Shown here: positions 1 through 49,167 of the stretch, in pieces
How positions within the stretch are numbered: the stretch's first letter is position 1
How the letters are laid out: the number at the start of each line of letters is the position of its first letter
NCBI GenBank assembly: GCA_937907045.1
Contig: CALCTU010000032.1
Coordinates: forward strand, 1 to 49,167
From: an uncultured Alphaproteobacteria bacterium
GTDB taxonomy: Bacteria > Pseudomonadota > Alphaproteobacteria > Rickettsiales > UBA6187
DNA: 49,167 nucleotides
Reading direction: 5' to 3'
Program-made: the position numbers and the translations under genes
Notes under the pieces: model-generated
What the model was told of the DNA's origin: nothing
The model's database searches: none
Seen by the model: the letters and a program-made list of their open reading frames with translations, nothing else

Positions 1-273
1 ACTATCAAATTTATGAATGGTACCGTCGAGTTCTCCAACATAGATATTTCCTGTACTATCAAAGGCGATATCTCGTGGTCCAGAATCAAACGTAATATTA
101 CCTGCCACTTTACGGTCCATGGAGTTTGATGAATCTAATAGTAATAAAATGTTGGCTTTAACACCTGCACCGGTTCCGCTTCCGATAGGAGCAGATTTAA
201 CTACGCTTTGGGCATAACTAACCGAGCAAAACATGGTCGTAAACAAAACACATATGGCAAGTTTTAGCTTCAT
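1..273 (-). CDS. pilY1: PilY1-like tip adhesin, paralog C; only the N-terminal 91 codons are present (gene runs off the left edge)
   Basis: Not in the ORF track because it is edge-truncated. Minus-strand ATG at 273..271 is preceded by AGGAGAGG. My translation is MKLKLAICVLFTTMFCSVSYAQSVVKSAPIGSGTGAGVKANILLLLDSSNSMDRK...DIAFDSTGNIYVGELDGTIHKFDS. This parallels the N-termini of the two complete PilY1-like ORFs: signal peptide, APIGS..G..KANxLLLLDxSxSM strand, first NHL-type blade. Confidence 0.75.
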   Translation of the reverse strand, partial: MKLKLAICVLFTTMFCSVSYAQSVVKSAPIGSGTGAGVKANILLLLDSSNSMDRKVAGNITFDSGPRDIAFDSTGNIYVGELDGTIHKFDS

Positions 274-323
274 GGTTCCTCTCCTGGTTATTTATATTAT
301 TACTATTAAAATTATAAGTTGGT

Positions 324-797
324 TTATTTGTTTTTGTGCTCAACGATAAAGCGCTCAAAATAGCCTTTTTTCAAGGTTGCTGATGAGTAAAAAAAGTGAT
401 TAGCACCAACATCCCAGCTTGTATTAAAATAATCTTTTAAGTGATAGTCGGGATTTGGTTTGTTGGGGACTGTACCTAATTTTTCTTCTATAACAGTTAG
501 TATTTCACCAACCGCTTTCTTGTTTGTAAAGACAACCTGTTCGAGTTTATTTTCTTTAAAAGTTAATTTCATGAAAATGTTTCTAGAAAATTCAGGGCAA
601 AAATGGTAGGCCCTCTTTTCAAATGTACCTTCTTTTTGATGGAGAATATGCTCCACGTCATCCTCAAGCGAAATGCCAAAGGCTGGAAATGCTGCTTGAG
701 GGTTTTTTCCAAGTGGAAGGTTTTCCAGTTGGCATGCTAGTGCAGGAGCTGCAACCAAAGCAAGCCATGTTGTTATAAGTGATAAGTAGCGTAACAT
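324..797 (-). CDS. Small secreted Cys-containing protein, paralog P1 of a 4-member family of unknown function
   Basis: 157 aa with signal peptide ending ALA|C. It shares with the ORFs at 4987, 9239 and 9979 a Cys right after the predicted cleavage site, a second Cys ~45 aa later, a (L/I)xF..(N/D/Y)xL block and the KPNPDY motif. A G6 Shine-Dalgarno-like tract lies 9 nt upstream of the ATG. The ORF ends 50 nt upstream of PilY1-C. Confidence 0.7.
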   Translation of the reverse strand: MLRYLSLITTWLALVAAPALACQLENLPLGKNPQAAFPAFGISLEDDVEHILHQKEGTFEKRAYHFCPEFSRNIFMKLTFKENKLEQVVFTNKKAVGEILTVIEEKLGTVPNKPNPDYHLKDYFNTSWDVGANHFFYSSATLKKGYFERFIVEHKNK

Positions 798-826
798 TAT
801 ATAACTCCCCCCAATGAATTATAATA

Positions 827-1321
827 TTAGTTAAATTGCAGAGATACTACTGCCTCAATTGATCGTACAGAATTACGTGGACCGCTGGCCGATGATTCTA
901 CTTCAAAATATTCTTTTTGTCTCAAATTTGCAGTAGAATTATACTCACCGCCAACATTACCAATTTCGTTACCTATACCACCATCGGCAATAGCCTCTGA
1001 ACCAAGTGCAGTGATTGTGCAGTTATAGCTGTAGTCGTCAAGACCAGAAGCGGTGAGTGTTTCGCCGGATACAAGAAGGCTAGATAAGTCAGCAGGGTCA
1101 ATACTGGTGGCAGGTGAGAGTGGATCAACTTCTAATGTTGCTTTAAATTCATCAATACATGATTCTGTATAGTGAAAAACGGATGAATCGATTCCTTTGT
1201 ATGAGGCTGCCTCGTTCTCGCTGTTTGAGATGCGAATAAGACCAACACCAAGTAGGTTCATCACAATGAGCATGAGTAATGCTGTAAGCAATACATTTCC
1301 TTCTTGTCCACTTTTTCTCAT
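827..1321 (-). CDS. pilX: Type IV pilus minor pilin-like protein PilX
   Basis: 164 aa. The N-terminus MRKSGQEGNVLLTALLMLIVMNLLGVGLIRISNSENEAAS matches the PilX N-terminal pattern (QxG..L...L..L.....LG). It sits inside the minor-pilin/PilY1 gene string. Confidence 0.65.
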   Translation of the reverse strand: MRKSGQEGNVLLTALLMLIVMNLLGVGLIRISNSENEAASYKGIDSSVFHYTESCIDEFKATLEVDPLSPATSIDPADLSSLLVSGETLTASGLDDYSYNCTITALGSEAIADGGIGNEIGNVGGEYNSTANLRQKEYFEVESSASGPRNSVRSIEAVVSLQFN

Positions 1322-1328
1322 GATCTTT

Positions 1329-1349
1329 ACTGAAGTAAAATACTTCAGT
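1329..1349 (-). promoter_or_regulatory. 9-bp perfect hairpin between a GGGGG SD-like tract and the pilX start codon
   Basis: Arms actgaagta (1329-1337) and tacttcagt (1341-1349), 3-nt loop. The minus-strand RNA reads GGGGG-hairpin-AAAGAUC-AUG. Confidence 0.4.
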
Positions 1350-1431
1350 CCCCCTTTGATATAATTACTATAAGTTGATTATATCACAGAATTATATCAA
1401 ATCAAAATATTTTTCTCAACCATAGGTATCT

Positions 1432-4400
1432 TTATTGGTGGTGCTCATACCATGATTCTACGCTAACTAGCGGATTTTCAATTGAACGTGGGGTTCCAAC
1501 GATAAGGTTACCCTGTTTTACATAATTACTTGGGAGTGTAATTGAGGAATCATCCGTGCTTATACCCATATATATTTTGCCTTTATAGACAACAACTTCG
1601 GTTGGAATACCCTTTCCTAATGAGGTTGTTTTGTGAATTTGGCCACATTCAAAATAATGTTCGGTAATACTTGCTGTACCTACATTACATATATCATTAC
1701 TTGATGAGGGGGTATAGCGTGGAACAATAATATCACCATTCCATATTGTTAATTTTGAAGTTACTTTTTCATTTGCGCCCAAATTTAGGTACCACCCTTG
1801 TGTAAAGTCCGAAGTCACACAGCTTGATGATTGTTCGTCGCTATTATAATGCATAAAGGGAGTGATATCTTGTAAATTTGATGGTGAATAAGCGGTGTCT
1901 AGTGGGGTATATCCAGGAAAATCAGTATCTTTAAGAGCTATGACCCGATTTTGCAAAGAAGTACGTTTAGCATTAAGATTCATAAGGTCTCCGCTACCAA
2001 AAAATTGATATAATGTACCAGAATGGTCAAGAGCAGAGGCTGTTTGATGGAATGTATATCTGCCATTATCATGTGTTGACTGACTTGAAAATACACGGGT
2101 TTTTTCGTATAATGTACCTGAATTTGTGAAATTAATTTTCCACAAGATACCCTCTAAATCTGTCATATATACCAATGCACCATATTGGTTGAAATTTGCC
2201 GTTGAGTCAGCAGTAATAACGGACATCGTAGAGGCAGATGCATTGGTAATGCCATTATTAGCAATAGTGTCGCCAAGTATAATATTTTGTAAGATGGCAC
2301 CATTATTTTCAAGGTCAATCGCATATATTCTTGCGCCAAATGATTGATTGATATTGGTGTGAAAACCACTGCCAATCAGTGCAACCCATTTATTTGTGTT
2401 TTCATCAATGGGTATGTTTACAATAACCGGTGTGGACCATGCTTGCCCCAATGATCGAAAATCCATGGATGCATCAAGAGTTATATCGTCTTGGTTTAGA
2501 TGGTATACTTGACGTTCGCCTTGATCATTCCAGTAGGCGATATGATTTATTTCTCTGGAGAAGGTAAATAAATGTTGTGGTGCAAGTGGATTGGTTACAT
2601 CTAGTGCATAGTATGAGTGTCCTCCTTGCCTCAGGCCGCCCATTAATATGGTTCGCCATTGTCCATCATAAAAAATATCTTTTACTGTTATAGGGCCATC
2701 AACACCAAAAATACTATTACTTGAAGCATTAATACTGCTGATGACTCCTGGAAAATTAGGAATAACACTTGGGGGGATGAATCCCCATAATTCTTGGCCT
2801 GTATCAAAGTCAAATGCATGTAACATACCACCGTTGGAACCAACATATACTACGGATCTTCGTTCTAGGCACGTCGGGGTGCCACATATTCCGCTTTGCT
2901 GAAAATGATGGTAGTTGTGACTAAATCGGTAAAATTCTTCGGAGTGGATATCTGCGCTTGAGTTAGCACCTGCTTTTGGTGGGCCTACTACTACTGCGCG
3001 GGAATGATAAATATCAGCTAATTTCCAGCGTTCAGAAGGCATCAATGTGGTACCTTGGCTGTCAATACCGGTAGGATATTCGTTATAGATATCTTTTCCG
3101 CGAATAAAACGAATAATATTATTTGCAGTATCATCCGATAATGTGCCGGTATGACGTTCACCGAGTAATCCTTTAAGAAGAGAAGTATTAGCGGTAGTAA
3201 AATTATTGAGTGTTGCATCTGCCATAAGTCCATTATGTGCAGTCCAGAGTTTGCGGTTATCTGCTGCAGTTGTATTGAGTAATTCACCTGCGTCCCATTG
3301 AAGATCCCCGAGCAACCCTTGTTCGTCAAGGGCGTATTTTTTCAAATGACCCTTCCATTGATGATTATCTTGATAGTGAAAAACAGATTGAATGAGATGG
3401 TCTGAGCCTTGTGTTGAAGGTACGATGGTAGGAGCGCTAAATGACAATGATGCATTGATTGCTTGCTGAACAAAGCTGTTTACGGCAGATACAATATTTG
3501 CTTCATTGGTAGCTAAAATGGGTGATACATCTTGGGTTCCGCCTGCTAACGATAATTGATTATAAAAATTAGTAGCAATGGGGTCGTCAATAAATGTCCC
3601 TAGTACGTATGTTTTAATATTGTGGGTGTTTAATAGATCAGTAGCAGTTGCTTCGGCTTCAGCTGCAACAACTTCGCGAGCTACATGTTGTCGTACCCAC
3701 CGTCCGTCTGTAATGACAATAATAATAGTTTGCTGACAGGCTGCATCTGGAACTAAAGGTGAGTTTGGGTCATCATTAAGGTAATCACTTGCTAGGTCCA
3801 TTGCTGCTGCCACGTCTGTTGCAAAATGTAAATCGATATCATTATTGAGAAAATCAATAATTTGATTGGCACCTGTTTCTCCTACTGGAACAGTTAGCCT
3901 TGCTGTGGCATCCCAGGTTATAAGGCCAAAATTAGCGCTAGAGGTTAATTCACTATTGGATACAACTGCACGTAAAGCATTTGCGGCTCTATCAATACGA
4001 CGAAGCGTAATGGGTATTACGGCGTTATCGCTTAAGTTGATGACTCTGTCGTTGCCTGCGTCTGCTACCCATATATTACCGTTATTGTCTTTTGAAAGGG
4101 CGTAGGGGTTGGTTAGGCCTACATTATATCGTGTCACATAACTGCCATTATTGCGATATTGGTATATTCTATCGGTATCGATACTTCCTACAAAAATATC
4201 ACCATTATCGGCAATCTCGATACCAATGGCTTTGTATGCTGTTCCATTGCGTTTGACGGTTGGAATGCTGTTTAGCAATAATCCTTGAGAATTGTATTTG
4301 CCGACGAAGCGATGTTGGTCATGTCGGTGAGTAAGGTAGATGTGGTCATTACTATCAATTGCAATATAGGTAGCTTGGGGAATATGATTGGGCCAAGAGT

Positions 4401-4938
4401 GAATAAAATTTAGGTTACTATCATAGACATCAACGCTTCTGTTATTGTTGATAACGTAGACGTTATTATTACTGTCAATATCAACGGCACGTATATTAAC
4501 AATATTGACGTATGTATCTAAATTTCCATCAGCAGTGAACCGTTGTAATCTTCCTCTATCTTTATCGGCAACATAAAGCCTGTCGTTACTGTCAAAAGCA
4601 ATATCAACAGCACGTGTCAGGCGGTCGCTTTCGTTAAAGTCTGTTTGATTTTCTCCACCAATATAATGGGTAAAAGTTCCGGATGCGTCATAGACATGGA
4701 TAACACCATCATTTTGAGCAATATAGGCGTGATCCTGGCTGTTAAACTCAACATTACGAGGATTGTCTGTGATTTGACCGGTAGTACGGTTCATGGAATA
4801 AGATGTATCCAGTAGCAACAATATGTTGGCTTTTGCAGTTGTGCCGTCAGAACCAATGGGTGCTGGCTTTGCAAACAATGCTATGGGTGCAAATATCAAC
4901 AAGCCAAGAATGATAAAACATATTAATTTCTGGAACAT
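1432..4938 (-). CDS. pilY1: PilY1-like type IV pilus tip adhesin, paralog B (signal peptide, vWA with NHL-propeller insertion, C-terminal PilY1/PilC beta-propeller)
   Basis: 1168 aa. MIDAS strand LLLLDTSYSM. Six NHL-like blades, e.g. VDIAFDSNDRLYVADKDRGRLQRF and GIEIADNGDIFVGSIDTDRIYQY. vWA continuation FGLITW...IIIVITDGRW. PilY1-type C-terminal motifs HQWKGHLKKY, RWKLADIYHSRAVVVGPP and VVYVGSNGGMLHAFDFDTGQELWGFIPPS. Confidence 0.85.
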   Translation of the reverse strand: MFQKLICFIILGLLIFAPIALFAKPAPIGSDGTTAKANILLLLDTSYSMNRTTGQITDNPRNVEFNSQDHAYIAQNDGVIHVYDASGTFTHYIGGENQTDFNESDRLTRAVDIAFDSNDRLYVADKDRGRLQRFTADGNLDTYVNIVNIRAVDIDSNNNVYVINNNRSVDVYDSNLNFIHSWPNHIPQATYIAIDSNDHIYLTHRHDQHRFVGKYNSQGLLLNSIPTVKRNGTAYKAIGIEIADNGDIFVGSIDTDRIYQYRNNGSYVTRYNVGLTNPYALSKDNNGNIWVADAGNDRVINLSDNAVIPITLRRIDRAANALRAVVSNSELTSSANFGLITWDATARLTVPVGETGANQIIDFLNNDIDLHFATDVAAAMDLASDYLNDDPNSPLVPDAACQQTIIIVITDGRWVRQHVAREVVAAEAEATATDLLNTHNIKTYVLGTFIDDPIATNFYNQLSLAGGTQDVSPILATNEANIVSAVNSFVQQAINASLSFSAPTIVPSTQGSDHLIQSVFHYQDNHQWKGHLKKYALDEQGLLGDLQWDAGELLNTTAADNRKLWTAHNGLMADATLNNFTTANTSLLKGLLGERHTGTLSDDTANNIIRFIRGKDIYNEYPTGIDSQGTTLMPSERWKLADIYHSRAVVVGPPKAGANSSADIHSEEFYRFSHNYHHFQQSGICGTPTCLERRSVVYVGSNGGMLHAFDFDTGQELWGFIPPSVIPNFPGVISSINASSNSIFGVDGPITVKDIFYDGQWRTILMGGLRQGGHSYYALDVTNPLAPQHLFTFSREINHIAYWNDQGERQVYHLNQDDITLDASMDFRSLGQAWSTPVIVNIPIDENTNKWVALIGSGFHTNINQSFGARIYAIDLENNGAILQNIILGDTIANNGITNASASTMSVITADSTANFNQYGALVYMTDLEGILWKINFTNSGTLYEKTRVFSSQSTHDNGRYTFHQTASALDHSGTLYQFFGSGDLMNLNAKRTSLQNRVIALKDTDFPGYTPLDTAYSPSNLQDITPFMHYNSDEQSSSCVTSDFTQGWYLNLGANEKVTSKLTIWNGDIIVPRYTPSSSNDICNVGTASITEHYFECGQIHKTTSLGKGIPTEVVVYKGKIYMGISTDDSSITLPSNYVKQGNLIVGTPRSIENPLVSVESWYEHHQ

Positions 4939-4986
4939 GACGTGGTACTTTCATTCAATCGTGTGTAATTATTGTTTATTTTCCTG

Positions 4987-5457
4987 TTAATTTGGTTGAA
5001 TAATGAGTGTTTCTTTGGCAGTGCCTTTAATACGATCAGACACATACATGATGTCTAGTTGGTTGTTATGTTGCCAACGTGTTCTGTAATAATAACTAGC
5101 CGAGTGATCTTTATTTGGCCTTTTTGTTGTTTGGCCAAAATGTTTTTCAGCAATGCTTAGGATTATATCACTATGATGCTTGTAGTGAATTGTCATGCCA
5201 ATGAGGCTATGATCTTCGAATGTAAGGGAAATAGTGCTTCCAAAAGGAAACACATCACAATAACGATTGGCATGAAATTGGAGTTGTCCAGAGCCCTCCT
5301 GCAGAAGCGCTTCAACTTCTTCTTCGTCGCTATCAAGGCTAAAATAACTTACCACATATGCGGGTGGTTGTTGAAATGGTATGGTTACAAAATCACATGC
5401 ATATGCTGAAGTATAGAGGCATAGAAAGCTTAAAAATGTCACAAATTTAACTAACAC
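4987..5457 (-). CDS. Small secreted Cys-containing protein, paralog P2
   Basis: 156 aa with GTG start and signal peptide ...SAYA|C. Second Cys in NRYCD; RPNKDH motif equivalent to KPNPDY. The ORF ends 48 nt upstream of PilY1-B. The leader motif TGGGGGGAAAGGTG is shared with P4. Confidence 0.65.
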   Translation of the reverse strand: MLVKFVTFLSFLCLYTSAYACDFVTIPFQQPPAYVVSYFSLDSDEEEVEALLQEGSGQLQFHANRYCDVFPFGSTISLTFEDHSLIGMTIHYKHHSDIILSIAEKHFGQTTKRPNKDHSASYYYRTRWQHNNQLDIMYVSDRIKGTAKETLIIQPN

Positions 5458-5488
5458 GGTGTGAAAACACCTTTCCCCCCATATGTGA

Positions 5489-5517
5489 ATTATAGCACAT
5501 ATTGAGAGGAGTTTAAA
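5489..5517 (-). promoter_or_regulatory. Sigma70-type promoter candidate for P2/pilY1-B (TTTAAA-N17-TATAAT with TGn extended -10)
   Basis: The minus strand reads TTTAAActcctctcaatatgTGcTATAAT. The -10 is at 5489-5494 and the -35 at 5512-5517, located between the pilY1-A stop and the P2 start. Confidence 0.4.
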
Positions 5518-5565
5518 TAAAAATACACAATCTATGGTTTATATTTGTGAGGTGGTGTGTAAGTG

Positions 5566-8500
5566 CTACGGATAAAGCTCTTGCCAGCTTTCCACGGTGA
5601 CGAGCACATTTACGGCAGCTGAAGGATCGCCAACAATAAGATTATCAATCTTCTCAAAGCCTGCAGGTGTGGTGGCTAATGGATCTGCAGAACTAATGCC
5701 TGCGTATAATTTTCCTTTATAAATTACAACCTCTGATAATACGCCAGGTCCAAGATTTGTTTGTCTTTCAACCGTACCACACGTAAAGTGATGTTCACTG
5801 ATGCTTGCGTTACCAACCTCACACGCACTTGATCCTGTGGTGGGTGTATATCGTGGCACAAACACATAGCTATTATTTACTGTTAGTGAAGCGGTTACTT
5901 TGTCTGTACCAATGTCAAAATACCAACCTTGAGCAGTTGAGTCACCTGTACATGAGGTCCCGGTTTCTGTTGCGCTGGTGACGTCATTGAGGTCGCTATC
6001 GGTAAGTGTAGAGCTGGTTGTAATTAATGGAAAGTTTGCGTCTTTGATTGCATGTACACGGTTACTAATAGCGCTGTCCGAATTATTCAGCTCAAGCATG
6101 TCTCCAGTACCATAGAATAGGCGTAATACCCCCGATGAGCTAAGTGTTGCCGCTGTCTGGAAGTACGGTACTCTGCCGTTAGTTTTTGTTGTATTTGTAT
6201 CATAGAGTTCGCCGTCGTTATATAACGTGCCCGAATCAGTGAAATTTATCTTATGTAATATACCGTCAAGGTCTGTAAAGTAAGCGATAACACCTGTATG
6301 TGTAAAGTTTGATGTGGAGTCTCCATTAATCACAGAGACAGTTTGAGGTACTGCATTATTGATGCTATTGCTCGATTTCGTTTCACCAAAGCTAATAGTC
6401 TCAATGATTTTACCACTTTCAATACTGCTTTCTAAGTCAACAACATAGAGGTTAGAACCATAGCTTCCGGAGCCTGAATTCATACCGCCGCCAATAAGTG
6501 CGACCCACCTTGTTCCGCCTAATTGGTCTGGAATAAGGCTAATAACAGGCTCTGACCAGGCCTCTCCAAGTCCAGAATAATCAAGGTTGGTAGGTACAGG
6601 AGTAGGGGCGCCGCTCAAAGTTGAGTAGGTGTAATGGACTCCACTAGCGTCCCAGTATGATATTTGGCCATGGGTTAAAGATTCATTGGCAAATGTAAAT
6701 AAGTGCTGAGGTGCGTCTGGGTTGGTTACATCTAACGCAAAATAGGACTTACCACCTTGTCTAAGGCCACCAATTAATACGGTACGCCATTGGCCTGAAT
6801 AGTAAATATCTTTGACAGTTAACAGGCCATCAACGCCATAAATTGATTCACTTTCGCCTGCGATAGATGATATTGCCTGATTAAAATTAGGAATAACACT
6901 TGGCGGAATGAATGCCCATTTTTCTTCGCCTGTTTCATAGTCAAAGGCATGTAACATACCCCCATTAGATCCAACATAGACAACGGTATCTCTTTGGGTG
7001 CATGCAACCCCGCAAGATGATCCTTCTTTAAATGACTGGTAGCCGTTTGCACTACGATAATATTGTTCGGTGTGGGTAGGCATATTTGAATCGATAACCG
7101 CATTAGGTGGTCCTACAACCACTGGTCTAGAATTATATATGTCAGCCAGTTTCCAGCGATCACCGGTGGCTAAGGTTGTTCCGGCTGAATCGATCCCTAA
7201 AGGATATTCGTTATAAACATCCTCTCCACGAATAAATTTTATTAGATTCTCAGAAGCAGTAGTATCCACAGTTGCTAGGCGTGAATGGAAATAGCTCACA
7301 TTATCGGCAATAAAGTTATTATAATCTACCGCATAGCTTACGCCACTATGTACGGTCCAGATTTTACGTTCACTAGAAGTAATGTCATTGAGTTGTGCTC
7401 CTGCTTCCCATTGTTGTGCTCCAATACTTCCAGTATTTGTGAGGGCGTATTTTCGGAGTTGTCCTCGCCATTGATGGTTTGGAATATAGTCAAACACTGA
7501 ATGTAAAATATAATCAGTGCCAGCTCCAGATGGGACAATGGTTGGTGAGCTAAACGCAATGGATTGGTTAATAGCATCTGCAATATACGTATTAATGGCA
7601 CTAATAATTTCAGAATTATTATCTGCAATGAGTGGAGATAATGGATCAGTACCACCAGCCACAGAAAGGGTTGTATAGTAGGGCATAGCTTCGGCTAATT
7701 GTGTCTCATCTAGGAAGGCAGCCAGTACATAGGTGGGGATATTATCATTATCATAAAGATCTTCTGCAATAGCATCGACGCTTACTTGTGTTGCTTCCCT
7801 ACAAGAAGTACTTGAGCAGCCACCCGATGCATTGGTCCACATGCCATCGGTGATTACAATATTGATCGTTTGCTGGCAGCTAATGGTACTGTCTATGGGA
7901 GTTGGTTTGCCCGAAATATTATTATCATAATAATTTCTGGCAAGTTCCATTGCTGAAGTGGGGTAGGTACCAAATTCAAGGTAGCTTGTTGGGTTTGCTA
8001 ATACCAAATCCATAAATGCACTGATTTCTGTTGCGCCAGTTGGTGAAATTTCAACGCGTAACTCTTCATCACCGTCAGCTGCCCAGGTAATAAGACCAAA
8101 ATTGACTTTGGTGTTTAATGCACTATCGGCGACCACTGCCTGAATTGCCTGTGCTGCTTTTTCAATACGCATTTGGGCAACTGGTGGAAGGAATTCGGTT
8201 GGATTGTCAATGTTAATAGCAAAGTCAGCAGGATTACCAGGATGTTCATCACTTACCCATATATCGCCATTCTGATCTTTAGATAATGTTTTGGGGGCAT
8301 CCAACGCAAGACTAGAATTTTTGGTAAGAAAGTTGCCGGCGCTATCATAGATATAAATAGAGTCTTTATTTTCACCAGCAATATAAATATTGCCATTATC
8401 AGCAATCTCAATACCTGTTGCAAGAAACTTACCTGAAGAAGGGTCTTGAAATGTAAATGACAGTAACTCATTACCATTTGTGTCAAATTTCCTGATATAT

Positions 8501-9189
8501 CGATCTCCACCAGATTTATCAGGTACGTATATATAGCCATCATCATCAACGGCTAGGTAATTAGTACTACTATGAAAACTTGTAGACCAGTCACGTAAGT
8601 GATTTAAGTCCGTATCATATACTGCGACATTGGTATCAAAAGATCCGTTACCATCTGCCTTCATAACATATAGTAGGTCATTTGGTTTATCGATATCAAT
8701 TGATTTAAGGCCGTTTATATTATTAATATAAGACATAGATCCAGTGGTAGTGTCTTCGTAAAGGCGTGATGCAGGAATCTTTTGGACCCGTTTTTTGTTT
8801 GATTTTGTATCTGCAATATATAAGTTGCCTTCTGCATCAAATGTCATATCGATAACTTCGCCAATTTTTGCACTATTTGCAAAGTCCCACTGATTTGTAC
8901 CGCCAACTTGTCCTACAAAATCACCCGATGGATCGTAAATGTAGATAGTGCCATCGTCCTGAGCAATGTATGAATATCCATCTGAGTCAAATTCTATATC
9001 ACGAATTTCTTCTACTTCTTGTCCTGTGATTCTGTTCATTGAGCGTGATACATCAAGTAACAACATTACATTGGCTTTTGTGCCGCCAGATCCTGACCCA
9101 AGAGGTGCTGTTTTGGTAGCCATGACTTGTGTGCTTAATAAGCATAGACAAATACATAGATACGTTGATAGTTTTTGTAATACATGCAT
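5566..9189 (-). CDS. pilY1: PilY1-like type IV pilus tip adhesin, paralog A (same architecture as paralog B)
   Basis: 1207 aa. MLLLDVSRSM; NHL-like blades (VIDMTFDAEGNLYIADTKS, GIEIADNGNIYIAGENKDSIYIY, LSKDQNGDIWVSDE); FGLITW...NIVITDGMW; HQWRGQLRKY; RWKLADIYNSRPVVVGPP; VVYVGSNGGMLHAFDYETGEEKWAFIPPS. SD TAAGGA lies upstream of the ATG at 9189. Confidence 0.85.
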   Translation of the reverse strand: MHVLQKLSTYLCICLCLLSTQVMATKTAPLGSGSGGTKANVMLLLDVSRSMNRITGQEVEEIRDIEFDSDGYSYIAQDDGTIYIYDPSGDFVGQVGGTNQWDFANSAKIGEVIDMTFDAEGNLYIADTKSNKKRVQKIPASRLYEDTTTGSMSYINNINGLKSIDIDKPNDLLYVMKADGNGSFDTNVAVYDTDLNHLRDWSTSFHSSTNYLAVDDDGYIYVPDKSGGDRYIRKFDTNGNELLSFTFQDPSSGKFLATGIEIADNGNIYIAGENKDSIYIYDSAGNFLTKNSSLALDAPKTLSKDQNGDIWVSDEHPGNPADFAINIDNPTEFLPPVAQMRIEKAAQAIQAVVADSALNTKVNFGLITWAADGDEELRVEISPTGATEISAFMDLVLANPTSYLEFGTYPTSAMELARNYYDNNISGKPTPIDSTISCQQTINIVITDGMWTNASGGCSSTSCREATQVSVDAIAEDLYDNDNIPTYVLAAFLDETQLAEAMPYYTTLSVAGGTDPLSPLIADNNSEIISAINTYIADAINQSIAFSSPTIVPSGAGTDYILHSVFDYIPNHQWRGQLRKYALTNTGSIGAQQWEAGAQLNDITSSERKIWTVHSGVSYAVDYNNFIADNVSYFHSRLATVDTTASENLIKFIRGEDVYNEYPLGIDSAGTTLATGDRWKLADIYNSRPVVVGPPNAVIDSNMPTHTEQYYRSANGYQSFKEGSSCGVACTQRDTVVYVGSNGGMLHAFDYETGEEKWAFIPPSVIPNFNQAISSIAGESESIYGVDGLLTVKDIYYSGQWRTVLIGGLRQGGKSYFALDVTNPDAPQHLFTFANESLTHGQISYWDASGVHYTYSTLSGAPTPVPTNLDYSGLGEAWSEPVISLIPDQLGGTRWVALIGGGMNSGSGSYGSNLYVVDLESSIESGKIIETISFGETKSSNSINNAVPQTVSVINGDSTSNFTHTGVIAYFTDLDGILHKINFTDSGTLYNDGELYDTNTTKTNGRVPYFQTAATLSSSGVLRLFYGTGDMLELNNSDSAISNRVHAIKDANFPLITTSSTLTDSDLNDVTSATETGTSCTGDSTAQGWYFDIGTDKVTASLTVNNSYVFVPRYTPTTGSSACEVGNASISEHHFTCGTVERQTNLGPGVLSEVVIYKGKLYAGISSADPLATTPAGFEKIDNLIVGDPSAAVNVLVTVESWQELYP

Positions 9190-9238
9190 GATCTTACTAG
9201 TCCTTACTATGGGTCTCTATTTTGATGTACTTACGTTA

Positions 9239-9739
9239 TTATCGTTTTACAAAGGGAGTAATCATTACAGATTCTTGTATATAGGCATGATGATTCCTGG
9301 TGAGATAGCGTATATCCACAGTGTCTTCTTGTGGCCATGTAGAAGAAAAACTGTTTCTAGATGGGTGGTCAGGATTGGGTTTGTTTTGAAGTTCCCCTAA
9401 ATGTTCCTCTACCTGCTTAAGAAGTGGTAATTTCTCATCTGGCTTGCTTTTGCGTAAGAATACTACAGAAGATAGTTTATATTCGGTAAAGTTAAGATGA
9501 ATGACTACCGATTCATCCATGTTTGAACAATATGGCTTGGCATCGATACGATGAACACCATTTCCTTGCTCATCCAGCTCTTTTAAAATTTCAGAAGAAT
9601 GGTCGTAGCTATTATAATGTAGTAATACAGAGTTAGCTTTGTCGCCAATTGGTGTGTAGGTTAGTTTACACGCATAGCTGTTGCATGCAAATAAAACTAG
9701 GCCCAAAAAAATACTGGTTAGTCCCTTTTTAGTAATCAT
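9239..9739 (-). CDS. Small secreted Cys-containing protein, paralog P3
   Basis: 166 aa with signal peptide ...NSYA|C, second Cys in KPYCS and a KPNPDH motif. The ORF ends 49 nt upstream of PilY1-A. A near-consensus promoter lies upstream. Confidence 0.7.
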   Translation of the reverse strand: MITKKGLTSIFLGLVLFACNSYACKLTYTPIGDKANSVLLHYNSYDHSSEILKELDEQGNGVHRIDAKPYCSNMDESVVIHLNFTEYKLSSVVFLRKSKPDEKLPLLKQVEEHLGELQNKPNPDHPSRNSFSSTWPQEDTVDIRYLTRNHHAYIQESVMITPFVKR

Positions 9740-9784
9740 AAAGGCCCCCTTTTGCCTTTTTGAGTGTACGTATACTCATGGTTG

Positions 9785-9813
9785 ATTATATAACATAAAA
9801 TGTGCAGTGTAAA
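9785..9813 (-). promoter_or_regulatory. Near-consensus sigma70-type promoter for P3/pilY1-A (TTTACA-N17-TATAAT)
   Basis: The minus strand reads TTTACActgcacattttatgttaTATAAT. The -10 is at 9785-9790 and the -35 at 9808-9813, ~45 nt upstream of the P3 ATG. Confidence 0.5.
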
Positions 9814-9928
9814 GTAAGTTATTCAACTTATAGTGTGTTTTTGTGAGTATAATTGTTACGACGTATTCGTTATTTCTATTTTCAATGCTTGTTAGTGTAG
9901 ATGTAAAATAGATGCTTTGGTTTTGTTG

Positions 9929-9972
9929 TCCTGATGGTATTTCGTAAACTCATGCACGAAATACCATCAGGA
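9929..9972. terminator. 16-bp perfect inverted repeat (hairpin) directly after the P4 stop codon
   Basis: Arms tcctgatggtatttcg (9929-9944) and cgaaataccatcagga (9957-9972), 12-nt loop. The T-run (gaattttta) is on the plus-strand side only, so for the minus-strand operon it is a U-tract-less stem. Confidence 0.5.
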
Positions 9973-9978
9973 GAATTT

Positions 9979-10467
9979 TTATTGTTGGCTAATGATAATA
10001 CGTTCATTGTCAAGATGGGCGTATCCTTGGACCATAAAGCGTACCAATAGGTTGCTGTCGGTAGCAACAACGGTGTTATAATATTTTCGTATCCGATAGT
10101 CCGGATGTGGTTTTTGTTTTAATTTACCAAAATTTTGTTCCATTGTTGTTACAAGGGTATCTTGTTTTTCTGTATTAATTTGATGTGAAATCATAATGCC
10201 TTTTAGTGCATTATTTTCAAATAACCCAGAAATAGAAGAGTTCTTTGGTAGATTAGTACATGCATTGTTTGCTGAAAATGTAATTGTTCCAGATCCAGAA
10301 ACAAGCTGTTTTTGTGCTTGTGGTGAAGTATGTTGTACGTCAAAATAATGTAATACATCATCGAGTGGACTACCAAAGGGCAGTTGGTTTAGATCACAAG
10401 CATATGATGATGAATGAAAGCTAATAAAAATGAAAATGCTAAGAATGCGTGTATAATAATGTCTCAC
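9979..10467 (-). CDS. Small secreted Cys-containing protein, paralog P4 (no PilY1 directly downstream)
   Basis: 162 aa with GTG start and signal peptide ...SSYA|C. C-DLNQLPFG resembles P1 C-QLENLPLG. Second Cys in NNACT; KPHPDY motif. It is followed by a 16-bp perfect hairpin. Confidence 0.65.
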   Translation of the reverse strand: MRHYYTRILSIFIFISFHSSSYACDLNQLPFGSPLDDVLHYFDVQHTSPQAQKQLVSGSGTITFSANNACTNLPKNSSISGLFENNALKGIMISHQINTEKQDTLVTTMEQNFGKLKQKPHPDYRIRKYYNTVVATDSNLLVRFMVQGYAHLDNERIIISQQ

Positions 10468-10521
10468 CGTTTAGTATCACTTTCCCCCCACAGCGCTCTT
10501 AACGGAATAAAAGCTTTGCCC

Positions 10522-10550
10522 AGTATAATTAAGGATGGGTGAGTTGTAAA
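10522..10550 (-). promoter_or_regulatory. Sigma70-type promoter candidate for P4 (TTTACA-N17-TATACT)
   Basis: The minus strand reads TTTACAactcacccatccttaatTATACT. The -10 is at 10522-10527 and the -35 at 10545-10550, in the 160-nt gap after pilW. Confidence 0.4.
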
Positions 10551-10629
10551 GAAAATAATCAACCAAAAGTATGCAAGTGAGGTTAACGGTGGCGTGAGGC
10601 TAAGTATTAACGCATTACAAAAGAGGCTT

Positions 10630-11346
10630 TTAGTTGTTTCTTAGCTGAACGGTGGTATCGAAACTTTGTCTAAGATAATTGTCTGTGAATGTAAAGTTTG
10701 TGTTCCCAAAATGGTGCCAGGTGTTTCTGCTATAGGTTCCTTGGCTGCGCTTTAATGGGTTTGGACTACGAAGTACTAACGTGATATCAACAACGTTAAT
10801 AAGCTGTGGATTTGCAGGATCGTCAACACGTATCTGAAATGCATCAACATAGTCAGTTACTACGCCAGCCGTGCCAAGTGTATAGTCGGTTGCATCATCA
10901 GGGTTGGCAGTAGTGGTGGTATCTCTGCGAACCATTAATTGCCTGGTTGCTCCTGGCAAGGCAGTGCTGTCTGCAATGGAATAAAGTACACGATTGCGAG
11001 TGACTACGTCAGTGATAGGGTCTTTGGTGTCATAATAAATAGTGATTTCATCCCAATTACTTCCAGCTGTATCTGTATCAATAACAATGGGAGTGGAAAT
11101 ATCGCCTAGTATCGGATCAAAATTGGTATTATCAAGCAACGTATTGCCAGCCATCCGTATATCGCGAATGATAAAATTAATTGTTGGTAAGCCATTAATT
11201 TGTAAGAATGATTGGTTTTCCATGCGATCATGGTAGCGTGCAATAATAATATATGAGGCAAATGATCCCATCACTACAATTGATCCTACTGCTACAGCCA
11301 ACAGTAATTCCAACATTGTAAAACCATGCTGTTTTTGCCTACTCAT
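10630..11346 (-). CDS. pilW: Type IV pilus minor pilin PilW
   Basis: Prepilin leader and cleavage motif MSRQKQHG|FTMLELLLAVAVGSIVV, then the IRDIRMAGN block typical of PilW. I prefer the ATG at 11346 over the track start at 11376; it overlaps the pilV stop by 8 nt. Confidence 0.75.
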   Translation of the reverse strand: MSRQKQHGFTMLELLLAVAVGSIVVMGSFASYIIIARYHDRMENQSFLQINGLPTINFIIRDIRMAGNTLLDNTNFDPILGDISTPIVIDTDTAGSNWDEITIYYDTKDPITDVVTRNRVLYSIADSTALPGATRQLMVRRDTTTTANPDDATDYTLGTAGVVTDYVDAFQIRVDDPANPQLINVVDITLVLRSPNPLKRSQGTYSRNTWHHFGNTNFTFTDNYLRQSFDTTVQLRNN

Positions 11347-11899
11347 TATATATTCTCCTAAGGCTAACTTGTGCACGAGGTGGGGTTACCGGTGGATCAT
11401 TATATGCAGTTAATGTAACAATCACCACGGTACCGGCGGCGGGATTGGTAGCGTCCAGCGGTTGAGAAGTAATAGTTCTGACATTATTTGCAGAGGTGAC
11501 CATGTCACTTGATGTGGTACCAACGCCACTAGCGATGGTGACTTGGCCCTCGCCATCAAAATTATATTTCATGCGTTTACACCATTCGTACATACGTTGG
11601 TTGGGTGTAGGGTTGACTGGTGGCCCACTGCTCCAATCTCCTATTGCATTGGCGTCATCGCAACTAGTTAAGGACCCTCCAGTATAGGTACTAAGATTGG
11701 CTAGGTCGCTATCAATGATTTCATGAATTTGTTCGGCCTGTAGCTGTAGGATTTGACGCGCAGTTGCAAAGCGTGCTGAACGTTCAGAAACCATAACCAT
11801 AAGGTGGGTGCCAACAAAACCAATAGCAAGAATTACCGTTGCCACCAACGCTTCCAGTAGCGTAAATCCTGATTGTGATTGGTTTGAGGTGACTTTCAT
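11339..11899 (-). CDS. pilV: Type IV pilus minor pilin PilV
   Basis: 186 aa. MKVTSNQSQSG|FTLLEALVATVILAIGFVG matches the PilV signature GF(S/T)LxExLVA..(I/L)..G..G. Position is between fimT-like and pilW. Confidence 0.75.
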   Translation of the reverse strand: MKVTSNQSQSGFTLLEALVATVILAIGFVGTHLMVMVSERSARFATARQILQLQAEQIHEIIDSDLANLSTYTGGSLTSCDDANAIGDWSSGPPVNPTPNQRMYEWCKRMKYNFDGEGQVTIASGVGTTSSDMVTSANNVRTITSQPLDATNPAAGTVVIVTLTAYNDPPVTPPRAQVSLRRIYNE

Positions 11900-11910
11900 T
11901 GATGGTGCCC

Positions 11911-12429
11911 TTACTGTATTAAAATATAACCTGATGCCTGTGAAACCGAGATGGTGCGTGTTTGTGCTTCAGCAGGAGACCCTGATGCTGGTGCAAGGGT
12001 CAGCGTGGGAGTGGTACCATTTGATGTGCCATCACGATAAAAGCATAGGTCGTCATCAAAGGTAAGTTCGTATCCGGTTGGTATATTGATATCAATACTT
12101 GCCCGTGTAACATCATTAACGTTCGTTGCATTGCATGTTGTTGGTGGTGGTGTGCCGCTTTCTTGGAACAATGATACGGTCACAGTATTGGGTGTTGTAG
12201 ATGTAGCAACATTCACTCGGGTTGTAATAGCAGATGATGAAGCAACATGACGTGCATACTGAAATTGTTGTGATATTTGGTTCACGCTATTTTGGAGTGT
12301 GTTGCGCGAGCTAAACAAGCCGCTATCTTGAAAAGAGAACGTTGCCATGATGGCAATAATGGCAATGGTAATTAATAACTCAAGTAGAGTAAAGCCATTA
12401 GCGTGTTTATGGTTAGTGGTGTGCAACAT
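11911..12429 (-). CDS. fimT: GspH/FimT/FimU-family minor pilin
   Basis: Leader MLHTTNHKHANG|FTLLELLITIAIIAIMA followed by a helical segment (NTLQNSVNQISQQFQYARHVA) typical of FimT/FimU. The ATG at 12429 (or TTG at 12435) lies inside the 3' end of pilT. Confidence 0.7.
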   Translation of the reverse strand: MLHTTNHKHANGFTLLELLITIAIIAIMATFSFQDSGLFSSRNTLQNSVNQISQQFQYARHVASSSAITTRVNVATSTTPNTVTVSLFQESGTPPPTTCNATNVNDVTRASIDINIPTGYELTFDDDLCFYRDGTSNGTTPTLTLAPASGSPAEAQTRTISVSQASGYILIQ

Positions 12430-13423
12430 CCTCAAGCCTAATTATATTGTTTGCTATTAAGTAATTAACTGAATCTTCCATGGTCATCATGCCAAGTGAT
12501 TTTCCTGTTTGCATGGCGTGTTCTATTTGGAAGATTTTGTTCTCACGTATCAAGTTGGCAATGGCCACATTACATACCATTACCTCAAAAGCGGCAATTC
12601 GACCTGGTTGGTCAATACGTTTAATAAGTTGTTGTGTGACAACCAAGCGCAGGGATTGTGACAGTTGTGAACGGGCCTGGGCTTGTTGTTCGGGTGGGAA
12701 TACGTCTAAAATACGATTCACCGAGCTAGGTGCGCCATTGGTGTGTAGTGTACCAAATACTAAGTGACCAGTTTCAGCGGCAGTAAGTGCTAACGATACG
12801 GTTTCCAGATCACGCATCTCACCAAGTAATATGACGTCCGGGTCTTCACGTAAGCTTGCTTTTAGTGCACTTCCAAATGACATCGCATCTTTTCCTACTT
12901 CACGCTGTGAAACAATAGAAGTTTTACTTCGGTGAATAAATTCGATTGGATCTTCAATAGTGATAATATTTTCGTGGCGTTGCTCATTTACTCTATTTAC
13001 AATGGAAGCCAGGGTAGTAGATTTACCAGATCCTGTAGGACCGGTTACAAGTACAAGTCCATTTTTTTCATGTGTAATGTCCATGACTGCTTGTGGTAAT
13101 CCAAGCGCTTCAATGGGAGGTGCTTCGGTTTCGATTTTACGTAGTACCATTGCTGGGCCATTGAGTGTATTATATAAATTTGCCCTGAAACGAAAAAACT
13201 CAGTAGGAATGGCGAAGTCGAGATCTTTTTGGACGGCATATTGTTCTTTTTGGTCATCGTCTAAAATTTCTTGAATAAAATTCTCGACGTCTTGGCGTGT
13301 GATAAAGTCATTGGGCTGTATTTCGATAGAACCGTGCAGGCGCAGTGCAATCGGCTCGTCTGAATGAATATGAATATCCGACAAGTCGAAATTTTGAGTG
13401 TAACTGACAATTTTTTCGAGCAC
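12413..13423 (-). CDS. pilT: Type IV pilus retraction ATPase PilT
   Basis: 336 aa. Walker A GPTGSGKST, Walker B DVILLGEMRD, His box GHLVFGTLHT, and the PilT-type motif AIANLIRENK. GTG start with AGAGG SD. Confidence 0.9.
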   Translation of the reverse strand: MLEKIVSYTQNFDLSDIHIHSDEPIALRLHGSIEIQPNDFITRQDVENFIQEILDDDQKEQYAVQKDLDFAIPTEFFRFRANLYNTLNGPAMVLRKIETEAPPIEALGLPQAVMDITHEKNGLVLVTGPTGSGKSTTLASIVNRVNEQRHENIITIEDPIEFIHRSKTSIVSQREVGKDAMSFGSALKASLREDPDVILLGEMRDLETVSLALTAAETGHLVFGTLHTNGAPSSVNRILDVFPPEQQAQARSQLSQSLRLVVTQQLIKRIDQPGRIAAFEVMVCNVAIANLIRENKIFQIEHAMQTGKSLGMMTMEDSVNYLIANNIIRLEDVAHH

Positions 13424-13528
13424 GATCGTACCTCTTTTTTGTGATTTTGCACTTTAAATGCAAGCTATTGGCGTACATGCCAACCTTGTTAAAAGCGTAT
13501 CACAAAAAGATTAACGATTTATTAATGA

Positions 13529-14257
13529 TTAGTTATAGAGCCACATGGTAATTTCATAACCCCATAATAAGCAGATAACGCCTGCAATTGCTAACGCAGG
13601 CCCAAAAGGATAAGGCTCAGTATAATGTTTTCCTCTCAGAGGGTTGACAATAAGTGCCAATGCAATGCCTATAAATGATGATAGAATGATAATAAGCGGT
13701 AGTTGTACTGCTCCTGTCCAGGCACCTAATGCGCCAAGTAGTTTGAAGTCTCCCATGCCCATGCCTTCTTTTTTTCGAATCAATTTAAACAAACTATTTA
13801 CTGACCATAATATGCCAAAGCCTAAAATTGCTCCGAGCATTGCTTCGTTAAAGGTGGTAAAAACAATAAAATAATTAGCAAATAGTCCGATTGGGATGAG
13901 GGGTAGAATGAGTAAATCAGGTAAATACATGTATTTTAAGTCAATAGCAGACGCTATTAATAATAGGTGGCATAATAACAATGCTAGAACGGTTTCAAGG
14001 TCAATACCGCCACTACTATATAAGTAGCCGGCGCATATTAACCATATTACCATGATTGAAAAATAATAACGTGGTTGCCATAATGATACATAGTTCTTAT
14101 TTTCGTTAAAATGCTTATCAAAGTAACGAAATGACCATCCTGATAATATATCTAGAGTAAGTACAAGAATAATTGCGTATAATACGTAAGGTAGGTAATT
14201 GATGGTAAAATCTAGTGAAAACATAAACAATCCATAACTAATAATTGCACTTGGCAA
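13529..14257 (-). CDS. pilD: Prepilin peptidase (A24 family) PilD, with short Cys-less N-terminal region
   Basis: Multi-pass membrane protein carrying both aspartyl-protease motifs (ASAIDLKYMYLPD and GMGMGDFKLLGALGAW). The start is uncertain: TTG at 14257 or ATG at 14224. Confidence 0.8.
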   Translation of the reverse strand: MPSAIISYGLFMFSLDFTINYLPYVLYAIILVLTLDILSGWSFRYFDKHFNENKNYVSLWQPRYYFSIMVIWLICAGYLYSSGGIDLETVLALLLCHLLLIASAIDLKYMYLPDLLILPLIPIGLFANYFIVFTTFNEAMLGAILGFGILWSVNSLFKLIRKKEGMGMGDFKLLGALGAWTGAVQLPLIIILSSFIGIALALIVNPLRGKHYTEPYPFGPALAIAGVICLLWGYEITMWLYN

Positions 14258-14288
14258 AAGGAAATATTACTATTAAATTACGTAAAAC

Positions 14289-14317
14289 TTTACAAGTTAT
14301 AATAGATATGTTATAAG
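14289..14317 (+). promoter_or_regulatory. Sigma70-type promoter candidate for pilA (TTTACA-N17-TATAAG)
   Basis: TTTACAagttataatagatatgtTATAAG lies in the pilD-pilA divergent region. I found no sigma54 -24/-12 element. Confidence 0.4.
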
Positions 14318-14376
14318 TGGTAATGTTATTTAATTTTTATTAATTATATTAATATATCCGAAGGGGGGATATAAAA

Positions 14377-14871
14377 ATGACAAAAAATCGTAAATTTGAA
14401 TCGGGTTTTACCCTTATCGAGCTGTTGATCGTTGTTGCGATCCTCGGTATTCTTGCTGCTGTCGGTATTCCGCAGTACCAAGATTATCAAACTCAATCTG
14501 AGATCAACAAAAACGTTCAACAACACCACCAAACTGCTAACTTAGTTAGCAATACAATTGGTGGTTGTCGTTTGGGTGGTATCATCTTAGGTGGTACAAC
14601 TTACGACTGTCCAGTGTATGATGGTATCTCAGGTACTGCTGCAGTAACTGCGGCAAACTATGTTTCTTATCTTGATACAACAGCTCAAAGTACAGCTTCA
14701 TTTACTGCAACTGACAGTGCTACTGCTGCTACTTCATTTGCAGTTGGTGAAACAAACGTTCAGTTTGATACTACTGCTGGTAATGCGGTTGTTAGTACAT
14801 GTACAGGTGCAGCTGACATTACTGCAGCATGCACGACTGCTGATTTGACTACTACAATTGTATTGCAATAA
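14377..14871 (+). CDS. pilA: Type IVa major pilin candidate, Thr/Ser/Ala-rich C-terminal half
   Basis: [10 protein letters not shown]|[27 protein letters not shown] is a classical type IVa prepilin. It has a C-terminal Cys pair ([13 protein letters not shown]). A G6 SD tract lies 8 nt upstream. Confidence 0.85.
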
Positions 14872-14904
14872 TATTGCGATAATACAATTTGTTAATTTAC
14901 AGGT

Positions 14905-14933
14905 GAAAGAGATGGCAGTGCGCTATCTCTTTC
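14905..14933 (+). terminator. 9-bp hairpin between the two pilin genes (possible attenuator/partial terminator)
   Basis: Arms gaaagagat (14905-14913) and atctctttc (14925-14933), 11-nt loop, followed by atccttt (weak U tract). Confidence 0.35.
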
Positions 14934-14959
14934 ATCCTTTAAGAAGGGGGAGAGGGCAT

Positions 14960-15367
14960 ATGAAAGGGTTTACACTACTAGAACTCTTGATTGTTGTAGC
15001 TATACTTGGCATTATTGCTGCAGTTGGTATGCCGGTGTACCAAAATTACGCACAGAGTGCAGAGGCATCTGTTGCCCAAAATAATCTTAGAGCTATTCAC
15101 TCCCATCAAGAAGAATATTTTTCACGAAATGGTGCTTATTATACCACAGCGGCGTGTCCAGCTACTGCAGGAACGTCTGCGGATATCATTAAAACCAACA
15201 TTGATGACAATCTCTTTTTCGGTGATCAATTTATTCAAAATGATACGGTTTACATTTATTGTATAGACGACGACACTGGTGCAGCACCTATTGTCAATTA
15301 TACGGCTAAAGCTGAAGGTGGTGCCACAGATCTACAAATTGATGAAACCGGTGCAACAAATTTCTAA
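14960..15367 (+). CDS. Second type IVa pilin (PilE/PilA-like)
   Basis: MKG|[27 protein letters not shown], with Cys pair AAC...YIYC. I prefer the ATG at 14960 (SD AAGGGGGAGAGG) over the track start at 14858, which would add a non-pilin extension ahead of the leader. Confidence 0.8.
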   Translation: MKGFTLLELLIVVAILGIIAAVGMPVYQNYAQSAEASVAQNNLRAIHSHQEEYFSRNGAYYTTAACPATAGTSADIIKTNIDDNLFFGDQFIQNDTVYIYCIDDDTGAAPIVNYTAKAEGGATDLQIDETGATNF

Positions 15368-15403
15368 TGTATAAATTGTAGCAATAATAGGTAATGCAAA
15401 GTT

Positions 15404-15781
15404 ATGGCTTCTTCAGATAAACCTTCCATATTATTAGTTGAAGATGTGAATATGTTTCTAAGTATTGCTCAGGCGATGCTTGAGGGGCACGAGCTTAATT
15501 TGGCACGTACTGCCAAAGAAGGTATGGAAAAATTTACAGCGTGTAATCCTGATATTGTGTTTTTGGACATTGCGTTACCCGATGGTAATGGCATGGATAT
15601 GTTGCAACAAATGCTTGCTGCTAATCCAAAGGCTTTTATTGTTATGCTTACGGCCAGCAGACTGATAGATGACGTTCATAAGGCCATGGAGTATGGTGCT
15701 AAAAGCTACATTATGAAGCCATTCTCAAAAGAAAATCTTCAAGAAATATTGGACCTGTATCACCAGACAAAAGGGCTATAA
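15404..15781 (+). CDS. Single-domain (receiver-only, CheY/PilH-like) response regulator
   Basis: 125 aa. ILLVEDVN..., the phospho-acceptor context DIVFLDIALPDGNG, LTAS and the conserved K in YIMKPF. No output domain. Confidence 0.8.
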   Translation: MASSDKPSILLVEDVNMFLSIAQAMLEGHELNLARTAKEGMEKFTACNPDIVFLDIALPDGNGMDMLQQMLAANPKAFIVMLTASRLIDDVHKAMEYGAKSYIMKPFSKENLQEILDLYHQTKGL

Positions 15782-15821
15782 CGTTGCCCTCTAGTGAATA
15801 TTGATAGCGGCTTATTTGGTT

Positions 15822-16037
15822 TTAAAGTAACCACAAGTGGGTGACGTCGGTTTGATCGTTCATTTCATATTCCACAATATCCTGATCAATGAGACTAACA
15901 ATAGCAGCTTCGGCTTCTTTGTCAGATAGTCCTTCATTGGATGCAAGTAATAATAGATTCTTAGGAGACATTGCATTTTCTAAGCCGTTAGCGCCTGCCT
16001 CTTTGAGGATTTTGATAACTTTTTCTTCAGTACTCAT
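15822..16037 (-). CDS. Hypothetical small acidic protein (71 aa)
   Basis: The ORF sits 20 nt upstream of mrp/apbC on the same strand with compact spacing. I recognise no motif. Confidence 0.4.
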   Translation of the reverse strand: MSTEEKVIKILKEAGANGLENAMSPKNLLLLASNEGLSDKEAEAAIVSLIDQDIVEYEMNDQTDVTHLWLL

Positions 16038-16057
16038 GCCGTAGTTCCTTTTATGTA

Positions 16058-16822
16058 TTATGTCTGTGATTCAATGATGGTAGAGGCAAGCGTTTTAAAT
16101 ACCTCAGAGTTGGCAGCATAGCTATTGTCAGCTGGTTTTGCAATAGCTGGATCTATTGGTAGGGTTGCCAGAAGTGGTGTTTTTAATTCTAAGCTGAGCT
16201 TTTTTCCGCCATCTTGGCCAAATATGAAGTGTTTTTTATCGGTGTCTTTGTCCTGATAATAAGACATATTTTCAACAATGCCCAAGAGTGGTATGTTGAC
16301 CTTATGAAAGAAATCTGCTGCCTTTCTAACATCCAATAATGCAATATCTTGAGGTGTGGTAACCAATAATGCTCCAGTAGTTGGTATTTTTGAGGCCAAG
16401 CTTAGCTGAATATCTCCTGTTCCAGGTGGCATATCAATAAGTAATACATCCAAGTCTGGCCATGCTGTCTGAAAAAATAATTGCCACAGAGCTTTGGTGG
16501 CCATAGGGCCGCGCCAGCTAGTGGCACTTCCTTCGTCAATCAAATAAGCCATGGAGTTTGAAACAATATTTAACTTCTTATGAGGAAGCATTTTATGATC
16601 GTCATTAATTTCAGGTTTTCCGGAGGCTCCTAATAAATAACCAATAGAAGGTCCGTAAATATCGGCATCCATAATGCCCACAGATTTACCAAGTTGTGTC
16701 AATGAATGCGCTAATTGAACGCATACAGAGGATTTTCCAACACCACCTTTGCCAGAAGCAACTGCTATAATGTGTTTAATTTTAGGATGAGAAGATGGAG
16801 GGGTGTTAGCACGATTTTGCAT
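16058..16822 (-). CDS. apbC: Mrp/ApbC/NBP35-family Fe-S cluster carrier ATPase
   Basis: Deviant Walker A IAVASGKGGVGKSSV, plus DMPPGTGD and the overall Mrp pattern. Confidence 0.85.
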   Translation of the reverse strand: MQNRANTPPSSHPKIKHIIAVASGKGGVGKSSVCVQLAHSLTQLGKSVGIMDADIYGPSIGYLLGASGKPEINDDHKMLPHKKLNIVSNSMAYLIDEGSATSWRGPMATKALWQLFFQTAWPDLDVLLIDMPPGTGDIQLSLASKIPTTGALLVTTPQDIALLDVRKAADFFHKVNIPLLGIVENMSYYQDKDTDKKHFIFGQDGGKKLSLELKTPLLATLPIDPAIAKPADNSYAANSEVFKTLASTIIESQT

Positions 16823-16976
16823 GGGTCATGTCTTGTAATTTATTAGTAATAGATTATATTCAATAAGGCTAGATGTAAATTGGTTATGCAACATGTAATT
16901 GCTTTAACCTAGCATCGTCTATCCAATTACCCTTCGTTTGTCAATCTTTGCAAAACATTAAGGAGCATTAGGTCAT

Positions 16977-18164
16977 ATGACATCAGACAATAAAGGCCCC
17001 TGGGGACAACGCCCTCCTGGAGGAGGTAACGGCGGTGGTGATGAAGAATTAGAACGTATCATTCGCCAGTCTCAAGAAAAAATTAAACAGCTTTTTCCTC
17101 GAGGTGGTAACGGGGGAGGCTCTGGAGGCTCTGGCAAATCAGGCGGTAAGGGCAAGAAGCCACTACCTACTAAGACATTAGTTATTATTGTGCTTGCCGT
17201 TATTGGATTGTTTTGGTTATCCACGGGTATTTATACCGTAGATACCAAAGAGCAAGCTGTAGTATTACAATTTGGTAAGTACGTGCGTACGGAAGGGCCG
17301 GGATTGCAATATCATTTACCGGCACCCATAGAACGTGTCTTGAAAGTAAAAGTGACTGACCGATATACGGACGAAATTGGTTATCGCGCGCAAACTAGAA
17401 GGTCAAAACGTGGTAAATCAAGTTCAGTAGAGCATGATATCTCTATGCTAACAGGCGATGAGAACATTGTTGATATTAGTTTTGAAGTGCAGTGGCAAAT
17501 TACGGATGCACATAAGTTTTTGTTTAATGTTTATGACCCTCGAGGTACCGTTAGGAAAGCGGCAGAAAGTGCAATGCGTGAGGTGATTGCAACTACGTCT
17601 ATTAATGATATTCTATCTGAAAATCGTACAGCTGCTCAGCTAAAAACAAAAGAATTACTTCAAGCTATTATGGATGATTATGATTCAGGTATCACCATTG
17701 AAGAAATTAATATGAAAGCTGTACCGCCATCTAGCTCTATTACGGTAGATACGCTTCCTACGGCGACCGATATTAAAGATGGTGATCTTCAACCAAGACG
17801 GATTACAACAACGGTTGCAGATGCATTCAAAGATGTTCAAGCGGCCATTAACAACAAGCAAGAAAAGATCAATATTGCCAAAGGTTATGCTAACCAGCAG
17901 ATCCCTATTGCTCGTGGTGAGGCGCAAGAAATTTTGCAACAGGCTGAAGGTTATAAACAACAAGTTATTGCAGATGCGCAAGGTGAGGCGAAACGTTTCT
18001 TGGCGGTATACGAGCAATATCGTAAGGCAAAAAACGTGACTAAAAAACGTATGTACCTAGAAACTATGGAAGCCATTATGGCCAACATGGACAAAGTAAT
18101 CGTTGATAAGACTGTTGGTGGCAATGTTTTGCCATATTTGTCTCTCGAAAAAACTAAAAAGTAA
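16977..18164 (+). CDS. hflK: HflK (SPFH/band-7 modulator of FtsH)
   Basis: Gly-rich N-terminus, one TM segment, an SPFH core (EQAVVLQFGKY...GPGLQYHLP) and the C-terminal ARGEAQ..L..AEGYK pattern. It is followed directly by hflC. Confidence 0.9.
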   Translation: MTSDNKGPWGQRPPGGGNGGGDEELERIIRQSQEKIKQLFPRGGNGGGSGGSGKSGGKGKKPLPTKTLVIIVLAVIGLFWLSTGIYTVDTKEQAVVLQFGKYVRTEGPGLQYHLPAPIERVLKVKVTDRYTDEIGYRAQTRRSKRGKSSSVEHDISMLTGDENIVDISFEVQWQITDAHKFLFNVYDPRGTVRKAAESAMREVIATTSINDILSENRTAAQLKTKELLQAIMDDYDSGITIEEINMKAVPPSSSITVDTLPTATDIKDGDLQPRRITTTVADAFKDVQAAINNKQEKINIAKGYANQQIPIARGEAQEILQQAEGYKQQVIADAQGEAKRFLAVYEQYRKAKNVTKKRMYLETMEAIMANMDKVIVDKTVGGNVLPYLSLEKTKK

Positions 18165-18187
18165 CGATAAAATAGGAGTTTATAGTT

Positions 18188-19075
18188 ATGGCTAAATGGA
18201 TTGTGCCTATTGTTATTGTGGTGATACTAGCGTTGAACGCATTCTTTATTGTTCCTCAAACTCATCAGGCAATTGTACTTGAGTTTGGTAAGCCAGTTGA
18301 ATTTGCAGATGGTGATAAAACAGTAAGTTATATCAACACACCAGGTCTTAAATTTAAATTACCTTTTATTCAGGAGGTGAAATATTTTGACGGACGTATT
18401 CTGGATTTTACAGCCAAAGATAAAGAGGTTCTGGATTTAGAGAAAAAAGCATTAACAGTAAATGCTTTCGCGAAGTATAAAATTATTGATCCACTCATCT
18501 TTTACCAAAAAGTTACAAATGAAGACGGTATTCGGAATCGTTTGGATAAAATATTTGAAGCAAGTTTGCGTGATGCGATTGGTAGCGTGCCGTTAAAGAA
18601 GCTTTTGACTGAAGTACGTACCGATGTCATGAATAAGATTCGTAGTGATGTAAGCCAGAAAGCGAAGGATTTTGGTATTGCTGTATTGGATGTAAGAATT
18701 GTACGTTCTGACTTACCAAGAGAAAATAGTGACTCTATATACAAACGTATGTATGCTGATCGTGATAAAGAGGCACGCGAATATAGAGCGCAAGGTGAAG
18801 AGCAGTCAAAAATCATTCGCTCTGAAGCGGACAAGCAAGTAAAGATTCTTCTAGCAGAAGCGCGTCGTGAAGGTCAGATTATTCGTGGTCAGGGTGAGGC
18901 AGAAGCAACACGTATTTTTGCAAATGCGTTTACCAAAGATCCAGAATTTTTTAATTTCTATCGTACGATGCTTGCGTATCGTGCAACTCTTAAAGACTCA
19001 AACACTCGGATGGTGTTGTCACCAGATAGTGAGTTTCTTCAGTACTTGAGCGACATTAGTTCTGCTAAAAGGTAA
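18188..19075 (+). CDS. hflC: HflC
   Basis: N-terminal TM, an SPFH domain and the RAQGEEQSKIIRSEADK...RGQGEAEATRIFA pattern. Adjacent to hflK. Confidence 0.9.
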   Translation: MAKWIVPIVIVVILALNAFFIVPQTHQAIVLEFGKPVEFADGDKTVSYINTPGLKFKLPFIQEVKYFDGRILDFTAKDKEVLDLEKKALTVNAFAKYKIIDPLIFYQKVTNEDGIRNRLDKIFEASLRDAIGSVPLKKLLTEVRTDVMNKIRSDVSQKAKDFGIAVLDVRIVRSDLPRENSDSIYKRMYADRDKEAREYRAQGEEQSKIIRSEADKQVKILLAEARREGQIIRGQGEAEATRIFANAFTKDPEFFNFYRTMLAYRATLKDSNTRMVLSPDSEFLQYLSDISSAKR

Positions 19076-19112
19076 TTGAATGAGTTGATAATATTTTTTG
19101 ATGGAGGTGGTC

Positions 19113-20600
19113 ATGAGATTACGTCATTGTTTGTATATGTTTTTTATAATGGTGTGCTTGCCTGTATTTTCTCAGGCGCGAGCGGTGCCAGATAGTTTTG
19201 CAGACTTGGTAGAAGACCTGATGCCATCGGTGGTGAATATCTCGACAACCCAGACGGTTAAATATGCTCAGGGTGGTCAACATTTTGAGTTTTTTGGTAA
19301 TCCTCAGTTGCCAGAAGGTTCTCCGTTTAATGACTTGCCGGAGCTTTTTGAACGTTTCTATGGTCACAGAGGGCCAAATGGCTCAAATGGTGCTCCAAAA
19401 TCTGAACGCAAAGCCGTTTCCTTGGGGTCTGGCTTTATCATTGATAAAGCTGGGTATATTGTAACAAATAACCATGTGATTGATCAGGCGGATGAAATTA
19501 CAGTTGTCTTTAGTGATGATAGTAAGGCTGATGCAACCATTGTAGGGCGTGACCCTAAAACCGATATTGCGTTACTGAAAGTAAATGTTGGGCATGATCT
19601 TCCGGCTGTAAAGTGGGGTGATTCAGATGAGGTGCGTGTGGGTGATTGGGTGATTGCTATTGGTAATCCTTTTGGCCTTGGTGGTTCAGTATCTGCGGGT
19701 ATTATTTCTGCTCGCGCTCGTGATATTAATGCTGGTCCATTTGATGATTTCTTACAAACTGATGCTGCAATTAATCGTGGTAATTCTGGGGGACCATTAT
19801 TTGATGTTGATGGCAAGGTAATTGGTATTAATACGGCAATCTTTTCTCCGTCTGGTGGTAATGTTGGTATTGGTTTTTCTGTGCCAATAGAAATGGCAAA
19901 ACCTGTTATCAAGCAGCTCAAAGAAACGGGCAGTGTAAAACGTGGCTGGTTAGGCGTGCGTATTCAAAATGTTACAGAAGAAATAGCTGAAAGCATTGGT
20001 ATGAAAAAGCCAAGAGGAGCGTTGGTATTAGAAGTTACTAAAGGTTCTCCTGCAGAAGATGCTGGCATGCTACCAAGTGATATTATTATTTCATTTGATG
20101 GTAAAGAAGTGCCGGTAATGCGGAAATTGCCTCGTATTGTTGCTGATACTAAGGTGAATAAGACCGTTGATGTGGTGGTTATCAGGGCAGGGAAAGAAAA
20201 AACCTTAAAAGTGACAGTTGCTCAACTTGAAGATGATAGTCAAGAAGAGGAAGAGGTTACAACGGTGGTACCAAGCCAAGAAGATAATAAAGATAAGTAT
20301 GGAGAGATTTATTCGGTTGCAGGACTTGAGGTAGCTGACTTATCGCGTGATAATCGCAAAATGTTTAAAATTAAAGGTGATGTAGAGGGTGTCATTATTG
20401 TCGGGATTAAACCAGAATCAAGTGCCGATGAAAAAGGACTTCGTGTTGGTGATGTTATAGAAGCAATAAATCAAGAGTCTGTTGATGATATCAACGATTT
20501 TAAGAATGTGGTTGAAGCAGCGCAAGCGGCAGCACGTAAGTCTATTTTGCTTTTGGTTAATCGCCGTGGTGAAACACAGTTTATTGTGGTTGCTCTTTAA
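19113..20600 (+). CDS. degP: Periplasmic serine endoprotease DegP/HtrA family with two PDZ domains
   Basis: Signal peptide. His/Asp/Ser triad context TNNHV, DIALLK, GNSGGPL. Two PDZ-like segments are separated by an acidic linker. I prefer the ATG at 19113 (GGAGGTG SD at 19103-19109) over the TTG at 19098. Confidence 0.9.
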   Translation: MRLRHCLYMFFIMVCLPVFSQARAVPDSFADLVEDLMPSVVNISTTQTVKYAQGGQHFEFFGNPQLPEGSPFNDLPELFERFYGHRGPNGSNGAPKSERKAVSLGSGFIIDKAGYIVTNNHVIDQADEITVVFSDDSKADATIVGRDPKTDIALLKVNVGHDLPAVKWGDSDEVRVGDWVIAIGNPFGLGGSVSAGIISARARDINAGPFDDFLQTDAAINRGNSGGPLFDVDGKVIGINTAIFSPSGGNVGIGFSVPIEMAKPVIKQLKETGSVKRGWLGVRIQNVTEEIAESIGMKKPRGALVLEVTKGSPAEDAGMLPSDIIISFDGKEVPVMRKLPRIVADTKVNKTVDVVVIRAGKEKTLKVTVAQLEDDSQEEEEVTTVVPSQEDNKDKYGEIYSVAGLEVADLSRDNRKMFKIKGDVEGVIIVGIKPESSADEKGLRVGDVIEAINQESVDDINDFKNVVEAAQAAARKSILLLVNRRGETQFIVVAL

Positions 20601-20635
20601 GACATTTACAGCGTTTACGATTTGGTATATGAGTA

Positions 20636-20668
20636 GCACCAGCAGATGATTCTTTAATCTGCTGGTGC
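20636..20668 (+). terminator. 12-bp perfect hairpin downstream of degP
   Basis: Arms gcaccagcagat (20636-20647) and atctgctggtgc (20657-20668), 9-nt loop. There is no immediate U tract; a T7 run lies 24 nt further on. Confidence 0.45.
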
Positions 20669-20725
20669 TCGTTGCCGATCCGTCGCACCTAATTTTTTTG
20701 ATATAAGCTTACAGGAGAAAACGTT

Positions 20726-21808
20726 ATGGAAGATAACAATAAGCAAAAGGCCTTAGAGACGGCAATGTCACAAATTGAGCGCGCTTTTGGTAAAGGTTCA
20801 GTGATGAAAATGTCTGAAGGAACCGTACAAAAAATTGATGCGATATCGACTGGTTCTATCGGTTTGGACATAGCACTTGGAGTTGGTGGAGTGCCAAAGG
20901 GGCGTATTATTGAAATTTATGGACCAGAGAGTTCGGGTAAAACCACCCTTACACTTCATGTTGTGGCCGAGGCCCAAAAGACTGGTGGTACGTGTGCATT
21001 TGTTGATGCTGAGCACGCACTTGATCCGGTTTATGCTAAAAATTTAGGTGTGGATGTTGATAATCTTATTGTTTCTCAACCAGATACTGGGGAGCAGGCG
21101 CTTGAAATTGCTGATACATTGGTACGTTCTGGTGCAATTGATGTGTTAGTTGTGGATTCAGTTGCAGCGCTGACACCGAAAGCCGAAATAGAAGGCGATA
21201 TGGGTGATTCGCACATGGGTCTACAGGCACGTTTGATGAGTCAGGCGTTACGTAAGCTAACAGCTTCTGTTTCAAGAACTGGATGTATTGTTATTTTCAT
21301 TAATCAGATTCGTATGAAAATTGGTGTGATGTTTGGTTCTCCAGAAACAACAACAGGTGGTAACGCGCTAAAATTCTACTCGTCTGTTAGAATGGATATT
21401 CGCCGAATTGGAGCTTTGAAAGACAAAGAAGAAATTATCGGTAACCAAACACGAGTGAAGGTTGTAAAAAACAAAGTGGCACCACCATTTAAACAAGTTG
21501 AGTTTGATATTATTTACGGTGAAGGTATTTCGAAGCTTGGTGAGCTAATTGACCTTGGCGTTAAAGACGAAATTGTTGAAAAAGCTGGTTCGTGGTATTC
21601 GTATGATGGTACACGCATTGGTCAAGGAAAAGAAAATGCCAAAAATTATTTAAAAGATAATCCAGAAGTGGCGGATGAAATCGAAAATAAAATTCGTCAG
21701 AAAGCTGGACTTATTGCTTCTGAAGAAGGTGATGATGATAACGCGTCCGCTGCTGACTCTAAAAAAAGTGAGTCAAAAGCAAGTGAAGAAAAATTAGCAG
21801 CATTTTAA
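20726..21808 (+). CDS. recA: Recombinase RecA
   Basis: ALE.A..QIE..FGKGS, Walker [10 protein letters not shown], and full-length RecA conservation. Confidence 0.97.
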
Positions 21809-21821
21809 ATTAGTTAGTAAT

Positions 21822-24455
21822 ATGGTTTCGGTTAATACATTACGTAGTGAATTCCTTAATTTCTTTAAAACAAACGGGCATGAATTAGTATCTTCGGCGC
21901 CGTTGGTGCCGCACAATGATCCTACATTGATGTTTGTCAATGCTGGTATGGTTCCATTTAAGGATGTGTTTACGGGCAATGAAACGCGTGATTATAGCCG
22001 GGCAACCTCATCACAAAAATGTGTACGTGCTGGTGGTAAGCATAATGACCTTGATAATGTAGGGTATACGGCTCGCCACCACACATTTTTTGAGATGCTG
22101 GGTAATTTTTCTTTTGGAGACTATTTTAAAGATCAAGCAATTGAATATGCATGGAATTTTGTAACAAAAACACTTGAGCTTCCATCGGAAAAGCTGTTAG
22201 TAACTGTGTATCATACAGATGATGAAGCCTATCAATTTTGGAAAAAAATTGCTGGGCTTCCTGATGAAAAAATAGTGCGTATAGAAGGTGCTGATAATTT
22301 TTGGGCTATGGGAAATACAGGGCCATGCGGGCCTTGTTCGGAAATTTTCTATGATCACGGAGAAGATATTCCAGGAGGGCCTCCAGGGTCTGCAGATGAA
22401 GACGGTGATCGGTTTATTGAAATTTGGAATCTAGTGTTCATGCAATATGAAACATTAGAAGATGGTACTAGAATTGATCTTCCCAAGCCATCGATAGATA
22501 CAGGTATGGGCCTTGAGCGTGTTGCTGCTGTATTACAAGGTGTGCATGATAATTATGATATTGATCTATTTCAGGCATTGATTTCTAAAAGCAAGGAGCT
22601 ATCAGGCAATGATGATCCAAAGATGCATAATGCTCATCGGGTCATTGCCGATCATTTGCGCTCATCAAGTTTTCTGCTTGCAGATGGTGTGATGCCTTCC
22701 AATGAAGGAAGAGGGTATGTATTGCGCCGGATTATGCGCCGAAGCATGCGCTATGTAAAACAATTAGGTTGTGAAGAGCCTTTGATGCACCGTTTGGTTC
22801 CTACGCTTGTTGGGCAAATGGGCGAGGCGTTTCCTGAGCTTGTACGGGCTCAGGAGCTTATTGCACAAATGCTAAAATTAGAAGAAACCCAATTTGGCCA
22901 AACCTTAGGTAGGGGTTTGAAGCTATTGGACAAAGAAACTGAGAATGTCTCTCAGGGCGGCTGTTTGTCGGGTGACACAGCATTTAAGCTATACGATACT
23001 TATGGTTTTCCGTATGACCTTACGGTTGATATCTTGCGTGGTCGCGGTATCAGTGTGGATCAAGCAGGCTTTGATACTGCAATGCAACAGCAGAAAGATC
23101 GTGCAAAGGCTGCATGGAAAGGGTCTGGTGCGCAGGCAACTGATGGGCTTTGGTATGAACTTAAAGAAGAGCACGGTGGTACTGAGTTTGTCGGCTATAA
23201 CAGTCATACGGCTCAAGGTAGTGTGGTTGCGATTATTAAAGATGGTGAGCATGTAAACCACGCTACAGTTAATGATGGTTGTGTACAAATTGTACTTAAT
23301 CAAACACCGTTTTATGGTCAGTCTGGTGGTCAAGAAGGTGATCATGGAGTGTTGGTTGGTACGGATACACAAATACAAGTGGTTGATACATTAAAGATGC
23401 TTGGGTGTGTGCATAGCCACGTTGCTACTGTCACCAACGGTAGCATCAAAATTGGTGATGTGGTTACCGCAACCATAGATCAAAAACGTCGTTTTGGTCT
23501 CAGAGCAAACCATTCAGCAACTCACCTTCTTCACGCGGTGCTTAGAGAGCAATTGGGTGATCATGTGACACAAAAAGGTTCATTGGTGGATGAAGATCGG
23601 TTGCGTTTTGATTTTAGCCACCCTCAAGCGGTAACAGCCGATGAGCTAGAAGCAATTGAACGTAAAGTTAATGAACTAATACGGCAAAATAGTGGAGTAT
23701 CGACAAAGCTTATGGCACCAGATGATGCCATAAAAGAAGGCGCTATGGCCTTATTTGGTGAAAAATATGGTGATGAAGTGCGTGTACTTACCATGGGAGA
23801 AGATAAATATTCTGTTGAGCTTTGTGGTGGTACGCATGTACAGCACACGGGTGATATTGGTTTGTTTAAGATTGTCTCTGAAAGTGCTATTGCATCGGGT
23901 GTACGTCGTATTGAGGCAGTTACGGCAGAACAAGCCATAACGATGATGCAAAAGCAACAAGACCAGCTATTGAGCGTTTGTGGGGTGCTTAAAACATCAC
24001 CAGATGAATTACATGTTCGTATTGAGTCGTTGCTTAACGAGCGTAAGCAACTTGAAAAAGATTTGGCTAAAGCCAAAAAACAAGCTGCCATGGGCGGATC
24101 TGGTGCTGGTGGTGTGACCAAAGAACAAATTAATGGTATTGATTTTCTAGGAAATGTCTTTGATGACATCGCCCCTAAAGATCTACGTGCCATTGCTATG
24201 GATATGCAAGCTCAAATTGGATCTGGCGTGGTTGCGGTGGCGTCTACGTTTGAAGGTAAAGGGTCGGTGATTGTCTTGGTGACCGAAGATATGACTGGCA
24301 AAATAAGTGCCGTCGACATTATTAAGCAGGTTGCACCAATTGTAGGAGCTAAAGGTGGCGGAGGAAAACCAAATTTCGCACAAACCGGCGGTCCAGATGG
24401 GGATAAGGTGCCTGATGTGATGTCTACGGTTAAGGGTGTATTGGAAGCGGTTTAA
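21822..24455 (+). CDS. alaS: Alanine--tRNA ligase
   Basis: 877 aa with FF...[20 protein letters not shown], the editing-domain HSATHLL motif and a C-terminal DHHA1-like GGGG.P..AQ.GG. Confidence 0.97.
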
Positions 24456-24467
24456 ATATGATTATTC

Positions 24468-24498
24468 TTGAAAATAGTACCTAATATAGGTACTATTT
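24468..24498 (+). promoter_or_regulatory. parDE promoter/operator: TTGAAA-N17-TACTAT overlapped by a 12-bp perfect inverted repeat
   Basis: Arms aaatagtaccta (24472-24483) and taggtactattt (24487-24498), 3-nt spacer. They span the spacer and -10 of a plausible promoter 33 nt upstream of the parD ATG. The element could also act as the alaS terminator stem. Confidence 0.45.
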
Positions 24499-24530
24499 GG
24501 TATATAGATAATCTATTATTGGAGTTGGCT

Positions 24531-24764
24531 ATGTCTAAAAATACAAGTATTACCCTTGGGAGTCACTTTGATTCTTTTATTGCTGGTCAGGTTAGTGAGG
24601 GGCGTTATGGATCAGCTAGTGAAGTTGTAAGAGCTGGTCTTCGGTTACTCGAGGAAGAAAACTTGAAAGTAGTAAGGCTTCGTAGTGCTATACAAGAAGG
24701 TTTAAATAGTGGTGTTGATGAGGATTATTCGCTTGGAAATATTTTAGAACGTTCGGATAGATAG
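24531..24764 (+). CDS. parD: ParD-family type II antitoxin
   Basis: MSKNTSITLGSHFDSFIAGQVSEGRYGSASEVVRAGLRLLEEE matches the ParD antitoxin signature. GGAG SD lies 6 nt upstream of the ATG at 24531. The track start at 24468 would read through the operator palindrome. Confidence 0.85.
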   Translation: MSKNTSITLGSHFDSFIAGQVSEGRYGSASEVVRAGLRLLEEENLKVVRLRSAIQEGLNSGVDEDYSLGNILERSDR

Positions 24765-25066
24765 TGACACATTTTAGAGTATTAAATTCTGCCTCAAGTG
24801 ATCTGGTTGGTATTAGTAGATATACACTTGATCAGTGGGGAAGTGATCAGAGAGATTTTTACTTGGAAAATATTGATAGAGCATTTTACAAAATTGCAGA
24901 CAATTCCAAGTTGGGTTTAAAGTGTGATTATATTATAGAAAGTATGTATAAGTTGTTAGAAGGTAAGTATATGGTTATGTACCGAGTTGCTGATGATGGT
25001 GTAGTTGAAATTGTAAGAGTACTTCATCAATCAATGGATGTTTCTCGTTCTGTAGAATATTGTTAA
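24764..25066 (+). CDS. parE: ParE/RelE-family type II toxin
   Basis: 100 aa. The GTG start overlaps the parD TAG by 1 nt (TAGTG). The pattern D...I..Y.....G...A..Y...I......L...P..G...........Y........Y.I.Y......V.I.R.LH..MD is typical of ParE. Confidence 0.8.
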   Translation: MTHFRVLNSASSDLVGISRYTLDQWGSDQRDFYLENIDRAFYKIADNSKLGLKCDYIIESMYKLLEGKYMVMYRVADDGVVEIVRVLHQSMDVSRSVEYC

Positions 25067-25089
25067 AAATTTATCTCAACCAATTACCC

Positions 25090-25998
25090 ATGTCCTCATC
25101 AAATAATTTCTACTATAAAAACAATAAGTTCCAGCAGCTAAGAGGGTTTTACTATGCTGCTACCTTGGGCAGTATTACAAAGGCGGCGGAACGTATTTCG
25201 TTAACGCAATCTTCTGTGTCACTACAAATTAAAGCGCTTGAGGAAGATTTTGGATGTAAGTTATTTACGCGCTCTGGACCAACGATATCGCCTTCCAAAG
25301 AGGGTACATTGTTACTTTCGATGGTTGAGCCAATGATCAATAATATTGAGAATTTGAAGCATAATTTTGAGATGAAACTCAAAGCCGGGAAACATCAAAC
25401 GCTCAATATAGCAGCTAATCAAGCTACCATGTTATATTTGCTGCCAAAGCTGGTACATAATTTTTCCCAGAAATGTCCTGATATTTCGATTAACATTCAT
25501 GGTGCTGTGGCACTAGAAGGAATTGATAAGTTGTTGTCAGGTGAAGTGGATATTATTGTTGGCCCTTCAAACTTTGATATCCCTGATACGTGTGAATATA
25601 TTCCCGTGTTTCACTATGACCCGGTTCTTATTACACGGTCAGACCATCCACTTGCAGGTAAAGAGCGTATAACAATTGAACAGATGTGTCAGTATCATCT
25701 CATTTTGCCCCCTAGTCATTTGCACACCATTATTGACCTTGGAGCTATTTATGCAAACGAGCATTATAAGCCAGACCAAAATAAGTTAAAATTTAATGGC
25801 TGGGAAATCATCAAGAAATATGTTGAGCTTGATATGGCTATCACAATTGCGTTGAGCATTGCCATTGAAGAAGATCCGGTATTGATTGGTACCAAGCTTA
25901 ATCATTTATTTTCGTCCGGAAGCTATGGCTATATCGTGGTAAAGGGCAAGGAATACTCACAACCACTGCGTGCGTTTATTGATTCTATTAATAATTAG
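25090..25998 (+). CDS. LysR-family transcriptional regulator
   Basis: N-terminal HTH QQLRGFYYAATLGSITKAAERISLTQSSVSLQIKALEEDFG plus a LysR substrate-binding-type C-terminus. Alternative TTG start at 25060. Confidence 0.85.
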   Translation: MSSSNNFYYKNNKFQQLRGFYYAATLGSITKAAERISLTQSSVSLQIKALEEDFGCKLFTRSGPTISPSKEGTLLLSMVEPMINNIENLKHNFEMKLKAGKHQTLNIAANQATMLYLLPKLVHNFSQKCPDISINIHGAVALEGIDKLLSGEVDIIVGPSNFDIPDTCEYIPVFHYDPVLITRSDHPLAGKERITIEQMCQYHLILPPSHLHTIIDLGAIYANEHYKPDQNKLKFNGWEIIKKYVELDMAITIALSIAIEEDPVLIGTKLNHLFSSGSYGYIVVKGKEYSQPLRAFIDSINN

Positions 25999-26023
25999 TA
26001 TTGATATTTCTTGTGTGACTAGC

Positions 26024-26032
26024 TGGTATAAT
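26024..26032 (+). promoter_or_regulatory. Extended -10 promoter candidate (TGgTATAAT) upstream of the giant RTX gene
   Basis: gcTGgTATAATtc lies ~95 nt upstream of the ATG at 26128. Confidence 0.3.
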
Positions 26033-26127
26033 TCTGTATAAGCTTTTCCAAAAAAGGAAATTAATAAGAAAAACTATTTCGAAGAATGTGGTGTGTTTAC
26101 TGCACTAAAATAGAAGAAGGGTGTGCT

Positions 26128-34886: not shown

Positions 34887-36335
34887 TTAAAAGTCTACCT
34901 CCTCGATGACCATGTCATCGATAAAGTTTTCTTCGTGTGTGAACTGGTCGGTGTGATCACGGTATAATATATGTGGTAGCCAGGTAGCAAAGCGTGGCGT
35001 TAGAGAAAGAATAACAAGCATTAATAATTGAATGATAATGAAAGGGATGACACCTTTATAGATATCGGATGTTGTGATATTTTTGGGTGCAACACCCCGC
35101 AAATAAAATAAGGCAAAGCCAAAGGGTGGCGTCAGAAAAGAGGTTTGTAGGTTGATTGCTATCATTACTGCAAGCCATATAGGATCTGCACCCATACCAA
35201 GAATAATAGGTGCAACAATTGGTACAACTACAAAGATGATTTCAATAAAATCTAAGAAGAATCCAAGTACAAACATCAGTAGCATCGTCAATAGCATCAC
35301 ACTAAACAAGCCACCGGGAAGGTTGGTAAGAAAATGATGTACAGCAAGATCTCCGCCATAGCCTCTAAAAACCAATGTAAAAATGGTAGCACCAATAAGA
35401 ATGCCAAATACCATAGCGCAGGTAGTAGCGGTGGTTTGAATGGTGTGGACCAGATTTTCTTTAGTTAATTGTTTTTCCTTTAATGCCAGTAATATAGCTC
35501 CCATGGCGCCAACAGCAGCAGATTCTGTGGCAGTGGCAAGGCCAGTGAGAATGGAGCCAAGGACAATTAAAATAAGTAATAGCGGGGGTATAAGAGTGGT
35601 GATGATACTTCTTAGAGAGGTACGGCCGGGGCCGGATATAGGGTGATTACTTGGAGCTGAAGAATGGCTAGGTTGAAACTTACAATAAATGAGTTGCCAT
35701 AACATATATAGTATAACCAGGCCTAGTCCGGGCAATAAAGCGCCAACAAAGATATCAGCAATTGAAACAGGCTCAGGTGACAGGTTGCCAGCACTCATTT
35801 GAGATAACTGAAACGCATTTGAAATTTGGTCACCAAGTAAAATAAGTACAATGGAGGGTGGAATAATTTGTCCTAATGTTCCAGCGGCGCAAATAGTGCC
35901 CGTAGCAATACGTGGATGATAACCATGATTTAGCATGGCTGGTAATGATATGAGCCCCATGGTGACAACGGTTGCACCGACAATACCAGTAGATGCCGCT
36001 AATAACGCTCCCACCACCATTACTGAAATGGCCAATCCGCCTTTGATATTACCAAAAAGTGATGCCATATTTAGCAGTAAAGCTTCTGCAATATTGGCAC
36101 GTTGTAATAGGCTTCCCATAAAGACAAAAAGTGGTACAGCAATCAGTAAATCATTGCTCATAATGCCGTATATACGTAAGGGCAGCACGTGTAGTAATTC
36201 AATATCAAAAATACCGACAATATGTCCCAGGAAAGCAAAGATAATAGAGACTCCCGCAAGCACAAATGCCACTGGGAAGCCAGATAAAATAGCTGCGCCT
36301 AATACCACAAGCATGATTATTAACATCGTGCTCAT
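34887..36335 (-). CDS. dctM: TRAP transporter large permease DctM family
   Basis: 482 aa polytopic membrane protein with the DctM pattern (FPVAFVLAG...PLFVFMG...GGLA...GATVVTMG..SLP.M...GY). Overlaps dctQ by 4 nt. Confidence 0.85.
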   Translation of the reverse strand: MSTMLIIMLVVLGAAILSGFPVAFVLAGVSIIFAFLGHIVGIFDIELLHVLPLRIYGIMSNDLLIAVPLFVFMGSLLQRANIAEALLLNMASLFGNIKGGLAISVMVVGALLAASTGIVGATVVTMGLISLPAMLNHGYHPRIATGTICAAGTLGQIIPPSIVLILLGDQISNAFQLSQMSAGNLSPEPVSIADIFVGALLPGLGLVILYMLWQLIYCKFQPSHSSAPSNHPISGPGRTSLRSIITTLIPPLLLILIVLGSILTGLATATESAAVGAMGAILLALKEKQLTKENLVHTIQTTATTCAMVFGILIGATIFTLVFRGYGGDLAVHHFLTNLPGGLFSVMLLTMLLMFVLGFFLDFIEIIFVVVPIVAPIILGMGADPIWLAVMIAINLQTSFLTPPFGFALFYLRGVAPKNITTSDIYKGVIPFIIIQLLMLVILSLTPRFATWLPHILYRDHTDQFTHEENFIDDMVIEEVDF

Positions 36336-36859
36336 GTTTTTGCCTCACATATTGTATTAAGTGCATGAATAATTGTACTTATGCCTTGTAACAAAAGAGT
36401 AAATGCAAAGAACCAAATAAAACTTTTATAAATAAATACACCTGGCATACCCTGATATTCTGGAGAAGTTTCAAGAATTTCCCAGCTTTGGAGAGTAAAG
36501 TCATAGGAATAATAAATAATGACTCCTGCCATTGGGAATAATAATAGAAGAGTTCCCAGCAGGTTAACCCATGCTTTGCTATTAGTTGAAAAATTGTGAT
36601 AAAAAATATCTACTCGAACGTGCTTGTCTTTTTGCCAAGCCCATGCCGCGCATGCTAAAAATACCATGCCATACATATAACGAATCAACTCTTGTTGCCA
36701 TACAAGTGATGTACTGAGTAAATAGCGCATAAGTACGCTAGTGGACATTAATATGACCATAGCTAACGTTAGCCATGAAAAGGCCTTGCCAATAAAGGCA
36801 TTCATATTATCGATAGATGTAGTAATTGCGTTAAGCATCCATTGTTTCTTTTTGTGCAA
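36332..36859 (-). CDS. dctQ: TRAP transporter small permease DctQ family
   Basis: 175 aa with 4 TM segments and the W.QEL.RY......FL..A.A.....HVRVDIFY motif. Start at 36859 or 36838; either overlaps the upstream TPR-GT gene's stop. Confidence 0.75.
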   Translation of the reverse strand: MHKKKQWMLNAITTSIDNMNAFIGKAFSWLTLAMVILMSTSVLMRYLLSTSLVWQQELIRYMYGMVFLACAAWAWQKDKHVRVDIFYHNFSTNSKAWVNLLGTLLLLFPMAGVIIYYSYDFTLQSWEILETSPEYQGMPGVFIYKSFIWFFAFTLLLQGISTIIHALNTICEAKT

Positions 36860-39074
36860 TCAACTTAGCTACGTTGATGTCTTGTGCATCACAGTTTATA
36901 GCGTAACGTTTGTAGCATTCTTGTAGCGCAAGTTCAAAGCTTTGTACATATTCATTGGTATCAAATAGCGGGTAGGTGTTCTTGTTTTGGCTTAACGTGT
37001 TTTGTATATTATTGAAAAAACCTTTATTGGTCGCACACTTAATAGCTAAATTAATATATTCTTCTTGGGATTGAGTAATAAGTTCTTCTAATCCAATAGC
37101 AGTAAGCATACTAGAGCATGCACGTGTAGCAAATGTTTTGCCCTGAAGTGTGATAACGGGTATGTCCATTAGTAGGGCGTCCATAGCAGTGGTATGGGCG
37201 TTATAGATGAAGGTATCCAAGACTAAGTCGATATGAATATGTCGGGCAAGGTGTTTGTTCTTATCTGCTATATATTCAGCAAAAATAATACGTTTTGGAT
37301 CGATTCCGTGTTGTTTTGCCGCTTCTGTTAAATGATGACAGTATTCGTGGCCCTCAAATGATAACCACAACACGCTGTTATCCACTGATGCCAGGATGTT
37401 CATCCAACATTCAAATACGTGACGATCTATTTTGTAACTGCGATTAAAACAACTGAAGATAAAAACATCGTCTGGAAGTCCACATTCTTGTTTTGTTGGA
37501 AAGGAATCTGGTGATGTTTGATGAGCGGTATTTGGCACAAAATAACAATGAGGCATGGATATTATTTTCTCTGAATAATATTGCCTATGTTCATCTGGCA
37601 AAGCAATATTATCGGCGACAAAATAATCGATAAAATCAGCTCCCAATGTACCAGGATAGGACTGCATATGAATTTGAATAGGAGCCGGTTTTAATGCACA
37701 TATAATGTTACGGGAATTTTCAGTATAGCCCATAAGGCTGATGAGAATATCAATTTTCTGATCGTAGATATATTGCGCGCTATCAAGGTCTGACATATCT
37801 TCTAAATCATGAAAATAATCAACCTGTTCTTTGATCAGATTTCTATGGCCAGATGTTTCATCCTTGCCATCAATAGCAAATGCATGAATAGAAAACTTCT
37901 CTTTGTTATGGTGACCAATGAATTGTGCCATATTATGGGCAGTGGGGTGATTCTTGAAATTAGGAGACAGGTACCCAATAGTTAGTTGTTTAGGATTTTT
38001 CTTAGTAATAAAGTGACGTTCTTCTGACAAGGTTGGTGTATGAGCAAGGACAGAAAAAGTGGTATAATTTTTCGCTATGGTATGAATGAGTTGGTTGTCT
38101 AATCCCAAATATAATGATGTAAAAGGCTCGATAGTGGCGTCTTCACCTTTAGCAAGCTTTACTGTTACTTGCTCAAGCAATGATGAGGTGTATTTGGCCA
38201 ACATGCCCCAGTTACATATTTTAGCCAAACATCGTACCATTTGTAATAATGCATCCAAATGAGACGGGTCATTGTGTAATATTTTACTCAAGAAATCGAT
38301 AGCTTTTGCAGGATTACAACGCTTGGTGAGACTGTTGCTAATATTTAATAGTGCTTCTTTGAAACTAGGGTTGATGTCGATTACTTGTTCAAAATAAAGC
38401 AGTGCTTCTTCAGGCTTGTTGAGTTGTGTGTAAACCAGACCTATATTGTTGAGCACTTGGTAATAGTTGGGGTTTAGTTGAAGGCATTTTTTGTAATTGG
38501 CCAATGCTAGGTCGAGGTTATTCTGTTCTAAGTAAACATTACCAATGTCATTATAGATTGGATAATAATCAGGTTTTAGAGCCGTTATGTGTTCATAATA
38601 TGTGATCGCCTTATCAAGGTAGCCCATGTGCTTGTTGGCTATGCCAATTTGTCGGAGTGATTCAATATGATTGGGTTTGTATTGTAGAACTTGTTCAAAA
38701 ATAGTGATGGCATCTGGATAGTTCTTTTGTTGAATAAGAATAATACCCAGATTAACCGCATGTGTAAGGCTATTTGATAGTTTGAGTGCTTTTTTTGTTA
38801 CTGATTTTGCTTCATCAAGGCGGTTCATTTTAGCCAGGAGTTGACCGTAATTGGATAGAAAGTCAGGTTGGTCTGGATAAAGAGAGAGAGCTTTTTTTAT
38901 CAAGCTTTCTGCTTCTTGATAATGTGCTCTGTCCATATAAATGAGACCCAACAGGTGAAGCGCATCAATATGATTACTGTCAGCCTCTAATAGCTGTTCA
39001 TACAGTGTAGCAGCTTTATCCAACTCACCTGCCTGGTGCAGTTCCATTGCCTGAGATAGTTGAGGTATTGGCAT
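36831..39074 (-). CDS. TPR-repeat + OGT-like (SPINDLY/GT41-type, COG3914-like) glycosyltransferase, paralog 1
   Basis: 747 aa. The N-terminal ~300 aa are TPR repeats (A..YE..L...P......L). The C-terminal half carries IGYLSPNFKNHPTAHN and PIQIHMQSYPGTLGADFIDYFVAD, blocks I recognise from bacterial SPINDLY-family O-GlcNAc-transferase-like proteins. Confidence 0.75.
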   Translation of the reverse strand: MPIPQLSQAMELHQAGELDKAATLYEQLLEADSNHIDALHLLGLIYMDRAHYQEAESLIKKALSLYPDQPDFLSNYGQLLAKMNRLDEAKSVTKKALKLSNSLTHAVNLGIILIQQKNYPDAITIFEQVLQYKPNHIESLRQIGIANKHMGYLDKAITYYEHITALKPDYYPIYNDIGNVYLEQNNLDLALANYKKCLQLNPNYYQVLNNIGLVYTQLNKPEEALLYFEQVIDINPSFKEALLNISNSLTKRCNPAKAIDFLSKILHNDPSHLDALLQMVRCLAKICNWGMLAKYTSSLLEQVTVKLAKGEDATIEPFTSLYLGLDNQLIHTIAKNYTTFSVLAHTPTLSEERHFITKKNPKQLTIGYLSPNFKNHPTAHNMAQFIGHHNKEKFSIHAFAIDGKDETSGHRNLIKEQVDYFHDLEDMSDLDSAQYIYDQKIDILISLMGYTENSRNIICALKPAPIQIHMQSYPGTLGADFIDYFVADNIALPDEHRQYYSEKIISMPHCYFVPNTAHQTSPDSFPTKQECGLPDDVFIFSCFNRSYKIDRHVFECWMNILASVDNSVLWLSFEGHEYCHHLTEAAKQHGIDPKRIIFAEYIADKNKHLARHIHIDLVLDTFIYNAHTTAMDALLMDIPVITLQGKTFATRACSSMLTAIGLEELITQSQEEYINLAIKCATNKGFFNNIQNTLSQNKNTYPLFDTNEYVQSFELALQECYKRYAINCDAQDINVAKLIAQKETMDA

Positions 39075-39076
39075 TG

Positions 39077-41308
39077 TTATGCGGTAACTTTAGCTAATTC
39101 TGATACAGTTATGTCTGACGCAGCTTCATTATTTTCAAATTTACGCCAGGCCTCTTTAAGCGCTAACTCAAAATTTCGTACATATTTTGGCGTGTCAAAC
39201 AGAGGGTTGGTCTCTCTGTTATTGACTAATTGTTGAATTAATGAGTTATAAAAATTCGTATCGTTTGCACACCTTACAGCAATATCAATATATTCTTGGT
39301 GAGAGTTAGCAATAAGATTATTTAAACCACATGTGTTAAGCATACTGGCGCATGCACGGGTAGCATGAGTTTCACCAAGATAAGTTACTATTGGTAGATT
39401 CATAGAAAGCACATCAAATGCAGTTGTATGTGCTCCATAAGCAAAACTATCAAGTGCTAGGTCAATATGTATATGTCTGGCTAGATGTGCTTCTTTTGTT
39501 ACAAAATCGGCATAAATAAGTCTATCTTGTGCAATGTTATATTCTTGTGCGATGTTTGAGTAAGAGTCTTTAGCCGCTTCGTTAGTCATTCCTAGCCATA
39601 AAACACTGTTATCAACTCGTTCAAGAATTTTCATCCAGCAACGAAATGTGTCTTCATTATTTTTGTATGGACGATTAAAACTAGAGTAAATAAATTTATC
39701 TTCTGGTAGATTGCATTCCTGTTTGCTTGGAACTCTGGAAGCTGCTTTGTGCGATGAGTTTGGTACAAAATAACAATCAGGCATTTCAATGATTTTTTCT
39801 GTGTAGTCTTGCCGGTGCTCCAGTGGAGTAACCATCCGGTCTGCAACAAAATAATCGATAAATTCAGCGCCCATCGTTCCAGGATAAGATTGCATATGTA
39901 TCTGAATGGGTGTCGGCTTTAGGCAGCAAATTCCGCTCCTGGCATTTTCAGTATGTCCCATAAGATTGATCATAATGTCGATATTATGGTCATATATTTC
40001 TCGAGCGCATTCTTCGTCATTCATATCTTCGATATCGTGAAAATGGTGAACATTTTTCATGATGATGTCGCGATAACCTGATATGTCACCACGTCCGCCA
40101 ATGGATAGAGCGTGAATTTCAAATTGCTCTTTATCGTGGAGGCATAGCATGTTGGTTATATTGTGAGCGGTAGGGTGATTCTTGAAATTTGGTGATATAT
40201 AGCCAATTTTCAATTTTTCTTTGGGTTCTCTGTTAAAAACAAACCCTAATTTGTCTCGAATACTATACTGTGCACGTAAACTAAAGTCGCAATAGTTTTT
40301 GGATAAGGCTTGTATTTTATGATTATCAATCCCTGCATAAAGTGACATAAACGGTGTGATTAGAGCTTCCTTTCCTTCTTCAACAGCTTTCATACACAAA
40401 TCAATATATTTTGGCTTTGCTGTTTTGAGAGCCGTATAGTCACATGATTCATCTAGTTTGTGAATAAGCAGTGTCATGGTATAGAGATCATCTGGATCAT
40501 TTTCTAAACCTTTATTAATGGCGTCCATTTCGGCCCCCATCCCTAAACTATTAAGGAACCCACCTTTCATACCTACGATTTTAGAACGTAGCTGAGGGTT
40601 ATCGTTAAATAGTTTTCCTATATATTTATTGCCTTCTTCAAAGCGGCCTGCATATTTAAATGCAAGGCCAACACTGTTATAGCCGTGTTCAAAGTCTGGT
40701 TTTAATGTTAAGCATGTTTTAAATGCATCTACAGCTAAGTCATATTCTTCAAGATAGAGATATGTATTTCCTAGGTCATTGAACGTGAGGTAGTTTTGGT
40801 TATCCAGACTAATTGATTTTTCTACACACGTGAGCGCTTTGTGATAATCTTCATTTCCTCGGTATGCGCTGCCAAGTATCCGAAAAGATTCTGGGTCATT
40901 AACAGATCTTTGGGTGATGTCTTCTAGTAGACGAATGGCAGCCTCAAAATCTTTTTTGTTGATATATAATTGTGCTAACACATTAAAGTAATCAATAGCC
41001 GGTTTTAAGGATATTGCTTTTTTAATATAAATGATCGCCTTATCAACTTCGTCCATCATATTATGTAATCGACCATAGTCAAAAATATATACATCGTTAT
41101 TAGGATCGATACAAATTGCTCTATGAATAAATTTAACTGCGCTACTATAATTTTCTTGGGCCATTTTAATATGCCCTAGCATATGTAAGGCATCAGAATG
41201 ATTCTTATTAAAGGAAAGAACCTCTTTATAGAGTTCTTCGGCCTCTTTTGTGTGGCCTGCTTTGTGTTGTTCAGCTGCTTTATCAAAAATTTCCTTTAAT
41301 GTTGCCAT
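39077..41308 (-). CDS. TPR-repeat + OGT-like (SPINDLY/GT41-type) glycosyltransferase, paralog 2
   Basis: 743 aa with the same architecture as the neighbour (IGYISPNFKNHPTAHN, PIQIHMQSYPGTMGAEFIDYFVAD, ARHIHIDLALD). Only 2 nt separate the two genes. Confidence 0.75.
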   Translation of the reverse strand: MATLKEIFDKAAEQHKAGHTKEAEELYKEVLSFNKNHSDALHMLGHIKMAQENYSSAVKFIHRAICIDPNNDVYIFDYGRLHNMMDEVDKAIIYIKKAISLKPAIDYFNVLAQLYINKKDFEAAIRLLEDITQRSVNDPESFRILGSAYRGNEDYHKALTCVEKSISLDNQNYLTFNDLGNTYLYLEEYDLAVDAFKTCLTLKPDFEHGYNSVGLAFKYAGRFEEGNKYIGKLFNDNPQLRSKIVGMKGGFLNSLGMGAEMDAINKGLENDPDDLYTMTLLIHKLDESCDYTALKTAKPKYIDLCMKAVEEGKEALITPFMSLYAGIDNHKIQALSKNYCDFSLRAQYSIRDKLGFVFNREPKEKLKIGYISPNFKNHPTAHNITNMLCLHDKEQFEIHALSIGGRGDISGYRDIIMKNVHHFHDIEDMNDEECAREIYDHNIDIMINLMGHTENARSGICCLKPTPIQIHMQSYPGTMGAEFIDYFVADRMVTPLEHRQDYTEKIIEMPDCYFVPNSSHKAASRVPSKQECNLPEDKFIYSSFNRPYKNNEDTFRCWMKILERVDNSVLWLGMTNEAAKDSYSNIAQEYNIAQDRLIYADFVTKEAHLARHIHIDLALDSFAYGAHTTAFDVLSMNLPIVTYLGETHATRACASMLNTCGLNNLIANSHQEYIDIAVRCANDTNFYNSLIQQLVNNRETNPLFDTPKYVRNFELALKEAWRKFENNEAASDITVSELAKVTA

Positions 41309-41338
41309 ATCCCCCTCTTAAGTCATGTATAATGTTAA

Positions 41339-43552
41339 TTAAAACGTGTTGCTTTTAGGAAAGCCAGTAGGTGGCAGTCTTCCAGCGGTGCCACGCTTGT
41401 TAATCCATGCAAGTAAATCTGTTTCGGTCCGTATTTTTTTGCCCAGTTGCCAACTTAATCCTTCCTCGCGAACAAAACATTTTGCATCGGACAAGCCTCC
41501 TTGCTTGTAACGCTGCAAAATGACACCGGCACCTTTTTTCATCACTGGAATTTCGTCGATATCAAAAATTAATAATTTACGATTCTGACCGATAACAGCT
41601 ACTGAATCTCCTGTGACAGGCGTGCAAACTACACCCGTTAAACCTGCCGACAAGTTTAAAACTTGTTTACCATTTTTGGTTTGTGCCACGACATCTTCGG
41701 CAGGCACCACAAATCCACGACCTGCATTATTAGCCAGTAATATTTTAAGGTCATCATTATAAATGAGTAAATTAACAATATGGGTGCGCTCATCCATGTC
41801 CACAAGTAGTCGCATTGGATCGCCATGACCTTTGCCGCCAGATATGGTATTGCAGCCAATAGTATAGAATTTGCCATTATCTGTAAAAACCAACAGACGG
41901 TCAGTTGTATGTGCTTTAAGCACAAATCGTTCTTTGTCTCCGTCTTTATATTTAACACTTGAGACATCGTCTGTATGGCCTTTTAACGCTTTTATCCAGC
42001 CATGTTCGGAGCATAAAATGGTAATGGGTTCTTTTTCAACAAAGGCTTCGATAGAGACTACGACAGATTCGGCGGCTTCTTCAAGTTGTGTACGTCTTGC
42101 ACCAAGTTCAGTTTGTTGCCCAAATTGCTTTTTGGTTTCTCTTACCTGGTCACTTAATACTTTTTTACGAACTTCTTCATCATCTAAAATGGTAAGCAAA
42201 TGTGCTTTTTCTTCGGATAATGCATCATGTTCTTTCTTGATTTCAATTTCTTCTAGCTTACGAAGCGAACGCAAACGCATGTTAAGGATGGCTTCAACTT
42301 GAACATCAGAAAGCTTCCATTTTGCGATCATGACCGCTTTTGGATCATCTTCTTCTCGAATGATTCTAATGACTTCATCAATGTTGAGATAAGCAATTAA
42401 TAAACCATCAAGTACTTCGAGTCGGTGGTCGATATTCTTAAGCCTATATTTCGTACGACGAATTAAGACCTCCAACCGGTGGGCAATAAAAGCATTTAAA
42501 ACTTCACGCAAGTTCATGACACGTGGTGCACCATGTGCGTCAAGAACGTTCATGTTAAGGCTAACACGTACTTCCAAATCCGTGGTTTTAAATAAAGACT
42601 CCATGAGCATTTCTGGGTCGACACTGCGGCTCTTAGGGTCAAGGACAACGCGGATATCCTCGGTGGATTCATCACGAATATTACCAAGAAGTGAAAGTTT
42701 TTTTGCTTTATAGAGGTCAGCAATTTTTTCAATTAGCTTGGATTTTTGTACTTGGTAAGGAATTTCTGTGATGACAATTTGGTACATGCCATGGCTTAGT
42801 TCTTCTTTTTCCCATTTGGCACGCAACCTAAAAGAACCTTTGCCGGTTTCATAGGCTTTTAAGATATTTTCTTGTGACTCTACTAAAATACCACCTGTAG
42901 GAAAATCAGGTCCTGCTACATGGGTAACCAAGGTGTCGATGGAGGCATTGGGATGTTTGATTAAATGCAAGACCGCATCGCATAATTCCCCTGCATTGTG
43001 AGGTGGGATGCTAGTTGCCATACCCACAGCAATACCTTCAGATCCGTTAGCTAGAAGGTTAGGGAAGTTACTTGGCATAACAATGGGTTCTTCTTCAGAA
43101 CCATCATAGGTCGGTTGAAAATCAACCGTGTCACTATGAATATCTTCCAAAATGGCGATAGCGACATTTGTAAGTCTGGCTTCTGTGTAACGCATAGCGG
43201 CAGCGTTGTCGCCATCGATAGAGCCAAAATTTCCTTGGCCTTCAACTAATGGGTAACGTACAGCAAAATGCTGTGCAAGGCGCACCATGGTGTCATACAC
43301 GGCAGTATCGCCATGGGGGTGATATTTACCAATAACATCTCCAACCACGCGGGCGCATTTTTTAAATCCTGATTTCGGATCAAGCTTTAATTGAAGCATT
43401 GCGTAAAGCAGTCTGCGGTGAACGGGTTTAAGCCCATCGCGCACGTCTGGCAGAGAGCGTGACGTAATAGTAGATAGTGCATATGCCAAGTAGCGCTCAC
43501 CAAGCGCTTGGCCAAAATCTACGGGATGAATATTATTGTCTTCTTTGGTCAT
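41339..43552 (-). CDS. parC: DNA topoisomerase IV subunit A
   Basis: 737 aa. [19 protein letters not shown], the active-site context [10 protein letters not shown], and a length typical of ParC rather than GyrA. Confidence 0.88.
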
Positions 43553-44307
43553 AAAACTTCTGCAGCGATCGTTTGAGCAACCACCTGACCAAGACGTATG
43601 CGCGCTGAGGGTAATTTATGGTAACGAGTGCCCTGGTCTGGATGGAACACGTATTTATTAAGGAAATAGGTGCTAAGATCAAGTCCATTTTTTAACTCAG
43701 AGACGGTTTTTGTTGCATTTGAATCAATAAGAAATTGAGGGAGGGCGAGTAAACGGTCTTTATAGGGCTCTCCAGCTTGTGCACAAATGGCAGCGCCTGA
43801 CTTCGGTGATACGTATATTAAATTTTCATGACCTCCTGTTGCTGCACATTTATCTAAGCTAAGGCGAAATCCAAGTTCACTTAATAAAATAATTTCAAAG
43901 CGAATATAATTTGCTAGCCATTGCAAATGCGAGCTATCTTTTAGTTCATGTAAAAACATATCCACAATTTGGAAAAGTCTTTGATGTGGGTCACGTTCTG
44001 CCAATGTACATTCAACAAGTGAGCAAACACTACATAACACAACAAGTTTTAGCTGACTTTCAAGGCACCGGGCAGAAATAGGTGTGATTAATTGTGCTTG
44101 AAAATTACCCAATTGCTCTTCTAGTCTACCACGCCATGTGATATCAACTTTATTTCCCGGCATGTATATAGCACGGTTATTTTTATTAGTAACGCCACGT
44201 ACAAGGCCTTTATGAAGTCCATGCTCCAGTGTGAAGCTAGTGACTATTGCACTAGAGTCGCTATATTTACGCGTGGATAAAATTATTGCTTGATCAGTCC
44301 ATTGCAT
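43549..44307 (-). CDS. recO: DNA repair protein RecO
   Basis: 252 aa. [23 protein letters not shown] is the typical RecO OB-fold N-terminus. A 4-nt overlap couples it to parC. Confidence 0.8.
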
Positions 44308-44365
44308 GGTTATACTCTATTGTCCTTTACTTCCCCAATTTCCATAATCAAATGGTTTTTCTCCG

Positions 44366-45160
44366 ATGCAGTATTCTGAAGTAAGTGACAATATTTTGTC
44401 AATATGCAAAGACGCTAGTCAATTAATTCTTCAATATGTCAATAAGCAAGAAGTTGAGCGCAAAGATGATAATTCGCCAGTAACCAATGCTGATGTAGCA
44501 GCCAATGAATTTATTGTTAATAAACTTAAAGAGCTTACACCAAATATTCCAATTATTGCGGAAGAGTCTGCCAATACACCCTTTACAGATCAAGAAAGAG
44601 ATCAGGCATTTTGGTTAGTGGATCCGCTTGATGGTACCAAAAGCTTTATCAGGGGTGAACCATATTATACGGTGAATATTGCACTTATTGAAAACCGTGT
44701 TCCTAAAGGTGGAGCAGTGGTAGCACCTGCGATGAATGATGCGTATTTTGTTGGTACAGATGGTAAGGCATATAAACAACATGCAAATCAAGATGCAACT
44801 GTGATTTCAGTTCGTGATATTCCACAAGAAGGAATAACGTTGGTCGCCAGTAATTTTCATCGCAGTGGTCAGGTGGATCAGCTTATACAATCAATACAAG
44901 GCTTACATGAGGTTAAGACGATCTCCAGTTCGATAAAATTTTGTCTGGTAGCAGAGGGTGTTGCTGATATCTATCCTCGATTTGGACCTACCATGGAATG
45001 GGATACTGCAGCAGGCCATGCAATTTTATTGGCAGCTGGTGGTAAAATGGTGACCATGCAGGGTACGGAATTTTGCTATGCCAAAGATGAGTTCAGAAAT
45101 GGCGGCTTTATGGTTTCGTCGTGTGCTACTTATGAAAACGCTAAATCACTTATTGCTTAG
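44366..45160 (+). CDS. cysQ: 3'(2'),5'-bisphosphate nucleotidase CysQ / inositol monophosphatase family
   Basis: IMPase-family motifs: DNSPVTNADV, WLVDPLDGTKSFI and WDTAAGHAIL. Confidence 0.8.
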   Translation: MQYSEVSDNILSICKDASQLILQYVNKQEVERKDDNSPVTNADVAANEFIVNKLKELTPNIPIIAEESANTPFTDQERDQAFWLVDPLDGTKSFIRGEPYYTVNIALIENRVPKGGAVVAPAMNDAYFVGTDGKAYKQHANQDATVISVRDIPQEGITLVASNFHRSGQVDQLIQSIQGLHEVKTISSSIKFCLVAEGVADIYPRFGPTMEWDTAAGHAILLAAGGKMVTMQGTEFCYAKDEFRNGGFMVSSCATYENAKSLIA

Positions 45161-46093
45161 CTTTTGTTCCACCGCATCCCAAAACATTGCTCCGGTATTT
45201 TTGTCGTAGAGCTGGTTAATGTGCCATAAGCCGGTTGGTGAAGTCACATTGATTTCAGTTAAAAAACCATCAATGACATCGATGCCAACCAGCATCAGTT
45301 CTTTTTGTTTGAGAATGGGTGACAATGTGTCACATATGGCAATGTCTTTTTCAGATAGTTGTGTAGCCTCTGCGCTGCCACCTTGTACAAGATTTGACAA
45401 AATATTTCCCTTTTCAGGGACACGGTTGATTGCTCCGGCTACTTCACCGTTAATAAAAATAATGCGTTTATCACCCTCGGATACTTTTTCAATAAAAGCC
45501 TGAATCATCAACGGCATAGGGTGTTTTTCTGTGATGTGACTATAAGCACTTACGAGCGAGTCTTTATTGGTAGCATGTAATATGTCATTGCCTCCATGTG
45601 CATATAAAGGTTTAAGAATAACGTCCTGATGCAAGTCAAAAAATGCTTCACAATGATCCAATGTGTAACAAATGCGAGTATCTGGCATGTGCTGAGCAAA
45701 ATGCGTAACAAATAATTTTTCTGGACAATCGCGAACTGTATTTGGTGGGTTAATAACCAATGTACGTGGGTGAATATTTTCTAGTAAGTAAGTGTAGGTG
45801 AGGTAGTTCATGTCAAAAGGAGGGTCTTGGCGCATGAGTACCACATCCATGTTACTAAGGTCCACAATTTCTGTGTCTTGTTTTGTGACATGGTGGTTGA
45901 TGTTGTCATGCACTGTTACTGCTGTAACACGTGCTCTTAGCTCTTGACCCTCACTATACATGTCATGTGGTTGGTAGGTGTATAAACTATGTCCACGAGC
46001 TTGTGCTGCTAACATCAGTACAAATGTTGAATCCCCATGTACCTTAATGGACTCAATGGGATCCATTTGTACGGCAATCTTAAGTGCCATCAT
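45146..46093 (-). CDS. gshB: Glutathione synthetase
   Basis: 315 aa. IAVQMDPIESIKVHGDSTF, MRQDPPFD and an ATP-grasp C-terminus (EVAGAINRVP...N...GG). Classical prokaryotic GshB. Confidence 0.9.
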   Translation of the reverse strand: MMALKIAVQMDPIESIKVHGDSTFVLMLAAQARGHSLYTYQPHDMYSEGQELRARVTAVTVHDNINHHVTKQDTEIVDLSNMDVVLMRQDPPFDMNYLTYTYLLENIHPRTLVINPPNTVRDCPEKLFVTHFAQHMPDTRICYTLDHCEAFFDLHQDVILKPLYAHGGNDILHATNKDSLVSAYSHITEKHPMPLMIQAFIEKVSEGDKRIIFINGEVAGAINRVPEKGNILSNLVQGGSAEATQLSEKDIAICDTLSPILKQKELMLVGIDVIDGFLTEINVTSPTGLWHINQLYDKNTGAMFWDAVEQKLSNK

Positions 46094-46689
46094 TAGCCTC
46101 TCTCGGGATTATCTTTAAGGCGTACATGGCTAACTACTTTGTCGACACCCTTGATAGTGCTGGCCATGTGAGTAAGTTCATCAAGCTCTTGCTGATCCCG
46201 GGCGATGCCCATTAGATAAACCGTGTTACGAATAACGTCGATTGAATAATTAAGAGTCCGAATGTTTCTGGCAAATAACATTTTGGTTTTTAATTGAGTA
46301 GCAATCCAGTTATCTTTGGCTATATGCTTTAATTTTTTTTGAGAACGAGGTTCAATTTTAATTTCATTAATAACCTCTTTCACGCCTTCTACTTGCCATG
46401 CCAGGCGTACTGCATCAATGCGGGTTTCGCTAGTATCTACCACCCCAGTTAATAAAACACGCGCTTCCACTACCTCAACATTAACTCCTGCAAGAAGGTC
46501 TTGAGCATTTTGTCTCAGGTATTTTTCTTTGACTGAGGCCCAAATGCCAGTGTCATCAACGGCTGTGCCTACAGAGCGCTCTTGTGCAAGTAACACCCCT
46601 GTGGTTGCTACCGCGCTCACCGCTGCAGTCACGCATGACTGTAAGGTGCTCATACAAAAAAGAATAAAAAATATGCGTAAAAAAGTCAT
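46093..46689 (-). CDS. BON-domain (OsmY/DolP-like) probable lipoprotein
   Basis: 198 aa with signal peptide ending LQSC and two BON-like segments (VEVVEARVLLTGVV; IDVIRNTVYLMGIA). The stop overlaps the gshB start (ATGA). Confidence 0.7.
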   Translation of the reverse strand: MTFLRIFFILFCMSTLQSCVTAAVSAVATTGVLLAQERSVGTAVDDTGIWASVKEKYLRQNAQDLLAGVNVEVVEARVLLTGVVDTSETRIDAVRLAWQVEGVKEVINEIKIEPRSQKKLKHIAKDNWIATQLKTKMLFARNIRTLNYSIDVIRNTVYLMGIARDQQELDELTHMASTIKGVDKVVSHVRLKDNPERG

Positions 46690-46765
46690 GATGCTTACCT
46701 AACAATCAAAATAAACGATTTTACCGATAATCTTAAAGCAAAAATCCTCATTTTTCTATGAGAAA

Positions 46766-47428
46766 ATGTTGTTCGGTAGGGGCAATTCTTTATTGATTGA
46801 ATGTAATGTTGGTATTCGTGATAAGGCAGTTCAGAAAGGTGATTCACTAACAAAACAAGAGCTTGATTTTATTAAGCAGCTTTACATCAATTATTATTAC
46901 TTAGAATCAGAGGGCCTAGAATTTAGTACTCCTACTAATATTGCTGAGCGTATGTGTGATACTTTAGCAAGTGGCCATTTTACGTTACAAGATGTGATTG
47001 ATGCACCCACGTTAGTTGATTTACAAAGGATTATTATGCCATGGGGGCGTCACTGCTGTAAACTATACACGAATGTGTATAGGCACGGCACAGTGGAGTT
47101 TAGAGAGCATGTGGGTACAACAAATAGTCATCAAATATATGCTTGGCTTGCACTGGTTGATCATATGGTAGGTGTAAGTAAAGATATGGTTAAGGAAGTG
47201 GGAGCGCCTACATTTCCGAATGAATGCCAAAAAACTTCATTATTTAAGGCGTTATCCGACTTCTATGTTCATACGCCATTGGTTGCAGAGGATGCTAGTG
47301 ACGACAAAACAAAAATACTAAGACCATTGACGGATAAAGTCAATGAAGAGTCCGTAGGGCTTCGGTTACAAGGAGAATTAGCATTTTATAAGCATAATGG
47401 GCACACATGCTGGAGTGCTATGGTATAA
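46766..47428 (+). CDS. Hypothetical protein with amidoligase-2-like C-terminal motif (short/divergent)
   Basis: 220 aa. KLYTNVYRHGTVEFREHVGTTNSHQIYAWLALVDHMV resembles the (T/I)(I/V)EFRQH.GT......W motif of the putative amidoligase family. The N-terminal catalytic blocks are not clearly recognisable and there is no obvious SD. Confidence 0.4.
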   Translation: MLFGRGNSLLIECNVGIRDKAVQKGDSLTKQELDFIKQLYINYYYLESEGLEFSTPTNIAERMCDTLASGHFTLQDVIDAPTLVDLQRIIMPWGRHCCKLYTNVYRHGTVEFREHVGTTNSHQIYAWLALVDHMVGVSKDMVKEVGAPTFPNECQKTSLFKALSDFYVHTPLVAEDASDDKTKILRPLTDKVNEESVGLRLQGELAFYKHNGHTCWSAMV

Positions 47429-47490
47429 TGCCGCAGCTTCATTTGCGGATAAGAAGAAGGTAAGAATTTGTACTGTTTTGGTGAGCAAGT

Positions 47491-47511
47491 GAAAAAGCCC
47501 TAGCTCTAGGG
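47491..47511 (-). terminator. Candidate rho-independent terminator for the orphan gene at 47612-49167
   Basis: The minus strand reads CCCTAGAGCTAGGG followed by CTTTTTC. The stem is short (5-6 bp). A second imperfect stem lies at 47518-47546. Confidence 0.35.
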
Positions 47512-47611
47512 TTGGTGGTGCTTGTCGCGCTGTAGCGCATTAGCACGAAGGTAAAAAAGAAGTGGATATAGTGAGCAAATCAGTGCCGTTGTAGCTAAAT
47601 CATTATTGGTG

Positions 47612-49167
47612 TTATTTAACTTTTGCAACAGTTGCTTCTTTTTGTGCTTTTTCGAGAGCTTCTGCAAAGTAACCTTGTTGCTTTAACGCATCACCCAATT
47701 GTTGATATTGAGCTATATTTTTATGGTTTTGTTTAGCTCCATCATGAAAATGATCAATTGCTAAAGGCCAATTGACGCCATTACATTGGTAACAAATAAC
47801 CCTAATGGGATGGTTTTGGTTTCTTGAGTTTGGCTTAAGTTCGAATATATCACCCTCAAGTTTTTTGATATCATAACGCATTTCCTTAAAAGGCCTTAGG
47901 TCTGCATCTTCGAAAACCGTTTTTGCTTGCTCTAACAAGCCATTTAGCGCTGTTTCAAAAGCTATCTTTATACTAGAGCGTCTTATTTGATCTTGTATAT
48001 CTGTGGTTTTAAGAATACTGGACACAGGTGGTACTTCATCGGTAGGGGCTTGCGTTGGAGTAGGGCCTTTTTTAGCGACAGCTTTGCCAGAAGTGTAAGA
48101 TAAATCTTGAGCTTCAACAAACAGACAGCTGGTTCCGCTTGCAGGTACAGGAAGGTTGCTGATTTGGCATTTGCTTGTGACATCTGAGGAAATAACCACA
48201 CCACTAAGCGAGAGACGCACATTTTGATCGAGAGCGGCTGCATTGATACTTCTGTTGTAATCATTTTTTTGTTTGAACATTGGATCTGTTAAATTTACAA
48301 AGTACAAATCATGGTCAGAGTTATATTTAAGGCCAAAGGAGACGCAACATGTTAATACACCACAAACTACAGGGTCTGTAATTGGACCAGTTAAATAAGG
48401 TCCGCAGCCTGTAATTTGTTGGACATATGGTGTTGCACATCCGGCCATACTACCATATATAACACTGGATGTTTTATTAAGAATTTTAGCAAATATACTA
48501 ACAGAACCCATTACTTTGATTTGTTTTTCAAAAGCTGGCAAGTGCTTTTGAATGAAATATAAAAGTCTCTTTTGTTCTAATTTGGTATTGCCTTGAGTAA
48601 TCTGATTGATTGCATAGTGAAAAAGAAACTTTGCCGAAATTGGTTCGCCATGTATCAACCGATCAATGAGTGATTCCTTTGTTGTTTCATCTCGATATGT
48701 TTTTTTTACATCGCTAAGTTTACGCGGGCGATACTGATTATTTATAAGTTTACTCTTTGCCTCATCAAATAGCTCAAATGCTTTTTGTAAACATAGGTTA
48801 ACTACATATTTTTCAGTCAGATCCTTATTGCCTGCTTGATTGCGAATCATGTCCATAATAAGCTGGTTGGCTTTGTCCTGTAATGATTCATCTATCGTTG
48901 CGTATAGGGGGGTAAGTTGTTTTTCAGCAATTGTAACAACGGCGTTTTGTACAGGTCTTGCCGCTTGTACGGCTTGATGTGTTTCTGAATCTGTAAAAAG
49001 ATAAGCCAAGGGAGCTCGAGCTAATACAAAAAGTGTGTCGCCCCAGCTAAGAGTTCTGTCTGTATTGATAATAACTGATAGGGTTGCAACAATGCGTTTA
49101 ACCTTATGGCTGTTTTGATCAAAAAATTTTTTAAGTTGTCTTCGCTCTTCTCGGGTTAATTCTACAG
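47612..49167 (-). CDS. Large orphan protein, 5'-truncated by the window edge, with RelE/Gp49(HigB)-like C-terminal module
   Basis: The track start at 49009 is a TTG. The same frame stays open with no stop up to the right edge (codon phase from 49165: VELTREERRQLKKFFDQNSHKVKRIVATLSVIINTDRTLSWGDTLFVLARAPL|AYLF...). The gene therefore probably starts outside the window. It has a central Cys-rich region. The C-terminus DIKKLEGDIFELKPNSRNQNHPIRVICYQCNG...HFHDGAKQNHKNI resembles the RelE/ParE/Gp49 fold pattern. Confidence 0.55.
   Translation of the reverse strand, partial: VELTREERRQLKKFFDQNSHKVKRIVATLSVIINTDRTLSWGDTLFVLARAPLAYLFTDSETHQAVQAARPVQNAVVTIAEKQLTPLYATIDESLQDKANQLIMDMIRNQAGNKDLTEKYVVNLCLQKAFELFDEAKSKLINNQYRPRKLSDVKKTYRDETTKESLIDRLIHGEPISAKFLFHYAINQITQGNTKLEQKRLLYFIQKHLPAFEKQIKVMGSVSIFAKILNKTSSVIYGSMAGCATPYVQQITGCGPYLTGPITDPVVCGVLTCCVSFGLKYNSDHDLYFVNLTDPMFKQKNDYNRSINAAALDQNVRLSLSGVVISSDVTSKCQISNLPVPASGTSCLFVEAQDLSYTSGKAVAKKGPTPTQAPTDEVPPVSSILKTTDIQDQIRRSSIKIAFETALNGLLEQAKTVFEDADLRPFKEMRYDIKKLEGDIFELKPNSRNQNHPIRVICYQCNGVNWPLAIDHFHDGAKQNHKNIAQYQQLGDALKQQGYFAEALEKAQKEATVAKVK

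What the first reader, a model, noticed from the sequence alone, without database searches (positions are those of the whole stretch)
1..10467. Three tandem [small secreted protein -> PilY1-like adhesin] cassettes inside a single minor-pilin operon
Seen in sequence: reading the minus strand, the order is pilT-fimT-pilV-pilW, P4, P3, pilY1-A, P2, pilY1-B, pilX, P1, pilY1-C, and pilY1-C continues off the window. Each PilY1-like gene is preceded by a member of one small-protein family at a nearly constant distance: 49, 48 and 50 nt from stop to ATG. The three PilY1 N-termini and the two complete C-terminal propellers are clearly paralogous. They share blocks such as VVYVGSNGGMLHAFD, RWKLADIY and IPPSVIPNF but have diverged elsewhere. 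Established knowledge: the canonical locus (fimU-pilVWXY1Y2E) has one pilY1. Where PilY1 is multiplied (Myxococcus), whole minor-pilin sets are duplicated with it. Here only the adhesin plus a small partner is multiplied, while fimT/V/W/X stay single-copy. Inference: this is a cassette system supplying alternative pilus-tip adhesins, each with a dedicated secreted partner (chaperone, adaptor, cap or inhibitor). It would diversify attachment specificity.
Basis: partly seen in the sequence, partly recalled or inferred. Interest (0 to 1): 0.82.

Follow-up and report, generated by a model that had tools for sequence, protein, structure and literature searches.

The report
Tandem pilus-tip adhesin modules with partner
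A marine bacterium carries three diverged copies of a two-gene unit (a small exported protein followed by a pilus-tip adhesin) in a row inside one pilus gene cluster, and the small protein proves to be an undescribed family that always sits just upstream of this adhesin type in other marine bacteria.

Summary
On the minus strand the order is pilD-pilT-fimT-pilV-pilW, P4, P3, PilY1-A, P2, PilY1-B, pilX, P1, PilY1-C. The P-to-PilY1 gaps are 49, 48 and 50 nt.

The large genes are real PilY1 proteins (Pfam PF05567; fold match to 3HX6). Their N-terminal VWA domain has a complete six-bladed NHL propeller inserted just after the MIDAS DxSxS loop.

P is a real family with no Pfam, NCBIfam or PDB match. 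It is Sec-exported, has two invariant cysteines and gives a confident AF2 model.

P is not found away from pilY1. All 8 contexts looked up from the P side, and 43 adjacent pairs in total, place it directly upstream of a PilY1 of this NHL class, usually overlapping by 4 nt. The P and PilY1 trees are congruent.

The common form is one cassette (pilX-P-pilY1). The window has a lineage-specific, old triplication plus an orphan P4. A second tandem array exists in L128.

Each gap between units holds a promoter-like site.

What P does is inferred, not shown. The closest analogue is TfcP of Myxococcus, to which P is not homologous. I rate this a new variant of a known kind, of moderate interest.

The parts
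13529..14257 (-). Prepilin peptidase (PilD-like), the first gene on this strand
   Evidence: Pfam Peptidase_A24, 89 bits. It holds the same position in the single-cassette relative L196.
12413..13423 (-). PilT-like ATPase (336 aa)
   Evidence: Pfam T2SSE, 173 bits. Same position in L011, L027 and L196.
11911..12435 (-). FimT/GspH-like minor pilin
   Evidence: Pfam N_methyl, 32.6 bits. NCBIfam GspH and prepilin-type hits, below their cut-offs.
11339..11899 (-). PilV-like minor pilin
   Evidence: Pfam N_methyl, 29.9 bits. TIGR02523 type_IV_pilV, E 4.8e-9, below its cut-off.
10630..11376 (-). PilW-like minor pilin
   Evidence: Pfam PilW 32 bits (cut-off 26) and N_methyl 30.4 bits.
10522..10550 (-). 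Promoter-like site upstream of P4 (TTTACA-17-TATACT)
   Evidence: 48 of 2000 dinucleotide shuffles of this gap reach the score.
9979..10467 (-). P4, an orphan P-family gene with no PilY1 after it
   Evidence: Family HMM E 3e-35. Nearest relative is P2.
9926..9975 (-). Strong hairpin just downstream of the P4 stop codon
   Evidence: Inverted repeat I2. RNA fold -28.1 kcal/mol, z -7.2. No U tract follows on the minus strand, so it is not a canonical terminator.
9785..9813 (-). Promoter-like site upstream of P3 (TTTACA-17-TATAAT, 11 of 12)
   Evidence: 15 of 2000 shuffles reach the score. One assembly (L010) has a TA indel in its spacer.
9239..9739 (-). P3, the partner gene of cassette A
   Evidence: Family HMM E 2e-34. 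49 nt upstream of PilY1-A.
5566..9189 (-). PilY1-A (1207 aa): signal peptide, VWA with nested NHL propeller, PilY1 C-terminal propeller
   Evidence: Pfam T4P_PilY1 56.8 bits (cut-off 28.1) and NHL 20.5 bits. 46% identical to B.
5489..5517 (-). Promoter-like site upstream of P2 (TTTAAA-17-TATAAT, with TG)
   Evidence: 69 of 2000 shuffles reach the score.
4987..5457 (-). P2, the partner gene of cassette B
   Evidence: Family HMM E 4e-37. 48 nt upstream of PilY1-B.
1432..4938 (-). PilY1-B (1168 aa): the same architecture
   Evidence: Pfam T4P_PilY1 56.6, VWA_2 40.1 and NHL 31.7 bits, all above cut-off. PDB 3HX6 E 5.5e-17, and a full NHL match to TRIM2/3/71. AF2 pLDDT 82; Foldseek NHL TM 0.75-0.78 and 3HX6 TM 0.64.
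1391..1419 (-). Promoter-like site upstream of pilX (TTGAGA-17-TATAAT, with TG)
   Evidence: 17 of 2000 shuffles reach the score. It shares the motif TATAATCAAC with the P3 site (repeat D7).
827..1321 (-). PilX-like (GspK-family) minor pilin, single copy
   Evidence: Pfam PilX_N, E 8.8e-5, 22.8 bits, just below the 25.5 cut-off. Relatives have a PilX_N gene directly before P.
324..797 (-). P1, the partner gene of cassette C
   Evidence: Family HMM E 1e-35. 50 nt upstream of PilY1-C. AF2 model pLDDT 89.
1..273 (-). PilY1-C, first 91 codons (signal peptide, VWA beta-1 and MIDAS DxSxS, start of NHL)
   Evidence: Extended to at least 883 aa by L016.

Best explanation
The repeated unit is a conserved two-gene module.

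The first gene, P, encodes a small protein of about 135 residues after export. It is Sec-exported and cut by signal peptidase I, and it has one predicted disulfide.

The second gene encodes a particular class of type IVa pilus tip adhesin, PilY1. In this class the N-terminal VWA domain carries a complete six-bladed NHL beta-propeller, inserted right after the MIDAS DxSxS loop. The C-terminal half is the usual PilY1 propeller that docks on PilX.

In most relatives the cluster holds one module (pilD-pilT-fimT-pilV-pilW-pilX-P-pilY1-pilMN), and P is translationally coupled to pilY1. In this organism's lineage the module was duplicated long ago. The result is three modules plus an orphan P4, and the extra copies sit between pilW and pilX.

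The three PilY1 proteins keep the docking half and, in A and B (the end of C was not seen), the C-terminal strand. They have diverged most in the NHL propeller. I therefore read them as alternative tip adhesins that compete for one shared FimT/PilV/PilW/PilX set, each unit being driven by its own promoter.

I take P to be a dedicated periplasmic accessory factor for its cognate PilY1. It would stabilise or hold the NHL-VWA head before PilY1 joins PilX. That is the role TfcP plays for PilY1.1 in Myxococcus, although P is not homologous to TfcP.

Shown: gene content, domain architecture, obligate synteny, co-divergence, single-copy minor pilins.

Inferred: what P does, separate transcription of the units, and differences in adhesion specificity.
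For: Identity of the large genes:
- PF05567 scores 56.6 and 56.8 bits against a cut-off of 28.1; VWA_2 and NHL are also hit.
- 3HX6 matches at E 5.5e-17, and the NHL region aligns end to end with TRIM NHL domains.
- The AF2 model (pLDDT 82) shows beta-1 plus the MIDAS helix, then about 24 strands at residues 60-301, then an alpha/beta VWA at 314-494.
- Foldseek gives NHL target-TM 0.75-0.78 and 3HX6 E 3e-14.

P as a family:
- 70 hits in the exhaustive profile search.
- No Pfam hit in 65 members and no PDB match by sequence or fold.
- AF2 pLDDT 89.
- 65 of 65 members have exactly two cysteines. 42 of 65 have an AxA-type site before the first cysteine, and 1 of 65 has a lipobox.

The partnership:
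- 8 of 8 P-side look-ups have this PilY1 class directly downstream.
- There are 43 adjacent pairs, with a modal gap of -4 nt.
- 32 of 39 NHL-type PilY1 genes have P upstream, against 4 of 100 non-NHL PilY1 genes.
- The two trees are congruent, with Mantel r 0.775 and 0 of 5000 permutations reaching it.

The module as a unit:
- It stands alone in L026 and L030.
- It is tandem in L128.
- The single-cassette archetype is seen in L011 and L196.

Origin and divergence:
- A, B and C form one clade, as do P1-P4.
- Identity among A, B and C is 27-39% in the NHL domain and 46-60% in the PilY1 propeller.
- The C-terminal strand LV[ST]VESW is conserved between A and B. The last ~10 residues of PilC/PilY1 complement PilK/PilX (PMC12918778).

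Expression and analogy:
- Each of the four inter-unit gaps has a promoter-like site. Only 15-69 of 2000 shuffles of each gap do as well.
- TfcP is a periplasmic protein encoded directly upstream of pilY1.1, translationally coupled to a neighbouring gene of its cluster, and it stabilises PilY1.1 (PMC8833165, PMC13190605).
Against: - No P-PilY1 complex could be predicted and there are no experimental data, so 'accessory factor' rests on position, export and co-divergence alone.
- In the window P and pilY1 are separated by 48-50 nt rather than overlapping.
- P4 has no adhesin of its own.
- Within the window the P tree does not mirror the PilY1 tree (P2 groups with P4; A groups with B). At this level of divergence that is uninformative.
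- The promoter-like sites are consensus matches in AT-rich DNA.
- No terminators separate the units, so one long transcript remains possible.
- A 10-nt frameshifting deletion in PilY1-B in two assemblies shows that at least this copy is dispensable in part of the population.
- The canonical PilY1 calcium motif is degenerate, so a TfcP-like calcium mechanism cannot simply be transferred.
Confidence: 0.55

Rival explanations
1. P is a structural part of the tip complex, either a co-adhesin or an adaptor between PilX and the PilY1 head. On this view it travels out with PilY1 rather than acting as a periplasmic helper.
For: P always lies between pilX and pilY1. It is translationally coupled to pilY1, which suggests 1:1 production. 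Its link to the NHL-VWA head type would also fit a protein that binds that head. An invariant Glu (E148 of P1) could be a MIDAS ligand.
Against: P has no prepilin leader or N-terminal pilin helix, so it cannot polymerise into the fibre. Published tip models need only PilI/J/K plus PilY1 (PMC12918778). P evolves faster than PilY1 (mean distance 0.86 against 0.66).
Confidence: 0.2
2. The three cassettes are redundant products of duplication with no division of labour. Some are on their way to being lost, and P4 is the leftover of a lost cassette.
For: A 10-nt frameshifting deletion in PilY1-B occurs in two assemblies. P4 has no adhesin. Some contigs end in unmatched tails inside PilY1-B and PilY1-C.
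Against: All three adhesin genes and all four P genes are intact ORFs despite about 45% (PilY1) and 22-28% (P) identity. That means long maintenance under purifying selection. Divergence is concentrated in the NHL domain. Each unit keeps its own promoter-like site and G-rich ribosome-binding site.
Confidence: 0.12
3. The P-PilY1 module works apart from the pilus, for example as a secreted or outer-membrane adhesin pair. Its place in the pilus cluster would then be incidental.
For: Stand-alone P-PilY1 pairs with no minor pilins nearby occur in L026 and L030.
Against: Most long loci place the module inside pilT-fimT-pilV-pilW-pilX ... pilMN. The PilY1 docking propeller and C-terminal strand are conserved. 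Stand-alone pilC/pilY1 genes that still serve the pilus are known in Neisseria (my own knowledge; PMC13190605 notes Neisseria as the exception to clustering).
Confidence: 0.05

Closest known systems
TfcP with PilY1.1 of Myxococcus xanthus cluster_1 (PMC8833165; PMC13190605)
   Same: Both are small periplasmic non-pilin proteins encoded immediately upstream of a pilY1 gene. TfcP is reported as translationally coupled to a neighbouring gene of its cluster, and P overlaps pilY1 in most relatives. Both are conserved only with one PilY1 class. TfcP stabilises its PilY1.
   Different: TfcP is a non-canonical cytochrome c. No P protein has a CxxCH motif (0 of 65). P has no detectable homology to any Pfam or PDB entry. 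TfcP acts through calcium binding, whereas the calcium motif here is degenerate. In Myxococcus each PilY1 comes with its own minor-pilin set.
PilC1/PilC2 of Neisseria and Kingella, and the multiple PilY1 of Xylella (summarised in PMC13190605; the Neisseria details are from my own knowledge)
   Same: Two or three diverged tip adhesins per genome. They have conserved C-terminal propellers and variable N-terminal halves. In Neisseria they serve one minor-pilin set.
   Different: Those paralogues lie at separate loci, have no dedicated upstream partner and lack NHL domains. Neisseria pilC switches through a poly-G tract in the coding region. No such tract is seen here.
Canonical fimU-pilVWXY1(Y2)E operon of Pseudomonas aeruginosa, with PilY1 C-terminal domain structure 3HX6
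   Same: The order of minor pilins followed by pilY1. The C-terminal propeller (3HX6, E 5.5e-17). An N-terminal VWA domain with a MIDAS motif.
   Different: One pilY1 only. No NHL insert. No upstream P gene (pilY2 lies downstream and is unrelated). The canonical calcium site is present in P. aeruginosa but degenerate here. Here pilD and pilT head the cluster.
NHL-repeat six-bladed beta-propellers (TRIM2/3/71, Brat, PknD sensor domain)
   Same: Residues 50-305 of PilY1-B align over the whole domain, with Foldseek target-TM 0.75-0.78.
   Different: Here the propeller is nested inside a VWA domain of a pilus adhesin. No paper in the searched library combines PilY1 and NHL.

Membership tests
PilY1/PilC type IV pilus tip adhesin | C-terminal PilY1 beta-propeller domain (PF05567; structure 3HX6) | tested here: met
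   PF05567 scores 56.6 bits (B) and 56.8 bits (A) against a cut-off of 28.1. phmmer against 3HX6 gives E 5.5e-17. Foldseek against 3HX6 gives E 3e-14 and target-TM 0.64. For C only the first 883 aa were seen, and these align at about 46%.
PilY1/PilC type IV pilus tip adhesin | Encoded with the core minor pilins (FimU/T, PilV, PilW, PilX) | tested here: met
   N_methyl, PilW and PilX_N hits on the neighbouring genes. The PilX_N score, 22.8 bits, is just below its cut-off.
PilY1/PilC type IV pilus tip adhesin | Extreme C-terminal ~10-residue beta-strand that complements PilK/PilX (PMC12918778) | tested here: inconclusive
   The C-termini of A and B share LV[ST]VESW, and the wider subfamily ends in ESWxE. 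The interaction itself could not be modelled.
PilY1/PilC type IV pilus tip adhesin | Calcium-binding motif 1 (P. aeruginosa D-N-N-S-D-G-V-A-D loop) | tested here: not met
   In the alignment to 3HX6 the equivalent loop reads DSTANFNQY in B and DSTSNFTHT in A. The last Asp is missing. This motif is common but not universal among PilY1 proteins (PMC13190605).
VWA domain with MIDAS | DxSxS ... T ... D motif and the VWA fold | tested here: met
   VWA_2 scores 40.1 bits against a cut-off of 27 in B, but 17.7 bits (below cut-off) in A. DTSYS / DVSRS / DSSNS and the VITDG motif are conserved. An alpha/beta region at 314-494 follows the NHL insert in the model.
NHL-repeat beta-propeller | Six NHL blades forming a complete propeller | tested here: met
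   PF01436 scores 31.7 bits (B) and 20.5 bits (A) against a cut-off of 20. Residues 52-297 align to residues 18-272 of the TRIM2/3 NHL domains. Foldseek target-TM is 0.75-0.78.
TfcP-type PilY1 accessory cytochrome c | Heme-binding CxxCH motif and a cytochrome c fold | tested here: not met
   0 of 65 P-family members have CxxCH. There are no cytochrome hits in Pfam or PDB.
TfcP-type PilY1 accessory cytochrome c | Periplasmic protein encoded immediately upstream of pilY1, with translational coupling to a neighbouring gene | tested here: met
   Signal peptide with an AxA site. 43 adjacent pairs with a modal gap of -4 nt; in the window the gap is 48-50 nt. Periplasmic location is predicted, not shown.
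Type IV (minor) pilin, as a candidate identity for P | Prepilin leader with the G-F-T-L-x-E motif and a hydrophobic N-terminal helix | tested here: not met
   No N_methyl hit in P1-P4. The N-termini are ordinary Sec signal peptides ending in AxA-C.
Bacterial lipoprotein, as a candidate identity for P | Lipobox [LVI][ASTVI][GAS]C | tested here: not met
   Only 1 of 65 members fits. Two members have a residue between AxA and the Cys.
Phase-variable pilC (Neisseria type) | Homopolymer tract in the 5' coding region whose length varies | tested here: not met
   No run of five or more G or C lies in the 5' coding regions of PilY1-A, B or C. The G5-6 runs are ribosome-binding sites. They are identical in every contig that covers them, since the only indels seen lie elsewhere.

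The most novel reading that the evidence does not exclude
P is the founding member of an undescribed class of dedicated periplasmic partners. On this reading it is required for a widespread marine class of pilus-tip adhesins (NHL-in-VWA PilY1), found in genomes labelled Rickettsiales and also in SAR11/Pelagibacteraceae. P would act as a pseudo-ligand or cap for the MIDAS/NHL head. The tandem modules in this organism would be switched independently, from their own promoters and by indel variants, to change what the pilus tip binds.
Probability: 0.25. Interest if true: 0.72.

Novelty: new variant of a known kind. Interest (0 to 1): 0.55.

Why it matters
PilY1 decides what a type IV pilus sticks to and whether it assembles at all. 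Only one accessory protein for it (TfcP) has been characterised, and reviews list only VWA and DUF4114 as N-terminal domains.

This locus shows a third head architecture, an NHL propeller nested in VWA. It also shows an uncharacterised partner that is almost always upstream of that architecture (32 of 39 genes with room upstream). The pair occurs in uncultured marine alphaproteobacteria, including single-cell genomes labelled Pelagibacteraceae, where the role of pili is still unclear.

The tandem array is a natural experiment. Three diverged head-plus-partner pairs share one minor-pilin base, so cognate specificity of the partner and competition for PilX can be tested directly.

Tried and rejected
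- **Word-indexed search with the P alignment.** It found only the window's own proteins. The exhaustive profile search was needed.
- **Genome scans from the P side.** A scan with P1 alone found nothing.
- **Homologue search with the full-length PilY1 alignment.** It was swamped by unrelated NHL-repeat proteins and gave no PilY1 relatives.
- **Extending the contig leftwards.**
  - The 144.8-kb NCBI contig that holds these genes could not be fetched.
  - A homologue search with the PilY1-C middle region returned no PilY1-C protein.
  - The extension therefore stops at 883 aa of PilY1-C (L016). By analogy with L196, pilMN should follow, but this was not seen.
- **Structure prediction.** P-PilY1 complex prediction was not possible with the tools.
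- **Searches that found nothing for P.**
  - Fold search of P against PDB: best TM about 0.3, nothing at E <= 0.001.
  - Profile search against PDB sequences: none.
  - PHROGs: none.
  - Rfam on 1-15000: none.
- **Identities rejected for P.** A lipoprotein, a pilin, and a cytochrome.
- **Explanations rejected for the array.** An assembly artefact was rejected. So was recent gene conversion or a silent-cassette system like Neisseria pilS. The longest DNA repeats between cassettes are 47-162 nt at only 74-86% identity, and all copies are full-length genes with start codons and ribosome-binding sites.

Full report

Yes. The ORF list and translations give, on the minus strand:

| Gene | Coordinates |
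|---|---|
| PilT-like ATPase | 12413-13423 |
| FimT/GspH-like pilin | 11911-12435 |
| PilV | 11339-11899 |
| PilW | 10630-11376 |
| P4 | 9979-10467 |
| P3 | 9239-9739 |
| PilY1-A (1207 aa) | 5566-9189 |
| P2 | 4987-5457 |
| PilY1-B (1168 aa) | 1432-4938 |
| PilX | 827-1321 |
| P1 | 324-797 |
| PilY1-C (first 91 codons) | 1-273 |

- The stop-to-ATG distances are 49, 48 and 50 nt, as stated.
- A prepilin peptidase at 13529-14257 precedes pilT on the same strand.
- P1-P4 align end to end at 22-28% identity and share two invariant cysteines.
- PilY1-A and B are 46% identical, and the quoted sequence blocks are present.
- Contigs from other assemblies and samples reproduce most junctions at 99.5-100% identity. 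With paralogues this diverged, the array is not an assembly artefact.
- Contig L016 extends PilY1-C to at least 883 aa.

**2. What are the large genes?**

They are real PilY1 proteins with an unusual head.

- PF05567 scores 56.6 and 56.8 bits against a cut-off of 28.1. B also passes VWA_2 and NHL.
- Against PDB sequences, B matches the P. aeruginosa PilY1 C-terminal domain 3HX6 (E 5.5e-17). Residues 50-300 align over the whole NHL domain of TRIM2/3/71.
- The AF2 model of B has pLDDT 82. It shows beta-1 plus the DxSxS segment at 37-50, then about 24 strands at 60-301, then an alpha/beta VWA body at 314-494, then the C-terminal propeller.
- Foldseek recovers NHL domains (target-TM 0.75-0.78) and 3HX6 (E 3e-14, target-TM 0.64).

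So a complete six-bladed NHL propeller is nested in the VWA domain, directly after the first MIDAS loop. The canonical calcium loop of P. aeruginosa PilY1 is degenerate here. A 2026 survey states that only vWFA and DUF4114 N-terminal domains have been described in studied PilY1 proteins (PMC13190605). No paper in the searched library mentions both PilY1 and NHL.

**3. What is P?**

- It has no Pfam, NCBIfam or PHROGs match.
- The word-indexed search found only the window's own proteins. The exhaustive profile search found 70 proteins of about 160-250 aa.
- All 65 aligned members have exactly two cysteines after the signal peptide. 42 have an AxA-type signal peptidase I site just before the first cysteine, one fits a lipobox, and none has CxxCH.
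- The AF2 model is confident (pLDDT 89). It has no convincing PDB neighbour by fold (best TM about 0.3) or by profile.

P is therefore an uncharacterised, Sec-exported small alpha/beta protein. It is not a pilin, a lipoprotein or a cytochrome.

**4. Is P tied to PilY1?**

Very tightly.

- Starting from eight P-family members across the whole E-value range, every contig has a PilY1 of this class directly downstream.
- Scanning all fetched loci with family HMMs gave 43 adjacent P-PilY1 pairs, with a modal gap of -4 nt, an ATGA overlap.
- Among PilY1 genes with room upstream, 32 of 39 NHL-type genes have P, against 4 of 100 non-NHL genes.
- The P and PilY1 trees share their major clades. Mantel r is 0.775, reached by 0 of 5000 permutations.
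- P diverges faster than PilY1 (mean distance 0.86 against 0.66).

The hosts are uncultured marine bacteria. NCBI labels the closest ones 'Rickettsiales bacterium', and several are Pelagibacteraceae single-cell genomes.

**5. How unusual is the tandem array?**

- The common form is one cassette, as in L011 and L196: pilD-pilT-fimT-pilV-pilW-pilX-P-pilY1-pilMN.
- The pair also occurs alone, away from minor pilins, in L026 and L030.
- In the window the extra units [P4], [P3-A] and [P2-B] sit between pilW and pilX.
- A, B and C form one clade, as do P1-P4 with P4 nearest P2. The expansion is therefore lineage-specific but old.
- One other contig, L128, has pilX-P-PilY1-P-PilY1 with split ORFs. 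L125 has two adjacent PilY1 genes with no detectable P between them.

Tandem arrays are thus rare but not unique. Short contigs limit this count.

**6. How might it work?**

- *Divergence among A, B and C.* Identity is lowest in the NHL propeller (27-39%) and highest in the PilY1 propeller (46-60%). The C-terminal strand is shared between A and B (LV[ST]VESW). Recent work shows that the last ~10 residues of PilC/PilY1 complement the PilK/PilX sheet and license assembly (PMC12918778). One PilX could therefore accept any of the three adhesins.
- *Candidate promoters.* Each of the four inter-unit gaps has a sigma-70-like site scoring 10-11 of 12. Only 15-69 of 2000 composition-preserving shuffles of each gap do as well. 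The P3 and pilX sites share the motif TATAATCAAC.
- *Hairpin.* A hairpin of -28 kcal/mol follows the P4 stop codon. It has no U tract on the coding strand.

My reading is that there are four transcription units feeding three alternative tip adhesins onto one minor-pilin base. This part is inference.

For P, the best analogue is TfcP of Myxococcus. TfcP is a periplasmic protein encoded just upstream of pilY1.1 and specific to that PilY1 class, and it stabilises PilY1.1 (PMC8833165, PMC13190605). P shares the position and the export signal, and in relatives it overlaps pilY1. It shares no homology and no heme motif. Whether P is a chaperone, a cap on the MIDAS/NHL head or a tip subunit could not be tested.

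**7. Variation seen in passing**

- Two assemblies carry a 10-nt deletion that frameshifts PilY1-B.
- One assembly has a TA indel in the spacer of the P3 promoter-like site.
- Two contigs end in unmatched AT-rich tails just inside PilY1-B and PilY1-C.

These may be real on/off variants or contig-end artefacts.

**8. Verdict**

The cassette and dedicated-partner ideas hold up well on genomic evidence. The functional claims are still untested.

Multiple PilY1 proteins per genome, and an accessory protein for PilY1, are both known. The new points are the partner family, the NHL-in-VWA head and the tandem layout on one minor-pilin set. I classify this as a new variant of a known kind, with interest about 0.55.

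Noticed in passing
window about 3309-3318 (PilY1-B); loci L022 and L023: Two metagenome assemblies carry a 10-nt deletion (GGGTTGCTCG, flanked by GGG) that frameshifts PilY1-B at about residue 540. The window and other contigs have the intact gene.
   Followed up: partly
window about 9792; locus L010: A TA indel lies in the 17-nt spacer of the strongest promoter-like site, upstream of P3. It shortens the TATATA run and would change the -35/-10 spacing.
   Followed up: partly
window 1 (L014:4937-5007) and window about 4916 (L002 tail): Contig L014 diverges after codon 91 of PilY1-C, exactly at the window edge. Contig L002 diverges after codon 8 of PilY1-B. Both run into AT-rich tails that match nothing else fetched. 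These could be deletion variants or contig-end chimeras. Several assemblies also break near these points.
   Followed up: partly
window 9926-9975: An 18-20 bp hairpin lies just after the P4 stop codon (RNA -28.1 kcal/mol, z -7.2). It has no U tract on the coding strand, but TTTTTATT follows it on the opposite strand. Its function is unknown.
   Followed up: partly
window 807, 1350, 5475, 9745, 10484 (minus strand): Five of the ten runs of five or more G on the minus strand of the whole 49-kb window are the ribosome-binding sites of P1, pilX, P2, P3 and P4. A G6 run also precedes the pilin gene at 14377. In P2 and pilX a small hairpin lies between the G run and the start codon.
   Followed up: partly
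window 14377-14871 and 14858-15367 (+), 15404-15781 (+): Two pilin genes with N-terminal methylation motifs are transcribed divergently from the pilD-pilT-minor-pilin cluster. A single-domain response-regulator-like ORF follows them; it was read from the translation only, with no domain search. L196 has the same divergent pilin pair.
   Followed up: partly
window 26086-34854 (+): A 2922-aa protein with 16 matched stretches of RTX calcium-binding repeats (HemolysinCabind, 311 bits). It is likely a second large surface or secreted adhesin in the same window.
   Followed up: no
window 36831-39074 and 39077-41308 (-); L030:7039-8832: Two tandem TPR plus GT41 (O-GlcNAc-transferase-like) genes. In L030 and L031 a gene of the same type sits directly upstream of a stand-alone P-PilY1 pair, which may link it to adhesin or pilin glycosylation.
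   Followed up: no
L128:8751-18115; L125:3-5717: There are other arrays. L128 has pilX-P-PilY1-P-PilY1 with each PilY1 split into two or three ORFs. L125 has two adjacent PilY1 genes 286 nt apart with no detectable P.
   Followed up: partly
L046, L056, L064, L073, L084, L095, L108, L179, L191: In delta-, beta- and gammaproteobacterial genomes and metagenome contigs, two non-NHL PilY1 genes lie roughly 2.5-5 kb apart on one strand, with no P gene. This would fit duplication of whole minor-pilin sets, but the intervening genes were not inspected.
   Followed up: no

What the first reader, a model, noticed from the sequence alone, without database searches (positions are those of the whole stretch)
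9239..10467. Four-member family of small secreted proteins with mature N-terminal Cys and KPNPD(Y/H) motif; no family recognised
P1 (324-797), P2 (4987-5457), P3 (9239-9739) and P4 (9979-10467) are 156-166 aa. All have a signal peptide ending A-x-A immediately followed by Cys (ALA|C, AYA|C, SYA|C, SYA|C). This looks like signal peptidase I cleavage rather than a lipobox. All have a second Cys 42-48 residues later, suggesting a disulfide. They share a hydrophobic (L/I)xF..(N/D/Y)xL strand, an E(E/K/Q)x(F/L)G block and (K/R)P(N/H)(P/K)D(Y/H). Overall identity is low, so the duplication is old or selection is diversifying. I cannot place them in any known pilus component (PilY2, PilP, PilE and so on). 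P3 and P4 are adjacent, and P4 is the only copy without its own PilY1.
Basis: seen in the sequence. Interest (0 to 1): 0.65.

Follow-up and report, generated by a model that had tools for sequence, protein, structure and literature searches.

The report
Unnamed small partner protein of PilY1
Four diverged copies of a small exported protein with no recognised family sit in a type IV pilus gene cluster, and in every related genome examined this protein is encoded directly in front of the pilus-tip adhesin gene pilY1, so it is probably an undescribed helper or partner of that adhesin.

Summary
P1-P4 (156-166 aa, minus strand) are true paralogs: pairwise BLASTP E-values are 1e-13 to 1e-23 at 24-30% identity. 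All four carry the A-x-A|Cys junction, a second Cys 45-47 residues later, and the E-x-x-(F/L)-G and (K/R)P(N/H)(P/K)D(Y/H) motifs.

Pfam, NCBIfam and PDB sequence searches find nothing. High-confidence AlphaFold models (pLDDT 91.5) find no PDB fold at TM above 0.37.

An exhaustive profile search found about 60 distant relatives of 160-250 aa. The named ones are called only "hypothetical protein". All share two invariant cysteines, and 0 of 65 have a canonical lipobox.

The key new result is gene context. In 12 of 12 foreign loci examined, the gene lies -4 to +110 bp upstream of a PilY1 gene, of the NHL-VWA-propeller type wherever its domains could be read. In the window a third PilY1 starts at base 272 and runs off the edge. 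The pairs are therefore P3-PilY1a, P2-PilY1b and P1-PilY1c, and P4 is the orphan.

Best reading: a protein exported by the Sec pathway, cut by signal peptidase I and held by a disulfide, dedicated to its cognate PilY1 as a periplasmic stabiliser or tip-complex subunit. The function is inferred, not shown.

The parts
9239..9739 (-). P3, a family member of 166 aa. It lies 49 bp upstream of PilY1a. The mature protein starts at Cys24.
   Evidence: AlphaFold model of the mature protein with a 65-sequence alignment: pLDDT 91.5, pTM 0.86.
9979..10467 (-). P4, a family member of 162 aa with a GTG start. It is the orphan copy: it follows PilW and is followed by a hairpin and a 239-bp spacer, not by a PilY1 gene. 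It has Val in place of the Trp that is conserved in 13 of 14 aligned members.
4987..5457 (-). P2, a family member of 156 aa with a GTG start. It lies 48 bp upstream of PilY1b.
324..797 (-). P1, a family member of 157 aa. It lies 29 bp after the PilX-like gene and 51 bp upstream of PilY1c.
   Evidence: AlphaFold model: pLDDT 82.7.
5566..9189 (-). PilY1a, 1207 aa: signal peptide, VWA/MIDAS motif, NHL-repeat region and a C-terminal PilY1 propeller.
   Evidence: Pfam PF05567 and NHL. 45% identical to PilY1b.
1432..4938 (-). PilY1b, 1168 aa, with VWA, NHL and the PilY1 propeller.
   Evidence: Pfam PF05567, PF13519, PF01436.
1..272 (-). The 5' end of a third PilY1 gene (PilY1c), cut off by the window edge. 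Its N-terminus (MKLKLAICVLF...SAPIGSGTGAGVKANILLLLDSSNSMD) matches the N-termini of PilY1a and PilY1b.
   Evidence: compared with the translations.
827..1321 (-). PilX-like minor pilin, 164 aa. Here it is displaced to after PilY1b and directly precedes P1.
   Evidence: Pfam PilX_N, E 8.8e-5 (22.8 bits, below the 25.5-bit gathering cut-off).
10630..12435 (-). Minor pilin genes FimT/U-like (11911-12435), PilV (11339-11899) and PilW (10630-11376).
   Evidence: N_methyl, PilW, TIGR02523 and GspH-like hits.
12413..14257 (-). PilT-like ATPase (12413-13423, 336 aa) and prepilin peptidase (13529-14257), at the head of the cluster.
   Evidence: Pfam T2SSE and Peptidase_A24. The same ATPase is linked to the minor pilins in L001, L004, L096, L097 and L098.
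9929..9972 (-). A perfect 16-bp inverted repeat (an 18-bp stem in the predicted RNA fold) starting 7 nt after the P4 stop codon. It separates P4 from the P3-PilY1a unit.
   Evidence: Fold energy -28.1 kcal/mol, z = -9.4. Unique in the window.
9785..9813 (-). Promoter-like site (TTTACA, 17-nt spacer, TATAAT; 11 of 12 matches) in the spacer upstream of P3. Similar sites precede P4 (10522-10550), P2 (5489-5517) and PilX-P1 (1391-1419).
   Evidence: These are consensus matches only. The total number of sites in the region (59) is not above the shuffled expectation (50.9 +/- 7.3).

Best explanation
P1-P4 belong to an undescribed family of small (about 14 kDa mature) proteins. They are exported by the Sec pathway, cut by signal peptidase I at A-x-A, and fold into a compact alpha/beta domain that is probably pinned by one disulfide between the N-terminal Cys and a Cys about 45 residues later.

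The gene is an obligate neighbour of one class of the type IV pilus tip protein PilY1, the class with an NHL-repeat region, a VWA domain and the C-terminal propeller. It sits directly upstream of that PilY1 and has been duplicated together with it. I infer that each P protein works on or with its cognate PilY1 in the periplasm. Most likely it is a dedicated stabiliser or escort that keeps PilY1 competent for loading onto the PilVWX minor-pilin priming complex, much as the unrelated periplasmic protein TfcP stabilises PilY1.1 in Myxococcus.

The three P-PilY1 cassettes would then give three alternative tip modules, each with its own helper.

Shown here: paralogy, export signal type, invariant cysteines, absence from known families, strict synteny and co-duplication.

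Inferred: the disulfide, physical interaction with PilY1, and the stabiliser role.

The confidence of 0.5 is for the specific periplasmic stabiliser/escort mode. The broader claim, that the protein is functionally dedicated to PilY1, I put at about 0.8.
For: 1. Paralogy: pairwise E 1e-13 to 1e-23.
2. Family: an exhaustive profile search of 1.84 billion representatives gave 70 hits at E<=1e-3. Five are long (527-2218 aa) multi-stretch matches; the two I inspected are repeat proteins and false positives. One is an 82-aa fragment of P1. The other 64 are 156-250 aa, three of them the window's own P2-P4.
3. Export: 0 of 65 have a canonical lipobox; 17 of 65 have a residue at -1 that is incompatible with lipidation; A-x-A lies 0-7 residues before the Cys.
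4. Only C, C and E are invariant over the 65 sequences.
5. Synteny: L001, L002, L003, L004, L006, L091/92, L093, L094/95, L096, L097, L098 and L016 all have the member immediately upstream of a PilY1-like gene, in three cases with overlapping or abutting stop and start codons. The pair also occurs away from any pilin genes (L003, L091), so the link is to PilY1 and not to the pilins.
6. Co-duplication in the window: P3-Y1a, P2-Y1b and P1-Y1c with spacers of 49, 48 and 51 bp.
7. Specificity: among 80 PilY1 loci from GTDB species genomes, only two carry a member within +/-8 kb: L006, whose PilY1 is among the closest to the window's (35% identity), and L016, with a more distant 1616-aa PilY1. Pseudomonas, Burkholderiales and deltaproteobacterial loci have none.
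8. Pairwise identities of P and of its partner PilY1 correlate (r = 0.70 over 36 pairs), with P far more diverged (24% versus 46% mean identity).
9. Precedent: TfcP is a periplasmic accessory protein encoded in a minor-pilin/PilY1 cluster that stabilises PilY1.1 (PMC8833165).
Against: - There is no direct evidence of interaction. No multimer prediction was available and there is no experiment.
- Adjacency could reflect only co-transcription.
- The identity correlation is confounded by shared ancestry, so its p-value means little.
- P4 is intact yet has no PilY1 next to it, so a strict one-to-one cis pairing is not obligatory.
- P evolves about twice as fast as PilY1. That would fit a surface-exposed component at least as well as a periplasmic chaperone.
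- No conserved catalytic or metal-binding motif points to a mechanism.
- The disulfide could not be checked in the model, because coordinates are not returned.
Confidence: 0.5

Rival explanations
1. P is a stoichiometric, non-pilin subunit of the priming/tip complex. It would be carried out of the cell with PilY1 and displayed at the pilus tip as an adaptor between PilX and PilY1 or as a co-adhesin, rather than staying in the periplasm.
For: The order PilX-P-PilY1 is conserved even where the operon is permuted (L096, L097). P diverges fast (mean 24% identity versus 46% for PilY1), as expected for an exposed component. It is a compact, disulfide-stabilised domain suited to the extracellular milieu.
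Against: P has no pilin-like N-terminal helix by which to enter the filament (secondary structure). The P-PilY1 pair also occurs without adjacent pilins (L003, L091). No structural similarity to any known tip component was found.
Confidence: 0.25
2. P is a soluble cargo secreted by the pilus machine, like TcpF of the Vibrio cholerae toxin-coregulated pilus or CofJ of ETEC CFA/III. The conserved extreme N-terminal motif C-(D/N)-L-x-x-L-P-F-G would serve as the docking signal.
For: P is a small Sec-exported protein encoded inside a pilus operon. The most conserved linear motif sits at the very N-terminus of the mature protein. I know from the literature, and did not test here, that the N-terminal segments of TcpF and CofJ are their secretion or docking signals.
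Against: The known examples belong to type IVb pili, which lack PilY1. The strict adjacency to PilY1 and the co-duplication with it are not needed for a cargo. No similarity to TcpF or CofJ appeared in the PDB sequence or fold searches.
Confidence: 0.1
3. P is a lipoprotein. The conserved Cys after the signal peptide would be the lipidated +1 residue, anchoring P to a membrane as with PilP or pilotins.
For: A Cys conserved directly after a signal peptide is the usual hallmark of lipoproteins. 17 of 65 members satisfy the loose PROSITE-style core pattern. BFVD fold hits include phage proteins labelled 'lipoprotein', but only at TM about 0.4.
Against: 0 of 65 members have the canonical lipobox. 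-3 is A or S and -2 is often F or Y. 17 of 65 have N/K/D/F/Y/T/E/H at -1. In several members a clear A-x-A site lies 2-7 residues upstream of the Cys. The second Cys is equally invariant, which fits a disulfide pair. No PilP hit was found.
Confidence: 0.05
4. P is a hitch-hiking gene with a function unrelated to PilY1, such as an immunity or inhibitor protein or a generic periplasmic binding protein that merely shares a transcript.
For: The weak Foldseek resemblance is to small periplasmic or secreted alpha/beta proteins of mixed function: Tsi3 immunity protein, DcrB, MTC28.
Against: All those matches have TM <= 0.37 and E >= 0.01. The 12-of-12 conserved position upstream of PilY1 persists across relatives only about 20% identical, in rearranged operons and in isolated pairs. 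That is hard to explain without a functional link.
Confidence: 0.05

Closest known systems
TfcP of Myxococcus xanthus, a non-canonical cytochrome c encoded in minor-pilin/PilY1 cluster_1 (Herfurth et al. 2022, PMC8833165)
   Same: Both are small, Sec-exported, non-pilin accessory proteins encoded in the minor-pilin/PilY1 cluster. TfcP is periplasmic and is needed for PilY1.1 stability, which makes it the functional precedent for a PilY1-dedicated helper.
   Different: TfcP is a haem-binding cytochrome c. The P family has no CxxCH motif, only two distant cysteines. It gives no cytochrome hit in Pfam and has a different predicted fold. The two are analogous at most, not homologous.
PilY2 of Pseudomonas aeruginosa and Acinetobacter (fimU-pilVWXY1Y2E operon)
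   Same: Both are small non-pilin ORFs next to pilY1 in the minor-pilin operon, with a poorly understood role. PilY2 is reported as required for piliation in P. aeruginosa (review PMC10191384).
   Different: pilY2 lies downstream of pilY1, whereas P lies upstream, between pilX and pilY1. A profile scan of five Pseudomonas PilY1 loci (+/-8 kb) found no P-family member. No PilY2 reference sequence was available for a direct comparison.
Type IV minor pilins (PilX / PilW / GspK-like)
   Same: P4 occupies the slot after PilW where PilX normally sits. The sizes are similar.
   Different: P has no prepilin (class III) leader, no N_methyl motif and no long hydrophobic N-terminal helix. A separate PilX is present in the window and in the foreign loci.
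Mog1/PsbP/DcrB-like alpha-beta sandwich proteins (DcrB 6e8a, MTC28 4ol4, Mog1 1jhs, LpqN 6e5d)
   Same: These recur among the best Foldseek matches. Most are secreted, periplasmic or lumenal proteins; Mog1 itself is a eukaryotic Ran-binding protein.
   Different: TM-scores are only 0.24-0.37, rmsd 7-15 A and E >= 0.01. That is below any threshold for a shared fold.

Membership tests
Bacterial lipoproteins (signal peptidase II substrates) | Lipobox [LVI][ASTVI][GAS]-C at the end of the signal peptide, with a small residue (G/A/S) at -1 | tested here: not met
   0 of 65 members match. The window proteins have ALA-C, AYA-C, SYA-C and SYA-C. 17 of 65 have N/K/D/F/Y/T/E/H at -1.
Type IV pilins / minor pilins | Class III signal peptide with G|(F/M)xxxE and the N-terminal methylation motif (PF07963 / TIGR02532), followed by a long hydrophobic alpha-1 helix | tested here: not met
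   P1-P4 give no PF07963 or TIGR02532 hit at E<=1, whereas the neighbouring FimT, PilV and PilW do. The predicted mature structure starts with a coil and short helices.
PilP (inner-membrane lipoprotein of the PilMNOPQ alignment complex) | Match to PF04351 and a lipobox; encoded in pilMNOPQ | tested here: not met
   No PF04351 hit. No lipobox. L004 has a separate PilP gene in a pilN-pilP cluster.
PilY2 | Small ORF immediately downstream of pilY1 and upstream of pilE | tested here: not met
   The P genes lie immediately upstream of pilY1 in the window and in 12 of 12 foreign loci.
PilY2 | Sequence similarity to P. aeruginosa PilY2 (PA4555) | not tested
   No reference PilY2 sequence was reachable with these tools. 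The Pseudomonas loci fetched (L034, L039) do not show an obvious pilY2, and none of the five matches the family profile.
TfcP-type cytochrome c | CxxCH haem-binding motif and a cytochrome c fold | tested here: not met
   The mature P1-P4 proteins contain only two cysteines, 45-47 residues apart, and no CxxCH. No cytochrome family appears in Pfam.
Mog1/PsbP/DcrB-like fold | Structural superposition with TM >= 0.5 to a member | tested here: not met
   Best TM is 0.37 (Mog1 1jhs), then 0.34 (DcrB 6e8a) and 0.30 (MTC28), using a model of pLDDT 91.5.
The P family itself (proposed definition) | 156-250 aa; signal peptidase I signal; Cys at or within 7 residues of the mature N-terminus followed by (D/N)-L-x-x-(L/I)-P-F-G; a second Cys 39-48 residues later; F-G after the central helix; a conserved Glu in the last strand; gene directly upstream of a PilY1 gene (NHL-VWA type where domains are known) | tested here: met
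   P1-P3 meet all of these. P4 meets all except the adjacent PilY1, and it lacks the Trp that is conserved in 13 of 14 aligned members.

The most novel reading that the evidence does not exclude
The P family is a previously unrecognised, structurally novel fifth component of the type IVa pilus priming/tip module in a group of uncultured aquatic bacteria. Some of these are labelled 'Rickettsiales bacterium' or Pelagibacteraceae. In this reading each PilY1 adhesin of the NHL-VWA class needs its own cognate P protein to be loaded onto the minor pilins or to bind its target. The three P-PilY1 cassettes, each possibly with its own promoter, would then form a switchable set of alternative pilus tips.
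Probability: 0.3. Interest if true: 0.7.

Novelty: new variant of a known kind. Interest (0 to 1): 0.55.

Why it matters
PilY1/PilC proteins and the four core minor pilins are regarded as the complete priming and tip complex of type IVa pili. Accessory factors that act on PilY1 are almost unknown; TfcP is the one characterised case.

A protein family that is always encoded in front of one PilY1 class, that duplicates with it, and that has no detectable sequence or fold relatives would add a new, testable component to the pilus tip module.

It would also give a handle on how bacteria with several PilY1 paralogs keep the alternative tips apart. The lineages that carry the family are abundant but uncultured aquatic bacteria whose surface-attachment or host-attachment biology is essentially unstudied.

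Tried and rejected
- Word-indexed homolog search with the four-paralog profile found only the window's own proteins. The exhaustive HMM search was needed.
- The search for related loci with the family alignments A2 and A3 failed, because no stretch of 7-10 columns is conserved enough. I used a PilY1 alignment as the anchor instead.
- Five long hits in the profile search (P0028, P0030, P0040, P0055, P0067) match in many short stretches. The two I inspected (P0028, P0067) are cadherin-like repeat proteins matched through a repeated 'GNPDHE' motif. I rejected all five as false positives.
- Foldseek against PDB with both models, and against BFVD, gave no match with TM >= 0.5. The Tsi3 hit (prob 0.97, TM 0.34) was not reproduced with the better model.
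- A population-level dN/dS was attempted on six metagenome contigs that carry P3 and P4. They are 99.96-100% identical to the window, so there is no signal. Between paralogs (about 25% identity) synonymous sites are saturated, so dN/dS was not attempted.
- The organism could not be identified. Cluster look-ups of RecA, AlaS, ParC and GshB returned no names, and a literature check on marine Rickettsiales and Comchoanobacter pili was uninformative.
- The Cys-Cys distance in the AlphaFold model could not be measured, because coordinates are not returned.
Full report
**1. What is in the window**

Bases 1-14257 of the minus strand encode a type IV pilus cluster. In order of transcription it contains:
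- prepilin peptidase (13529-14257)
- a 336-aa PilT-like ATPase (12413-13423)
- FimT/U-like (11911-12435), PilV (11339-11899) and PilW (10630-11376)
- P4 (9979-10467)
- P3 (9239-9739) and PilY1a (5566-9189)
- P2 (4987-5457) and PilY1b (1432-4938)
- a PilX_N-like pilin (827-1321)
- P1 (324-797)

These assignments rest. Both complete PilY1 proteins have the C-terminal PilY1 propeller and NHL repeats; PilY1b also has a VWA hit.

Reading the first 330 bases on the minus strand shows a further ORF starting at base 272. Its product, MKLKLAICVLF...SAPIGSGTGAGVKANILLLLDSSNSMD..., matches the N-termini of PilY1a and PilY1b and runs off the window. There are therefore three PilY1 genes, and each is preceded by a P gene at a spacer of 49, 48 or 51 bp. 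P4 follows PilW. It is followed by a strong hairpin (-28.1 kcal/mol, z = -9.4) and a 239-bp spacer.

**2. Check of the observation**

The four ORFs exist at the stated coordinates. All six pairwise BLASTP comparisons are significant: E 2e-13 to 1e-23, 24-30% identity over nearly the full length.

- junctions ALA|C, AYA|C, SYA|C and SYA|C
- a second Cys 45-47 residues later
- E-x-x-(F/L)-G
- (K/R)P(N/H)(P/K)D(Y/H)

Pfam and NCBIfam give nothing at E<=1 for any of the four, while the neighbouring pilins and PilY1 are recognised.

**3. The family beyond the window**

A word-indexed search found only the window's own proteins. An exhaustive profile search of 1.84 billion cluster representatives found 70 proteins at E<=1e-3 and 17 at E<=1e-10.
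- Five are long (527-2218 aa) proteins matched in many short stretches. The two inspected are cadherin-like repeat proteins hit through a repeated GNPDHE motif, so I rejected all five as false positives.
- One is an 82-aa fragment of P1.
- The other 64 are 156-250 aa, three of them the window's own P2-P4. They share the same layout: a signal peptide, Cys-(D/N)-L-x-x-(L/I)-P-F-G, a second Cys, F-G after a helix, then W, Y-S, and E-x-L-x-I-x-S.

Over 65 aligned members only the two cysteines and one glutamate are invariant. None of the 65 hits any Pfam family convincingly, and a profile search of PDB sequences finds nothing at E<=1. Where public sources name members, the name is 'hypothetical protein [Rickettsiales bacterium]' or plain 'hypothetical protein'.

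**4. Export and the cysteines**

None of the 65 members has a canonical lipobox. Position -3 is mostly A or S, and -2 is often F or Y. In 17 members the residue before the Cys is N, K, D, F, Y, T, E or H, because a clear A-x-A site lies 1-7 residues upstream (AWA|MGNNC, SYA|DDEKC, ANA|SKAGKHTC, ALA|SADC).

The Cys then belongs to the mature domain, and the equally invariant second Cys 39-48 residues later makes a disulfide the natural inference. I could not verify the bond geometrically.

**5. Structure**

AlphaFold with only the four paralogs gave pLDDT 82.7 for P1. With the 65-sequence alignment, mature P3 gave pLDDT 91.5 and pTM 0.86. The model has two short N-terminal helices, three strands, a helix, and three more strands.

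Foldseek against the PDB found nothing with E<1e-3. The best TM-scores were 0.27-0.37, to YdcD, MTC28, DcrB and Mog1. Against BFVD the best hit was an uncharacterised phage protein at E 5.8e-4 and TM 0.40. The fold therefore has no confident solved relative. No library of cellular predicted structures was available.

**6. Genomic context of relatives, the decisive result**

I looked up or found twelve independent foreign loci (two of them seen on a second contig):

| Locus | Source or label | Gene order or note |
|---|---|---|
| L001 | GCA_030429625.1 | PilT-like, FimT, PilV, PilW, PilX_N, P, PilY1 |
| L002 | Logan contig DRR673957 | P, then PilY1 |
| L003 | Logan contig SRR12659327 | P-PilY1 pair without pilins |
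| L004 | GCA_964476705.1 | syntenic with the window from Band_7/ParA to PilY1 |
| L006 | GTDB MAG | P, then PilY1 |
| L091 / L092 | Logan contigs SRR32105529 / SRR32105528 | isolated P-PilY1 pair |
| L093 | ENA metagenome scaffold | P, then PilY1 |
| L094 / L095 | Tara Oceans metagenome scaffolds | after PilX_N |
| L096 and L097 | NCBI assemblies GCA_020446765.1, GCA_048498495.1 | permuted: pilin, PilX, P, PilY1, PilT-like, FimT, PilV, PilW |
| L098 | JGI metagenome 3300042904 | P, then PilY1 |
| L016 | SAG labelled Pelagibacteraceae | divergent member, E 3e-5 among 5339 ORFs, before a 1616-aa PilY1 |

In every case a PilY1-like ORF starts from 4 bp of overlap to about 110 bp downstream of the P gene. 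tblastn confirmed this for the loci held at the time. For L096-L098 and L016 it rests on Pfam domain calls and on the PilY1 anchor scan.

The converse also holds. Among 80 PilY1 loci drawn from GTDB species genomes, only L006 and L016 contain a family member within +/-8 kb. Pseudomonas, Burkholderiales, deltaproteobacterial and other PilY1 loci have none.

The unit that is conserved is P-PilY1. It is usually preceded by PilX, but it also stands alone.

**7. Evolution of the pair**

For nine P/PilY1 pairs, the mean pairwise identity is 24% for P and 46% for PilY1. The two sets of identities correlate (r = 0.70 over 36 comparisons). That fits joint inheritance, but it is confounded by phylogeny.

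PilY1a and PilY1b are each other's closest relatives (45% identity against 37-42% to outsiders). The P paralogs are no closer to each other (19-27%) than to foreign members. Either the duplication is old or P diverges quickly after duplication. P4 retains both cysteines, the glycines and the glutamate, but it has lost the Trp conserved in 13 of 14 aligned members.

**8. Expression signals**

Each P gene is preceded by a G-rich Shine-Dalgarno-like run (GGGGGGA or GGGGG). Four of the best minus-strand promoter-like sites fall in the four spacers upstream of P4, P3, P2 and PilX-P1. These are consensus matches only, and the total count in the region is not above the shuffled expectation. I treat independent transcription of the cassettes as a suggestion.

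The segment from PilW to PilY1a is 99.96-100% identical in six contigs from independent ocean metagenomes, including Tara Oceans samples. The organism is therefore a real marine bacterium, but polymorphism-based selection tests are impossible.

**9. Interpretation**

The family consists of exported, non-pilin, non-lipoprotein small domains tied to one class of PilY1. I commit to a PilY1-dedicated partner acting in the periplasm, a stabiliser or escort for loading PilY1 onto the minor-pilin priming complex. The functional precedent is TfcP in Myxococcus xanthus, a periplasmic accessory protein encoded in a minor-pilin/PilY1 cluster that stabilises PilY1.1 (PMC8833165).

I put about 0.8 on 'functionally dedicated to PilY1' and about 0.45-0.5 on the specific stabiliser/escort mode. 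The main rival is a tip-complex subunit or co-adhesin (0.25), which the fast divergence favours. A TcpF/CofJ-like secreted cargo (0.1), a lipoprotein (0.05) and an unrelated hitch-hiker (0.05) are less likely.

**10. Comparison with known families**

- **Not a pilin.** It has no class III leader or N_methyl motif.
- **Not PilP.** There is no PF04351 hit and no lipobox.
- **Not a TfcP-type cytochrome.** It has no CxxCH motif.
- **Not PilY2 by gene position.** It lies upstream of pilY1, not downstream. Similarity to PilY2 by sequence could not be tested.
- **No membership in the Mog1/PsbP/DcrB fold class.** The resemblance is weak (TM <= 0.37).

**11. Verdict**

This is an unannotated protein family with a high-confidence predicted fold that has no solved relative. 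It is an obligate upstream neighbour of NHL-VWA-type PilY1 and is triplicated with it here.

It is a new accessory component of a known machine, not a new kind of system. Function remains inferred. Interest 0.55.

Noticed in passing
window 1-272 (minus strand): A third PilY1 paralog (PilY1c) begins here and runs off the window edge. The cluster therefore has at least three PilY1 genes, not two.
   Followed up: yes
window 12413-13423 (minus strand); also L001 4763-5773, L004 4702-5712, L096 4903-5952, L097 5181-6185, L098 2743-3774: A short (334-349 aa) PilT-like T2SSE ATPase is consistently encoded directly in front of the FimT-PilV-PilW minor-pilin genes in this lineage. That is an unusual, conserved linkage between a retraction-type ATPase and the minor-pilin operon.
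   Followed up: partly
window 5566-9189 and 1432-4938; partners in L001, L003, L004, L091, L096-L098: These PilY1 proteins form a distinct class. A DxSxS MIDAS-like motif sits right after the signal peptide, then an NHL/SGL-type repeat region of about 270 residues, then the rest of the VWA domain, then the PilY1 propeller. The VWA domain thus appears to be split by an inserted propeller.
   Followed up: partly
window 827-1321 relative to 10630-11376: PilX is displaced. In relatives the order is PilW-PilX-P-PilY1. Here P4, P3-PilY1a and P2-PilY1b lie between PilW and PilX, as if two and a half cassettes had been inserted or duplicated upstream of the original PilX-P1-PilY1c unit.
   Followed up: partly
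window 9929-9972: A perfect 16-bp inverted repeat (18-bp stem in the predicted RNA fold; -28.1 kcal/mol, z = -9.4) starts 7 nt after the P4 stop codon. It has no U-tract on the coding strand but a T-run on the opposite strand, and it is unique in the window. It could be a terminator or an mRNA-stabilising element separating P4 from P3-PilY1a.
   Followed up: partly
window 9785-9813, 10522-10550, 5489-5517, 1391-1419 (minus strand): High-scoring sigma-70-like sites sit in each of the four spacers upstream of P4, P3, P2 and PilX-P1. This hints that each cassette can be transcribed on its own. The overall count in the region is not above the shuffled expectation.
   Followed up: no
P0014, P0024, P0025, P0036, P0045, P0047, P0054, P0056, P0057 (family members of 227-249 aa): A subgroup of the family carries a Lys/Ser-rich C-terminal extension of about 70 residues. 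It ends in a conserved motif of the type Y-D-(P/A)-(N/D)-A-L-x-x-L-K-x-x-Y-(D/E)...(E/D)-x-W-K, mostly followed by K-G-R at the C-terminus. Most other foreign members have a shorter charged tail after S-K-K-H-x-x-L-F. The window's four copies lack any tail.
   Followed up: no
window 26086-34854 (plus strand): A giant 2922-aa protein with at least 14 RTX calcium-binding nonapeptide repeat matches, probably a large secreted adhesin or toxin.
   Followed up: no
window 36831-39074 and 39077-41308 (minus strand): Two tandem paralogs of about 745 aa, each combining TPR repeats with a family-41 (OGT-like) glycosyltransferase domain. They lie next to TRAP transporter genes (DctQ/DctM).
   Followed up: no
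window about 6240-11450, compared with L085-L090: Contigs from six independent marine metagenome assemblies, including Tara Oceans samples, are 99.96-100% identical to the window over 2.5-4 kb. RecA and ParC have no relative within 90% identity in the 15-billion-protein collection. This points to a widespread, nearly clonal, otherwise isolated lineage.
   Followed up: partly
L003 1-1061 and L004 12452-13024: Relatives that carry the family encode eukaryote-like proteins (ankyrin-repeat proteins; an EF-hand-glutaminase-ankyrin fusion). NCBI labels some of these MAGs 'Rickettsiales bacterium'. This hints at a host-associated lifestyle for the carrier lineages.
   Followed up: no
P0028, P0067 (hits): Cadherin-like repeat proteins score against the family profile through a repeated 'GNPDHE(T/A)K-SY-F' segment that resembles the family's KPNPDH...F motif. 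I judged this a repeat-driven false positive.
   Followed up: yes
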